A DNA stretch of 62,340 nt from Nemertoderma westbladi (taxonomy: Eukaryota > Animalia > Xenacoelomorpha), in assembly GCA_032718475.1 (NCBI GenBank), contig JAUCBJ010000103.1, positions 1 to 62,340 of the forward strand, in the 5' to 3' direction. This document shows, one piece after another, positions 1 through 62,340 of this stretch (positions are counted from its first letter, which is position 1; each line of letters opens with the position of its first letter). The notes below the pieces were generated by a model that did no database searches, was not told where the DNA came from, and saw only the letters and a program-made list of their open reading frames with translations. Both the position numbers and the translations under genes were made by a program.

Positions 1-6
1 ACTTAC

Positions 7-115
7 ATGCGAGGGGTTGTTTCCATTGTGACTGCACCAATGTCACTAGGATCCTGAAACTCAGACAGTTTGGCGGCGGCCGACTCCGGCCGAGGGGGTA
101 AGCCTTGTTTTAGAT
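7..115 (-). CDS. Graf: GRAF-family RhoGAP gene, most 3' exon in window (low-complexity region after the GAP domain)
   Basis: Acceptor TTGTTGTTTCAG and donor GTAAGT at 6-1. Open in phase 1 from exon 5246-5379 (HLKQGLPPRPESAAAKLSEFQDPSDIGAVTMETTPR). Supported by splice signals and phase only; no conserved domain. Confidence 0.65.
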
Positions 116-229
116 CTGAAACAACAAATAAATATTATTTACAATCGCAGAGTTCCAATTAATATTTAAGTCATTGTAATAAGTAAGTGCTAATGAGTTG
201 TTACATCAGTTTGCATTGAATTCGCATAT

Positions 230-275
230 CTCCGGGCGGAGGTCGTGGGTTCGAATCCCGCAGGGGCCGGGCAGT
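230..275 (+). mobile_element. tRNA-derived SINE-like fragment (3' half of a tRNA-like head)
   Basis: GGTCGTGGGTTCGAATCCCGC is a B-box/T-arm hairpin; no intact 5' half or acceptor stem is visible. Confidence 0.4.
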
Positions 276-899
276 TTTCGTTTCGACACGAATGCTTTAA
301 AGCGATTAGCCAGTACAATAGAACAGGTGACAGTTTTATTTTTGAGAGTAAGCAGCTGTTATTTGCGTCGAATTTCCCCTTGGGAGGGATGAATTTTAAT
401 TGCGTCCAGTTTACAACCCCCCCCCCCTATCAGGAGATTTCGTCATCCAGTAGTTTGTAGTTCTTTTGAAAAGTGTATCTCTTCTAAGACTACTTAGTAG
501 TTAGTAGAGCGTCAGTTATTGGATGTAGCCAGAGTTGTTGCATGTAGTCAAGGACGAGGACGTCTTGCTTGTAGTAGTGAAGGATTCAGTAATCCTTGCT
601 TGTCGTTAATTACTTGCAATTAATGCTATTACAGTAATTGCAGTTAGACTTGTGTCAGCGTCAGGCAGTTAATCTACTGTATAAGGTAGGCCTACATGTT
701 AATCAGTTAGTGTACCCGTTTCAGTATTGCCTTGTCCAATCCGCCAATTACTGCAGAAACTACAGACTCTGCGCTGTTCTGCTGTTCTTTGGCTCCTTTC
801 TCCCATTTATGCAGTTATTAGTTTATCATTGATAACAGTGATAATTTATAAGCCTACCACAACCACCATCGCGAGATTATCCACGGACGATACCGAACA

Positions 900-1787
900 A
901 TGTCTGACCCTGAGAAACATATAAAGACCATGAGGACCGCCCTTGGTCGTGCACGTTGGGGCGGCCCGGCCGCGATCCTAGGCGCCCTGGGACTCTACGC
1001 AGCCACTCACTCCTTCTACTCCGTGGAGGCGGGGCGAAGGGCCGTACTGTTCAGCCGTATAGGCGGCCTACAGAACAACGTCTACAGCGAGGGCCTACAC
1101 TTCCGCATCCCCTGGCTGCAGTGGCCCATCCTATTCGACATTCGAACCCGCCCATTTAACATTAAATCGCCAACGGGTAGCAAAGACCTCCAGACGATAA
1201 ACATCGCCTTGCGGGTGCTGTACCGTCCGCACTCGGCGGCCATCCCCGTTATATGCAGACAGCTCGGAGAGCAATACGACGAACGCGTTCTACCCTCGAT
1301 AACAAACGAGGTACTCAAATCCGTCGTGGCAAAGTTCAACGCGTCGCAACTGATAACAATGAGACAGGAGGTGAGTTTACTCATCGCCAAGGAGTTGAAA
1401 GAACGCGCAAAGGATTTCAACCTAATTCTGGACGACGTATCTATAACCGAGTTGGGTTTCGGTAAGGAATACACGCACGCGGTCGAAGCCAAACAGATAG
1501 CTCAGCAGGAGGCCCAACGGGCTCAATTTGTTGTCGAGCGAGCGAAACAGGAGCGACAAGAGAAGGTGGTGCGAGCCGAAGGGGAAGCCAAGGCTGCTGA
1601 ACTGATAGGCGAGTCAGTAAGGAAGAATCCGGGATATCTCAAGCTGAGGCGGATTCGGGCTGCCACCGCGATCTCCAAGGTGATAGCGGAGTCATCGAAC
1701 AGGGCCTATCTAGACTCAGGGACCTTGTTACTCAATCTGAACGATCTAGAGGACCAGTTCAATAAACCACCCGGAGGAGGGAAGTGA
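900..1787 (+). CDS. PHB2: Prohibitin-2 (SPFH/band-7), intronless, nested antisense in a Graf intron
   Basis: 295-aa ORF with prohibitin motifs [70 protein letters not shown] and [13 protein letters not shown] (PHB2-type C-terminus). AATAAA signals follow near 1916 and 1974. Confidence 0.95.
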
Positions 1788-2500
1788 TAATAACAGAGAC
1801 GGCGGATTTAATAACATAGACGTCGGTTTATTAGAGGACTGAAAATACTTCACTTACTAGGACTTTCTATTGATGGAATTAACTATAAAGTTGCCCAACG
1901 GCTCCGAAACTGTTCGAATAAAACTATAGATTATTAAATAGTTTCTCTACTAAATAATGTGCTAAATATACAAAATAAAGTGCTAATAATGCAACCAGTT
2001 AGCTTGTGATTTGTTTATAACCCCCCCCCCCCCCCCCCTTACAATTTTGTTGATTAACCTTTTTAATCAACTTTTAATTAAAGAGCTTCACGAATGGACG
2101 AACACGTACTCCTGGGTAAGAGCAAATAAAGCAGAATACCCGGTACTATGAAAATGTTTTGTAAAAAATCCCCGCCATAAGGCATTGCCATTATGATAGA
2201 CCCGGTGATGGCAGCAGTGATCGACTAGCTAAAAGCTGAGAGCGGCGGGATTCCCAATACAGTCTCACATAATTATTGTAATGAATCCCATTGTTAATTC
2301 TGTTATATCATGTTATTCTGTCATCATTATATTTCACTTAGTAAAATATAATTTGGTTAGATAAATTGGATAATGCATGAATAAATTATTATTATCTGGT
2401 ATTTTGGGCGAATGAGTGGTTTCATATTATTATAATTCTCGTTGGGCACTGGTGACCTCCAGTATACAGATTTCATGGTTAATATACTATGATAAACACC

Positions 2501-2670
2501 CGTCATTGTAGCGAGTGGTTAAAGACAGGTACAGTGGGGTTGATCACAGTTTGGTTGCAGATTGGCATTGCTATTGGCAGTTGGGATGGATGCCATGACA
2601 TCTATCTTTTATCTGAGATGCTAGCTGAATGGTAATTCCAACCGAGAGGTCACCAGTTCGACCCCACCTG
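2501..2670 (+). mobile_element. Possible tRNA-derived SINE head with widely separated A and B boxes
   Basis: A-box-like TAGCGAGTGGTTAAAG at about 2509 and B-box-like GGTCACCAGTTCGACCCC at about 2648. Confidence 0.3.
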
Positions 2671-3335
2671 AACGTTATTGCCGAATTTGCTAAGCTCTGC
2701 CCATATATAACCAAAATTATTGTAATACAATTCATTGCTCATTCCCGTATTAAGTCAGGAGGTCTATAAGGTCAGATCCTCAGCAGTAAGAAATCAGCAA
2801 CGACTACCAAAGCAGCACAGAATCCACTGTTTCACGGAAAGTCTCCTCAACTTCAACCCATGGTTTCCCTTTGGGATGCGGGAACAGATTATCTTTTTAA
2901 GATACTTTTAAAAAGAACTCAATTAGTCGTGTAACATCATCGGTTATAGATACTACGGTCTGAGTAGTTTCGACATGGTATGATGAGTATCCAATACCAT
3001 CATCAATTCATTGCTGAGCTCGAGTGAGTGAGCATACCCTACTGTAAAAACTCTATATACAATTATGGATTTTTCGTTGAGGAGACTAAATGCTTCATTT
3101 ATAACTACAACATACCGGCATTTGACATCTGAAGATAACAGTTTAAATGTGTAATTATAAATTTGAAATAAAGCAGTTCTTTAACTAGTTTTTTTATCAG
3201 GGTTTTTTTTTCAAAATATCCGCTGTGAAAAGTTTCTAAACGGCGAGGAAACATTTAGAATATCTCTAATTTGTTTAGAAAACCAAAATAATTTGCCCAA
3301 TGACGAATTTGAAAGATTAATTTTGAAGAGTAGGC

Positions 3336-3368
3336 CATGACCTACTATAACAGTTATAGTAGGTCATG
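3336..3368. mobile_element. 33-bp palindromic micro-MITE with CATG termini and 7-bp TSD
   Basis: CATGACCTACTATAAC-A-GTTATAGTAGGTCATG is a perfect inverted repeat, flanked by AGTAGGC on both sides (3329-3335, 3369-3375). Confidence 0.8.
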
Positions 3369-3415
3369 AGTAGGCCATGCAGTACTTCCTGTAGTGTATT
3401 GCTTTGTTTTCTACT

Positions 3416-3693
3416 TTATTCAACCATACGGTATTGTACTGGTAAGTCGTATGTCATAAGTTATTCAACCATACGGTATTGTACTGGTAAGTCGTATATG
3501 TCATAAGTTATTCAACCATACGGTATTGTACTGGTAAGTCGTATATGTCATAAGTTATTCAACCATACGGTATTGTACTGGTAAGTCGTATGTCATAAGT
3601 TATTCAACCATACGGTATTGTACTGGTAAGTCGTATATGTCATAAGTTATTCAACCATACGGTATTGTACTGGTAAGTCGTATATGTCATAAG
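3416..3693. repeat. Tandem repeat, 45-47-bp unit, about 6 copies
   Basis: Unit TTATTCAACCATACGGTATTGTACTGGTAAGTCGTA(TA)TGTCATAAG. Confidence 0.9.
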
Positions 3694-4681
3694 TCAAAAT
3701 AAATTATGGAACACATAGCTGGTTTCAATGGGAGCACTTCCACTGGGTATGTCATAAGTCGATTGTTACGATTCATGAGTCGAAAGTGATTATGTCCCAT
3801 CTTTTGACATACGACTCATGAGTTATATCCGGCAAGAGGCCTGTGATTGGTTACTTTGGGTACCAGCAAGCCAGAAAATATTGTACAGCAATTTATGGTT
3901 TTCCATTAAATGTTAGGCGCATCTTATATTTTTTAAGAAAAGACTTATGACTTACCAGTAGAGCACGGGAGATATATGCCTACTTTTGACATCGACGGAC
4001 TCAGACAAAAATCTGAAAGCGCCTTATGACATACGACTCATGAGTTACCAGTGAGGCGTGGGCATACGTAATCTTAAATATCATCCGAAATATTAAACTA
4101 ATAAAGACCTACTACCCTATGTAATGCAGCTTTGGTAAATTAATGCCATTTTTATTGGAAAAGATTATTCCACATCATTGGGGTGTTGGGACAGTAAAAT
4201 AAGTATAAAATTTATAAGACTATAAATTATGGGAATGTCAGTGAAACACTCGTAGACCCTAACACAGTCGATGTAGATTTACTTAGAAATAAACAATACC
4301 ACGAGAAATGAGGCCGAGTTTATTCGATATTATAGAAGTTGGTACAAATGAAGCTGATGGACACGAATCAGATTTAGAGGATCAAGTATTCGATTCTGGT
4401 GAATGAATAACGAACAAACAACATTAATAATTAATTAAATATGGTTAATCTTAAATTTTGATTTACAGGTGTTTTTATTTCAAACGCTGTAGTAAAGTTT
4501 ATATTTATCAATTCGTTGTTTGCAATATTTAATTTTAGAAATATTTCTAAACAAGTTTAAAAAATTTAGAAATCACTATTTTTATTTATAAATTTCAATA
4601 ACATTTAGGAAAAAAAACCTGGTTTATATATCATTGTAAATGATTTAATATAAAATAATATCTTCAGGGTTCACAATAATT

Positions 4682-5078
4682 GAAGGGCTGAGCATAAAAA
4701 GGTCCTGTGACAAAAGTGACATTCTGAGATAATCACACTTTTGGGTTTTTTTACCTACGTACATTACAGTTGATGTTGGCATTCTGTATTTTTGCATGCA
4801 AGTACATTGATGTACTTCAAAATCTTTACTTTCAAAAAAATTTCAAAATTGTTTCGCATATATCAGGCAGTATTGTACATAAGACCTTTTTTTGATTATT
4901 TCTGCGATTTTTACTGTACATAGGACTATTTTACTTCAGGATGGATATCAGGCAGTATAGTTCATATGATCTCAGAACCTTATTGGTAAGTTAAGTTAGG
5001 TCTCATAGGAACTCTGTATGTCGTATAACTCTGATTCTAAGAAAATGTCACATAGGACCTTTTTATGCTCAGCCCTTC
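4682..5078. mobile_element. Non-autonomous DNA transposon (MITE) with about 30-bp TIRs
   Basis: GAAGGGCTGAGCATAAAAAGGTCCT(G)TGACA at the left end and TGTCACATAGGACCTTTTTATGCTCAGCCCTTC at the right end. Flanks are AATT/AAAT; superfamily uncertain. Confidence 0.75.
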
Positions 5079-5245
5079 AAATATTCGCAATTATACAACA
5101 ATGGATGGACTCAAAGGATATAGTCCACATGGGTAATGGGGAGAAATTGGGAGTTACGAAATGAAGGACATCCCACTTCACAAATAATGGTTGGCGTATT
5201 AATAGTAGTGGTACTTTACTGGCGAGTGTGCGGTGTGGTACTTAC

Positions 5246-5379
5246 GGCGTCTAGCTAAGGCTGCTTGCCCCGCCAGTCCACTCAACCGTGTCGTACTGTT
5301 AACCGAGTCGGAGCTGCAGCTGTTTACCCCCGACGCCAATAAAGCATCTTCGCTGCCAGTGGTCCGACTTCTGGATGAT
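5246..5379 (-). CDS. Graf: GRAF-family RhoGAP gene exon (Ser-rich linker)
   Basis: Acceptor TACTATTCCAG and donor C|GTAAGT. Phase 2 in (CG+A=Arg), phase 1 out. Reads SSRSRTTGSEDALLASGVNSCSSDSVNSTTRLSGLAGQAALARR. Confidence 0.7.
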
Positions 5380-5563
5380 CTGGAATAGTAATTATTGAAG
5401 CCTTTATACCGCCAATCTTGCATTATAAGATATTATTATTAGAATCTTACAAAATAGATTGGCCACATAAATATCAGTCCGCTAAATTTTGAAATATTAA
5501 CAAGTTAATAAAAATTTTTTAAATTAGAAATAGCAAATTTGCTGTACAACCTGATATTCCAAC

Positions 5564-5599
5564 CATGACCTACTATAAAGATATCTTTCCTAGGTCATG
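5564..5599. mobile_element. Second copy of the CATG micro-MITE (36 bp, diverged)
   Basis: CATGACCTACTATAAAGATATCTTTCCTAGGTCATG, flanked by TTCCAAC/TTCAAAC (7-bp TSD with one mismatch). Confidence 0.7.
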
Positions 5600-5829
5600 T
5601 TCAAACATTAATGAATTCAATATTTGCTTGGTGTTGTTTCATAGTTGGCATTTCCAGTCCGCGAGAACTTCCTCAAATTCTACGATTTGTTTGCGTAGTT
5701 TTAATTTAAGATCGATCTGACAAAAATACTGCTGTAATTTGGAGGGTTACTACGGAGGTTACTATGATTGGTTTGTTTCTGCCAAACAAACCACTGATCG
5801 AAAGCCTAAGGTCCTCCTGACGTCATGAT

Positions 5830-8096
5830 GATATCAAAGTAATAATTTCATGGAGAAATCAAGTAGGAACTAGCAATACACAACTAAGGTATCGCCAACA
5901 ATTTTCACTGTATATAAACCGCGAGTACCAGTTAAATAACTGGGAGCAAATCTTGGGATAGGAGTAGCGCCCATGGAAGAAATTTGAACTATGCACCCCA
6001 TCTGAGAAAATAAAGAAAGAGCATAGCGACCTGAACGATCTAGTAGGGAGTCTGAGAGACAAATGTGACAATGAGCTTATGCCATCCATTTCACCCATAG
6101 TTGTGAAGCAAGTTATTATTAAACTCAACAAAGGGAAATCACCCGATTTTATGTCTCTGACAGCAGAGCACCTACTTAATACAAATCCAACCTCCACCTC
6201 CAGAACTATTGCCAACATACTTAATGGAGCAATTAGGCTTGGTGAAGTACCTTCCTCATTTGGAAACACTACTGTTACTCATGTGTATAAGGGGAAGAAG
6301 AAGAACCGCCAGTTACTATCCTCTTACCGTCCAATCGCGTCTATCCATATTTTTGCTAAGATCTTTGAGGGAACTATCTTATCACTGTACCTCTCAGATT
6401 ATGAAATTCTAACAAATCCAAATCAACTAGGTTTTAAAAAAAGAATTGGAATAGACATGGCAATTGGTCTAGCCTTGGAATGCGTGGAATTTTACCGTCA
6501 AAGATCACCTCTCTTTGTGTGTCAAATGGACATCAAGTCTGCATTTGACGAGGTGAACCTTGCCAAGTTAATGTACAAGTTATCGGAATCAATCAACCCA
6601 TACATTGTGATAGTCCTATGTCGCTACTACATGGCTACCATCATCTACCTTAAGTTTGGTGAACATGTGGAATTACCAGGCTACACTATACTTAAGGGAC
6701 TTAAACAAGGATCAGTACTATCGCCCTCGTTTTTCAACATATATACGTCCACCATCCTTAACAAGCTGCAAGCTGATAAACTAGGAAGCTCCATTGGGTC
6801 AGCATGGGTTGGAGTAATTGGCTATGCTGACGACTTCCTTCTACAGGCTACCAGCTCGTTAGAAATTACAAGGATGATGAAACTTATAATGGACGAGTGC
6901 CACAAGCTGGATCTAGAACTTGAACATTCCAAAACAAAATGGTTCTGCAGTTCACCTACCTCGTACCCTGCCTTCCTGGATATCAATGGATACCTAATCC
7001 CCGAAAGTACAACACTTTACTTCTTAGGGTTTAACCTTGCTATTAGGAAGTACGATGCCCTACAGTACTGCATCACCACCTTATCCACCACCTGTGAAAT
7101 CTTTAGAAGCAGATCTTGGACTGCTCGCTGGTTAGACTGTGAAACACTTGGGAGGTTATGGAATGGCATTGGTATCCCATCAGCATTGTACAAGATTAAA
7201 TTCTTGTTTGGCGCACTCTCGAAATCCCAAACTGAAACCCTGGAAATCCACTACAGGAAATTATTACGAAGGCTACTCTGCCTCGGCAACTATGCCAGTA
7301 ACAACACTGTCTATAAACTAATGGGATGTGGCTATGTAGCGGACGAGGCCTTTAAATCAATAGTTGGAACAATTATGCGCTTGGAATCGTGCCCTAACGA
7401 GGTTTTACAGACAGGACTATGCTACGCCCTCTTACACAACATTCCCCGTAAACCCCATATTGGATTGGGCAGCACTTATCACAACGCAGCCAAATCCTAC
7501 CCGTTGCCCTCCCTTCGCTCGCTGTTGACCTCTACGTACTCAAGACGGAGAGTAATTTCAAACATAAAGCCCGGCGAATTAAGCTTGAAAGAACAAAGTG
7601 ACGCTAATTTCATCTCAAACTGCTATCAAATGGCGATACCATTCGGCGACCGACATAAGCATATACTAGATTACTTTGGAATTTAATTAACCTAATTGGG
7701 ACCAATACAACAATCTGATATTTCTAATTAGCCGAAATTCCGACCCCCCTGACAGTTTATATTCCTCTAATATATAAACAAATTTGATTCGGGATCTGTA
7801 ACCTGTATCTGTTTATATCATGTATTGGTTATAAGTGTTGGTTATATCATGTATTTATGTAATTTGTATTTAACACTATACTAGTGATGATGTGTATTCC
7901 CTGGGGGGATATATATTTTATTGACTGGGGGGATGTATATTTTATTGACTGGGGGGATGTATATTTTATTGACTACCTAATTCTTATGTATTTGTGCAAC
8001 TGTACCTGTTGTATTTTATATATTGGTATGTGCTATGTACCATGATTTTAACCAAACCTATTTTAATATATGGCGCCATCGAGCGGCCTCTATACG

Positions 8097-8133
<37 letters not shown>
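5830..8133 (+). mobile_element. 5'-truncated non-LTR retrotransposon (LINE, possibly RTE-X-like) with 3' UTR and poly(A) tail
   Basis: RT ORF 6079-7686, in-frame stops upstream (about 5959-5967), 3' UTR with short tandem repeats (about 7900-7975) and poly(A) at about 8097-8133. The 5' boundary is approximate and no TSD was identified. Confidence 0.85.
6079..7686 (+). CDS. Non-LTR reverse transcriptase (C-terminal part of ORF2, no endonuclease visible)
   Basis: Motifs YRPIASIHIFAKIFE, QLGFKK, DIKSAFDEV, GLKQGSVLSPSFFNIY, GYADD and YFLG. Confidence 0.9.
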   Translation: MPSISPIVVKQVIIKLNKGKSPDFMSLTAEHLLNTNPTSTSRTIANILNGAIRLGEVPSSFGNTTVTHVYKGKKKNRQLLSSYRPIASIHIFAKIFEGTILSLYLSDYEILTNPNQLGFKKRIGIDMAIGLALECVEFYRQRSPLFVCQMDIKSAFDEVNLAKLMYKLSESINPYIVIVLCRYYMATIIYLKFGEHVELPGYTILKGLKQGSVLSPSFFNIYTSTILNKLQADKLGSSIGSAWVGVIGYADDFLLQATSSLEITRMMKLIMDECHKLDLELEHSKTKWFCSSPTSYPAFLDINGYLIPESTTLYFLGFNLAIRKYDALQYCITTLSTTCEIFRSRSWTARWLDCETLGRLWNGIGIPSALYKIKFLFGALSKSQTETLEIHYRKLLRRLLCLGNYASNNTVYKLMGCGYVADEAFKSIVGTIMRLESCPNEVLQTGLCYALLHNIPRKPHIGLGSTYHNAAKSYPLPSLRSLLTSTYSRRRVISNIKPGELSLKEQSDANFISNCYQMAIPFGDRHKHILDYFGI

Positions 8134-8138
<5 letters not shown>

Positions 8139-8354
8139 ACCCTCAGGTAGCAGCTATCGAAAGAGGAGCATTCGGGTCGCCTCCGGCTTCGGCCGACTGT
8201 TTGCTTGCTTTTATAAACCGCCCTTCCAATTCGCCTTTGGGAACATTTTTTTGGTTTTTAAACAAAATTGAGATTTTCTAAAGTTTTTCAAATCATGATA
8301 AAGTTTTCCGAGTGAAAATATTCCAAAAAGACGCTGCTTACTTAACGTATCTGA

Positions 8355-11300
8355 TTAGAGCTCATCTGTTGAGCTCATTAACCTTAGTGAGTAGAGCTCA
8401 TCTCCAGAGCTCACTTCTAGCTGAATAGAGCACTATGCTGAGCTCATTTACCTAACTGTGTAGAGTTCATCTGCTGAGCTCACTAACCTAGCTGAGAATA
8501 GATTGTCTGTTGAGCTCACTAACCTAGCTGAATAGAGCTCATTTGTTGAGTTCACTAACCTATCTGAATAGAGCTCGTCGGTTGAGCTCACTAACCTAGC
8601 TGAATAGAGCTCATTTGTTGAGCTCACTAACCCATCTGAATAGAGTTCGCCTGTTGAGCTCACTAACCTAGCTGAATAGAGCTCGTCTGTTGAACTCATT
8701 TACCTAGCTGAATAGAGTTCGCCTGTTGAGCTCACTAACCTAGCTGAATAGAGCTCGTCTGTTGAACTCATTAACCTAGCTGAATAGAGTTTGCCGGTTG
8801 AGCTCATTTACCTAACTGTGTAGAGTTCATCTGCTGAGCTCACTAACCTAGCTGAATAGAGCTCGTCGGTTGAGCTCACTAACCTAGCTGAATAGAGCTC
8901 ATTTGTTGAGCTCACTAACCTATCTGAATAGAGTTCGCCTGTTGAGCTCACTAACCTAGCTGAATAGAGCTCGTCTGTTGAGCTCACTAACCTAGCTGAA
9001 TAGAGCTCGTCTGTTGAGCTCACTAACCTAGCTGAATAGAGCTCGTCGGTTGAGCTCACTAACCTAGCTGAATAGAGCTCGTCTGTTGAACTCACTAAAC
9101 CTAGCTGAATAGAGCTCATTTGTTGAGCTCACTAACCTAGCTGAATAGAGCTCGTCTGTTGAGCTCACTAACCTATCTGAATAGAGTTCGAATGTTGAGC
9201 TCACTAACCTAGCTGAATAGAGCTCATTTGTTGAGCTCACTAACCCATCTGAATAGAGTTCGCCTGTTGAGCTCACTAACCTAGCTGAATAGAGCTCGTC
9301 TGTTGAACTCATTTACCTAGCTGAATAGAGTTCGCCTGTTGAGCTCACTTACCTAGCTGAATAGAGCTCGTCTGTTGAACTCATTAACCTAGCTGAATAG
9401 AGTTTGCCGGTTGAGCTCATTTACCTAACTGTGTAGAGTTCATCTGCTGAGCTCACTAACCTAGCTGAATAGAGCTCGTCGGTTGAGCTCACTAACCTAG
9501 CTGAATAGAGCTCATTTGTTGAGCTCACTAACCTATCTGAATAGAGTTCGCCTGTTGAGCTCACTAACCTAGCTGAATAGAGCTCGTCTGTTGAGCTCAC
9601 TAACCTAGCTGAATAGAGCTCGTCTGTTGAGCTCACTAACCTAGCTGAATAGAGCTCGTCGGTTGAGCTCACTAACCTAGCTGAATAGAGCTCGTCTGTT
9701 GAACTCACTAAACCTAGCTGAATAGAGCTCATTTGTTGAGCTCACTAACCTAGCTGAATAGAGCTCGTCTGTTGAACTCACTAAACCTAGCTGAATAGAG
9801 CTCATTTGTTGAGCTCACTAACCTATCTGAATAGAGTTCGCCTGTTGAGCTCACTAACCTAGCTGAATAGAGCTCGTCGGTTGAGCTCACTAACCTAGCT
9901 GAATAGAGCTCGTCTGTTGAACTCACTAAACCTAGCTGAATAGAGCTCATTTGTTGAGCTCACTAACCTAGCTGAATAGAGCTCGTCTGTTGAGCTCACT
10001 AACCTAGCTGAATAGAGCTCGTCTGTTGAACTCACTAACCTAGCTGAATAGAGCTCGTCTGTTGAACTCACTAAACCTAGCTGAATAGAGCTCATTTGTT
10101 GAGCTCACTAACCTAGCTGAATAGAGCTCATTTGTTGAGCTCACTAACCTAGCTGAATAGAGCTCGTCGGTTGAGCTCACTAACCTAGCTGAATAGAGCT
10201 CGTCTGTTGAACTCACTAACCTAGCTGAATAGAGCTCGTCTGTTGAACTCACTAAACCTAGCTGAATAGAGCTCATTTGTTGAGCTCACTAACCTAGCTG
10301 AATAGAGCTCATTTGTTGAGCTCACTAACCTAGCTGAATAGAGCTCATTTGTTGAGCTCACTAACCTAGCTGAATAGAGCTCGTCTGTTGAACTCACTAA
10401 ACCTAGCTTAATAGAGCTCGTCTGTTGAACTCACTAAACCTAGCTGAATAGAGCTCATTTGTTGAGCTCACTAACCTAGCTGAATAGAGCTCGTCGGTTG
10501 AGCTCACTAACCTAGCTGAATAGAGCTCGTCTGTTGAACTCACTAAACCTAGCTGAATAGAGCTCATTTGTTGAGCTCACTAACCTAGCTGAATAGAGCT
10601 CGTCTGTTGAGCTCACTAACCTAGCTGAATAGAGCTCGTCTGTTGAACTCACTAACCTAGCTGAATAGAGCTCGTCTGTTGAACTCACTAAACCTAGCTG
10701 AATAGAGCTCATTTGTTGAGCTCACTAACCTAGCTGAATAGAGCTCATTTGTTGAGCTCACTAACCTAGCTGAATAGAGCTCGTCGGTTGAGCTCACTAA
10801 CCTAGCTGAATAGAGCTCGTCTGTTGAACTCACTAAACCTAGCTGAATAGAGCTCATTTGTTGATTTCACTAACCTAGCTGAATAGAGCTCGTCTGTTGA
10901 ACTCATTAACCTAGCTGAATAGAGCTCGTCTGTTGAACTCACTAAACCTAGCTGAATAGAGCTCATTTGTTGAGCTCACTAACCTAGCTGAATAGAGCTC
11001 GTCGGTTGAGCTCACTAACCTAGCTGAATAGAGCTCGTCTGTTGAACTCACTAAACCTAGCTGAATAGAGCTCATTTGTTGAGCTCACTAACCTAGCTGA
11101 ATAGAGCTCGTCGGTTGAGCTCACTAACCTAGCTGAATAGAGCTCGTCTGTTGAACTCACTAAACCTAGCTGAATAGAGCTCATTTGTTGAGCTCACTAA
11201 CCTAGCTGAAAAGAGCTCGTCTGTTGAACTCACTAAACCTAGCTGAATAGAGCTCATTTGTTGAGCTCACTAACCTAGCTGAATAGAGCTCATTTGTTGA

Positions 11301-11590
11301 GCTCACTAACCTAGCTGAATAGAGCTCGTCGGTTGAGCTCACTAACCTAGCTGAATAGAGCTCGTCTGTTGAACTCACTAAACCTAGCTGAATAGAGCTC
11401 ATTTGTTGAGCTCACTAACCTAGCTGAATAGAGCTCGTCTGTTGAACTCACTAACCTAGCTGAATAAAGCTCGTCTGTTGAGCTCACTAACCTAGCTGAA
11501 TAGAGCTCGTCTGTTGAGATCACTAACCGTGCTGAATAGAGTTCGCCTGTTGAGATCACTAACCGTGCTGAATAGAGCTCATCTGCTGAT
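8355..11590. repeat. 36-bp minisatellite (about 90 copies) derived from the exon 11564-11742 donor junction
   Basis: Unit GAGCTCACTAACCTAGCTGAATAGAGCTCGTCTGTT with 37-bp variants. Contains an internal 613-bp duplication (8631 vs 9244) and is most degenerate at the end distal to the exon. Confidence 0.95.
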
Positions 11591-11742
11591 GCACCAGGGT
11601 TAGCTGGGACTGATGATACCGACGACCTTGAGGATCTGTTAACAAGAACAGCTGATCCGTTGTTATGGGTACGGCCGCCTTGTGCAAGCCACTCTTGAGG
11701 ATGGGCGGGCAAAACCTCAATCGAAGGTTGGGATTCGAATAC
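11564..11742 (-). CDS. Graf: GRAF-family RhoGAP gene exon (end of GAP domain plus linker)
   Basis: Acceptor AACTTTTAG, phase 0, begins VF (matching the family IF after the GAP helix), reads ...ASADELYSAR, donor CG|GTTAGT. The exact donor is ambiguous because it is tandemly repeated. Confidence 0.75.
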
Positions 11743-12001
11743 CTAAAAGTTTAACAGTAAAATATGTATAAACAATAAACATTAATGTATAAATAAAATA
11801 AAGCGCAACAATAATATATTGGGAATTAATAATATAATATTTAATTGTAATGCCGCGCCTGTCAGAGCAATTAGCCCAGCACGAACGGCTCACAGGAAAA
11901 AGAAAAGACAAAAAAGGGAGGTATAATAATTATTATTGTATTACGCATCGAAAATTCCCAGAAACGAGGAGGATGGGCAGCGACCTAGACACGAACGACT
12001 T

Positions 12002-12465
12002 CTAATAACCCAAACAGCTAACCTAATAACCCAAACAGCTAACCTAATAACCCAAACAGCTAACCTAATAACCCAAACAACTAACCTAATAACCCAAACA
12101 GCTAACCTAATAACCCAAACAGCTAACCTAATAACCCAAACAGCTAACCTAATAACCCAAACAGCTAACCTAATAACCCAAACAGCTTAACCTAATAACC
12201 CAAACAGCTAACCTAATAACCCAAACAACTAACCTAATAACCCAAACAGCTAACCTAATAACCCAAACAACTAACCTAATAACCCAAACAGCTAACCTAA
12301 TAACCCAAACAACTAACCTAATAACCCAAACAGCTAACCTAATAACCCAAACAGCTAACTTAATAACCCAAACAGCTAACCTAATAACCCAAACAGCTAA
12401 CCTAACTCACCACTGTAACTGTATTGCCTAACTCACCACTGTAACTGTATTGCCTAACTCACCAT
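12002..12465. repeat. 21-bp minisatellite (about 19 copies) plus 26-bp duplications of the exon donor site
   Basis: Unit CTAATAACCCAAACAGCTAAC at 12002-12405. CCTAACTCACC (reverse complement of G|GTGAGTTAGG) recurs at 12401, 12427 and 12453. Confidence 0.95.
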
Positions 12466-12728
12466 TGTATAATTATCGATCAGCAACTCCACGATAACGT
12501 TTGCGAACTTTATGTCCATGATGGCGGCCATGGTCTCCACCTCGGGTCTCAACAAAGTCGGGCCGAAACAAACAGCGATATTCTGTCGCGTCATGCAGTT
12601 GGTGTCGCTATTGGCCGCCACCTTCTGTAGATGACACATGAGCAGCTTTAGGGAGGTGAAGTTTGTTTGCGGCAGCCGGTAAATCAGTCGATGTATAGCG
12701 ACGACACGATCTTCCCGATTATCCAACT
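12463..12728 (-). CDS. Graf: GRAF-family RhoGAP gene exon (GAP domain C-terminal half)
   Basis: Reads KLDNREDRVVAIHRLIYRLPQTNF...NIAVCFGPTLLRPEVETMAAIMDIKFANVIVELLIDNY, which includes the GRAF/oligophrenin signature AAIMDIKF. Acceptor TTTCTCTAG, donor GTGAGT. Confidence 0.92.
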
Positions 12729-13207
12729 CTAGAGAAATAAACCAAACAGTTACAATCCTCGATAAGATGTTTAATAATAGTGAATGGCGGAATTCTATGA
12801 TGTTACGGAAGGCCAAGGCGAGAGGAGCAAGATATATTTTTAATACGAGTTATGATGATTGCAAATCAAATTTAAGCAAAAAAACCTGTTCCAAAATAAG
12901 GAGTTAACAAAAGAAGATAAAATTATCTCCAGCGCAATTTGACTGCAAGTGAAATAAAGTCTTACAATCAGAAAAATTTGAAATATAATGATATGCATCA
13001 CTTTTGGTAAAAAATTGTCTGAAACAGTAACGGTTCAGACTCGACAAACATTACTTTGTTGTTTTACTCCTAAACATCAAGTTTTACAACTTTGAAGGAT
13101 TCAGGTTGTTCATTAGGGAAAAGAAGGTTGTAAGCTAGATTATCAGGAAAAGTTAACCGGCTTAGCATTATTTAGCATGTCTCGGTCAGCTTCAACGAAT
13201 TAGGTAG

Positions 13208-13749
13208 GGGGGCGTTCATAAAGTATGACACGCAAATTTTTCCGATGTTTGACCCCCCGCCTCCCCCTCTGTCACATTCGACACAATTTGAAATACCCCC
13301 CCCCCCCCCCCCACCCCCACCGCCCCGACAAAAAATATTTTATTGTAATAATACACAATGTTTGTTATGCCAAAATAAATATATAAAAAAAGATATCAAA
13401 ATACAATAAATCCAATCACTATCTACATTTTCCCACGGGCAAGTCAAGTGTTCTCATTCTATATTAATAACAGGTATTACAGTGTTGGAGTCAATGGCTT
13501 CTATGTCCTACTCAATTTATCGATTATACTCAATGTTATATTGAGTTTATTGTTTTCCTTAAAGTTACCCACTCTTCTACACATGTGCGAAAGTCAAAGC
13601 CAAGCTAAAATTAAAGCATAGAATATCGCAATGAACGTCACAAAAGTCGACTCCCCCCCCCCCCCCCCCCCTCTGTCACAAAATGTCAAGCAAGATCTAC
13701 CCCCCCCCCCCCCCCCCCCTCATGCGTGACATAATTTATGAACGCCCCC
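13208..13749. mobile_element. MITE, PIF/Harbinger-like, with poly-C subterminal tracts
   Basis: TIRs GGGGGCGTTCATAAAGTATGACACGC and GCGTGACATAATTTATGAACGCCCCC. Related copies lie at 14994-15105 and 60692-61135. The TSD is imperfect. Confidence 0.8.
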
Positions 13750-13899
13750 TTATAACTGTATCTATGCAATGTATCTATGCAACCACATTATGTACCAACC
13801 CAATTGTTTACGAGAATTAGTCAAATTTAATGGCGCATCTTTTGCAAAAATCGGCTGTTGCAATTAGATTTCAACTTTTCGATGTGGGTGCCACCTCAA

Positions 13900-14600
13900 A
13901 ATTTGGTCCCCAGCAGAATTTTTTTTGAAATTTTCGAATTTTACAAGGTCATTTGTGAGTTAGTAATTCTTTATGTTGGGGCTTTTTTTTATTGATTCTG
14001 ATTCGTATGGAGCACTCTACTACTCTATATAAGTATGTAAGGGAAGTGGTACGTCATTTTTGGTGCACTAAAATTAGGGCGTGGCACTTCCAATTTTCAA
14101 AATTGCAATATTCGTTAAATACTCCGAAGATTTGATTTCAACGCATTTTTATGGTTTTCCTGGCCTGCTTAATCGATTGAAAGTAATATAGAAGACTCAA
14201 TTCTTAGTGGTACGTCATTATTGGTACACCACAATTACGGCGTGGTACTTTTTCAAAATTTGAATAAGTGCCACTCCCTAATTTTGGTGCACCAAAAATG
14301 CCGAACCACTAAGTCTTCAGGCTTCTATAATACTTTCAATCGATTCAGCGGTCCAGAAAACCTATAAAAACGCGTTGAAATCAAAAGATGGGGGTAATTT
14401 TCCGAATATCGTGTTTTTCAAAATTTGAACTGCCACGCCCACTTCTTAGGTGCACGAAAAGTAGCATCCAGTTCAATTTTCGGAAATGGAATATAATCAC
14501 ATTCGATTCAGCGTTGTGAAAGACCTACTATCGCTAGCCAACAATGCCACACTATCAGTTTTTAGAATATCAAAAAAATTATATTTTGTCCTGGGACTGC
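13900..14600. mobile_element. Fold-back / palindromic DNA-transposon relic
   Basis: Long imperfect inverted repeats, e.g. 14047 GTGGTACGTCATTTTTGGTGCACTAAAATTAGGGCGTGGCACTT versus 14266 AAGTGCCACTCCCTAATTTTGGTGCACCAAAAATGCCGAACCAC. Confidence 0.55.
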
Positions 14601-14993
14601 TTCTATTTTTCATGAAAATTATTATACCCACCTTATGAAATTTAAATTTTTTTGGATGTGAAAATGTTCTTCGATAATTTTTTCACCTACAGCCCCAATT
14701 TCGTAGGATTTTATTGGATGATTACAAAAATACAGCGGGAGGCCGAATCGACCTCCCGCCAGTGCTGCTAATGGTCTAAACACCCCAGTGGTAATAGGGT
14801 TAAACCAAAAAAGTTGCAAACGTCTTCTATTTGATGACTTTATTGTTTTCGCCGACCAAGTAAACTTTGTAAAAATCAGCTGAGCCCCACAGGCCCCTGG
14901 CCCAGCTGGGGAGTGCAGGGGTTGCTGCGAAGGGATCAATACCACCACATTAATTTATTATGCACAATTTATCTAGTAATCAGCTGTTTTATG

Positions 14994-15022
14994 GGGGCGT
15001 TCATAAAGTATGTCACGCACTA

Positions 15023-15055
<33 letters not shown>

Positions 15056-15105
15056 GAGCTTGCTTGACATTTTGTGACAGAGGGGGGGAGGGGGGGTGTC
15101 GACTT
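14994..15105 (-). mobile_element. Terminal fragment of the 13208-13749 MITE family (inverted)
   Basis: Reverse complement of that element's right end (TIR, G tract, TTGACATTTTGTGACAGAGG, GTCGACTT). Confidence 0.7.
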
Positions 15106-15846
15106 CAGGGGCACCTTGTTACCCCTTGTTCAATTTTCCCCAACAATTTGTTCGCGCACCAACACTATTCACACATAAACGAAATGCTTTCATTCCTCAA
15201 ATTGAATGAAAATATAAAATAATTATGGCTATTGAACTCTCAGTCAGTCTCTCTTTTGAACACGCACGCGAATGAGTGAACATCAGAATATGTGGGTGCA
15301 GCAGCTGCCGGCCGGTGTGATACCGCCTATGCGGTATCAACCGATAGATGCGTGTTATAGTTGCCCCCGCCCGCAGTATTGCGTGTTGCATGTTCACATT
15401 CTTTACACCTACGCTCTGGCCATGCATATAACTTTACTATATAAATATTCAATTATATTACATGTTATCCAGCTTCCTTGAAAACCCATTTATATTGTTA
15501 GAATATTCGATGTATTCTATTCGATTTTATCTCGCTACCTTCAAAATCCATTTAGACATTCATTTCACATTACGGCTACGTGCGCTGTAGGTAAAAAAAC
15601 GGAAATCCGAACGTTAGGAAAAACACAGAGTAACTATTGATGAAATGAGCATGGAGGAAGGAGACCTCATTCCTCCTTGCCCATTTATCCTCCCCATTGC
15701 TTTCGACTACAAACTTGTATAAATAACTCAAGGGTGAATCAAATAATTATTCGATGGTGGCAAATGTTTCTTGCATGCAGCAAAGCATTTAAATAATTGT
15801 TTATTCCGTAGATTTGCGGTCGATTTCAGGCGCTGATCTCTTCACA

Positions 15847-16579
15847 ATGGCTCTACCAGAAATTAGAAAACATGTTCCCCATAAATCCTTCTACAAATGG
15901 GCATTGTCAACTGATAGCGAATGTGCGCAGAAAATTTTTTGAGGATTCCACGGAATACATCCAAAATGAGGCGTTTTACTCCGCCGACGTGGAGAGCATC
16001 AAGCGGAAGGATTATTGGGTTTGGCGATACATTCGCCACAATCGCAAAGCAGTCGATGTTTGCAGCGCCGCCGCGAAGAACATCCAGAAAAACTTCCGTT
16101 GGCGAAAAAAATTCGGTGTTAAAACGCGATGAATCCGTCGAAAGTGAACGAGCTGATATCGAGCAGCTGTTTTGCTTTAGGGAAAGTCGATGATGCTGGC
16201 AACAAGATATTGACCATAAGAAACAGACTCTACCACAAAAAACAAAGCGAAGATGCGAAACATCTGGTCATATTTATCATTGAGAATGAGATTTTGAATG
16301 AAATCGACGATCGCTAGAGATTGACGGTGTTATTTGATATAGACGGCGCAGGGATTAACAGTTTCGATTTCGGGCTGTTCAGTTTTACAGTCAAATGCCA
16401 TAAGAGTTTAAGATCAGTTGGCTTATATTCTTGTAAGCGAAATGCCGTATGCATTCGGCAACAACGTGGGAGTTATTCAAGAATTTGATTGTAGGTAAAC
16501 GCTGTTGCGCAAAGCATCATGTTCGTGCTGAATTGTGCTTATAAAATATGTGGATAAAATACAGCAATGGGCGGCTGAA
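15847..16579 (+). pseudogene. Intronless MOSPD2-like CRAL-TRIO (Sec14) domain pseudogene
   Basis: Fragments LIANVRRKF...DVESIKRKDYWVWRY...FRWRKKFGV, GKVDDAGNKILTIR, RLTVLFDIDGAGINSFDF, SEMPY and MGG match the MOSPD2 N-terminal CRAL-TRIO domain. There is a frameshift near 16129, a TAG at 16315 and further frameshifts. Confidence 0.75.
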
Positions 16580-17262
16580 AAGAAGATTGCGTTGAGCGCC
16601 AACGATAATTAACTCGTTTAACATAGTCCGTGTTGCTATTTTGTTTTAAGGCCTAAAATATAAATAACCACTGCTTAAATCTTATTGCATACGAAATATT
16701 GCGGGTTTAAGTGTCCGGTGTTCTAATTTAAGAGTCCGTGTTCCTATTTTACGTGACCATGTTCTCTTTTACAGGATTTTAGTTTCAATTTTGCCTAACT
16801 TTTCCGTGATATTTTCTTGAATTTTTGGAACAATTCTATGACTGCAGCGGTGTAATACATTTTTATAGAATATATTATATTTTCCGCATTATCTTATTCA
16901 TGACCGCTTTATTATATTCCTTATAAGTCACATAGATATAATTAGAGATTCTTTTTAATATCAAGATATCGGCAAGCTACCACATCAGGCAAATTACGGA
17001 CATATAGTTTTACATGCTTGTAGGTACATTTTATTCGCTTTTGACACCAGAAAAGACCATCAAACCCCCAAAAACTTTTGTGAAATCTTCAGAATCAGCA
17101 TGCATTATTATCGTTCCTGGGTGACCTTAATAATGGCAGCACTAAAATTTAAAAGTTCGAGCCCTGCATAGCAATACTACTAAAAATATTAAAGTTGTAA
17201 AACAAGAGAGAACACCTAATGCGTAAAGAGTAATTTAATTGCATGGCAAAACTATACACACA

Positions 17263-20200
17263 TCTGTAAGACGACCCACTTGCTCTGTAAGACCACCCAC
17301 TTGCTCTGGACGTCCACCAACTTGCTCTGTAAGACGACCCACTTGCTCTGTACGTCCACCCACTTGATCTGTAAGACCACCCACTTGCTCTGTACGTCCA
17401 CCCACTTGCTCTGTACGTCCACCCACTTGCTCTGTACGACCACCCACTTGATCTGTACGACCACCCACTTGCTCTGTAAGACGACCCACTTGCTCTGTAA
17501 GACGACCCACTTGCTCTGTACGACCACCCACTTGCTCTGTAAGACGACGACCCACTTGCTCTGTAACGACCGACCCACTTGCTCTGTAAGACGACCCACT
17601 TGCTCTGTAAGACGACCCACTTGCTCTGTAAGACGACCCACTTGCTCTGTAAGACGACCCACTTGCTCTGTAAGACGACCCACTTGCTCTGTAAGACCAC
17701 CCACTTGCTCTGTAAGACGACCCACTTGCTCTGTAAGACGACCCACTTGCTCTGTACGACCACCCACTTGCTCTGTAAGACGACCCACTTGCTCTGTAAG
17801 ACGACCCACTTGCTCTGTACGACCACCCACTTGCTCTGTAAGACGACCCACTTGCTCTGTACGACCACCCACTTGCTCTGTAAGACACGACCCACTTGCT
17901 CTGTAAGACGACCCACTTGCTCTGTACGACCACCCACTTGCTCTGTAAGAAGACCCACTTGCTCTGTAAGACGACCCACTTGCTCTGTAAGACGACCCAC
18001 TTGCTCTGTACGACCACCCACTTGCTCTGTAAGACGACCCACTTGCTCTGTAAGACGACCCACTTGCTCTGTAGGACGACCCATTTGCTCTGTAAGACGA
18101 CCCATTTGCTCTGTAAGACCACCCACTTGCTCTGAACGACCACCCACTTGCTCTGAACGACCACCCACTTGCTCTGAACGACCACCCACTTGCTCTGTAA
18201 GACGACCCACTTGCTCTGTAAGACGACCCACTTGCTCTGTAAGACCACCCACTTGCTCTGTAAGACGACCGACCCACTTTCTCTGTAAGAAGACCCACTT
18301 GCTCTGTAAGACCACCCACTTGCTCTGTAAGACGACCCACTTGCTCTGTACGACCACCCACTTGCTCGGTAAGACGACCCACTTGCTCTGTAAGACGACT
18401 CACTTGCTCTGTAAGACGACCCACTTGCTCTGTACGACCACCCACTTGCTCTGTAAGACGACCCACTTGCTCTGTAAGACGACCCACTTGCTCTGTACGA
18501 CCACCCACTTGCTCTGTAAGACGACCCACTTGCTCTGTAAGACGACCCACTTGCTCTGTAAGACGACCCACTTGCTCTGTAAGACGACCCACTTGCTCTG
18601 TAAGACCACCCACTTGCTCTGTAAGACCACCCACTTGCTCTGTAAGACGACCCACTTGCTCTGTACGACCACCCACTTGCTCTGTAAGACGACCCACTTG
18701 CTCTGTAAGACGACCCAGTAGCTCTGTACGACCACCCACTTGCTCTGTAAGACGACCCACTTGCTCTGTACGACCACCCACTTGCTCTGTAAGACACGAC
18801 CCACTTGCTCTGTAAGACGACCCACTTGCTCTGTAAGACGACCGACCCACTTGCTCTGTAAGAAGACCCACTTGCTCTGTAAGACCACCCACTTGCTCTG
18901 TAAGACGACCCACTTGCTCTGTACGACCACCCACTTGCTCTGTAAGACGACCCACTTGCTCTGTAAGACGACCCACTTGCTCTGTACGACCACCCACTTG
19001 CTCTGTAAGACGACCCACTTGTTCTGTAAGACGACCCACTTGCTCTGTAAGACGACCCACTTGCTCTGTAAGACGACCCACTTGCTCTGTAAAACGACCC
19101 ATTTGCTCTGTAAGACCACCCACTTGCTCTGTAAGACGACCCACTTGCTCTGTAAGACGACCCACTTGCTCTGAACGACCACCCACTTGCTCTGTAAGAC
19201 GACCCACTTGCTCTGTAAGACGACCCACTTGCTCTGTACGACCACCCACTTGCTCTGTAAGACGACCGACCCACTTGCTCTGTAAGAAGACCCACTTGCT
19301 CTGTAAGACCACCCACTTGCTCTGTAAGACGACCCACTTGCTCTGTAAGACCACCCACTTGCTCTGTACGACCATCCACTTGCTCTGTAAGACGTCCCAC
19401 TCGCTCTGTAAGCGAACGACCCACTTGTTGAGTAAGACCACCCACTTGCTCTGTAAGACGACATACTTGCTCTGTAAGACCACCCACTTGCTCTGTACGT
19501 CCACCCACTTGCTCTGTACGTCCACCCACTTGCTCTGTACGACCACCCACTTGCTCTGTAAGACCACCCACTTGCTCTGAAGACCACCCACTTGCTCTGT
19601 AAGACGAGCCACTTGTTCTGTAAGACCAACCACTTGCTCTGTAAGACGACCCACTTGCTATGTAAGACCACCCACATGCTCTGTAAGACCACGCACTTGC
19701 TCTGTACGACGACCGACTTGCTCTGTAAGACGACAGACTCGCTCTGTAAGACCAACCACTTGCTCTGTACGTCCACCCACTTGCTCTGTACATCCACCCA
19801 CTTGCTCTGTAAGACCACCAACTTGCTCTAAAGACCACCCTCTTGCTCTGTAAGACGACCCACTTGTTCTGTAAGACCACCCACTTGCTCTGTAAGACGA
19901 CCCACTTGCTCTGTAAGACCACCCACTTGCTATGTAAGACCACCCACTTGCTCTGTAAGACCACCCACTGGCTCTGTACGACCACCCACTTGCTCTGTAA
20001 GACGTCCCACTTGCTCTGTAAGACGACCCACTTGTTCAGTAAGACCACCCACTTACTCTGTAAGACGACCGACTTGCTCAGTAAGACCACCCACTTGCTC
20101 TGTACGTCCACCCCCTTGCTCTGTACGTCCACCCACTTGCTCTGTACGTCCACCCACTTGCTCTGTAAGACCACCCACTTGCTCTGAAGACCACCCACTG

Positions 20201-20321
20201 TAAGACGTCCCACTCGCTCTGTAAGACGACCCACTTGCTCAGTAAGACCACCCACTTACTCTGTAAGACGTCCCACTCGCTCTGTAAGCGAACGACCCAC
20301 TTGCTCAGTAAGACCACTTAC
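17263..20321. repeat. 21-bp minisatellite (about 145 copies) starting at the exon 20322 donor site
   Basis: Unit CCCACTTGCTCTGTAAGACGA; on the minus strand GCAA|GTGGGTCGTCTTACAGA, compared with the real donor GCAA|GTAAGTGGTCTTACTGA. Confidence 0.95.
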
Positions 20322-20465
20322 TTGCTGCATCGGAGAATGCGTCGTGTAGATGGTATGTAAATATTGGCTCCGGTAGGTTGCGGAGGTAATACTTCAAGGA
20401 ACTCGTTAACGTATTCGGCTCCAATTCCCTGTCATCCCAGTTAACTGAATCCGCTTTCTTTGAGT
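20322..20465 (-). CDS. Graf: GRAF-family RhoGAP gene exon (GAP domain middle)
   Basis: Reads DSKKADSVNWDDRELEPNTLTSSLKYYLRNLPEPIFTYHLHDAFSDAA (RhoGAP LK.YLR.LPEP motif). Acceptor TTTGTTTATAG, donor GTAAGT, phase 1/1. Confidence 0.92.
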
Positions 20466-20689
20466 CTATAAACAAAATATGGGTAACTCGGCGATTAATA
20501 TATCGTCTCGGCCAATAACAATGACAAGTGAATAGTGAAGGGGACGGAGCAGGTTACAGTGACATATTATTCTACCCAAAACAATAAACTGGAGTCAATA
20601 ATATAATGGGTTAGTTTAATTTATGCTAGCAATCAGCTGTTTTATTAATATTGTTATACTGAGTTCTGTACCGTAAAAAAAATTATCGT

Positions 20690-21660
20690 TCATTCTTGCA
20701 CCATTCTTGTTCATAATTGTGGTTGACTATGTTCTATGCATGTCCTTAGATCATCATAATGATGATGGCGATGGGGTGATGATAACTCCACCTACTGGCT
20801 CCAGGAGTCGAGGAAATCCTGCCAAGTACCTAACTGATCTAGACTTTGCTGATGACTTAGGAGTACTCTCAGAATCATTAGAGGGAGCCCAACGGCTCCT
20901 CAGCTCATTAGAGCTGCTTCTAGAGGTTGGTCTTTTTATTAACTCCAGAAAGACCAAAATTTTGACAGTTAACTTTGATAGTACTCAGCAAGTCTCTGAT
21001 CGGATGAGCATAAGCTCAAAGGATGGTATGCTTGAGCATGTGGACGACTTCTGTTACCTGGGATCATGGATCCGGAAGTCAGGTGAGGACCTTTGAATAC
21101 GTAAGGGAAAGGCATGGGTGGCCTTGAATAGGCTTTCCAGGATTTGGAAGTCACCGAGAATTAATCGGAAACTTAAGGTCTGATTACTTAGAGCAGCAGT
21201 TGTTCCAGTACTCCTCCATGGGAGTCCATGCTGGGCTCTAACTGCTGAGGACACCAAATCTCTGGTTGGCACATTCACAAGAATGCTACGCCGGGTTCAT
21301 TGTGTCAAGTACAATGCACACATCTCCAACCAGACACTATATAACATTGGAGGTGTCTCACTGGTTCCCCCAAGCTTGACACTAGAACAAAATCGCCTCC
21401 GCTTTGCAGGACATTGCTTTCGTTGTGAGGACCAGCCAGTGCATAATCTTGTACTTTGGCAGCCTCATGGAGAGAATAAGCATGGTGGACAGCCCATGAC
21501 TTTCTTGAGACGCATCTTAAAGGGCACTGGCCTTGAAGATGCGGATGATCTAGCAAATGTCATGGGTGACAGGGAGTTGTGGCGGCGCAATTTTGTCGAC
21601 AAGCCGGCACAGCATTCTTAAAAATGCAGCTGCAATGCAGCATGCCGATCCTAGTAGTAA
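20690..21660 (+). mobile_element. 5'-truncated, degenerate RTE-clade LINE (RT C-terminus)
   Basis: LFIIVVDY, LDFADDL, FCYLGS and RLRFAGHCFR motifs with stops/frameshifts; short TAG-repeat tail near 21652. Confidence 0.85.
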
Positions 21661-21721
21661 AAAAAAGTTACATTTAAAAAAAGTAAAAATTAATTAAAAA
21701 AAAAATTAAAAAAAACACTTA

Positions 21722-22561
21722 GGGGTCATCCATAAAAGACGTCCGAGCTAGAGGGGGGGGAGGGGGGTCGGCCAAATCCGGACATTTACGGACAGGGGGG
21801 GGGGGGGGGGGGGGGGGTGTAGCAAAATTCGGACGTCTGTTTTTAAATTTTTTATTGTCAACTTTGCAGCCCATATGGCCAAATGTAGTCTAAACTTAAC
21901 TTTGGGATGGGCACCTAGGCCCCGCATATTTAAAGTGAAAGTAAACGTTTCAGTTTCAAGTTTCAGAATCTGGGGAGACGGCCAACCTAACCCTTGATGG
22001 GTGTACCTGTACACTGTACAGTATACGTGAAGTTTATCATGTATTACAATGTATTAAGCCCGTACCGTAACGCTATATTATACTGGCTAATAAGTAGTTT
22101 CAGTTTGATAATGTACTGGTCAGTACTGCGGTCCCCTATTCTTTACTAGTGCCCACTCCCGGCAGGCCTAAGGCTGCACGATAAATAGGCTACCGGTACC
22201 GGTAATAACTCCCAGCAATGTCGGAATACAATAAATTTATCGAACTATATAGAAAGCGCATAGCGAGTTATCAAGAGAGAAGCAATTTGGGAGGAATCAT
22301 TCCTAGCTGACTCGTAAACTACAGTATTTTATATAGTTTTCTATATATATTAGTACTGTTAATATTAGTAGTCGCCCCCCTATTTGTACAATGTACAGCA
22401 ATAATTCGTGTATTTGTTTTCTGTTTTATTTTCTAAAATTCGGACGTCCGAATAGGGGGGAGGGGGGGGGGGGGGGGTCAAAAACCGGACATTCGCGGAC
22501 AGGGGGGAGGGGGGGGTCCAAAAATTCGGGATTTTCTCGGACGTCTTTTATGGATGACCCC
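21722..22561. mobile_element. PIF/Harbinger (Tourist-like) MITE
   Basis: 26-bp TIR GGGGTCATCCATAAAAGACGTCCGAG at both ends; TTA target-site duplication (21719-21721, 22562-22564). Confidence 0.9.
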
Positions 22562-22724
22562 TTATCGAGTTGAATTAATAAATAAAATCTAAACAGTATA
22601 GTAAACGGCCGAAAACCACCGCCCTATTGTATAAGAGGCGCTCAGTTAATATCACTGTACCCAAATTATTTATTTATATTACTTGTTTACTCGAACTTAG
22701 ATCAGAGAGTGATCAGTTACTTAC

Positions 22725-22905
22725 CCATGCACTTTGCCAATAGGTTATTAACCTTTCTAGCGGACCCAACCATTCTGTAGACCCCCTTCTCGTTAATGGC
22801 CCGTTTCTCCACGGCCGACATGCAGTTCCTCATAAAACGCAACCCCTTCTCGTCCAACGAACAGTCGAGGTCTCGCTTTCGGATTTTCTCGGGGCTCATA
22901 TAAAT
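22725..22905 (-). CDS. Graf: GRAF-family RhoGAP gene exon (GAP domain start, arginine finger)
   Basis: Reads IYMSPEK...FMRNCMSAVEKRAINEKGVYRMVGSARKVNNLL; the catalytic Arg is in GVYR. Acceptor TGTTTTCTAG, donor G|GTAAGT. Confidence 0.92.
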
Positions 22906-23030
22906 CTAGAAAACAGATACAACAGGTTAAATAGATAGCGAGTACGTCGGGGTCAGTTACATAATTAATTACAGACCTACCGGGAGACTGACATGACAGC
23001 CTGATTGTAGGGCCTGACATTCGAGAACCT

Positions 23031-23320
23031 GTACCGTATTTATTCGAATAAGAACCTGGGCGTTTAAGTTTATAATTTGCCAATTGGGTGGGCGTTTATT
23101 CGGGGAAGGCGTTTAAGTTCCAAATTGTGTGGTTCGAGTGGAGGCGTTTATTCGGGGAAGGCGTTTAAGTTCCAAATTGTCTGGTTCGAGTGGAGGCGTT
23201 TATTCGATGGGGGCGTTTATTCGGGGAAGGCGTTAAGATCCAAATTGTGTGGTTCGAGTGGAGGCGTTTATTCGAGTGGAGGCGTTTATTCGAGTGGAGG
23301 CGTTTATTCGGGGAAGGCGT
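23031..23320. mobile_element. DNA-transposon (Tc1/mariner-like MITE) end with GGCGTTTATTCG subterminal repeats
   Basis: TACCGTATTTATTCGAATAAGA terminus followed by repeated GGCGTTTATTCG motifs. The other end was not found. Confidence 0.5.
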
Positions 23321-23668
23321 GACATTTAAAGATGTCTCATGGATGGTACACAAAGGATCATCTTTTACTCAAAATTTCAGTATCACTAGTTCAACCGACT
23401 CACGCCAGAGGGGGCAATAAAAGTAGACCTACTTCTTTTTGTTTAATATGTTCAAGCTGAAACTTGACATATCGTGAAACGTGTCGTTTAAACGGGATCC
23501 CGATCCTACCACCAGTGTGTAATCAATTTACTGCCGGATCTAATATGCGGATGGGAAATGGATGCGGAATTTATACTAGGGTTACTTTACTTTAGTTTAT
23601 TGTTAGGGTTAATAATTTCTTTCAAATTTGAAGACTAAAATATTATAAATAATAAATATGGAAAGTTA

Positions 23669-26600
23669 ACCATATACTGCGTTGAACCCCACGCCCTTAC
23701 CGACCATATACTACGTTGAACCCCACACCCTTACCGACCATATACTACGTTGAACCCCACGCCCTTACCGACAATATACTACGTTGTACCCCACGCCCTT
23801 ACCGACCATATACTACGTTGAACCCCACGCCCTTACCGACCATATACTGCGTTGAACCCCACGCCCTTACCGACCATATACTGCGTTGAACCCCACGCCC
23901 TTACCGACCATATACTGCGTTGAACCCCACGCCCTTACCGACCATATACTACGTTGAACCCCACGCCCTTACCGACCATATACTGCGTTGAACCCCACGC
24001 CCTTACCGACCATATACTACGTTGAACCCCACGCCCTTACCGACCATATACTGCGTTGAACCCCACGCCCTTACCGACCATATACTACGTTGAACCCCAC
24101 GCCCTTACCGACCATATACTACGTTGAACCCCACGCCCTTACCGACCATATACTACGTTGAACCCCACACCCTTACCGACCATATACTACGTTGAACCCC
24201 ACGCCCTTACCGACCATATACTACGTTGTACCCCACGCCCTTACCGACCATATACTACGTTGAACCCCACGCCCTTACCGACCATATACTGCGTTGAACC
24301 CCACGCCCTTACCGACGATATACTACGTTGAACCCCACGCCCTTACCGACCATATACTACGTTGTACCCCACGCCCTTACCGACCATATACTACGTTGAA
24401 CCCCACGCCCTTACCGACCATATACTACGTTGAACCCCACGCCCTTACCGACCATATACTACGTTGAACCCCACGCCCTTACCGACCATATACTACGTTG
24501 AACCCCACGCCCTTACCGACCATATACTACGTTGAACCCCACGCCCTTACCGACCATATACTGCGTTGAACCCCACGCCCTTACCGACCATATACTACGT
24601 TGAACCCCACGCCCTTACCGACCATATACTACGTTGAACCCCACGCCCTTACCGACCATATACTGCGTTGAACCCCACTCCCTTACCGACCATATACTGC
24701 GTTGAACCCCACGCCCTTACCGACGATATACTACGTTGAACCCCACGCCCTTACCGACCATATACTACGTTGAACCCCACGCCCTTACCGACCATATACT
24801 GCGTTGAACCCCACGCCCTTACCGACCATATACTACGTTGAACCCCACGCCCTTACCGACGATATACTACGTTGAACCCCACGCCCTTACCGACCATATA
24901 CTGCGTTGAACCCCACGCCCTTACCGACAATATACTACGTTGAACCCCACGCCCTTACCGACCATATACTGCGTTGAACCCCACGCCCTTACCGACGATA
25001 TACTACGTTGAACCCCACGCCCTTACCGACCATATACTGCGTTGAACCCCACGCCCTTACCGACAATATACTACGTTGTACCCCACGCCCTTACCGACCA
25101 TATACTACGTTGAACCCCACGCCCTTACCGACCATATACTGCGTTGAACCCCACGCCCTTACCGACGATATACTACGTTGAACCCCACGCCCTTACCGAC
25201 CATATACTGCGTTGAACCCCACGCCCTTACCGACAATATACTACGTTGTACCCCACGCCCTTACCGACCATATACTACGTTGAACCCCACGCCCTTACCG
25301 ACCATATACTACGTTGAACCCCACTCCCTTACCGACCATATACTGCGTTGAACCCCACGCCCTTACCGACCATATACTGCGTTGAACCCCACGCCCTTAC
25401 CGACCATATACTACGTTGAACCCCACGCCCTTACCGACCATATACTACGTTGTACCCCACGCCCTTACCGACCATATACTGCGTTGAACCCCACGCCCTT
25501 ACCGACCATATACTGCGTTGAACCCCACGCCCTTACCGCCCATGTACTACGTTGAACCCCACGCCCTTACCGACCATATACTACGTTGAACCCCACGCCC
25601 TTACCGACCATATACTACGTTGTACCCCACGCCCTTACCGACCATATACTACGTTGAACCCCACGCCCTTACCGACCATATACTGCGTTGAACCCCACGC
25701 CCTTACCGACGATATACTACGTTGAACCCCACGCCCTTACCGACCATATACTGCGTTGAACCCCACGCCCTTACCGACAATATACTACGTTGTACCCCAC
25801 GCCCTTACCGACCATATACTGCGTTGAACCCCACGCCCTTACCGACGATATACTACGTTGAACCCCACGCCCTTACCGACCATATACTGCGTTGAACCCC
25901 ACGCCCTTACCGACAATATACTACGTTGTACCCCACGCCCTTACCGACCATATACTACGTTGAACCCCACGCCCTTACCGACCATATACTGCGTTGAACC
26001 CCACGCCCTTACCGACGATATACTACGTTGAACCCCACGCCCTTACCGACCATATACTGCGTTGAACCCCACGCCCTTACCGACAATATACTACGTTGTA
26101 CCCCACGCCCTTACCGACCATATACTACGTTGAACCCCACGCCCTTACCGACCATATACTACGTTGAACCCCACTCCCTTACCGACCATATACTGCGTTG
26201 AACCCCACGCCCTTACCGACCATATACTGCGTTGAACCCCACGCCCTTACCGACCATATACTACGTTGAACCCCACGCCCTTACCGACCATATACTACGT
26301 TGTACCCCACGCCCTTACCGACCATATACTGCGTTGAACCCCACGCCCTTACCGACCATATACTGCGTTGAACCCCACGCCCTTACCGCCCATGTACTAC
26401 GTTGAACCCCACGCCCTTACCGACCATATACTACGTTGAACCCCACGCCCTTACCGCCCATGTACTACGTTGAACCCCACGCCCTTACCGCCCATGTACT
26501 ACGTTGAACCCCACGCCCTTACCGACCATATACTACGTTGTACCCCACGCCCTTACCGACGATATACTACGTTGAACCCCACGCCCTTACCGACCATATA

Positions 26601-29600
26601 CTGCGTTGAACCCCACGCCCTTACCGACCATATACTACGTTGAACCCCACGCCCTTACCGACCATATACTACGTTGTACCCCACGCCCTTACCGACCATA
26701 TACTACGTTGAACCCCACGCCCTTACCGACCATATACTGCGTTGAACCCCACGCCCTTACCGACGATATACTACGTTGAACCCCACGCCCTTACCGACCA
26801 TATACTGCGTTGAACCCCACGCCCTTACCGACAATATACTACGTTGTACCCCACGCCCTTACCGACCATATACTGCGTTGAACCCCACGCCCTTACCGAC
26901 GATATACTACGTTGAACCCCACGCCCTTACCGACCATATACTGCGTTGAACCCCACGCCCTTACCGACAATATACTACGTTGTACCCCACGCCCTTACCG
27001 ACCATATACTACGTTGAACCCCACGCCCTTACCGACCATATACTGCGTTGAACCCCACGCCCTTACCGACGATATACTACGTTGAACCCCACGCCCTTAC
27101 CGACCATATACTGCGTTGAACCCCACGCCCTTACCGACCATATACTACGTTGAACCCCACGCCCTTACCGACCATATACTACGTTGAACCCCACGCCCTT
27201 ACCGACCATATACTGCGTTGAACCCCACTCCCTTACCGACCATATACTGCGTTGAACCCCACGCCCTTACCGACGATATACTACGTTGAACCCCACGCCC
27301 TTACCGACCATATACTACGTTGAACCCCACGCCCTTACCGACCATATACTGCGTTGAACCCCACGCCCTTACCGACCATATACTACGTTGAACCCCACGC
27401 CCTTACCGACCATATACTACGTTGAACCCCACGCCCTTACCGACCATATACTGCGTTGAACCCCACGCCCTTACCGACAATATACTACGTTGTACCCCAC
27501 GCCCTTACCGACCATATACTACGTTGAACCCCACGCCCTTACCGACCATATACTGCGTTGAACCCCACGCCCTTACCGACCATATACTACGTTGAACCCC
27601 ACGCCCTTACCGACCATATACTGCGTTGAACCCCACGCCCTTACCGACCATATACTACGTTGAACCCCACGCCCTTACCGACCATATACTACGTTGAACC
27701 CCACGCCCTTACCGACCATATACTGCGTTGAACCCCACTCCCTTACCGACCATATACTGCGTTGAACCCCACGCCCTTACCGACGATATACTACGTTGAA
27801 CCCCACGCCCTTACCGACCATATACTACGTTGAACCCCACGCCCTTACCGACCATATACTGCGTTGAACCCCACGCCCTTACCGACCATATACTACGTTG
27901 AACCCCACGCCCTTACCGACGATATACTACGTTGAACCCCACGCCCTTACCGACCATATACTGCGTTGAACCCCACGCCCTTACCGACAATATACTACGT
28001 TGAACCCCACGCCCTTACCGACCATATACTGCGTTGAACCCCACGCCCTTACCGACGATATACTACGTTGAACCCCACGCCCTTACCGACCATATACTGC
28101 GTTGAACCCCACGCCCTTACCGACAATATACTACGTTGTACCCCACGCCCTTACCGACCATATACTACGTTGAACCCCACGCCCTTACCGACCATATACT
28201 GCGTTGAACCCCACGCCCTTACCGACGATATACTACGTTGAACCCCACGCCCTTACCGACCATATACTGCGTTGAACCCCACGCCCTTACCGACAATATA
28301 CTACGTTGTACCCCACGCCCTTACCGACCATATACTACGTTGAACCCCACGCCCTTACCGACCATATACTACGTTGAACCCCACTCCCTTACCGACCATA
28401 TACTGCGTTGAACCCCACGCCCTTACCGACCATATACTGCGTTGAACCCCACGCCCTTACCGACCATATACTACGTTGAACCCCACGCCCTTACCGACCA
28501 TATACTACGTTGTACCCCACGCCCTTACCGACCATATACTGCGTTGAACCCCACGCCCTTACCGACCATATACTGCGTTGAACCCCACGCCCTTACCGCC
28601 CATGTACTACGTTGAACCCCACGCCCTTACCGACCATATACTACGTTGAACCCCACGCCCTTACCGACCATATACTACGTTGTACCCCACGCCCTTACCG
28701 ACCATATACTACGTTGAACCCCACGCCCTTACCGACCATATACTGCGTTGAACCCCACGCCCTTACCGACGATATACTACGTTGAACCCCACGCCCTTAC
28801 CGACCATATACTGCGTTGAACCCCACGCCCTTACCGACAATATACTACGTTGTACCCCACGCCCTTACCGACCATATACTGCGTTGAACCCCACGCCCTT
28901 ACCGACGATATACTACGTTGAACCCCACGCCCTTACCGACCATATACTGCGTTGAACCCCACGCCCTTACCGACAATATACTACGTTGTACCCCACGCCC
29001 TTACCGACCATATACTACGTTGAACCCCACGCCCTTACCGACCATATACTGCGTTGAACCCCACGCCCTTACCGACGATATACTACGTTGAACCCCACGC
29101 CCTTACCGACCATATACTGCGTTGAACCCCACGCCCTTACCGACAATATACTACGTTGTACCCCACGCCCTTACCGACCATATACTACGTTGAACCCCAC
29201 GCCCTTACCGACCATATACTACGTTGAACCCCACTCCCTTACCGACCATATACTGCGTTGAACCCCACGCCCTTACCGACCATATACTGCGTTGAACCCC
29301 ACGCCCTTACCGACCATATACTACGTTGAACCCCACGCCCTTACCGACCATATACTACGTTGTACCCCACGCCCTTACCGACCATATACTGCGTTGAACC
29401 CCACGCCCTTACCGACCATATACTGCGTTGAACCCCACGCCCTTACCGCCCATGTACTACGTTGAACCCCACGCCCTTACCGACCATATACTACGTTGAA
29501 CCCCACGCCCTTACCGCCCATGTACTACGTTGAACCCCACGCCCTTACCGCCCATGTACTACGTTGAACCCCACGCCCTTACCGACCATATACTACGTTG

Positions 29601-32600
29601 TACCCCACGCCCTTACCGACGATATACTACGTTGAACCCCACGCCCTTACCGACCATATACTGCGTTGAACCCCACGCCCTTACCGACCATATACTACGT
29701 TGAACCCCACGCCCTTACCGACCATATACTACGTTGTACCCCACGCCCTTACCGACCATATACTACGTTGAACCCCACGCCCTTACCGACCATATACTGC
29801 GTTGAACCCCACGCCCTTACCGACGATATACTACGTTGAACCCCACGCCCTTACCGACCATATACTGCGTTGAACCCCACGCCCTTACCGACAATATACT
29901 ACGTTGTACCCCACGCCCTTACCGACCATATACTGCGTTGAACCCCACGCCCTTACCGACGATATACTACGTTGAACCCCACGCCCTTACCGACCATATA
30001 CTGCGTTGAACCCCACGCCCTTACCGACAATATACTACGTTGTACCCCACGCCCTTACCGACCATATACTACGTTGAACCCCACGCCCTTACCGACCATA
30101 TACTGCGTTGAACCCCACGCCCTTACCGACGATATACTACGTTGAACCCCACGCCCTTACCGACCATATACTGCGTTGAACCCCACGCCCTTACCGACCA
30201 TATACTACGTTGAACCCCACGCCCTTACCGACCATATACTACGTTGAACCCCACGCCCTTACCGACCATATACTACGTTGAACCCCACGCCCTTACCGAC
30301 CATATACTGCGTTGAACCCCACGCCCTTACCGACCATATACTGCGTTGAACCCCACGCCCTTACCGACCATATACTACGTTGAACCCCACGCCCTTACCG
30401 ACCATATACTACGTTGAACCCCACGCCCTTACCGACCATATACTACGTTGAACCCCACGCCCTTACCGACCATATACTGCGTTGAACCCCACGCCCTTAC
30501 CGACGATATACTACGTTGAACCCCACGCCCTTACCGACCATATACTGCGTTGAACCCCACGCCCTTACCGACAATATACTACGTTGAACCCCACGCCCTT
30601 ACCGACCATATACTGCGTTGAACCCCACGCCCTTACCGACCATATACTACGTTGAACCCCACGCCCTTACCGACCATATACTGCGTTGAACCCCACGCCC
30701 TTACCGACCATATACTACGTTGAACCCCACGCCCTTACCGACCATATACTGCGTTGAACCCCACGCCCTTACCGACCATATACTGCGTTGAACCCCACGC
30801 CCTTACCGACCATATACTACGTTGAACCCCACGCCCTTACCGACCATATACTGCGTTGAACCCCACGCCCTTACCGACCATATACTGCGTTGAACCCCAC
30901 GCCCTTACCGACCATATACTACGTTGAACCCCACGCCCTTACCGACCATATACTACGTTGAACCCCACGCCCTTACCGACCATATACTGCGTTGAACCCC
31001 ACGCCCTTACCGACCATATACTGCGTTGAACCCCACGCCCTTACCGACCATATACTACGTTGAACCCCACGCCCTTACCGACCATATACTACGTTGAACC
31101 CCACGCCCTTACCGACCATATACTGCGTTGAACCCCACGCCCTTACCGACCATATACTGCGTTGAACCCCACGCCCTTACCGACCATATACTACGTTGAA
31201 CCCCACGCCCTTACCGACCATATACTACGTTGAACCCCACGCCCTTACCGACCATATACTACGTTGAACCCCACGCCCTTACCGCCCATATACTACGTTG
31301 AACCCCACGCCCTTACCGACCATATACTACGTTGAACCCCACGCCCTTACCGACGATATACTACGTTGAACCCCACGCCCTTACCGACCATATACTGCGT
31401 TGAACCCCACGCCCTTACCGACCATATACTACGTTGAACCCCACGCCCTTACCGACCATATACTGCGTTGAACCCCACGCCCTTACCGACCATATACTGC
31501 GTTGAACCCCACGCCCTTACCGACCATATACTACGTTGAACCCCACGCCCTTACCGACCATATACTGCGTTGAACCCCACGCCCTTACCGACCATATACT
31601 ACGTTGAACCCCACGCCCTTACCGACCATATACTGCGTTGAACCCCACGCCCTTACCGACCATATACTGCGTTGAACCCCACGCCCTTACCGACCATATA
31701 CTGCGTTGAACCCCACGCCCTTACCGACCATATACTGCGTTGAACCCCACGCCCTTACCGACCATATACTGCGTTGAACCCCACGCCCTTACCGACCATA
31801 TACTGCGTTGAACCCCACGCCCTTACCGACCATATACTGCGTTGAACCCCACGCCCTTACCGACCATATACTGCGTTGAACCCCACGCCCTTACCGACCA
31901 TATACTACGTTGAACCCCACGCCCTTACCGACCATATACTGCGTTGAACCCCACGCCCTTACCGACCATATACTACGTTGAACCCCACGCCCTTACCGAC
32001 CATATACTGCGTTGAACCCCACGCCCTTACCGACCATATACTGCGTTGAACCCCACGCCCTTACCGACCATATACTGCGTTGAACCCCACGCCCTTACCG
32101 ACCATATACTGCGTTGAACCCCACGCCCTTACCGACCATATACTGCGTTGAACCCCACGCCCTTACCGACCATATACTGCGTTGAACCCCACGCCCTTAC
32201 CGACCATATACTGCGTTGAACCCCACGCCCTTACCGACCATATACTGCGTTGAACCCCACGCCCTTACCGACCATATACTACGTTGAACCCCACGCCCTT
32301 ACCGACCATATACTGCGTTGAACCCCACGCCCTTACCGACCATATACTACGTTGAACCCCACGCCCTTACCGACCATATACTGCGTTGAACCCCACGCCC
32401 TTACCGACCATATACTGCGTTGAACCCCACGCCCTTACCGACCATATACTGCGTTGAACCCCACGCCCTTACCGACCATATACTGCGTTGAACCCCACGC
32501 CCTTACCGACCATATACTACGTTGAACCCCACGCCCTTACCGACCATATACTACGTTGAACCCCACGCCCTTACCGACCATATACTGCGTTGAACCCCAC

Positions 32601-35600
32601 GCCCTTACCGACCATATACTACGTTGAACCCCACGCCCTTACCGACCATATACTGCGTTGAACCCCACGCCCTTACCGACCATATACTGCGTTGAACCCC
32701 ACGCCCTTACCGACCATATACTACGTTGAACCCCACGCCCTTACCGACCATATACTACGTTGAACCCCACGCCCTTACCGACCATATACTGCGTTGAACC
32801 CCACGCCCTTACCGACCATTACTACGTTGAACCCCACGCCCTTACCGACCATATACTACGTTGAACCCCACGCCCTTACCGACCATATACTACGTTGAAC
32901 CCCACGCCCTTACCGACCATATACTACGTTGAACCCCACGCCCTTACCGACCATATACTGCGTTGAACCCCACGCCCTTACCGACCATATACTACGTTGA
33001 ACCCCACGCCCTTACCGACCATATACTGCGTTGAACCCCACGCCCTTACCGACCATATACTACGTTGAACCCCACGCCCTTACCGACCATATACTGCGTT
33101 GAACCCCACGCCCTTACCGACCATATACTGCGTTGAACCCCACGCCCTTACCGACCATATACTGCGTTGAACCCCACGCCCTTACCGACCATATACTACG
33201 TTGAACCCCACGCCCTTACCGACCATATACTACGTTGAACCCCACGCCCTTACCGACCATATACTGCGTTGAACCCCACGCCCTTACCGACCATATACTA
33301 CGTTGAACCCCACGCCCTTACCGACCATATACTACGTTGAACCCCACGCCCTTACCGACCATATACTGCGTTGAACCCCACGCCCTTACCGACCATATAC
33401 TACGTTGAACCCCACGCCCTTACCGACCATATACTACGTTGAACCCCACGCCCTTACCGACCATATACTGCGTTGAACCCCACGCCCTTACCGACCATAT
33501 ACTGCGTTGAACCCCACGCCCTTACCGACCATATACTGCGTTGAACCCCACGCCCTTACCGACCATATACTGCGTTGAACCCCACGCCCTTACCGACCAT
33601 ATACTACGTTGAACCCCACGCCCTTACCGACCATATACTGCGTTGAACCCCACGCCCTTACCGACCATATACTGCGTTGAACCCCACGCCCTTACCGACC
33701 ATATACTACGTTGAACCCCACGCCCTTACCGACCATATACTGCGTTGAACCCCACGCCCTTACCGACCATATACTGCGTTGAACCCCACGCCCTTACCGA
33801 CCATATACTACGTTGAACCCCACGCCCTTACCGACCATATACTGCGTTGAACCCCACGCCCTTACCGACCATATACTACGTTGAACCCCACGCCCTTACC
33901 GACCATATACTACGTTGTACCCCACGCCCTTACCGACCATATACTACGTTGAACCCCACGCCCTTACCGACCATATACTACGTTGAACCCCACGCCCTTA
34001 CCGACCATATACTGCGTTGAACCCCACGCCCTTACCGACCATATACTGCGTTGAACCCCACGCCCTTACCGACCATATACTGCGTTGAACCCCACGCCCT
34101 TACCGACCATATACTGCGTTGAACCCCACGCCCTTACCGACCATATACTACGTTGAACCCCACGCCCTTACCGACCATATACTGCGTTGAACCCCACGCC
34201 CTTACCGACCATATACTACGTTGAACCCCACGCCCTTACCGACCATATACTACGTTGAACCCCACGCCCTTACCGACCATATACTACGTTGAACCCCACG
34301 CCCTTACCGACCATATACTACGTTGAACCCCACGCCCTTACCGACCATATACTGCGTTGAACCCCACGCCCTTACCGACCATATACTACGTTGAACCCCA
34401 CGCCCTTACCGACCATATACTGCGTTGAACCCCACGCCCTTACCGACCATATACTACGTTGAACCCCACGCCCTTACCGACCATATACTACGTTGAACCC
34501 CACGCCCTTACCGACCATATACTGCGTTGAACCCCACGCCCTTACCGACCATATACTACGTTGAACCCCACGCCCTTACCGACCATATACTGCGTTGAAC
34601 CCCACGCCCTTACCGACGATATACTACGTTGAACCCCACGCCCTTACCGACCATATACTGCGTTGAACCCCACGCCCTTACCGACCATATACTACGTTGA
34701 ACCCCACGCCCTTACCGACCATATACTGCGTTGAACCCCACGCCCTTACCGACCATATACTGCGTTGAACCCCACGCCCTTACCGACCATATACTGCGTT
34801 GAACCCCACGCCCTTACCGACCATATACTACGTTGAACCCCACGCCCTTACCGACCATATACTGCGTTGAACCCCACGCCCTTACCGACCATATACTACG
34901 TTGAACCCCACGCCCTTACCGACCATATACTGCGTTGAACCCCACGCCCTTACCGACCATATACTACGTTGAACCCCACGCCCTTACCGACCATATACTG
35001 CGTTGAACCCCACGCCCTTACCGACCATATACTGCGTTGAACCCCACGCCCTTACCGACCATATACTGCGTTGAACCCCACGCCCTTACCGACCATATAC
35101 TGCGTTGAACCCCACGCCCTTACCGACCCTATACTACGTTGAACCCCACGCCCTTACCGACCATATACTACGTTGAACCCCACGCCCTTACCGACCATAT
35201 ACTACGTTGAACCCCACGCCCTTACCGACAATATACTACGTTGTACCCCACGCCCTTACCGACCATATACTACGTTGAACCCCACGCCCTTACCGACCAT
35301 ATACTACGTTGAACCCCACTCCCTTACCGACCATATACTGCGTTGAACCCCACGCCCTTACCGACCATATACTGCGTTGAACCCCACGCCCTTACCGACA
35401 ATATACTACGTTGTACCCCACGCCCTTACCGACCATATACTACGTTGAACCCCACGCCCTTACCGACCATATACTACGTTGAACCCCACTCCCTTACCGA
35501 CCATATACTGCGTTGAACCCCACGCCCTTACCGACCATATACTGCGTTGAACCCCACGCCCTTACCGACCATATACTACGTTGAACCCCACGCCCTTACC

Positions 35601-36141
35601 GACCATATACTGCGTTGAACCCCACGCCCTTACCGACCATATACTACGTTGAACCCCACGCCCTTACCGACCATATACTGCGTTGAACCCCACGCCCTTA
35701 CCGACCATATACTACGTTGTACCCCACGCCCTTACCGACCATATACTGCGTTGAACCCCACGCCCTTACCGACCATATACTGCGTTGAACCCCACGCCCT
35801 TACCGACCATATACTACGTTGAACCCCACGCCCTTACCGACCATATACTGCGTTGAACCCCACGCCCTTACCGACAATATACTACGTTGTACCCCACGCC
35901 CTTACCGACCATATACTACGTTGAACCCCACGCCCTTACCGACCATATACTACATTGAACCCCACTCCCTTACCGACCATATACTGCGTTGAACCCCACG
36001 CCCTTACCGACCATATACTGCGTTGAACCCCACGCCCTTACCGACAATATACTACGTTGAACCCCACGCCCTTACCGACAATATACTGCGTTGAACCCCA
36101 CGCCCTTACCGACCATATACTGCGTTGAACCCCACGCCCTT
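23669..36141. repeat. 12.5-kb satellite array, 34-bp monomer (about 367 copies) with higher-order structure
   Basis: Monomer ACCATATACT(A/G)CGTTGAACCCCACGCCCTTACCG. Variant patterns recur at 850-bp (25-mer) and 3060-bp (90-mer) offsets. Confidence 0.98.
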
Positions 36142-37446
36142 GTAACGAAATACCAACGCGATATGTATGTACAAACCTCCTTCATCTTCTTAGAGAAAAT
36201 CATAAAACGACCCAGTTGGCCAAAAAATATATCAAATCGATAAGTAACAATATTATGTTCTTTCATTTTTAACTCGAAAAATTTTTGTTAAAGAAACAAA
36301 CCAAATCAAAGTAAGCAAATCTGTCTGAAGAAAATATTAATTAATACTAATTGAGGATTGGTGCCCGCTGCCGCTATAATACTGAAATAAAACAAACATG
36401 ACCCATAATGACTATCGTTTATATAAACACAGATCGACAGATCTAGGTTCACTATTTGCTTTATATGATTAAAACATATTGTGTTAAATATAATTGTGAG
36501 ACAAGAAGTCGCAAGTAAAAACAACGATTAGGACATAATTACCGATGGGATGAGAGGACTAAAAAAAAACAAGGACAACAAATGTATCAGTATACAAGTA
36601 AACGAATCAATAGAAACGGGACATTGAAATTATTAGATGCCAGTAAAGTTCAACAGAAAATACGTAGCAATGGCGGTCTTATCATATGGGATGATAAAAG
36701 AATCAGTATAAATGAGTTCAATGACTAACTTAAACATTGAATTAACTGAAACGATAAAATATCTCTGACCTAGTCGAGCCACATTTGGGTTATCGGTTTG
36801 GGTTTGAAAAGTATAAGTGATCGATGGAGGTGATAGGGAGTCTCCTCTCTCTTGGCATTGCCTGCAAGGAGGGGGATTTTATGGTGCCTCACAAACTCTC
36901 AGGGTATATCACTCTCATTATCTAACAATTTTCTTTACTCCCCCGGCAGAATCCAGTTCCCCGCATCTGTGTTGTGAAATTGTGTCTGACTCGCTCTGTA
37001 GGTCACATATTTTCCACTGGATGGCATCTCCGAAACAGAAACAACAGACCCACGCACAAGACCAGAGTAGCTCATTCTACGGTACCATATTTTTTTTTTC
37101 GTTACCGATTACTATATTTTATTATTGTACAATGTACATTGCGTGACGGCGTTGTTTCAGTCAAATACAGTTATACTAGGTCTCAGTCATGCGCTCTAAA
37201 ATATATATAAACATCCATTCGGCATGTGGGTATTCCGAAGCTGAACTAGCGATTTGCTATAGTGGAGGACCACCCACACATTACACATCAGGATTACAGT
37301 CTGCTGTGCAATTATTCATATAATATTTCGTTTTTATTGAGGAATAAATAAATTCATTTCAATTCAGTTGTGAAGTACAAGGCGAAAGGCACCGCCGCAA
37401 ATTTCATTCTGTACCGGTGTACAAGGCTGAGAGAACTCCCTCTTGA

Positions 37447-37951
37447 AATGACTTCCCAGTTCTCAGCCTAGGCTGAGATCACTCCCCAGTTGTTTCAGCC
37501 TAGGTTGAGATCACTCCCCAGTTATTTCAGCCTAGGCTGAGATCACTCCCCAGTTATTTCAGCCTAGGCTGAGATCACTCCCCAGTTATTTCAGCCTAGG
37601 CTGAGATCACTCCCCAGTTATTTCAGCCTAGGCTGAGATCACTCCCCAGTTATTTCAGCCTAGGCTGAGATCACTCCCCAGTTATTTCAGCCTAGCTGCC
37701 TAGGCTGAGAATACTCACTTAGGCCTGTAGGCTGAGATGACTTCTCTATTGGAGTTATAATTCATATCCGTACCTGTGTTATTTTCGTATATTGCAAAAA
37801 TAAAACTGTAGCCTATGTTATTGAGATATCGTTTATTGTTTTGGTTAGAAAAGCCCGCCACTGTAACCTGCTCCTTTCCGTTAATTAAGAAATCTAGGGA
37901 GAAAACTGGGGAGTGTTATCAGCCTAGGCTGAGAAGACTGGGGGAGAGTCA
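37447..37951. mobile_element. MITE-like inverted-repeat element with a tandemly expanded 32-bp subterminal unit
   Basis: About 8 copies of CAGCCTAGGCTGAGATCACTCCCCAGTTATTT (palindromic core CAGCCTAGGCTG) on the left, and an inverted copy AACTGGGGAGTGTTATCAGCCTAGGCTGAGAAGACTGGGGGAGAGTCAT on the right. Confidence 0.65.
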
Positions 37952-38225
37952 TATTTGTTGGGAAGTTATAGGTACTCTACGCAGTAGATCTACCAACATT
38001 AGTGCAGTAGTGGACTTGGACTAATTCCAAGCTGGGGTACCGGTTCGTTAACGGTACCTGTTTATCAATAATGTTGTCTCTTGATATCTATCACTACACG
38101 ACACGAGATTACAACGAGAGGCGTTTTAAACTCCGAGCCGAGCGCACGAAATTATTGACTTAAATAAATGCAATAAAGAACTGATGACTGATAGGTAATA
38201 ATTAATCAGATAAAATCGGTAGAAT

Positions 38226-38492
38226 ATGACCAATATTGCTGACACATTAGTGGCAGCGCGGGTCCCGAAAACAAGCGCAAACATTTGGCGTGTATTCGGA
38301 GATGTCTGTGAAGGCAGCGACATCAAAGTGAAACTAACAGCAGGATTTCCGGACGACCATGTAGATGACGATGTCAAGAAAGCCTTCATGGAGACCATCG
38401 ATGAGATGGCATCGCGACAATTACCCTGCGATGCAACAGGAAGCAGTACGAGTCTCAAGACTGCACTGTCCGAGTTCTACAGAGACGCCCTT
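38226..38492 (+). pseudogene. Kynurenine aminotransferase / glutamine transaminase K-like gene, 5' part (interrupted by LTR element)
   Basis: Reads NIW...KLTAGFPD...LKTALSEFY. Joins in frame to 52927 once the element and one TSD copy are removed (DAL|LREINPDSEVVLGTGA). Confidence 0.85.
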
Positions 38493-39030
38493 TGTTAGCT
38501 TATTCAATCCCGCCAACACCCCATAAAGTTATTAGCCGATAAGCAATATTGGGAGCCGCGAGATTGGGTAATTAACCAACTCGCGCCATCCCAATAAGAA
38601 TGGGAAGGAAGCACACAATAGAGGGTCAGGGGCCAAACCCCTAACCCAAGGAGAACAGGTGGAGTGAACGGGAATACTCCACGGGGCGCCAACAAGGGTA
38701 TTAACCAATCAGAGGGGGGAATGGCATCGATTGAGTAGCAGTAAGGCCACCGTGCAATATAACCAATAACCTATTAATCAGTGATTCAGTTATACCAGTG
38801 CAGCAGTGCTAGCGTAGGGTACAGCCAATTAGTTTAGTTAGGGGATCACGGGACTTTAGTTACCGTATCCCGCCTTGTACACATTCACAACATATCTATA
38901 TCTTATAACCTCCTATTATACACCGAACTTCAGAACTCAGTCACTTTATTTCATCCTTATACACGGCGGGGACGCGTGGACTAAATTACCACAACCGGAT
39001 AAATCGGGATCCCTCTTGGATCCCGTCACA
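38493..39030 (+). repeat. 5' LTR
   Basis: TGTTAGCTT...CCCGTCACA; no difference from the 3' LTR found by eye. Terminal hairpin CGGGATCC-CTCTT-GGATCCCG. Confidence 0.97.
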
Positions 39031-39109
39031 GTAACTAAAACCGAGCTGCCGCCCTAGTTAAACTCAAAGAACTCCACCCTAGCTAGTCGAACTCCACCGA
39101 GCAGACGAG

Positions 39110-41551
39110 ATGAGTGAATCGGGCGAGACACCGCGGACCCCGGACGAAGATCAAACGATCCGCGAGGCCGCGACCAGGCGGTATAGGCCCACCACGCCGG
39201 AGCCATCGATAACGGGCGAACCGGAAGCACAGGACGAGGAGGGCCTGGAGCCCGAAGTCGAGCCAAGAGAGGGAGAGAACGAGATGGAGGGAGATGGAGG
39301 CGAGTCGACACGAGAGGGAGAACGGCGCGCCGATGTCGCCGGCCAGCTACCGGCCGAGGGCGACGGGCGGCCCACCGAAACGGCGACGGTGGGGCCGACG
39401 GTGCGACGCCGGACGCGAAGAGACAGAGGAGAGATCGGTACCGATGTCGCCGGCCAGCTACAGGCCGAGGGCGACGGACGGCCCACCGGAACGGCGACGG
39501 TGGAGCCGCCGGTACGACGTCGAACCCGGAGGGACGGAGGAGAGGTCGGCGACGAGGACGTCGGGGTTTCTGAGCGACTTCGACGGGCCTACAACGCGAC
39601 CCGGAAGCTGATAAACGACGCCAAGAAGGAAGGGGCGAAGGTAGACGAGGTGAGACTGAGAAAGCGACTAGGTGAGTCGGATAAACACTTAAATTACCTA
39701 ATACGTTTTGAGCAGAGAAAACTGGCCGGCGAGAGAGCAAAAAGGATAGCCGGCGAACTGTTTGAACTATGGGAGTGTGGGAGTATGGGACCTAGCGTAG
39801 CGCCAGTGTACATAGGGCCATACTTGGTCGATGCCCGGGGAGTGAAACCAGTGGGTTGGAAGGGACCTGAGGAGGGCGAATCCGAGGCTAACACCGAGGA
39901 TTCGGCCTCGTCGGTCGGAGAAAGCTCCGAAAAGGGGGAGAAAGCTAGTAGGTCGGGAAGGCGGGGGAAGTCCGTCGTAACCGATAAGTCTGCTACATCC
40001 TCCGCGAAAGAAAGAGCGGTGAGAAAAATAGGAGCCACATACCGTCTCAGCATGGCAGAGCAAGGTCAGAGAGAAATGAAGGAACGGCTAGAGGAGGGAA
40101 GAGTGCGGTTAGAGAGGGAAACGGTATTGCTTAGAGAAACCGGAGAAAGGGCCGAAAGGGCTTTGAAAAGCCTAAGGGAGTATGATGAGATAGAGGAAAG
40201 GGAGTGTAGGGAGCGTGAAGCGAGAGAGGAAAAGGAACGCGAGGAGCGTGAAGCGAGAGAGGAAAAGGAACGCGAGGAGCGTGAGGCGAGAATGGAAAAG
40301 GAACGCAAGGAACGTGAGGCGAGGAAGGAAAAGGAACGCAAGGAGCGTGAGGCGAGGAAGGAAGAGGAACGTAAAGAGCGTGGGGCGAGACGAAGGGAGA
40401 GTATTAAGAGTGCCGCAGACTCGGCCATCAAGGACACCCAGGAGCGTGAGGGGATAGTGGCAAAGGGTGAAAGGGAGCATAGGGAATTAAAGGAACGGCA
40501 GAGTGAGTATGCGAAAGATATAATTAGAGGGACGCACGAGTTGGAATACGTGCAAGTGGGACCGTCGTCTGAAAGAGGGGCCGGCTCGAGTATTTTTGAG
40601 GAGCCGAGGGCCGTAGACGTATTTGTTAATACTCCACTGACAGGGACCGCACGACAGTCTCAAGACTGGTGCGACCGTACGAGCGGGGGGGGTAATAATA
40701 ATAATAATGGTACAGTAGACGTTGTTGATATTAATAGTACCGTATGGGATAACGCTAATCAAACCTTTATTACAGGAAATACTTTGCCTGGTGATAGTAA
40801 TTTAAATTCAAATCAGAACAATCCCAGTGTTAATGTAGAAAATAATCCTAATATTGATGTAGTTACGCAAAATAATTCAAATAATCAAAATAATAACTCG
40901 AATTCGGACCTACAAAATAACTTAAATAACGCAATTACACAGAATAATTCGAATAATTCAAATAATGATCTTAGCCCGAATTTACAAAATAATTCAGATA
41001 ACGTAGTCGCGCAGAATAATACAAATGATTTTGTTTCAAATGAGCAAATTAATTCCGTTTCCAATATGGGTGCTATTAGTGTAGACACGTCGGGCCTACG
41101 TAACCAGGGAGCAGAGGGCCTGGTAGGCCACGTAGTTAGTAGACAGGGAGCAGAGGGCCTGGTAGGCCGCGTAGTTGGTAGGCAGGGAGTAGAGGGCCTG
41201 GAAGGCCACGCAATAGCAGAGGGAGAGGCGGGGGTGAACAGACCCGACCGTGGTAGGGTTGATGTGTCGACTAGAGAGGTATATAATAGTGGGGAGAGGG
41301 GTAGCGAAGTTAGATGTAGCGAGTGGGGGGGGCTACGAGCACCCCACAACAGAAAGTTAGCGGCGAGAGGGGGGGGGCAGAGAGTGTCCCACAGCCGTCA
41401 GCGGACAATGCGAGGGCCGAACAAGGTAAACCGCAACAACCGGCGACGGAGAGTAATAGGGGGACAGCGAGTATCCCCGGCGACGTGCGATCGAGCAGAG
41501 AAGGACAGGTTGACGTCGCGGGAGGGCAGACGGAGCGTCGAGCCCGATTAG
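39110..41551 (+). CDS. Retrotransposon ORF upstream of gag: low-complexity, coiled-coil (E/R/K-rich) and Asn-rich protein
   Basis: 813-aa ORF with a 37-aa duplication, EREEREARE repeats, an Asn-rich island and RQGAEGLVG repeats. It probably continues into 41323-42390 via a shift at the G8 run (41325-41332). Confidence 0.7.
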   Translation: MSESGETPRTPDEDQTIREAATRRYRPTTPEPSITGEPEAQDEEGLEPEVEPREGENEMEGDGGESTREGERRADVAGQLPAEGDGRPTETATVGPTVRRRTRRDRGEIGTDVAGQLQAEGDGRPTGTATVEPPVRRRTRRDGGEVGDEDVGVSERLRRAYNATRKLINDAKKEGAKVDEVRLRKRLGESDKHLNYLIRFEQRKLAGERAKRIAGELFELWECGSMGPSVAPVYIGPYLVDARGVKPVGWKGPEEGESEANTEDSASSVGESSEKGEKASRSGRRGKSVVTDKSATSSAKERAVRKIGATYRLSMAEQGQREMKERLEEGRVRLERETVLLRETGERAERALKSLREYDEIEERECREREAREEKEREEREAREEKEREEREARMEKERKEREARKEKERKEREARKEEERKERGARRRESIKSAADSAIKDTQEREGIVAKGEREHRELKERQSEYAKDIIRGTHELEYVQVGPSSERGAGSSIFEEPRAVDVFVNTPLTGTARQSQDWCDRTSGGGNNNNNGTVDVVDINSTVWDNANQTFITGNTLPGDSNLNSNQNNPSVNVENNPNIDVVTQNNSNNQNNNSNSDLQNNLNNAITQNNSNNSNNDLSPNLQNNSDNVVAQNNTNDFVSNEQINSVSNMGAISVDTSGLRNQGAEGLVGHVVSRQGAEGLVGRVVGRQGVEGLEGHAIAEGEAGVNRPDRGRVDVSTREVYNSGERGSEVRCSEWGGLRAPHNRKLAARGGGQRVSHSRQRTMRGPNKVNRNNRRRRVIGGQRVSPATCDRAEKDRLTSREGRRSVEPD

Positions 41552-42390
41552 AGGAGGAAAGAAGAACAGTGGGGTTTAACCGGGAGGTCGACGAGAGATC
41601 TCGTGAGCGGGAATATTCCACTGATAGGAGAAGAGAGGAGGACAGTAGTAGAAGTATCGCCGTAAACGATAGAAGAGCGAGGACGGACAGCGAGCCGTCG
41701 GTAGTCGAGATGAGAACGGAGAGTCAATGGGGTCGGACTCCGGGAGATTGCCGTTGCCCCGGAGGGATACGATCCGGTGAGACGCATTACACGCCGAGAG
41801 AGGGGTACGCGATATACCGGTACGAAGATGAAAACAGTGGAGAGGGGGGTCGTAGAGAAACTTTCCGACGGAATATACCTACCGATCGAGAATACGGTAG
41901 CCGCGGGGAGGATTATTCGAGAAGAATAAACTTCGATCCCGAACAACACATGCAGACTGTAGGGCATACTGTAAGTCTTACTGCACATACCGTAGGCCAT
42001 ACTGAGAGAGGCAATGTAGGCGATAGGATAGCGCGGACAACGGGATTAAACCCGGAAGTCGCGGAATACATACCGGCGAGTAGGCCAGAAGCTGATAGGC
42101 CTATACCGGTACCAGCACAGCAGTATGACTACAGCATGCAGGGACATAACATATACCCAGGGGAGGGGGGAATTATTGCGGATAGGTGTATGGGCCCCAA
42201 CATATTAACATCAACCCCAGTACCAGACATACCGGTGGGGGGGGGACAGGGTGACATTCCCCCATCACGATATCAACAATATACCCCGACAGGAACAAGA
42301 ACGATGAGACCCCTAGATGAAAACAGGTCGTGTGATACAGACATATGGAGGGGGCCGCTACCCCCGATGACATATCCGAGTCAGAGATGA
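41323..42390 (+). CDS. Continuation of the pre-gag extension, in frame with gag-pol and separated from it by one TGA
   Basis: Same frame as 42469. After TGA 42388-42390 the frame stays open (SRNRTDEPHQTRETIQHPSNPLEAQA) into gag. Confidence 0.6.
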   Translation: MGGATSTPQQKVSGERGGAESVPQPSADNARAEQGKPQQPATESNRGTASIPGDVRSSREGQVDVAGGQTERRARLEEERRTVGFNREVDERSREREYSTDRRREEDSSRSIAVNDRRARTDSEPSVVEMRTESQWGRTPGDCRCPGGIRSGETHYTPREGYAIYRYEDENSGEGGRRETFRRNIPTDREYGSRGEDYSRRINFDPEQHMQTVGHTVSLTAHTVGHTERGNVGDRIARTTGLNPEVAEYIPASRPEADRPIPVPAQQYDYSMQGHNIYPGEGGIIADRCMGPNILTSTPVPDIPVGGGQGDIPPSRYQQYTPTGTRTMRPLDENRSCDTDIWRGPLPPMTYPSQR

Positions 42391-42468
42391 TCAAGAAATA
42401 GGACGGACGAACCGCACCAGACAAGGGAAACTATACAGCACCCGTCGAATCCATTAGAAGCGCAGGCA

Positions 42469-45400
42469 ATGGGGATGGCCACGTTGATCGATGCGTTGAA
42501 AACGAGGATCGAATTACCACCCGTGGAACCGTTCAAATTCGATGGGAGCAGGCCGGAAGAATACTTACAGTTTCGGCGAATGTATAGTAACGAAATACTA
42601 ACAAAAAACTTGACGCAGGCGGAGTGCCTAAAGTATTTACAAGTGTACACGGGAGGCCCAGCATACGATATCGTGAGGCAATACCAAGGGATAGAGGGCG
42701 GCTTCACGACAGCATGGCGGGCACTGGATAGGGAATACGGGCACCCGGCCAAGATCATCAGGCAGACGCTGAGAGGCATAACATCGGGTGGCCTACAGGA
42801 TAATCCCGTTAGCATTAAGACGTTTGCTAACAAAGTCGAGAAGGCGCTGATCGTGCTGAAGACGTTAGACGCGCCATACGAACTCAACGCGTCCAATAAC
42901 ATCACCACGATAGCGCAGGCACTACCGAGCTGGCTGCGCAACAAATGGAGGAAGATCGCTTTCTCCACCAGAGATAAGAAGGGTGCGGAACCAGGTTTAG
43001 AAGAAATGTCAAACTTCTTAAATTACGAGGCTGAACTAATAACGGACCCAGTTTATAGTGAAGATAGCCTGGGAAAGGGACCAAAGACAGATCATTACAG
43101 GCCCAAACCAGAGCACAATACATCGAACGCGTTACCGAGACTCAGGCAATCATTGCCATATGCAGCGACGCAGGGGACTGCAAGTCCACAGACAAGCGAA
43201 GATAAGACAACATCAAGGGACGGACAGGGGAACAATAACAACATGAATAAACATAACCCCAGTACGTCCAGTAGGTCAAACCCAGTCAATAAGAATAGTA
43301 GGGACTTTGGTACGAATATAACTGCAATACGCAATGCATTATATAAAGAGGGCTACGACCCAAAGAGCAAATGCCAGTTACACGCAAATGCGCTTCATAA
43401 AACCATGAACTGCAGGTACTGGCAGGCGCTACCGAGGCAAGACCAGATAGATTACGCGTCGAGCAATAAAATCTGCTCGCGATGTGTGAAGAGTGGACAC
43501 AAGGCCAGGGAATGCCAAGAGAAACCGGTCAAGTTTGGCCAAAGGAGAGGCCGGACGATGGCAACGAGCACAGTAGGGGCGAAGAAGAGAGGAACAGTGC
43601 TACTTGGAGTAGTACCAGTACGAGTGATCGGGGAAGGCAATCGATCAGTAACAACACTAATGCTGGTTGATAGTGGAGCTGCCTTCACATTAGTTGAGGA
43701 ATGGGTAGCCGAAGAAATAGGGTTGAGAACGAGGCCAAGCAGGATGGCGGTGACAACCATCTCTAGTAAAGACGAGATCCTAGAGATGAGGACAGGACGG
43801 TGCGCAATTGCAGCAGTGGCACCAGGATGCGATTATGGGGCAACCATCGACCCCATCCAAGTAATAGAGTCAATTAACATCAATGCCAGGCGGCCAACTA
43901 ACATCGAGGTCGAGCAATACAAATTCCTGGATAACATTGACTTCTCAATCCCAAACGTGGACGTTAGGAAGGTATCCATCATAGTAGGCATGGACTGCCC
44001 AACGGCCCACGAGAGAATGCAAACGGTCTTCGGCGAAGACAAGCAGAGCGACCCGGTGGCCATATTAACGCCATTCGGGTGGACGCTGAGTGGTCCAATT
44101 AAGAGCAAGATACCATTCAGGATGTCGGAGACATCAGGATGCATGTTCGCGGGAACAATGCAGGAAATGGGTGACGAGGGAGCAGAGGAGCAGCTTAAAA
44201 GACTGCTCAGACAGGACTTCGAGGGACTGAAAGAGACCGGGGTCGGGACCTCGGTAGAAGACAAGCAGGCTCTACAAAGTGTGGAGGAATCCATGACGTG
44301 TGATGAGGGGCGGTATACAATAGGAATGGTGTGGAAACTACCGAAGATACCGTTACCCGATAATAGAGGGATGGTACTCACGAGACTCCGCAAGCTGAAA
44401 CAAACACTACAACGGAGCCCCAAGAAGAACGAGTACATTCACAAAACCATTAAGAAGTACGTCGAGAAAGGATGGGCCGTGGAGTTACCGGTCGACGAAC
44501 CGAACACGGACAGGACATACTACCTGCCACTCCACGTAGCTTTAGACCCAAAGAAAGGTAAACTTAGGATGGTAGTCGATGCATCGGCAAAGACCGACGG
44601 AAAGTGCTTAAACGATTACCTACTAGAGGGCCCAAACATATATAATTCGGGCATAGAAGTACTACTTAGATTTAGGAATGGGAAACACGCCTTCACGTGT
44701 GACATAGAAGGCATGTTCAACCAAGTCCGAGTAACAGAAGAAGATAGTGACAGTCAACGCTTCTTATGGTATAACGGCGAAGAAGAACCGCCTATAATAC
44801 CGGCATATAAGATGGTAGTACAAAACATGGGGGCCAAGTCGTCCTCATTTACGACGACTATGGCAGTGAGAGACACGGTAAAGGGCAAGGAAGATAGATA
44901 TAGCAGTAGGGCCGTCGACATGATCAGACGCGGTTTCTACGTAGACGACGGCATGGAGTCTGGAAATACGGTTGAGGAGATACTGGAAACAGGGCGCGAG
45001 GTTCGCGACATCCTGAGAGGATCCGGCTTCAACCTGACCAAATTCCAATCCAGTTCAGAAGAATTTATCAGGGAAATAGAGGACAAGAAACCAGAATCGA
45101 CCATGGACAACCCTACAACAGCCAAAGGACAGGACATGGCGATTAAGAGAACGGAATCCCAGCAGAAGGCGTTGGGAATCGTGTGGGATAGAAAAACAGA
45201 CGAACTGAAGTATCAGCTGAGCCAGGAGGGCGCAGACACCCATACGAAGAGGGGTTACGTATCGTATATAGCAAGGATATACGATCCCTTAGGCCTAGCA
45301 TCCCCATTACTAGTCACGGGGAAACAGATACTCAAGAGAGTATATAAGTTGAAGGATGAGTGGGACGTAGAGGTACCAGAAGACATTAAGAAACAGTGGA

Positions 45401-47577
45401 GCAAATGGACAGGAGACTTGGAGAGGATGGGAACATACGACATGCCGCGAGTGTATTTCCCGGACGGGAACATGACGAATCTGGACCTACATATGTTCTC
45501 CGACGCGTCGTTAGAGGCATACGGAGCGGCACTCTATTTAGTACAACGAGAGGGGCCTCACAAGCCCAGACTAGCCTTTAGCAAAGCTAAGTCAACGCCG
45601 CCAGATTCAGCATCTGTTCCCAAGTTAGAATTGACAGCCGCGAGACTAGGAGTTAGAGCCACAGCCTACCTAGTGGATACAATTCCCAACATAGTGGAGA
45701 CACACTACTGGACGGACTCCATGGTAGTGCTTGGTTGGCTACACAACGAAAAGACGAGGTACCCGATATTCGTCGCGAATAGAGTGGACGAAATAAGGGC
45801 GAGCACAGAACTGGAAAGGTGGCACTACTGCCCAACAGACGAGAACCCAGCGGACTTGCTGTCGAGGGGCGTGGAACGCCACACTTTCTTAAAGAAAGAA
45901 GTATTGTGGCAACACGGGCCACAATTTCTGAGCGATAGGGAGGCCTGGCCGCCGATGAGGAAGGTGGACCCGGGCTCGGAAGTAGTATCAGAAGGAGAAG
46001 AGGGAGATTCAGAGGGAGAAGAGATATACTCCCAGATGGTGAGGGAGATCAGGGACGTGCAACCAGGAAGGGAACTGTGCGATAACCCGACGGATAAACT
46101 CCTCAGCTACAGTTCTAGTTGGTATAAGACCAAGAAACTAGTGGCGTACTGGAGAGCCTTTGGGAATTTCCTTGCGGGAGTCGGCAAGGACAAGAAGACC
46201 AGGACAACCATAGATCTGGAAGGAGCGGCCAAGGCAGTGATCCGCTATGAACAACGCAAGAACTACGGCGACGAGGTGGAACGTGTCGGTAACCAACAAC
46301 ATCTCCGACGGGATAGCGAGTTGATCACGCTGTCGCCACAACTCAACGAGGATGGGATCCTAGTAATGAATTCTAGGGTGGGATATAACAACAGTATAGT
46401 CGTGCCACCGAAACCAATCATCATTCCCACAGGATCGCCTATAGTCCACCAGATCATATGGGACTCCCATAAATCGATACTGCATGGGGGCACCAACCGA
46501 ACCCTCACGGAGATAAGAAGGACCTATTGGGTCAAACAATTAAGGAAGAAGGTGAAAGCGGTAGTGGGACAGTGCCAGACCTGCCGACGAGCGAAGAAGG
46601 AGCGAGCCGTACAGGAGATGGCGCCACTACCGGCGAGTAGGGTAAGACAGCACGACCCGCCATTTACGCATTGCGGTGTGGACATGTTCGGGCCGATAAA
46701 GATCAAGGTGATGCGACATACGGAGAAACGCTACGGTATTATCTTCGTATGCAACAATACGCGGGCGGTAGGGATAGAACTCGCCCAAGATGCAACCGCA
46801 TCAGCCTTCATTAACGCCTTAGAAAGGTTTAGGGACCGCAAAGGTGGGACGATCGCAGTGATATACAGCGACAACGGCACCAACTTTGTGGGCGCAGAGA
46901 GTGAGATGGCAGAGGCCTTAGACATCTTGGAGGGAGAAGAAGTCAGGGCGGCCATGAGAAGACGACAAGTGAAGTGGGAGAGACGGACGCCGTATGCACC
47001 ACATACACTAGGATGCGTCGAAAGACTGGTGGGCAGTTCAAAACGTCTAATGACGAAGCTGATGAACACCCACATGGTCACTGAAGACGTCTTACGGACA
47101 GTACTTGCAAAGTGCGAGGGGATCATTAATAGCAGACCGCTATACCCGGAGAATGATGACCCTGAGTCATTAGACGTGTTGACGCCTAGCCATTTCCTGA
47201 TGGAAAGGCCAGCGACCATAGATATGCGGGGTGTAGACCCAGATGATATACACTCCCGCCAAAGTTGGAAAGTAGCTAAAGCAATTAGCGCAGAGTATTG
47301 GAGGAGGTGGGTAGAAGAATACCTACCAACGCTCCATAAGCGAAGCAAGTGGAGGAAGCCAAACAGGGAGTTGAGAGAGGGAGATCTCGTAATCGTCACG
47401 GATGATACTATCATCAACAACCAATGGTGGTTGGCGAGAGTTGTAGGCACCTACTCAGACGAGGACGGAAGAGTCCGTTCGGTAGAAGTGCGGATAGGTG
47501 GAAAGATAGGTGCGAAAGACAGAAAAACCTACAAGAGAGCAGTAGGTAAATGCTGTCTTCTAGAAGGGGCACCTTAA
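42469..47577 (+). CDS. Bel/Pao Gag-Pol polyprotein (Gag, zinc knuckles, aspartic protease, RT, RNase H, integrase)
   Basis: Gag LPPVEPFKFDG; knuckle CSRCVKSGHKAREC; protease LVDSGA; RT YYLPLH/KLRMVVDAS/CDIEGMFNQV/YVDD; RNase H FSDAS/PKLEL/WTDS/NPADLLSRG; integrase HHCC, GVDMFGP, SDNGTNFVGA, VERLVGSSK and C-terminal WRRWVEEYLPTL. Confidence 0.97.
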   Translation: MGMATLIDALKTRIELPPVEPFKFDGSRPEEYLQFRRMYSNEILTKNLTQAECLKYLQVYTGGPAYDIVRQYQGIEGGFTTAWRALDREYGHPAKIIRQTLRGITSGGLQDNPVSIKTFANKVEKALIVLKTLDAPYELNASNNITTIAQALPSWLRNKWRKIAFSTRDKKGAEPGLEEMSNFLNYEAELITDPVYSEDSLGKGPKTDHYRPKPEHNTSNALPRLRQSLPYAATQGTASPQTSEDKTTSRDGQGNNNNMNKHNPSTSSRSNPVNKNSRDFGTNITAIRNALYKEGYDPKSKCQLHANALHKTMNCRYWQALPRQDQIDYASSNKICSRCVKSGHKARECQEKPVKFGQRRGRTMATSTVGAKKRGTVLLGVVPVRVIGEGNRSVTTLMLVDSGAAFTLVEEWVAEEIGLRTRPSRMAVTTISSKDEILEMRTGRCAIAAVAPGCDYGATIDPIQVIESININARRPTNIEVEQYKFLDNIDFSIPNVDVRKVSIIVGMDCPTAHERMQTVFGEDKQSDPVAILTPFGWTLSGPIKSKIPFRMSETSGCMFAGTMQEMGDEGAEEQLKRLLRQDFEGLKETGVGTSVEDKQALQSVEESMTCDEGRYTIGMVWKLPKIPLPDNRGMVLTRLRKLKQTLQRSPKKNEYIHKTIKKYVEKGWAVELPVDEPNTDRTYYLPLHVALDPKKGKLRMVVDASAKTDGKCLNDYLLEGPNIYNSGIEVLLRFRNGKHAFTCDIEGMFNQVRVTEEDSDSQRFLWYNGEEEPPIIPAYKMVVQNMGAKSSSFTTTMAVRDTVKGKEDRYSSRAVDMIRRGFYVDDGMESGNTVEEILETGREVRDILRGSGFNLTKFQSSSEEFIREIEDKKPESTMDNPTTAKGQDMAIKRTESQQKALGIVWDRKTDELKYQLSQEGADTHTKRGYVSYIARIYDPLGLASPLLVTGKQILKRVYKLKDEWDVEVPEDIKKQWSKWTGDLERMGTYDMPRVYFPDGNMTNLDLHMFSDASLEAYGAALYLVQREGPHKPRLAFSKAKSTPPDSASVPKLELTAARLGVRATAYLVDTIPNIVETHYWTDSMVVLGWLHNEKTRYPIFVANRVDEIRASTELERWHYCPTDENPADLLSRGVERHTFLKKEVLWQHGPQFLSDREAWPPMRKVDPGSEVVSEGEEGDSEGEEIYSQMVREIRDVQPGRELCDNPTDKLLSYSSSWYKTKKLVAYWRAFGNFLAGVGKDKKTRTTIDLEGAAKAVIRYEQRKNYGDEVERVGNQQHLRRDSELITLSPQLNEDGILVMNSRVGYNNSIVVPPKPIIIPTGSPIVHQIIWDSHKSILHGGTNRTLTEIRRTYWVKQLRKKVKAVVGQCQTCRRAKKERAVQEMAPLPASRVRQHDPPFTHCGVDMFGPIKIKVMRHTEKRYGIIFVCNNTRAVGIELAQDATASAFINALERFRDRKGGTIAVIYSDNGTNFVGAESEMAEALDILEGEEVRAAMRRRQVKWERRTPYAPHTLGCVERLVGSSKRLMTKLMNTHMVTEDVLRTVLAKCEGIINSRPLYPENDDPESLDVLTPSHFLMERPATIDMRGVDPDDIHSRQSWKVAKAISAEYWRRWVEEYLPTLHKRSKWRKPNRELREGDLVIVTDDTIINNQWWLARVVGTYSDEDGRVRSVEVRIGGKIGAKDRKTYKRAVGKCCLLEGAP

Positions 47578-47690
47578 ATTAGAGTTAGTGTGAAGTTTAG
47601 TCGTCCAAGTTTTGGACTGAGGGGGGTGGGATTGAGGGCGAGACGCCCTTCCCACACAAATAAAATAAAATAAAATAAAAATAAATAAAA

Positions 47691-48640
47691 GTTAGTTAGT
47701 TAGTAGGTACGTAGTACCTAGAGTTAGTTAGTTAGTGGGTACGTAGTACCTAGAGTTAGTTAGTTAGAAGGTACGTAGTACCTAGTTAGAGTTAGAGGGT
47801 ACGTAATGCCTAATTAGAGTTAGAGTTAGAGGGTAGGTAGTACCGATAGAGTTAGAGTTAGTAGGTACGTAGTACCTAGTTAGAGTTAGAGAGTTAGTAG
47901 GTACGTAGTACCTAGAGTTAGTTAGTTAGTAGGTACGTAGTACCGATAGTTAGAGTTAGTAGGTACGTAGTACCTAGTTAGAGTTAGAGTTAGAGGGTAC
48001 GTAATGCCTAGTTAGAGTTAGAGAGTAGGTAGTACCGATAGAGTTAGAGTTAGTAGGTACGTGGTACCTAGTCAGAGTTAGAGTTAGAGGGTGCGTAATG
48101 CCTAGTTAGAGTTAGAGAGTTAGTAGGTACGTAGTACCTAGAGTTAGTTAGTTAGTAGGTACGTAGTACCGATAGTTAGAGTTAGTAGGTACGTAGTACC
48201 TAGTTAGAGTTAGAGTTAGAGGGTACGTAATGCCTAGTTAGAGTTAGAGAGTAGGTAGTACCGATAGAGTTAGAGTTAGTAGGTACGTGGTACCTAGTCA
48301 GAGTTAGAGTTAGAGGGTACGTAGTACCATTAGTTAGAGTTAGAGTTAGAGGGTGCGTAATGCCTAGTTAGAGTTAGAGTTAGAGGGTAGGTAGTACCGA
48401 TAGAGTTAGAGTTAGTAGGTACGTAGTACCTAGTTAGAGTTAGAGTTAGAGGGTACGTAGTACCGGTAGTTAGAGTTAGTAGGTACGTAGTACCTAGTTA
48501 GAGTTAGAGTTAGAGGGTGCGTAATGCCTAGTTAGAGTTAGAGTTAGAGGGTAGGTAGTACCGATAGAGTTAGAGTTAGTAGGTACGTGGTACCTAGTAA
48601 GAGTTAGAGTTAGAGGGTACGTAGTACCATTAGTTAGAGA
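47691..48640. repeat. Internal tandem array within the LTR element (GTTAGA/GTTA repeats interleaved with GGTACGTAGTACC)
   Basis: Irregular units of about 30-45 bp made of (GTTAGA)n plus the quasi-palindrome TAGGTACGTAGTACCTA. Confidence 0.9.
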
Positions 48641-49129
48641 GAGAGAGTAAGAGGTAAAAGGGGTAAAATAAGATATAGATATTAGATAGCAGTAAGTAAA
48701 GTTAGTAGTGAGAGGGGGGCATATGAGTGCAGCTGGATAAATCGTGTGGCCACACGACGCATACTGCTGTACTGCATAGGCCCACTGAGTAGGCCAGAAT
48801 ATGGATCAGAGAATAGAATAAATCCATAGGCAGTAGTAAGTAGTAGGACAATAGAATCAAAGCAAAATAAATAAGTAAATAGAATAGGGCTAAAAATCGA
48901 AAAATAGTGGTAACACAAGGAAAGTCGTTCTAGAACATAATAAAAGTAACGGACGGAAATTGTAAATTAGGCTGATTTACTAGCTCCGAAATTAATTAGA
49001 TTAAATTAAGCTTGAAAGGCGCAGTTAAGTAGAAAAGTAGGCCATTATCGAACTGTAGGAAACATCTCAATACATCACTCATCTGTATTGCGCCTTGGTA
49101 AGGCACCACCCTACAGGTGAGCGAGTGTA

Positions 49130-50578
49130 GTGTTCGGAATGGCGAGTAAGCTGATCAGGAAGAGAAAGGCGGAGTCAGGAGGAAAAGAAATATTGGTGGA
49201 TTTCACCGAAAGACACCCGGAGGAGAAGACGAGAGGATACTACGAGAGGTTGGAAAGGGGTCACGCGGCACGAGCGCTGCAGGATCACTTCCGGGAGGCG
49301 CACGAACAGCGGTTGGTCGGAACCTACGGGACGCCGTCGCTGGATAATGCGATCTTCCAACACTTCCACTACGTGGTGAAAGGAGACGAGGCGAAGTTCG
49401 GAATTCCGAAGTATCCGAGGGAGTCGCCGAGGAAGGACTGGAAAAGATTCATAGAGTCCGTCAACAGAGGAGGATATATGATCCTAGATGACGAGGGAAC
49501 CGTGGAAGACGAAGCGGGTTCGAGACGAGGAACGGCAGGGTCGGCCAGGACCATACTCTTGCATTTGGCAGCGCCAAATGGGGACATCTTCCTATTCGAC
49601 CTAGGGACGTATGGGAAGAAGGACGGGCCGAAATTAGACCGACTGCCGAAAGCGGTACAGGTCTTAGTAAGAGAGAAGTCTACGACGAAAGTGGGATCGG
49701 CGATTCGCGAGGACGCGGAGAGGATCATCGGTCCGGACGCCACCAACCTCCTGGATATGCAGAAAGTCTTTATGGCTATGACGGCACCGGATGGATTGGG
49801 GGTGGTCGAGAACTCAGGCCAATGCGGGGCGGTGGCGATGGGCCAATTATTGGGGCTCGTATGCCACAAACCAATGGATTGGGGGAAGTTTAGGGAAGAA
49901 TACGGAGCAGAACTAGCGAACTCGCTGAAGTGGGGAGCGAGACCGGGAAAGCAGGAGGTATATCAGTTTCGCAGAGGAGCGATAAAGGTATATCAGAAGC
50001 GATATATCCTGCAGGAGGACTGGATAATGATAAGTTTGCTTAACTTATTCATGACCGTAGTTATCGAAAGGGAACCAGGGGCATTTCTGTTATCGGGATC
50101 ACCCCTAAGCTACAGGAGAGCCTTTAAGACGGCCTTTGACGGTCTGGTAGACCACCCGGGGCTGAAGGGCGAGTCGGTGTACTACAACAGCCGACATCTG
50201 GTAGATGGGGAGACGGATACACCGTATCAGAGATGGGAGCAGCTAGAGATGGATAGACGGGAAGCAAAGCGACTGGAAGAAGTCGCCAGACGGGAGAGGA
50301 TAGAAGCAGAGGAGAGGGAAGAGGAGGCCAGGACACAGAGTTATGGCTTCGAGGAACAGGCGGGTCTAGACGAGCTTCATTGGACTTCGTCAGGGAGTTC
50401 GGGGGAGTCTCTAGGACGAGAATTGGGATGGACGGTGGGATCGCCGAAACAGTCGACGTCGGGGGTTGCAGACGATGCCCATACCAGCGGGCGCCGAGGG
50501 CGACCAACCGCCAAGGAAGCTAAGGGAGCTAGAGGGATGGAGAGCCACGGGCGAAAGCCAAGGCGGGAAGGGACATAG
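49130..50578 (+). CDS. Retrotransposon accessory ORF with DnaQ-like DEDDy 3'-5' exonuclease signature (EXD2/WRN/Mut-7 type); first ATG 49139
   Basis: ExoI YMILDDEG (D120,E122), then TILLHLAAPNGDIFLFDL, ExoII LPKAVQVLVREKSTTKVGSAIRED (D195), NLLDM, and ExoIII-like YQKRYILQED (Y292, E296/D297). Basic N-terminus KLIRKRK. Recognised by eye. Confidence 0.7.
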   Translation: MFGMASKLIRKRKAESGGKEILVDFTERHPEEKTRGYYERLERGHAARALQDHFREAHEQRLVGTYGTPSLDNAIFQHFHYVVKGDEAKFGIPKYPRESPRKDWKRFIESVNRGGYMILDDEGTVEDEAGSRRGTAGSARTILLHLAAPNGDIFLFDLGTYGKKDGPKLDRLPKAVQVLVREKSTTKVGSAIREDAERIIGPDATNLLDMQKVFMAMTAPDGLGVVENSGQCGAVAMGQLLGLVCHKPMDWGKFREEYGAELANSLKWGARPGKQEVYQFRRGAIKVYQKRYILQEDWIMISLLNLFMTVVIEREPGAFLLSGSPLSYRRAFKTAFDGLVDHPGLKGESVYYNSRHLVDGETDTPYQRWEQLEMDRREAKRLEEVARRERIEAEEREEEARTQSYGFEEQAGLDELHWTSSGSSGESLGRELGWTVGSPKQSTSGVADDAHTSGRRGRPTAKEAKGARGMESHGRKPRREGT

Positions 50579-51674
50579 TGGATCCATCGGGATACCGGGA
50601 TTGGAGACGCTACCGGAAGAAGAGGACGACGACGACGAATTCGGAGAGATACCGCCCATCGAAAGGATAGGCCACTCGGACACGGACTGGGTTGGCGGAA
50701 GGGTGGTGACGGCCAGTGGGGCAAGGGCCTTCTGGAACAGATCCGGCAAGCGGACCTGGGTGCACGAGGGGCCGGCGATGGATTTCGCGGGGAGCACCAT
50801 CAGGTTGGGCGAGCAACCGGGGACGGCACCACGGATAGTATTCGGGGAGACGATGCCCGAGAGGGGCGGAGAGATAGACGTAAACAGGGAGAGCAACGTA
50901 GAGAAGTTCGCCTACCAGCGACTCCATAGACCGCGGAGATCGCTTGGGACGAAGGACGAGGTGGGACGCGAGACATTGGTACTCGGCTGCGACTACTGTG
51001 GGAGACAGACCCATCGGGAAAGCAGCTGCCTATACCGGTTCCAACGGGGAACCTTTTGTCTCTATTGTAGAGAACCAAGTCACAGGATGGGGGCGTGTCC
51101 ACGGTTGCATAACCGATGTCCAAAGTGCCACTTTCGGGGGCACTACGGACGCGAGTGCGACTGGATGAGCGACGAGGAGAAGTTCACGAGGTTCGAGGAG
51201 TGGGCCGACGTCGGGGCCATGACGCGCCAGCGCATGAAGGCCCAAGAGTTCAAGTGGGGTTTCTTCCTCATAAACCAGGAGACCCACATGGAAATCATAA
51301 AGCGAAGGTTACCGTTTACCTATCAAGAGGTAGCTACGGCGGCATCGTTCGCCGGAGTTATGAACACGCAACGGTACCTGGACAGGTGGACACCAGAGAA
51401 CCGGAGGGAGTTTAGGGATTTCTTGGCGGAACACGTACCAAAGGCAATGAAGATGATCCTATGGGACGCCACACGAGGGAAACAACCAGGCCATTCTGAG
51501 GGGCCACCGGCGAAGCGGTATCGGGCTTTAATAACACTAGCGCCCAAGGAGCCGACGACCGGGATCAGCAAGGAAGTGGCAGCAAAGGTCCGGAAACAGA
51601 AAGCGGATGATGCCAGAGGAGCGGTGATAACCAAGAAACGGGCCAGGGAGGAGGACGTGAGGAGGTACAGATAA
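50466..51674 (+). CDS. Retrotransposon accessory ORF with three tandem CCHC zinc knuckles (first ATG 50475; frame open from 50415)
   Basis: CDYCGRQTHRESSC, CLYCREPSHRMGAC and CPKCHFRGHYGREC are all exact CX2CX4HX4C. Acidic patch EEEDDDDE and NLS-like PPAKRYR/KKRAR. Confidence 0.8.
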   Translation: MQTMPIPAGAEGDQPPRKLRELEGWRATGESQGGKGHSGSIGIPGLETLPEEEDDDDEFGEIPPIERIGHSDTDWVGGRVVTASGARAFWNRSGKRTWVHEGPAMDFAGSTIRLGEQPGTAPRIVFGETMPERGGEIDVNRESNVEKFAYQRLHRPRRSLGTKDEVGRETLVLGCDYCGRQTHRESSCLYRFQRGTFCLYCREPSHRMGACPRLHNRCPKCHFRGHYGRECDWMSDEEKFTRFEEWADVGAMTRQRMKAQEFKWGFFLINQETHMEIIKRRLPFTYQEVATAASFAGVMNTQRYLDRWTPENRREFRDFLAEHVPKAMKMILWDATRGKQPGHSEGPPAKRYRALITLAPKEPTTGISKEVAAKVRKQKADDARGAVITKKRAREEDVRRYR

Positions 51675-52374
51675 GTTCCCGGAGGAGAGGGAATGGGACT
51701 GAGACTGGGACGTGGTGCGCCTGGAAGGCGCCGCATGTAACGTACGAACTATTAAGTATAAATTTAATTAATGCAAATAACTATATAAGTGCAATTCGTA
51801 TGTACGTACGTAGTGATTAGCAGTAAAATACATACGTTTGGAGTAAGTACTATAGTCATACAACCTTTCTCAATTAGCTACTGGGACTGGGGGACAATGA
51901 CTATGGCACTATGGACGAGACAACTGACAATTTCACACTTCTTGAGTGCGGCGGCACGAGAGGGGGGGGGAGGTTCGTCAGGAGAGATAAAAACAGTCAA
52001 AGTGGACTTGAGAATCGGAATAAGAGTGTGAAGTGCGGAGAGAGTGCGAACGCAATTCTAGTGTGGGGGGGGGAATGAGAGGCTGAGTAAGGGACGAGGA
52101 GGTCCGGGGGTATGAGAGAGAGTTAGGGTGAGAGTAGAGGGGAGGTAGGGCGAAAGTGTTGGGGAAACAAAAATCGCGTGAAGAGGTGAGCGCGATCGGC
52201 CCGACATGAAACGCCAGGCACACAGGGTAGCGATATCATACCCATAGGGGGCGGCCTGGAAAGCCGGCTCCGAGAGAAAAGAATTCCACCCCACACCCGA
52301 TGCTAGATCGGGATCCAGCGGGATTGTAGCGCACTTTTTTGGTTGATGCTATCTTCTTACCGGGAAGATAGCAT

Positions 52375-52383
52375 GGAGGGGAG
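52375..52383 (+). other. Polypurine tract (plus-strand primer)
   Basis: GGAGGGGAG immediately 5' of the 3' LTR TG. Confidence 0.8.
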
Positions 52384-52921
52384 TGTTAGCTTATTCAATC
52401 CCGCCAACACCCCATAAAGTTATTAGCCGATAAGCAATATTGGGAGCCGCGAGATTGGGTAATTAACCAACTCGCGCCATCCCAATAAGAATGGGAAGGA
52501 AGCACACAATAGAGGGTCAGGGGCCAAACCCCTAACCCAAGGAGAACAGGTGGAGTGAACGGGAATACTCCACGGGGCGCCAACAAGGGTATTAACCAAT
52601 CAGAGGGGGGAATGGCATCGATTGAGTAGCAGTAAGGCCACCGTGCAATATAACCAATAACCTATTAATCAGTGATTCAGTTATACCAGTGCAGCAGTGC
52701 TAGCGTAGGGTACAGCCAATTAGTTTAGTTAGGGGATCACGGGACTTTAGTTACCGTATCCCGCCTTGTACACATTCACAACATATCTATATCTTATAAC
52801 CTCCTATTATACACCGAACTTCAGAACTCAGTCACTTTATTTCATCCTTATACACGGCGGGGACGCGTGGACTAAATTACCACAACCGGATAAATCGGGA
52901 TCCCTCTTGGATCCCGTCACA
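52384..52921 (+). repeat. 3' LTR
   Basis: Direct repeat of 38493-39030, followed by TSD CCCTT. Confidence 0.97.
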
Positions 52922-52926
52922 CCCTT

Positions 52927-54171
52927 CTACGCGAGATAAACCCCGATTCCGAGGTGGTGTTAGGGACTGGAGCGAGTGACGTCATACACATGTGCTGCAT
53001 CGCACTCATCCAGGAAGGCGACAACATCGTGCTTATATCGCCCTATTTCGAACTCTACAACAGGATTATTATCAGTAAAGGTGGGAGGCCGTTGTATTCG
53101 CCGCTGCAGGACGCAAACGAGACCGCTACGGTACGACGGACCTCGGGAGATATGCGGGTAAATTGGTCCGATCTGGAGGAGAAGTTGTCCCTTCCGCAGA
53201 CCTCGCTGCTCATACTCAACACTCCGCACAACCCCACCGGGAAGGTGTTCACCCGCGAGGAGTTACGCCGACTAGCAGCGTTGTGCACGACCCACAACGT
53301 CGTCTGCATCTGCGACGAGGTCTACGAGTTTGACACGTTCGGGATGGCGGAGCACGTGAAGTTGGCGAGTTTCCCGGGGATGTGGGAGCGGTGTGTTACG
53401 GTGGGCAGCGCGGGGAAGGCATTCAACGCGACCGGACTCAAACTCGGATGGGGGCTGGGCGATGCGCGTTTATTAGCGAGGGTTTCCGCGGTGGTGCGAG
53501 CCATAGAGGGAGGTGGACCGTCCACGGTGACGCAGAGAGTGGTAGAGAAACTCGTTCGGAGGGAGCTGGAAGGGGCGGGATTGCTGACTAGGTTGAATCA
53601 AAGAAACTGTAGTAAATGCGACGCACTGTGCGCCATCCTGAGGGAGTCAGAGATACCGCACTACGAGCCACAGGGTGGCTGGTTCATCATCATCGATATA
53701 TCGCGAGTGGGAGATCCACCCGGGACTGGTGGGACACAGTCCGGTGATGGTGAGAGTGGGACACAGCCCGGGACTGGTGTGACACAGTCCGGCGGTGGTG
53801 GGACACAGTCCGGAACTGGTGTGACACAGTCCGGGGGTGGTGGGACACAGTCCGGAACTGGTGGGACACAGACCGGGGGTGGTGGGACACATTCCGGGAC
53901 TGGTGGGACACAGACTGGGAGTGGTGGGACACAGTCAGGGGATGGTGGGACAGAATTAGAGTCTCACCATGGAGACGTACACGTTGCTATGGCGATAGCT
54001 AAACATTTGGGACTGGTGCTGCTTCCCGGGTCGATGTTCTTCAACAGCCAATACTGCAGCTCCCGTCGCTGGTTGCGAACCACGTTTATTAAGAACTTAG
54101 AAACCCTTGAACGTTCCAGGGAACTGTTTCTAGCTCGAGGACGGTGGAACGTTCCAGGGAACTGTTCCTAG
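52927..54171 (+). pseudogene. Kynurenine aminotransferase-like (PLP-dependent class I/II) gene, 3' part
   Basis: NTPHNPTGKVF, DEVYE, PLP-lysine motif TVGSAGKAFNATGLKLGW, PQGGWF and WLRTTFIK. Intronless; about 503 aa when rejoined to 38226-38492. Confidence 0.88.
53720..53952 (+). repeat. In-frame 21-bp coding minisatellite (GTGGTQS/GGGGTQS) inside the aminotransferase
   Basis: About 11 units of GG(G/A)ACTGGTGGGACACAGTCC, giving a Gly/Thr/Gln/Ser insert of about 77 aa. Confidence 0.9.
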
Positions 54172-56323
54172 CTCTAGGACAGTGGAACGTTCCGGAGAAC
54201 TGTTCCAGCTCTAGGACAGTAGAACGTTCCAGGGAACTGTTTCTAGCTCTAGGACGGTGGAACCTGGAACGTTCCAGGGATCTGTTCGTAGCTCTAGGAC
54301 AATGGAACGATCCGGGGAACTGTTCCAGCTCTAGAACAGTGGAACGTTCCAGGGAACTGTTCCTAGCTCTAGGACAGAGGAACGTTCCAGGGAACTGTTC
54401 CTAGCTCTAGGACAGTGGAACGTTCCTGGGAACTGTTCCTAGCTGTAGGATAGTGGAACGTTCCAGGGAACTAACTGTTCCTAGCTCTAGGACAGTGGAA
54501 CGTTCCTGGGAACTGTTTCTAGCTCTAGGACGGTGGAACCTGGAACGTTCCAGGGATCTGTTCGTAGCTCTAGGACAATGGAACGATCCGGGGAACTGTT
54601 CCAGCTCTAGAACAGTGGAACGTTCCAGGGAACTGTTCCTAGCTCTAGGACAGTGGAACGTTCCTGGGAACTGTTCCTAGCTGTAGGACAGTGGAACGTT
54701 CCAGGGAACTAACTGTTCCTAGCTCTAGGCCAGTGGAAACGTTCCAGGGAATTGTTCCTAGCTCTAGGATAGTAGTGGAATGTCCCAGGGAACTGTTTCT
54801 AGCTCTAGGACAGAGGAACGTTGCAGGGAACTGTTCCTAGCTCTAGGACATTGGAACGTTCCAGGGGGCTCTAGGACATTGGAACGTTCCAGGGAACTGT
54901 TCCTAGCTCTAGGATAGTAGTGGAATGTCCCAGGGAACTGTTTCTAGCTCTAGGACAGTGGAACGTTCCAGGGAACTGTTCCTAGCTCTAGGGCAGTGGA
55001 ACGTTCCAGGGAACTGTTTCTAGCTCTAGGACAGAGGAACGTTGCAGGGAACTGTTCCTAGCTCTAGGACAGTGGAACGTTCCAGGGAACTGTTCCTAGC
55101 TCTAGGGCAGTGGAACGTTCCAGGGAACTGTTTCTAGCTCTAGGACAGAGGAACGTTGCAGGGAACTGTTCCTAGCTCTAGGACAGTGGAACGTTCCAGG
55201 GAACTGTTCCTAGCTCTAGGGCAGTGGAACGTTCCAGGGAACTGTTTCTAGCTCTAGGACAGAGGAACGTTGCAGGGAACTGTTCCTAGCTCTAGGACAT
55301 TGGAACGTTCCAGGGGGCTCTAGGACATTGGAACGTTCCAGGGAACTGTTCCTAGCCCTAGGACGGTGGAACGTTCCAGGGAACTGTTCCTAGCCCTAGG
55401 ACGGTGGAACGTTCCGGGGAACTGTTCCTAGCCCTAGGACGGTGGAACGTTCCAGGGAACTGTTCCTAGCTCTAGGACATTGGAACGTTCCAGGGAGCTC
55501 TAGGACATTGGAACGTTCCAGGGAACTGTTCCTAGCCCTAGGACGGTGGAACGTTCCAGGGAACTGTTCCTAGCTCTAGGGCAGTGGAACGTTCCGGAGA
55601 ACTGTTCCAGCTCTAGGACATTGGAACGTTCCAGGGAACTGTTCCTAGCCCTAGGACGGTGGAACGTTCCAGGGAACTGTTCCTAGCCCTAGGACGGTGG
55701 AACGTTCCAGGGAACTGTTCCTAGCCCTAGGACGGTGGAACGTTCCAGGGAACTGTTCCTAGCCCTAGGACGGTGGAACGTTCCAGGGAACTGTTCCTAG
55801 CCCTAGGACGGTGGAACGTTCCAGGGAACTGTTCCTAGCCCTAGGACGGTGGAACGTTCCAGGGAACTGTTCCTAGCTCTAGGACGGTGGAACGTTCCAG
55901 GGAACTGTTCCTAGCCCTAGGACGGTGGAACGTTCCAGGGAACTGTTCCTAGCTCTAGGACGGTGGAACGTTCCAGGGAACTGTTCCTAGCCCTAGGACG
56001 GTGGAACGTTCCAGGGAACTGTTCCTAGCTCTAGGACGGTGGAACGTTCCAGGGAACTGTTCCTAGCTCTAGGACATTGGAACGTTCCAGGGAACTGTTC
56101 CTAGCTCTAGGACGGTGGAACGTTCCAGGGAACTGTTCCTAGCTCTAGGACGGTGGAACGTTCCAGGGAACTGTTCCTAGCTCTAGGACGGTGGAACGTT
56201 CCAGGGAACTGTTCCTAGCTCTAGGACGGTGGAACGTTCCAGGGAACTGTTCCTAGCCCTAGGACGGTGGAACGTTCCAGGGAACTGTTCCTAGCTCTAG
56301 GAAAGTATAACGTTCCAGGGAAC
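54108..56323. repeat. 38-bp palindrome-rich minisatellite (about 58 copies) grown from the aminotransferase 3' coding end
   Basis: Unit GGAACGTTCCAGGGAACTGTTCCTAGCTCTAGGACAGT. The first unit encodes ERSRELFLA of the ORF and the array supplies the stop codon. Confidence 0.95.
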
Positions 56324-57548
56324 GATTCAACCCTAAACCTAACTGTAAACCTGGTTTTCACTAGTTCTTGCCGTTGTCCCGGGTACTCTCCGTTCGCCAT
56401 ATAAATAAACAAGTATGCAAGTGCTGGAAAGCTTGTCCTTGTACCGGTAACTGCTGCACTGTACTACAGTACTAATGTAGCAGTAGTACCTGTGTAATAA
56501 CTGTACTGTCATTTACACAAAGATAGTATTGGGTATCTGAATGTTGATATCAATGGGATCCTGAGGCGTACAGTGACGTCACGACCAATCACAGATCGTT
56601 TTCAAATTTTTAATAATTTTTAAACTGAAAACACCAATATCTCAGCTATTTTAGCATCTTATTGAATTCTGTAAACGCCATTGTGTTTCTGTGATATTAT
56701 TGCATCTAATTAATCTGGTTTTGAATTTGAGTCGTGAACCCCATTTAACATTGGGACGGGATATTAATTCGGCGAAGTCCACCCCCCCCCCCCCCCCCCC
56801 GGACTCTAATGTGTATTTTTTTAATGGTTAATGGTTGAGGAGACACTGTTCCATAATATGGAATCATTAATAAAGCCCGATTTTTATAAGCAGTATAATA
56901 TTTTGAATAAAAACTTACATAGGCCTACCAAAGTCGAACTTGTAATGCCATCCCATCATTAATGGTGACAGTTTGCATTGAGATGGTTTGTCCAGACATT
57001 GAGACAGTTTGTTTGTAGTTCATGGCAGTTTGGGGCGAAATGGACGAGTTTAAGTAAATTAACAGTTTATAATGTTAGCAGTATGTCAAATGAAAAATTA
57101 TAACTTTACCTCAGCTGATGATGACGCGTTAAGATTTTTTGGAGGAGTTTGGCAACAAGTCGTGTCCTCCTGCGTAACAAATCACAGATGATAATTCATA
57201 TTGAAGTCTTTCAGCATTCCGAAGTATTACGTTACAGTTTGTCTAGGTTTATATTTCTATCACTGTATTTATTTTACGAGTAACTTTTCAATTATACAGA
57301 TGGCAACTCGTGGCAATTGGCAGTAGTGTTAAGTTAAATCTAATTCCAAAATTAGGAAACCAACGTCTTACAGCCATGTTCACGGACACTTATACTCCCC
57401 AGTTTATGGTTAATTCACTATTAGCCACCCAGTCAATATTTGTAGAGATGATAATCCTGGTGATTAATTTTCGCACGACCAGATTAGATAAGCATTAACA
57501 TCAAATCAACGCTAAAAATTAATTTTATAATTCTAATAAATTACTTAC

Positions 57549-57820
57549 AGGCTCTTTCCCGTCCATTGCTTGTATCCACTCCCTCCTGTCCCCATCACTC
57601 AGTGCTTGCAGCGTTATTGTCCCTTGCCGTCCATTAACGGTGATATCGAAACAGAATCTCTTATCAGTGCTGTCTGAAGCTCTTCTAATACACGAGTTTA
57701 TTGGCACTGTCTCTGTACTCACTATTTTACCAGCCGTCTGGCTGTATTGTTGCATCGATAAAAGTTTCTGATCTTTCTGATATATACAGTAATTTTTAAC
57801 CCAAGTTGATCCAATAGGCC
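57549..57820 (-). CDS. Graf: GRAF-family RhoGAP gene exon (PH domain)
   Basis: Reads PIGSTWVKNYCIYQK...CIRRASDSTDKRFCFDI...LQALSDGDRREWIQAMDGKEP. Acceptor TGCTTTTCAG, donor GTAAGT. Confidence 0.93.
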
Positions 57821-58129
57821 CTGAAAAGCAAATCATGGTATATTATAGTACATACAATAATTATGAGATATTTAAATATTCTAATATATGTACCAGAATG
57901 TGACGCAGAGTGCACAACATTCATATTGAGGCGCCGCATTTCCAAAACTCAAAACCTACAACTCCGCCGTATAAAGCTTCGGGCCATTTACAGCTATCCC
58001 AATGAGAATCAGTCTGTACGTACATCGTAGAACTTGTATATAGTGTATGTCTGACTAGGTGGATTGGGGGGTGGGGGGGGGGGGGGGTTGTTTATGCCTG
58101 TGGCAATGCCCCATAGTGCATTGAACTGT

Positions 58130-58487
58130 GGTTACGATTATTTAGAGCAGCAGTAGTTCCAGTACTCCTCTACGGGAGTCCATGCTGGGCTCTAACTGCT
58201 GAGGACACCAAATCTCTGGATGGCACATTCACAAGAATGCTACGCCGGGTTCATTGTGTCAAGTACAATGCACACATCTCCAACCAGACACTATATAACA
58301 TTGGAGGTGTCTCATTGGTTCCCCCAAGCTTGACACTAGAACAAAATCGACTCCGCTTTGCAGGACATTGCTTTCGCCGTGAGGACCAGCCAGTGCATAA
58401 TCTTGTACTTTGGCAGCCTCATGGAGTGAATACGCATGGTGGGCAGCCCATGACTTTCTTAAGACGCATCTTAAAGGGCACTGGCCA
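58130..58487 (+). mobile_element. Second fragment of the RTE-clade LINE
   Basis: Near-identical to about 21180-21532 (MLRRVHCVKYNAHISNQTLY...RLRFAGHCFR). Confidence 0.85.
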
Positions 58488-59004
58488 TATCACGACATGA
58501 ACAATAAAGGGGAGGCATTATATAGATTACCAGTAATAATAACTTATGATGAATGACTTGACATCTTGAATGACCATAATAATAATTTGACTTTAGATTT
58601 TGACTATAAAAACAATTTTTTTTATTGACCCGAGGGGATGCATGTGTTTTTATGAAAGAGCGACCTTTACTAAAGTGATAAAGAAACAGCTGCATGGAAC
58701 AGGAAATTAAGAAAAAATGAAATATAATTCGATAAATTCAACCTTTCAGTAGGAATACAATCGATAAATCACAACTAGAGGCATTCCGAATTCACCACCT
58801 TCATCCATATTCTAATAATATGAAATATCCTAAATTGAAGACACCCCAGCAAGCTAAGATTTGGATCTTCTGCAGAATACACCACCACCCCCGCCCCATC
58901 ATATTGTGAGGTTAATGAAGTATCATATTGACATCAGTTTATACAAATTAATGTATGGTTTATTGAATAAATTAACATGGATTATTTCGATTTAAAAAAC
59001 TAAC

Positions 59005-59239
59005 TCTTTTCATAAATGTAAAGGTAACCCTCGTGCACTGGTTTCGGCTTCAATGTGGTCCCCTCTCTAGCTAATATCTTTGCCATTAACTGCATGGCTT
59101 CTTCTTTGGTGACGTCATAACGTTCGCGGGTTGTTTGAACCTTACTAATTAGTTCGTCGAGGTACGGTTTCTCTTCATGTACAACCTCGAAGGCGTGATG
59201 GTAAATAGTTTGCCAACTGAGCATAATGCCGCTGAGGAT
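59005..59239 (-). CDS. Graf: GRAF-family RhoGAP gene exon (end of BAR domain, start of PH)
   Basis: Reads ILSGIMLSWQTIYHHAFEVV...VQTTRERYDVTKEEAMQLMAK...HEGYLYIYEK. Acceptor ATCTCACAG, donor A|GTTAGT, phase 1 joins the next exon as Arg. Confidence 0.9.
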
Positions 59240-59469
59240 CTGTGAGATAATGATTAATTTATAAATTACAAACACTTTTCAATTAAGAAAGAATATTGAT
59301 ATACATCAACAATTGTAGGGTTACTGAAATATCCCAATGAGCGAAAATATTTCGCATAATAAATAAACTTACTTGATTGACTTTAAGTTGAATAATAAAA
59401 TGTTATTAATGTAATAATGGGTTTTGTATACATTTTAACCCCTTTTATTTATAATAAAAGTAAAAGGCA

Positions 59470-59540
59470 CTTGCTAGAGGTAATTAATATTCCTGGGCTT
59501 CCAACCAAGGGGCCCTAGTTCGATCCCTGGATGGGGCAGC
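59470..59540 (+). pseudogene. Degenerate tRNA-Gly(TCC)-like sequence or SINE head
   Basis: Anticodon-arm-like CCTGGG-CTTCCAA-CCAAGG and T-arm GTTCGATCCC; D-arm and acceptor stem are poor. Confidence 0.45.
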
Positions 59541-60691
59541 ACGGTTTTTAGGTAGTGCTTTAAATGCAAAATGTATGGTAAATGGAAACAAAGGAAATTG
59601 GGGAAACAAAAATAAAGGGTGTACAGTGAAAGATCACCCAAAGGTGAACCTGAATTCCTTTGGATCACAGAACAGAGTGGAAGGGTTTACTGTGGAAGAT
59701 CACCCATGGTGGGTGGTGAACAGGCATTCCTTTAGGAAACAGAGTGGAAGGGTTTACTGTGGAAGATCACCCATGTCACCCATGTTTGATCATGTCGAAG
59801 TATCAAATTTTGTGATATTCCAACCCCTGACTTGCTCACATTGAAGCAATGATATCTTTTGAAATCTTTGGTTAAATTATATAAGCTATATATCATCAGA
59901 AAGACGAAAGGATTTCCTATAATCTCTGTTCAATATTTTAATATGGATGACATAATGGCATCATTGACAAACGTTTGTATTGATGGTCGGTATTTTTAGA
60001 CAAAATCTGTCCAGCCTGTAACAGTTACTGGTTTGAGGTATGAGGTATCCATATCAAATATAGGTTTAATACAAGTTTGAGATAATATAACAATCTAAAA
60101 GCCCTAGTATCCTCAAATTTTCTCCAAAAACACAAACTTTTTATCGAGATAGAGCCATTAATATATAGGTAGCTTGTTATTAATAAGCTTAAACGTCCAC
60201 CCTGTAACATGGGCATATTGGCTGTAAATTCCCGAAATGTCGACGCCTTATGTAATCAGAGGTACCGCCACAATACTCAGGTCCTACTAGAATTTGTTTG
60301 ATATATAACAATACTGAATTGACCTCGACTATGAGCAATTGTATAGAACAATGACAAAAATGATGACCACCCTGTAACAGTCCACAATTTACCTTTATGT
60401 TACAGGTAGGACATGTCCTGCCTGTAACAGCCATATCTACCAATCATAATATAGGTTTTTGTGGCGGGATTCTTGATTTTCAACAAATACTGCCTGACTA
60501 CCTATGCATTTCAATCTTGCAGTCATGGTGTTCTATAATAAACTGATGCAATCAGCAGATTGCTCTCCCCATACTACACATAGTGTTTAGCAAGATAGTG
60601 ATAAGTAAGATCTACTTCACTGTGGGGTACAGTTACAGTATTTGTAGTGGGTTTTCTAATAACTTGAAACTCTTGAGATAAATTTACCATC

Positions 60692-61135
60692 AGGGGGCGT
60701 TCATAAAGAATTTTTTCACGCAAATTTTTCCGATTTTTGACCCCCCCTCCCCCCTCTGTCACAAAGTGTCACACAAGCTCGACCACAAGCTGTCACATTA
60801 GACAATTTGTAATACCGACAAAAAATATTTTATTGTAATAATACACAATGTTTGTTATGCCAAAATACAATATAAATCACTATCTACATTTTATTATTAC
60901 TATTCTATATTAATAACAGGTATTACAGTGTTTGGAGTCAATGGCTTCTATGTCCTACTCAATTTATCGATTATACTCAATGTTATTGAGTTTATTGTTT
61001 TCCTTAAAGTTACCCACTCTTCTACACATATGTGAAAGTCAAAGCCAAGCTAACATTAAAGCATAGAACATCGCCGTGACCGTCACAAAAGTCGACACCC
61101 CCTCCCCCCTCTGTAACAAAATGTCACGCAAGCTC
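60692..61135. mobile_element. Copy of the 13208-13749 MITE family, right end truncated by a LINE fragment
   Basis: GGGGGCGTTCATAAAG terminus and an internal sequence highly similar to 13330-13690. Confidence 0.8.
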
Positions 61136-61140
61136 TAGTT

Positions 61141-61880
61141 CTGTGACTCCTAACTATTCCGACGAGAAAGTCCCAGATTGGCGTAATGCTGACTTAGCTA
61201 AACTTAGAACTAATCTTGCTGCGGTTGATTGGGAGGAGGTACTCGATGGTCTAGGGACATCTGATGCCTGGGAGGCTTTTAAATGTCGCCTCCAGTCTGC
61301 TCAAGATAGTGCAGTGCCGTTGAAACGTCGACGCGGATGACAGTTAACATTCTTAGAATTATTAGGAAGAAACGACGCCTTTGGAAAGTGTATTCGACTT
61401 CCAAGGATTTTCATTAATTTGAGGCCTATAAAAAGGTCGAGCGCACGGTTAAGAATGCAGTACGCTCCGCCCTAAAAAATTTAGAGAAACGTCTTGCCAG
61501 AGATGTTAAGAAAAACCCAAAGGCATTTTATTCATACCTTAAGGCTGCCAAGTCAAACAGGGAAACAGATCGGCCATTTAAATCAATGTGACAGATGGCA
61601 GTGAGTGGCAGTGTGTCAATGTGGCTGCAGATATTCTTAGTAAATACTTCACTTTTGTGTTTACTTTTGGTACCTCTACAGCTCATTCTGATCCTATTGT
61701 TAAATGTTAAGAAACAATTGATAGCATCAACTTATCCACAACCGATTTAGAGAATAAAATTAAGAAGTAGCCCCTGGTGCAGACTTGATTGGCGCATGGC
61801 GCTAGATCCTTGCAATCTGTAGCTAATATCATTTCAACACCGTTTGCACATTGAGGATTGGCGTAAGACAAACGTTACAG
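61141..61880 (+). mobile_element. Degenerate CR1-like LINE fragment (endonuclease-RT linker)
   Basis: DWRNADLAKLR...VDWEEVL...AWEAFK...AVPLK, IRKKRRLWKVY and DVKKNPKAFYSY, with stops and frameshifts. Confidence 0.75.
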
Positions 61881-62340
61881 GTCATTGGTCAATAAACGTG
61901 GCTCAAAGCGTTGCAAAATATTTTTTTTTTATTTCTTGCCGAACTCCAATATATTATATACCATTGGAATCGTCTTTTTGAGCTCTTTCCAGATCTGGCC
62001 AAAATATATAAATATACTCAAGTCTAAAAGTTTTATAGGCGAAGTAACGCTAAATGCTATCCAAGGTAGACATCCAAGGTATACATGGGTTCAAGGTATA
62101 CATTTTTGTGTACCAAGGTATACATTGGTTACATTTTCAAGGTATACGTTTTGTGTACCAAGGTATACGTGTTGTGTAGCAAGGTAGTCTACCAAGGTAT
62201 AGGCGTTGTGTAGCAAGGTATTCTTCGTTTGGTGTAACAAGGTAAACATGGGTTCAATCTTTAAGGCATGAGATTTGTGTATCAAGGGTTACGATATTAG
62301 TGATTTTGAAAACAAGTAAATAAGGTAGGCTATATCTGGG

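Follow-up and report, generated by a model that had tools for sequence, protein, structure and literature searches.

A Bel/Pao retrotransposon family of Nemertoderma westbladi keeps a likely DEDDy exonuclease and zinc-knuckle cargo under purifying selection

The window analysed here, a 62,340-nucleotide stretch of Nemertoderma westbladi DNA (contig JAUCBJ010000103.1), contains a complete LTR retrotransposon with the following features.

38488-38492 and 52922-52926: 5-bp target duplication CCCTT, bordering both element ends
38493..52921, + strand: whole Bel/Pao LTR retrotransposon, 14,429 bp
38493..39030, + strand: 5' LTR, 538 nt, TG...CA
38855..38863, + strand: LTR segment of 9 nt, the complement of primer-site position 39031..39039
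39031..39039, + strand: primer-binding-site position, a candidate self-priming site complementary to the element's own LTR
39083..42390, + strand: two low-complexity open frames upstream of gag-pol (39083-41551 and 41320-42390)
42391..47577, + strand: gag-pol (DUF1759, knuckles, protease DSG, RT YVDD, RNase H region, integrase, DUF5641)
47690..48639, + strand: tandem repeat in the pol/ORF3 interval, 34-nt unit, about 29 copies
49139..50578, + strand: ORF3, 479 aa from its ATG, 485 stop to stop
49418..50074, + strand: likely DEDDy 3'-5' exonuclease domain, ORF3 aa 94-312 (ExoI D117/E119; K184; ExoII D192; W265; Q286; ExoIII Y289, E293/D294)
50234..50353, + strand: strongly charged (57%) helical linker, ORF3 aa 366-405
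50415..50578, + strand: overlap of ORF3 and ORF4, 164 nt, different frames
50415..51674, + strand: ORF4, 419 aa stop to stop, first ATG at 50475, with an uncharacterised C-terminal part
50988..51158, + strand: three tandem CX2CX4HX4C zinc knuckles starting at 50988, 51057 and 51117, with spacers of 9 and 6 aa
52375..52383, + strand: polypurine tract adjoining the 3' LTR
52384..52921, + strand: 3' LTR

The element is a Bel/Pao LTR retrotransposon, in agreement with the original prediction, and it is young and present in many copies. Its LTRs show no difference across 538 nt, the target duplication is intact, and gag-pol matches the Pfam families DUF1759 (E 8e-11), Peptidase_A17 (E 8e-40) and DUF5641 (E 1e-23) in that order, giving a PR-RT-RH-IN arrangement with Bel/Pao-specific domains. 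Gag has one canonical and one altered zinc knuckle, and the two frames upstream of it gave no match in the Pfam search. When compared with the ICTV profile of the Belpaoviridae (LTRs of 0.2-1.2 kb, total length of 4.2-10 kb, an 18-nt tRNA-end primer site; PMC8742986), the element falls within the LTR size range and shares the gag-pol order, the family-specific Pfam domains and the polypurine tract, but it is longer at 14.4 kb, has added frames before gag and after pol, carries a non-env cargo, and has a primer site that matches a segment of the element's LTR in place of a tRNA end.

Between integrase and the 3' LTR, both ORF3 and ORF4 are open in the window copy, as had been claimed; when the bases of the stretch were shuffled 2000 times, a frame of at least 419 aa arose only once. 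An acceptor-like site lies at 49116, ahead of ORF3. The description of the cargo as two ORFs holds for this copy, but probably not for all copies of the family. Hydropathy over 19 residues peaks at 0.57 in ORF4 and at 1.44 in ORF3, the latter on the helix predicted for ExoIII, so that neither has a clear membrane segment; a Pfam search found no env family match for the cargo, and the earlier view that it is not env-like stands. The basic patches described in both ORFs are present. The cargo stands apart from pol rather than being fused to it, and no evidence speaks for or against a role as an RT proofreader.

Every exonuclease motif quoted for ORF3 was located in the stated order: YMILDDEG at residue 113, LLHLAAPNG at 140, FLFDL at 151, LP at 169, TKVGSAIREDA at 183, LLDMQ at 204 and YILQED at 289, with the residues formerly numbered D120/E122 becoming D117/E119 when counted from the ATG. 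In an unguided MAFFT alignment with 40 bacterial PF01612 domains, D117, E119, K184, D192, W265, Q286 and Y289 all fall in invariant columns, and ORF3 matches 8 of the 16 conserved columns, a figure equalled by 3 of 113 shuffles. The ExoI D-x-E and the ExoII Asp are thus in register. ExoIII departs from Y-x3-D: Y289 is in register, Glu293 occupies the Asp column, as suspected from the outset, and Asp294 follows it, with one profile setting ExoIII on Y255 instead of Y289.

A WRN/EXD2-like profile, built after the ranks from the other profiles had been seen, placed ORF3 first of 1075 at 8.0 bits, and a search for eukaryotic EXD2/WRN relatives that might improve the profile gave bacterial-type proteins only. 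The other profiles ranked ORF3 at 118, 2, 22, unranked and 2 among the 1075, so that it stands at rank 1-2 for three of six profiles overall. Of four settings tried with the two better profiles, three gave a whole-domain score of z 3.5-4.1 against shuffles, and hhalign gave P values of 0.016 and 0.061, with 29 of 652 shuffles equally good. An AlphaFold model made on a borrowed alignment, a circular procedure run without a control, reached pLDDT 74 and pTM 0.76 with a core at pLDDT 85-94; equally circular are its superposition on WRN (Z 12.3, rmsd 3.4, 166 residues aligned) and its fold neighbours, which include Nibbler and EXD1.

The library searches were blank. The expected PF01612 match was absent, the Pfam family HMM matching neither the whole of ORF3 nor the isolated domain, and no homologue or family match was found in Pfam, NCBIfam, PHROGs, PDB sequences or protein sets of 5.8 billion and 1.8 billion sequences, whether by near-length word search or by a longer-length search of aa 95-330. 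Only one spurious repeat protein emerged from 1.84 billion representative proteins, a single chance match (E 3) from phages and plasmids, and nothing from metagenome and viral contigs; scans with pol returned one 1.5-kb fragment without flank. These blanks are what would be expected if ORF3 were a conserved accessory protein of a different fold whose DEDDy motifs are a chance likeness, as is the failure of the alignment-free AlphaFold model (pLDDT 32, making its fold search meaningless) and the finding that 0, 6, 3 and 6 of 133 unrelated real proteins, depending on the setting, score as well as ORF3, the setting with 0 having one tie at 20.2. We nevertheless consider a different fold improbable, given seven invariant columns matched in order across 180 residues, the first rank in 1075 and, circularly, the acceptance of ORF3 on a DEDD fold by AlphaFold. 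DEDDy membership is therefore moderately supported by motif register and profile rank, with blank libraries and equal decoys on the other side; judged from motifs and modelling, ORF3 is likely a DEDDy protein, and we are fairly confident that aa 94-312 adopt this fold.

Whether the domain would cut RNA is a finer judgement. The Glu in the ExoIII Asp column, the non-small residues at the YAA positions and the insertions preceding ExoIII are consistent with a catalytically weak or dead RNA-binding scaffold, comparable to EXD1 or Egalitarian, which would transport, package or shield element RNA and supplement a Gag with one canonical knuckle; inactive DEDD derivatives are noted in the piRNA pathway (PMC5408684). 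An inactive enzyme should have lost more of its catalytic residues than this one, which retains D117, E119, D192 and Y289 and has an Asp at 294, and we regard the scaffold as rather unlikely. Despite the Glu at the last Asp position, these residues tip the balance slightly towards an active exonuclease.

Other copies of the family are known as contigs from public runs (X1, X2, X3 and X6). X1, X2 and X3 cover all 30 bins of 49400-51300, and in X1 alone 49,323 contigs align to 16 kb. Summed contig depth, which is not a copy number, is similar in order of magnitude for ORF3/ORF4 and pol, and exceeds that of the flank by three orders; the number of contigs joining pol to ORF3 in another copy was 0. 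Run X5, a possible RNA sample in which organism B has a small share, contains short near-identical pieces of the element; these were left out of the analysis. The cargo is kept under purifying selection in this family. In the exonuclease part, 20 of the 24 listed differences are synonymous against an expected fraction of 0.23-0.34 (p ~1e-6), corresponding to a rough omega of 0.06-0.10, with the listed differences sampling neither ExoI nor ExoII. For ORF4 the count is 9 of 13 listed (p 0.006, omega 0.13-0.21). Within ORF3, selection covers at least codons 241-334 and reaches up to about codon 435, and the last 40 or so codons are not conserved in the ORF3 frame.

These data bear directly on the possibility that the cargo is a one-off passenger capture in neutral decay, for which the original prediction had named absence or decay of the ORFs in other copies as the sign. 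The copies instead carry the ORFs with a synonymous bias, a contig in X6 (record 25) aligns gap-free across 411 nt at 87% identity, and neither an intron nor host-like flanks are seen. One X6 contig has a loose end at 50725 that resembles a cDNA template-switch adapter; as contigs do not reveal transcript starts, it was set aside. Although the exonuclease and knuckles lie in different frames in the window copy, and other copies show 14 listed internal deletions of low depth, passenger capture is largely refuted and in our estimate very improbable.

The three perfect knuckles attributed to ORF4 were confirmed, more than one CX2CX4HX4C motif appearing in 0 of 20000 ORF4 shuffles. An origin by duplication of the Gag knuckle was considered and rejected, with only 7 of 14 identities. 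The conserved frame passes from ORF3 to ORF4 inside the overlap (50415..50578): in its 5' part both of the 2 differences are synonymous when read in the ORF3 frame, and of the 5 differences in its 3' part none is synonymous in that frame, whereas 4 are synonymous in the ORF4 frame. Furthermore, one of the four listed length differences is an uncompensated frame change, which is located in the overlap and present in X1, X2 and X3. It makes up 20-36% of contig depth in these runs, and many copies therefore resemble the window copy. Because of the frame switch and the length differences in the overlap, some members of the family likely make the exonuclease and knuckles as a single protein, in place of the nuclease with a separate knuckle adaptor that had been envisaged.

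For the cargo, three known systems invite comparison. The LTR elements Juno and Vesta of bdelloid rotifers, which we take to be Ty3/gypsy-type, are not Bel/Pao elements. They and Athena/Terminon carry a DEDDy ORF3 (Rodriguez et al. 2017, PMC5408684). As in the Nemertoderma element, the Juno and Vesta ORF is a non-env frame, of DEDDy type as is likely here too, between integrase and the 3' LTR, lacks a membrane segment, has one catalytic Asp replaced by Glu and is known by sequence rather than activity. The replacement differs, being DEDD to DEED in bdelloids and at ExoIII here; the bdelloid ORF3s were found by strong HHpred homology, do not clearly deviate from neutrality within the genome, in contrast to the purifying selection seen here, and are not known to have a knuckle array, the term 'CCHC' being absent from that paper (PMC5408684). 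The cargo is consequently less novel than first proposed: since DEDDy ORF3s were already published for LTR retrotransposons, it represents a new variant rather than a new class.

The second system, Trypanosoma brucei RNase D (TbRND, PDB 7C42), likewise places tandem CCHC fingers after an RNase D-family exonuclease; there are four, they contact single-stranded RNA, and both the binding and the cleavage of RNA increase with them (PMC7797062). It is a cellular mitochondrial enzyme with fingers close behind the nuclease, whereas the three knuckles of the element lie about 300 residues downstream and, in the window copy, in a second frame. The ORF4 knuckles match 7c42 weakly and over the knuckles only (E 0.22), a value that does not show homology, and we treat the resemblance as an analogy. 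Thirdly, Dada DNA transposons encode a DEDDy exonuclease with a proposed role in 3'-end processing during transposition, but as a domain within a DDE transposase with all four acidic residues kept (PMC3706591).

A close rival for the function of the cargo is counter-defence, in which the exonuclease-knuckle protein would act on host silencing RNAs and reduce silencing of the family. We hold this to be possible but doubtful; the targets could be piRNA/siRNA precursors before 2'-O-methylation or the slicer fragments that seed amplification. The accessory position, the many copies indicated by the X1 contigs, the basic patches and an extreme divergence from cellular DEDDy proteins, reflected in blank homologue searches, are all consistent with it, as is, circularly, the presence of Nibbler and EXD1 among the fold neighbours. 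The arenavirus ExoN, which is reported to act as an immune suppressor, provides a precedent, and among the bdelloid elements Juno1/2, with their DEDDy ORF3, may have a higher copy number, although Vesta2/5 have the ORF and yet are low in copy (PMC5408684). Moreover, the strong purifying selection on the cargo bears no sign of an arms race.

Our best guess, offered tentatively and by analogy, is that this Bel/Pao family keeps a likely DEDDy exonuclease-knuckle gene to trim the 3' ends of its own RNA during copying. In this model, the element would make the exonuclease and three CCHC knuckles, probably as a single protein in some members of the family, and the tandem knuckles would hold single-stranded RNA and pass its 3' end to the two-metal site, as in T. 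brucei RNase D. The most specific candidate substrate would be the RNA end destined to become a primer. Two observations favour a role on the element's own RNA, namely the 9-bp pairing of primer site and LTR and a Gag with only one canonical knuckle. Against it, Tf1 makes its primer by RNase H alone (PMC7175516). In addition, DEDDy cargo is dispensable for replication, because the bdelloid ORF3s are missing from basal branches (PMC5408684).

The 9-bp pairing is equalled in 154 of 100000 shuffles and has a pair probability of 0.24-0.95, depending on the assumed transcript start; a predicted 15-bp stem (38864-38879 with 38960-38974) continues from the LTR segment. The first 30 nt after the 5' LTR contain no TGG, and by this measure an 18-nt complement to a host tRNA 3' end is absent, although the primer may be a tRNA fragment; the element contains neither a tRNA gene nor a convincing Rfam match. 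A primer formed at a splice junction inside the LTR was discarded, the longest complement being 10 nt, which, with so many donor-acceptor pairs compared, is no improvement on the 9 nt present without splicing. As in Tf1/sushi, the primer site is flush with the LTR and paired to an LTR segment, with further predicted stems adjoining. The superfamilies differ, however, and the pairing is 9 bp rather than 11. Promoter-like TATAA/TCAGTY pairs (38758/38786 and 38904/38937) point away from the pairing segment, which lies at neither predicted start. Tf1 also differs in cutting with RNase H. Because of the position of the segment, and because a single-strand exonuclease would halt at the edge of a duplex, a primer RNA end is the candidate substrate. 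The fullest version of the model, a tRNA-independent Bel/Pao element whose knuckle-guided exonuclease trims its RNA to the 9-bp primer duplex and so yields a 3'-OH, is speculative, and we think it quite unlikely.

The repeated capture of DEDD nucleases by unrelated retroelements has been a standing question since the bdelloid cases of 2017, which showed no clear selection and no function. With the Bel/Pao family come a second superfamily, purifying selection that is clear, and an attached knuckle array whose cellular analogue has been solved, so that own-RNA processing and counter-defence can be tested against each other in a single protein. Should the link with the self-complementary primer site prove true, it would be a new way of starting reverse transcription, and a self-made primer of this kind would need neither a tRNA nor a Tf1-type 5'-end primer.

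ORF3 and ORF4 are carried between pol and the 3' LTR of a Bel/Pao retrotransposon bordered on each side by CCCTT. The features of the window, in forward-strand positions, are:

852-1787: prohibitin-like (Band_7) frame, intronless
5968-7686: non-LTR-type reverse transcriptase frame
20533-20589 (inverted) and 37829-37893: short dispersed repeat, very high copy, where loose ends are abundant in every DNA run
23533-36141: 34-nt satellite, about 367 copies
37463-37695: 32-nt satellite, palindromic
38226-38492 and 52922-54171: interrupted class I/II aminotransferase frame
38493-52921: LTR retrotransposon containing ORF3 and ORF4
38493-39030 and 52384-52921: 5' and 3' LTRs, 538 nt each, identical, TG...CA ends
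39083-42390: two additional long frames 5' of gag-pol, 822 and 356 aa, rich in Asn and with charged repeats
42391-47577: gag-pol, with the Bel/Pao domains DUF1759, Peptidase_A17 and DUF5641 (Pfam)
47690-48639: tandem repeat, about 950 bp, variable 34-nt unit, between pol and ORF3
49139-50578: ORF3, 3' of the tandem repeat
50415-51674: ORF4; a further 710 bp and a polypurine tract separate it from the 3' LTR
54109-56323: 38-nt satellite

This copy of the element is young and not fixed, because its insertion splits an aminotransferase frame without introns (ATG 38226; PF00155 on the downstream part) and a contig from one public sequencing run, X6, crosses the empty site uninterrupted. The downstream part of that frame carries a 21/42-nt in-frame repeat at 53720-53952 and then runs into the 38-nt satellite. 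Within gag-pol the protease, reverse transcriptase and integrase follow the gypsy-like order, and the zinc knuckles of Gag, at 43372-43515, number just two, one canonical and one altered; three are usual in Bel/Pao Gag. The frames at 39083-42390 gave no Pfam match, and among the differences listed for the first of them 5/13 are synonymous, so that selection on it appears weak or absent. The 47690-48639 repeat shows many length variants among copies.

Other copies were sampled through contigs of public runs (X1, X2, X3 and X6) aligned to the element, none long enough to join pol and ORF3 in another copy. The whole element is covered in 30/30 bins in X1 and X3, and 49400-51300 in 30/30 bins in X1, X2 and X3 and 24/30 in X6. 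We analyzed 40 of 305 differences for 49400-51300 and 40 of 2155 for the whole element, picked by support and not by codon position; the former span ORF3 codons 241-334, 371, 430 and 435 as well as ORF4, with ExoI and ExoII outside. In the exonuclease part 20/24 listed differences are synonymous versus an expected fraction of 0.23-0.34 (p ~1e-6), and in ORF4 9/13 (p 0.006), giving a rough omega from these differences of 0.06-0.10 and 0.13-0.21, respectively. Over 1.9 kb the listing has only four differences in length: two that compensate each other, one that keeps the frame and one that changes it. Decayed copies exist as well, with 14 low-depth internal deletions listed. Absence or neutral decay of the cargo, which the original prediction held would mark a one-off capture, was not seen; the substitution pattern indicates that the cargo is real and maintained in the family, and a mere passenger is very improbable.

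The same prediction described two separate ORFs, which holds for the window copy and probably fails for part of the family. Toward the 5' side of the overlap, the listed differences are synonymous in 2/2 cases in the ORF3 frame and 0/2 in the ORF4 frame; toward its 3' side the figures are 0/5 and 4/5, two of the latter four lying upstream of the first ORF4 ATG. The sole listed frame-changing length difference falls inside this overlap in all three samples compared, accounting for 20-36% of contig depth in X1-X3, and is also present in the single X6 contig. From these small counts we infer that part of the family encodes the exonuclease, the charged linker and the knuckles in a single continuous frame. 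Two-frame copies like ours may be broken, use ORF4's own ATG or rely on translational frameshifting.

All of the ORF3 motifs first reported were found in the stated order, and the three ORF4 knuckles are real (more than one knuckle in 0/20000 shuffles), the six frames of the window holding four in total, these three and that of Gag. No membrane segment stands out in either frame. The region 3' of the knuckles, 51159-51500, looks globular and has no Pfam match.

ORF3 itself found no match in Pfam, NCBIfam, PHROGs, PDB sequences or three protein-database searches, and we therefore built our own profiles of the DEDDy exonuclease family PF01612 from 60 bacterial loci (7 dropped for failing a motif filter, leaving 53 domains). 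Against five profiles ORF3 ranked 118, 2, 22, unranked and 2 among 1075 sequences; a sixth, WRN/EXD2-like, made after seeing the first five from 14 of the bacterial domains and 21 database proteins, placed it first of 1075 at 8.0 bits. With hhalign P was 0.016 and 0.061, with 29/652 shuffles equally good. Whole-domain scores in six settings against 201 decoys gave z of 4.1, 2.8, 3.7, 3.5, 2.5 and 1.9, and real unrelated proteins equaled ORF3 in 0, 6, 3 and 6 of 133 cases, with one tie in the first. When ORF3 was aligned to 40 of the 53 domains by MAFFT without guidance, D117, E119, K184, D192, W265, Q286 and Y289 fell in invariant columns, with 8/16 conserved columns matched (3/113 shuffles equally good). 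AlphaFold without an alignment failed (pLDDT 32); with a borrowed alignment it gave pLDDT 74 and pTM 0.76, and matches to WRN, Nibbler, RNase D and EXD1 at Z 11-13, both circular and without control. The predicted PF01612 assignment drew a blank in Pfam and gained from the motif columns; ORF3 probably adopts a DEDDy exonuclease fold, some other fold being unlikely. MAFFT also places Glu293 in the ExoIII Asp column, as had been suspected, so the putative catalytic site reads D-E-D-Y with Glu then Asp in last position; a dead scaffold would be a similarly improbable outcome.

DEDDy ORF3s are known from the bdelloid LTR elements Juno and Vesta and from Terminons, where, in the available part of that account, DEDD has become DEED, activity is putative and neutrality is not clearly departed from (PMC5408684). 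Related literature includes PMC8742986 and, in the parts available, PMC6431247, PMC3706591, PMC3118150, PMC6317226, PMC3601003 and PMC5443660, with bioRxiv 2021.02.01.429129 as a listed title. Outside Repbase, subscription journals and supplements, the accessible texts held no published report of DEDDy or exonuclease-knuckle cargo, or of self-priming, in Bel/Pao. DEDDy ORF3 cargo as such is already described; what is new is its host superfamily and the likely domain pairing.

The primer site (39031-39039, directly after the 5' LTR) lacks a TGG start and pairs perfectly over 9 nt with LTR 38855-38863, as did 154/100000 LTR shuffles, or 76/20000 allowing four offsets. A 15-bp stem and an 8-bp hairpin at the LTR end join this pairing in the predicted fold. 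Two TATAA/TCAGTY pairs, TCAGTY being the initiator consensus, would place the start either 67 nt upstream of the LTR segment or about 75 nt downstream of it. Fold stability reached z -2.1 (7/200 shuffles) with a transcript start of our choosing, showed no excess from start 38780, and pair probability at the primer site was 0.24-0.95 by assumed start. Tf1 primes with its initial 11 bases, which RNase H cleaves off (PMC7175516, available in part), whereas here the segment lies off the predicted starts. The element is a candidate for self-priming, a lead only, since it rests on one copy without covariation.

Cleavage by T. brucei RNase D is, according to the part of the report available, stimulated more than tenfold by tandem CCHC fingers, which bind single-stranded RNA (PMC7797062). 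By analogy, RNA gripped by the knuckles would be shortened from its 3' end by the DEDDy domain. Small-RNA counter-defence is a doubtful use for such a module, ranked close behind action on the element's own RNA. We tentatively rank the latter first, as the sole element-internal clues are the self-complementary primer site and a Gag with one canonical knuckle; the cargo may thus process the RNA of the element that carries it.
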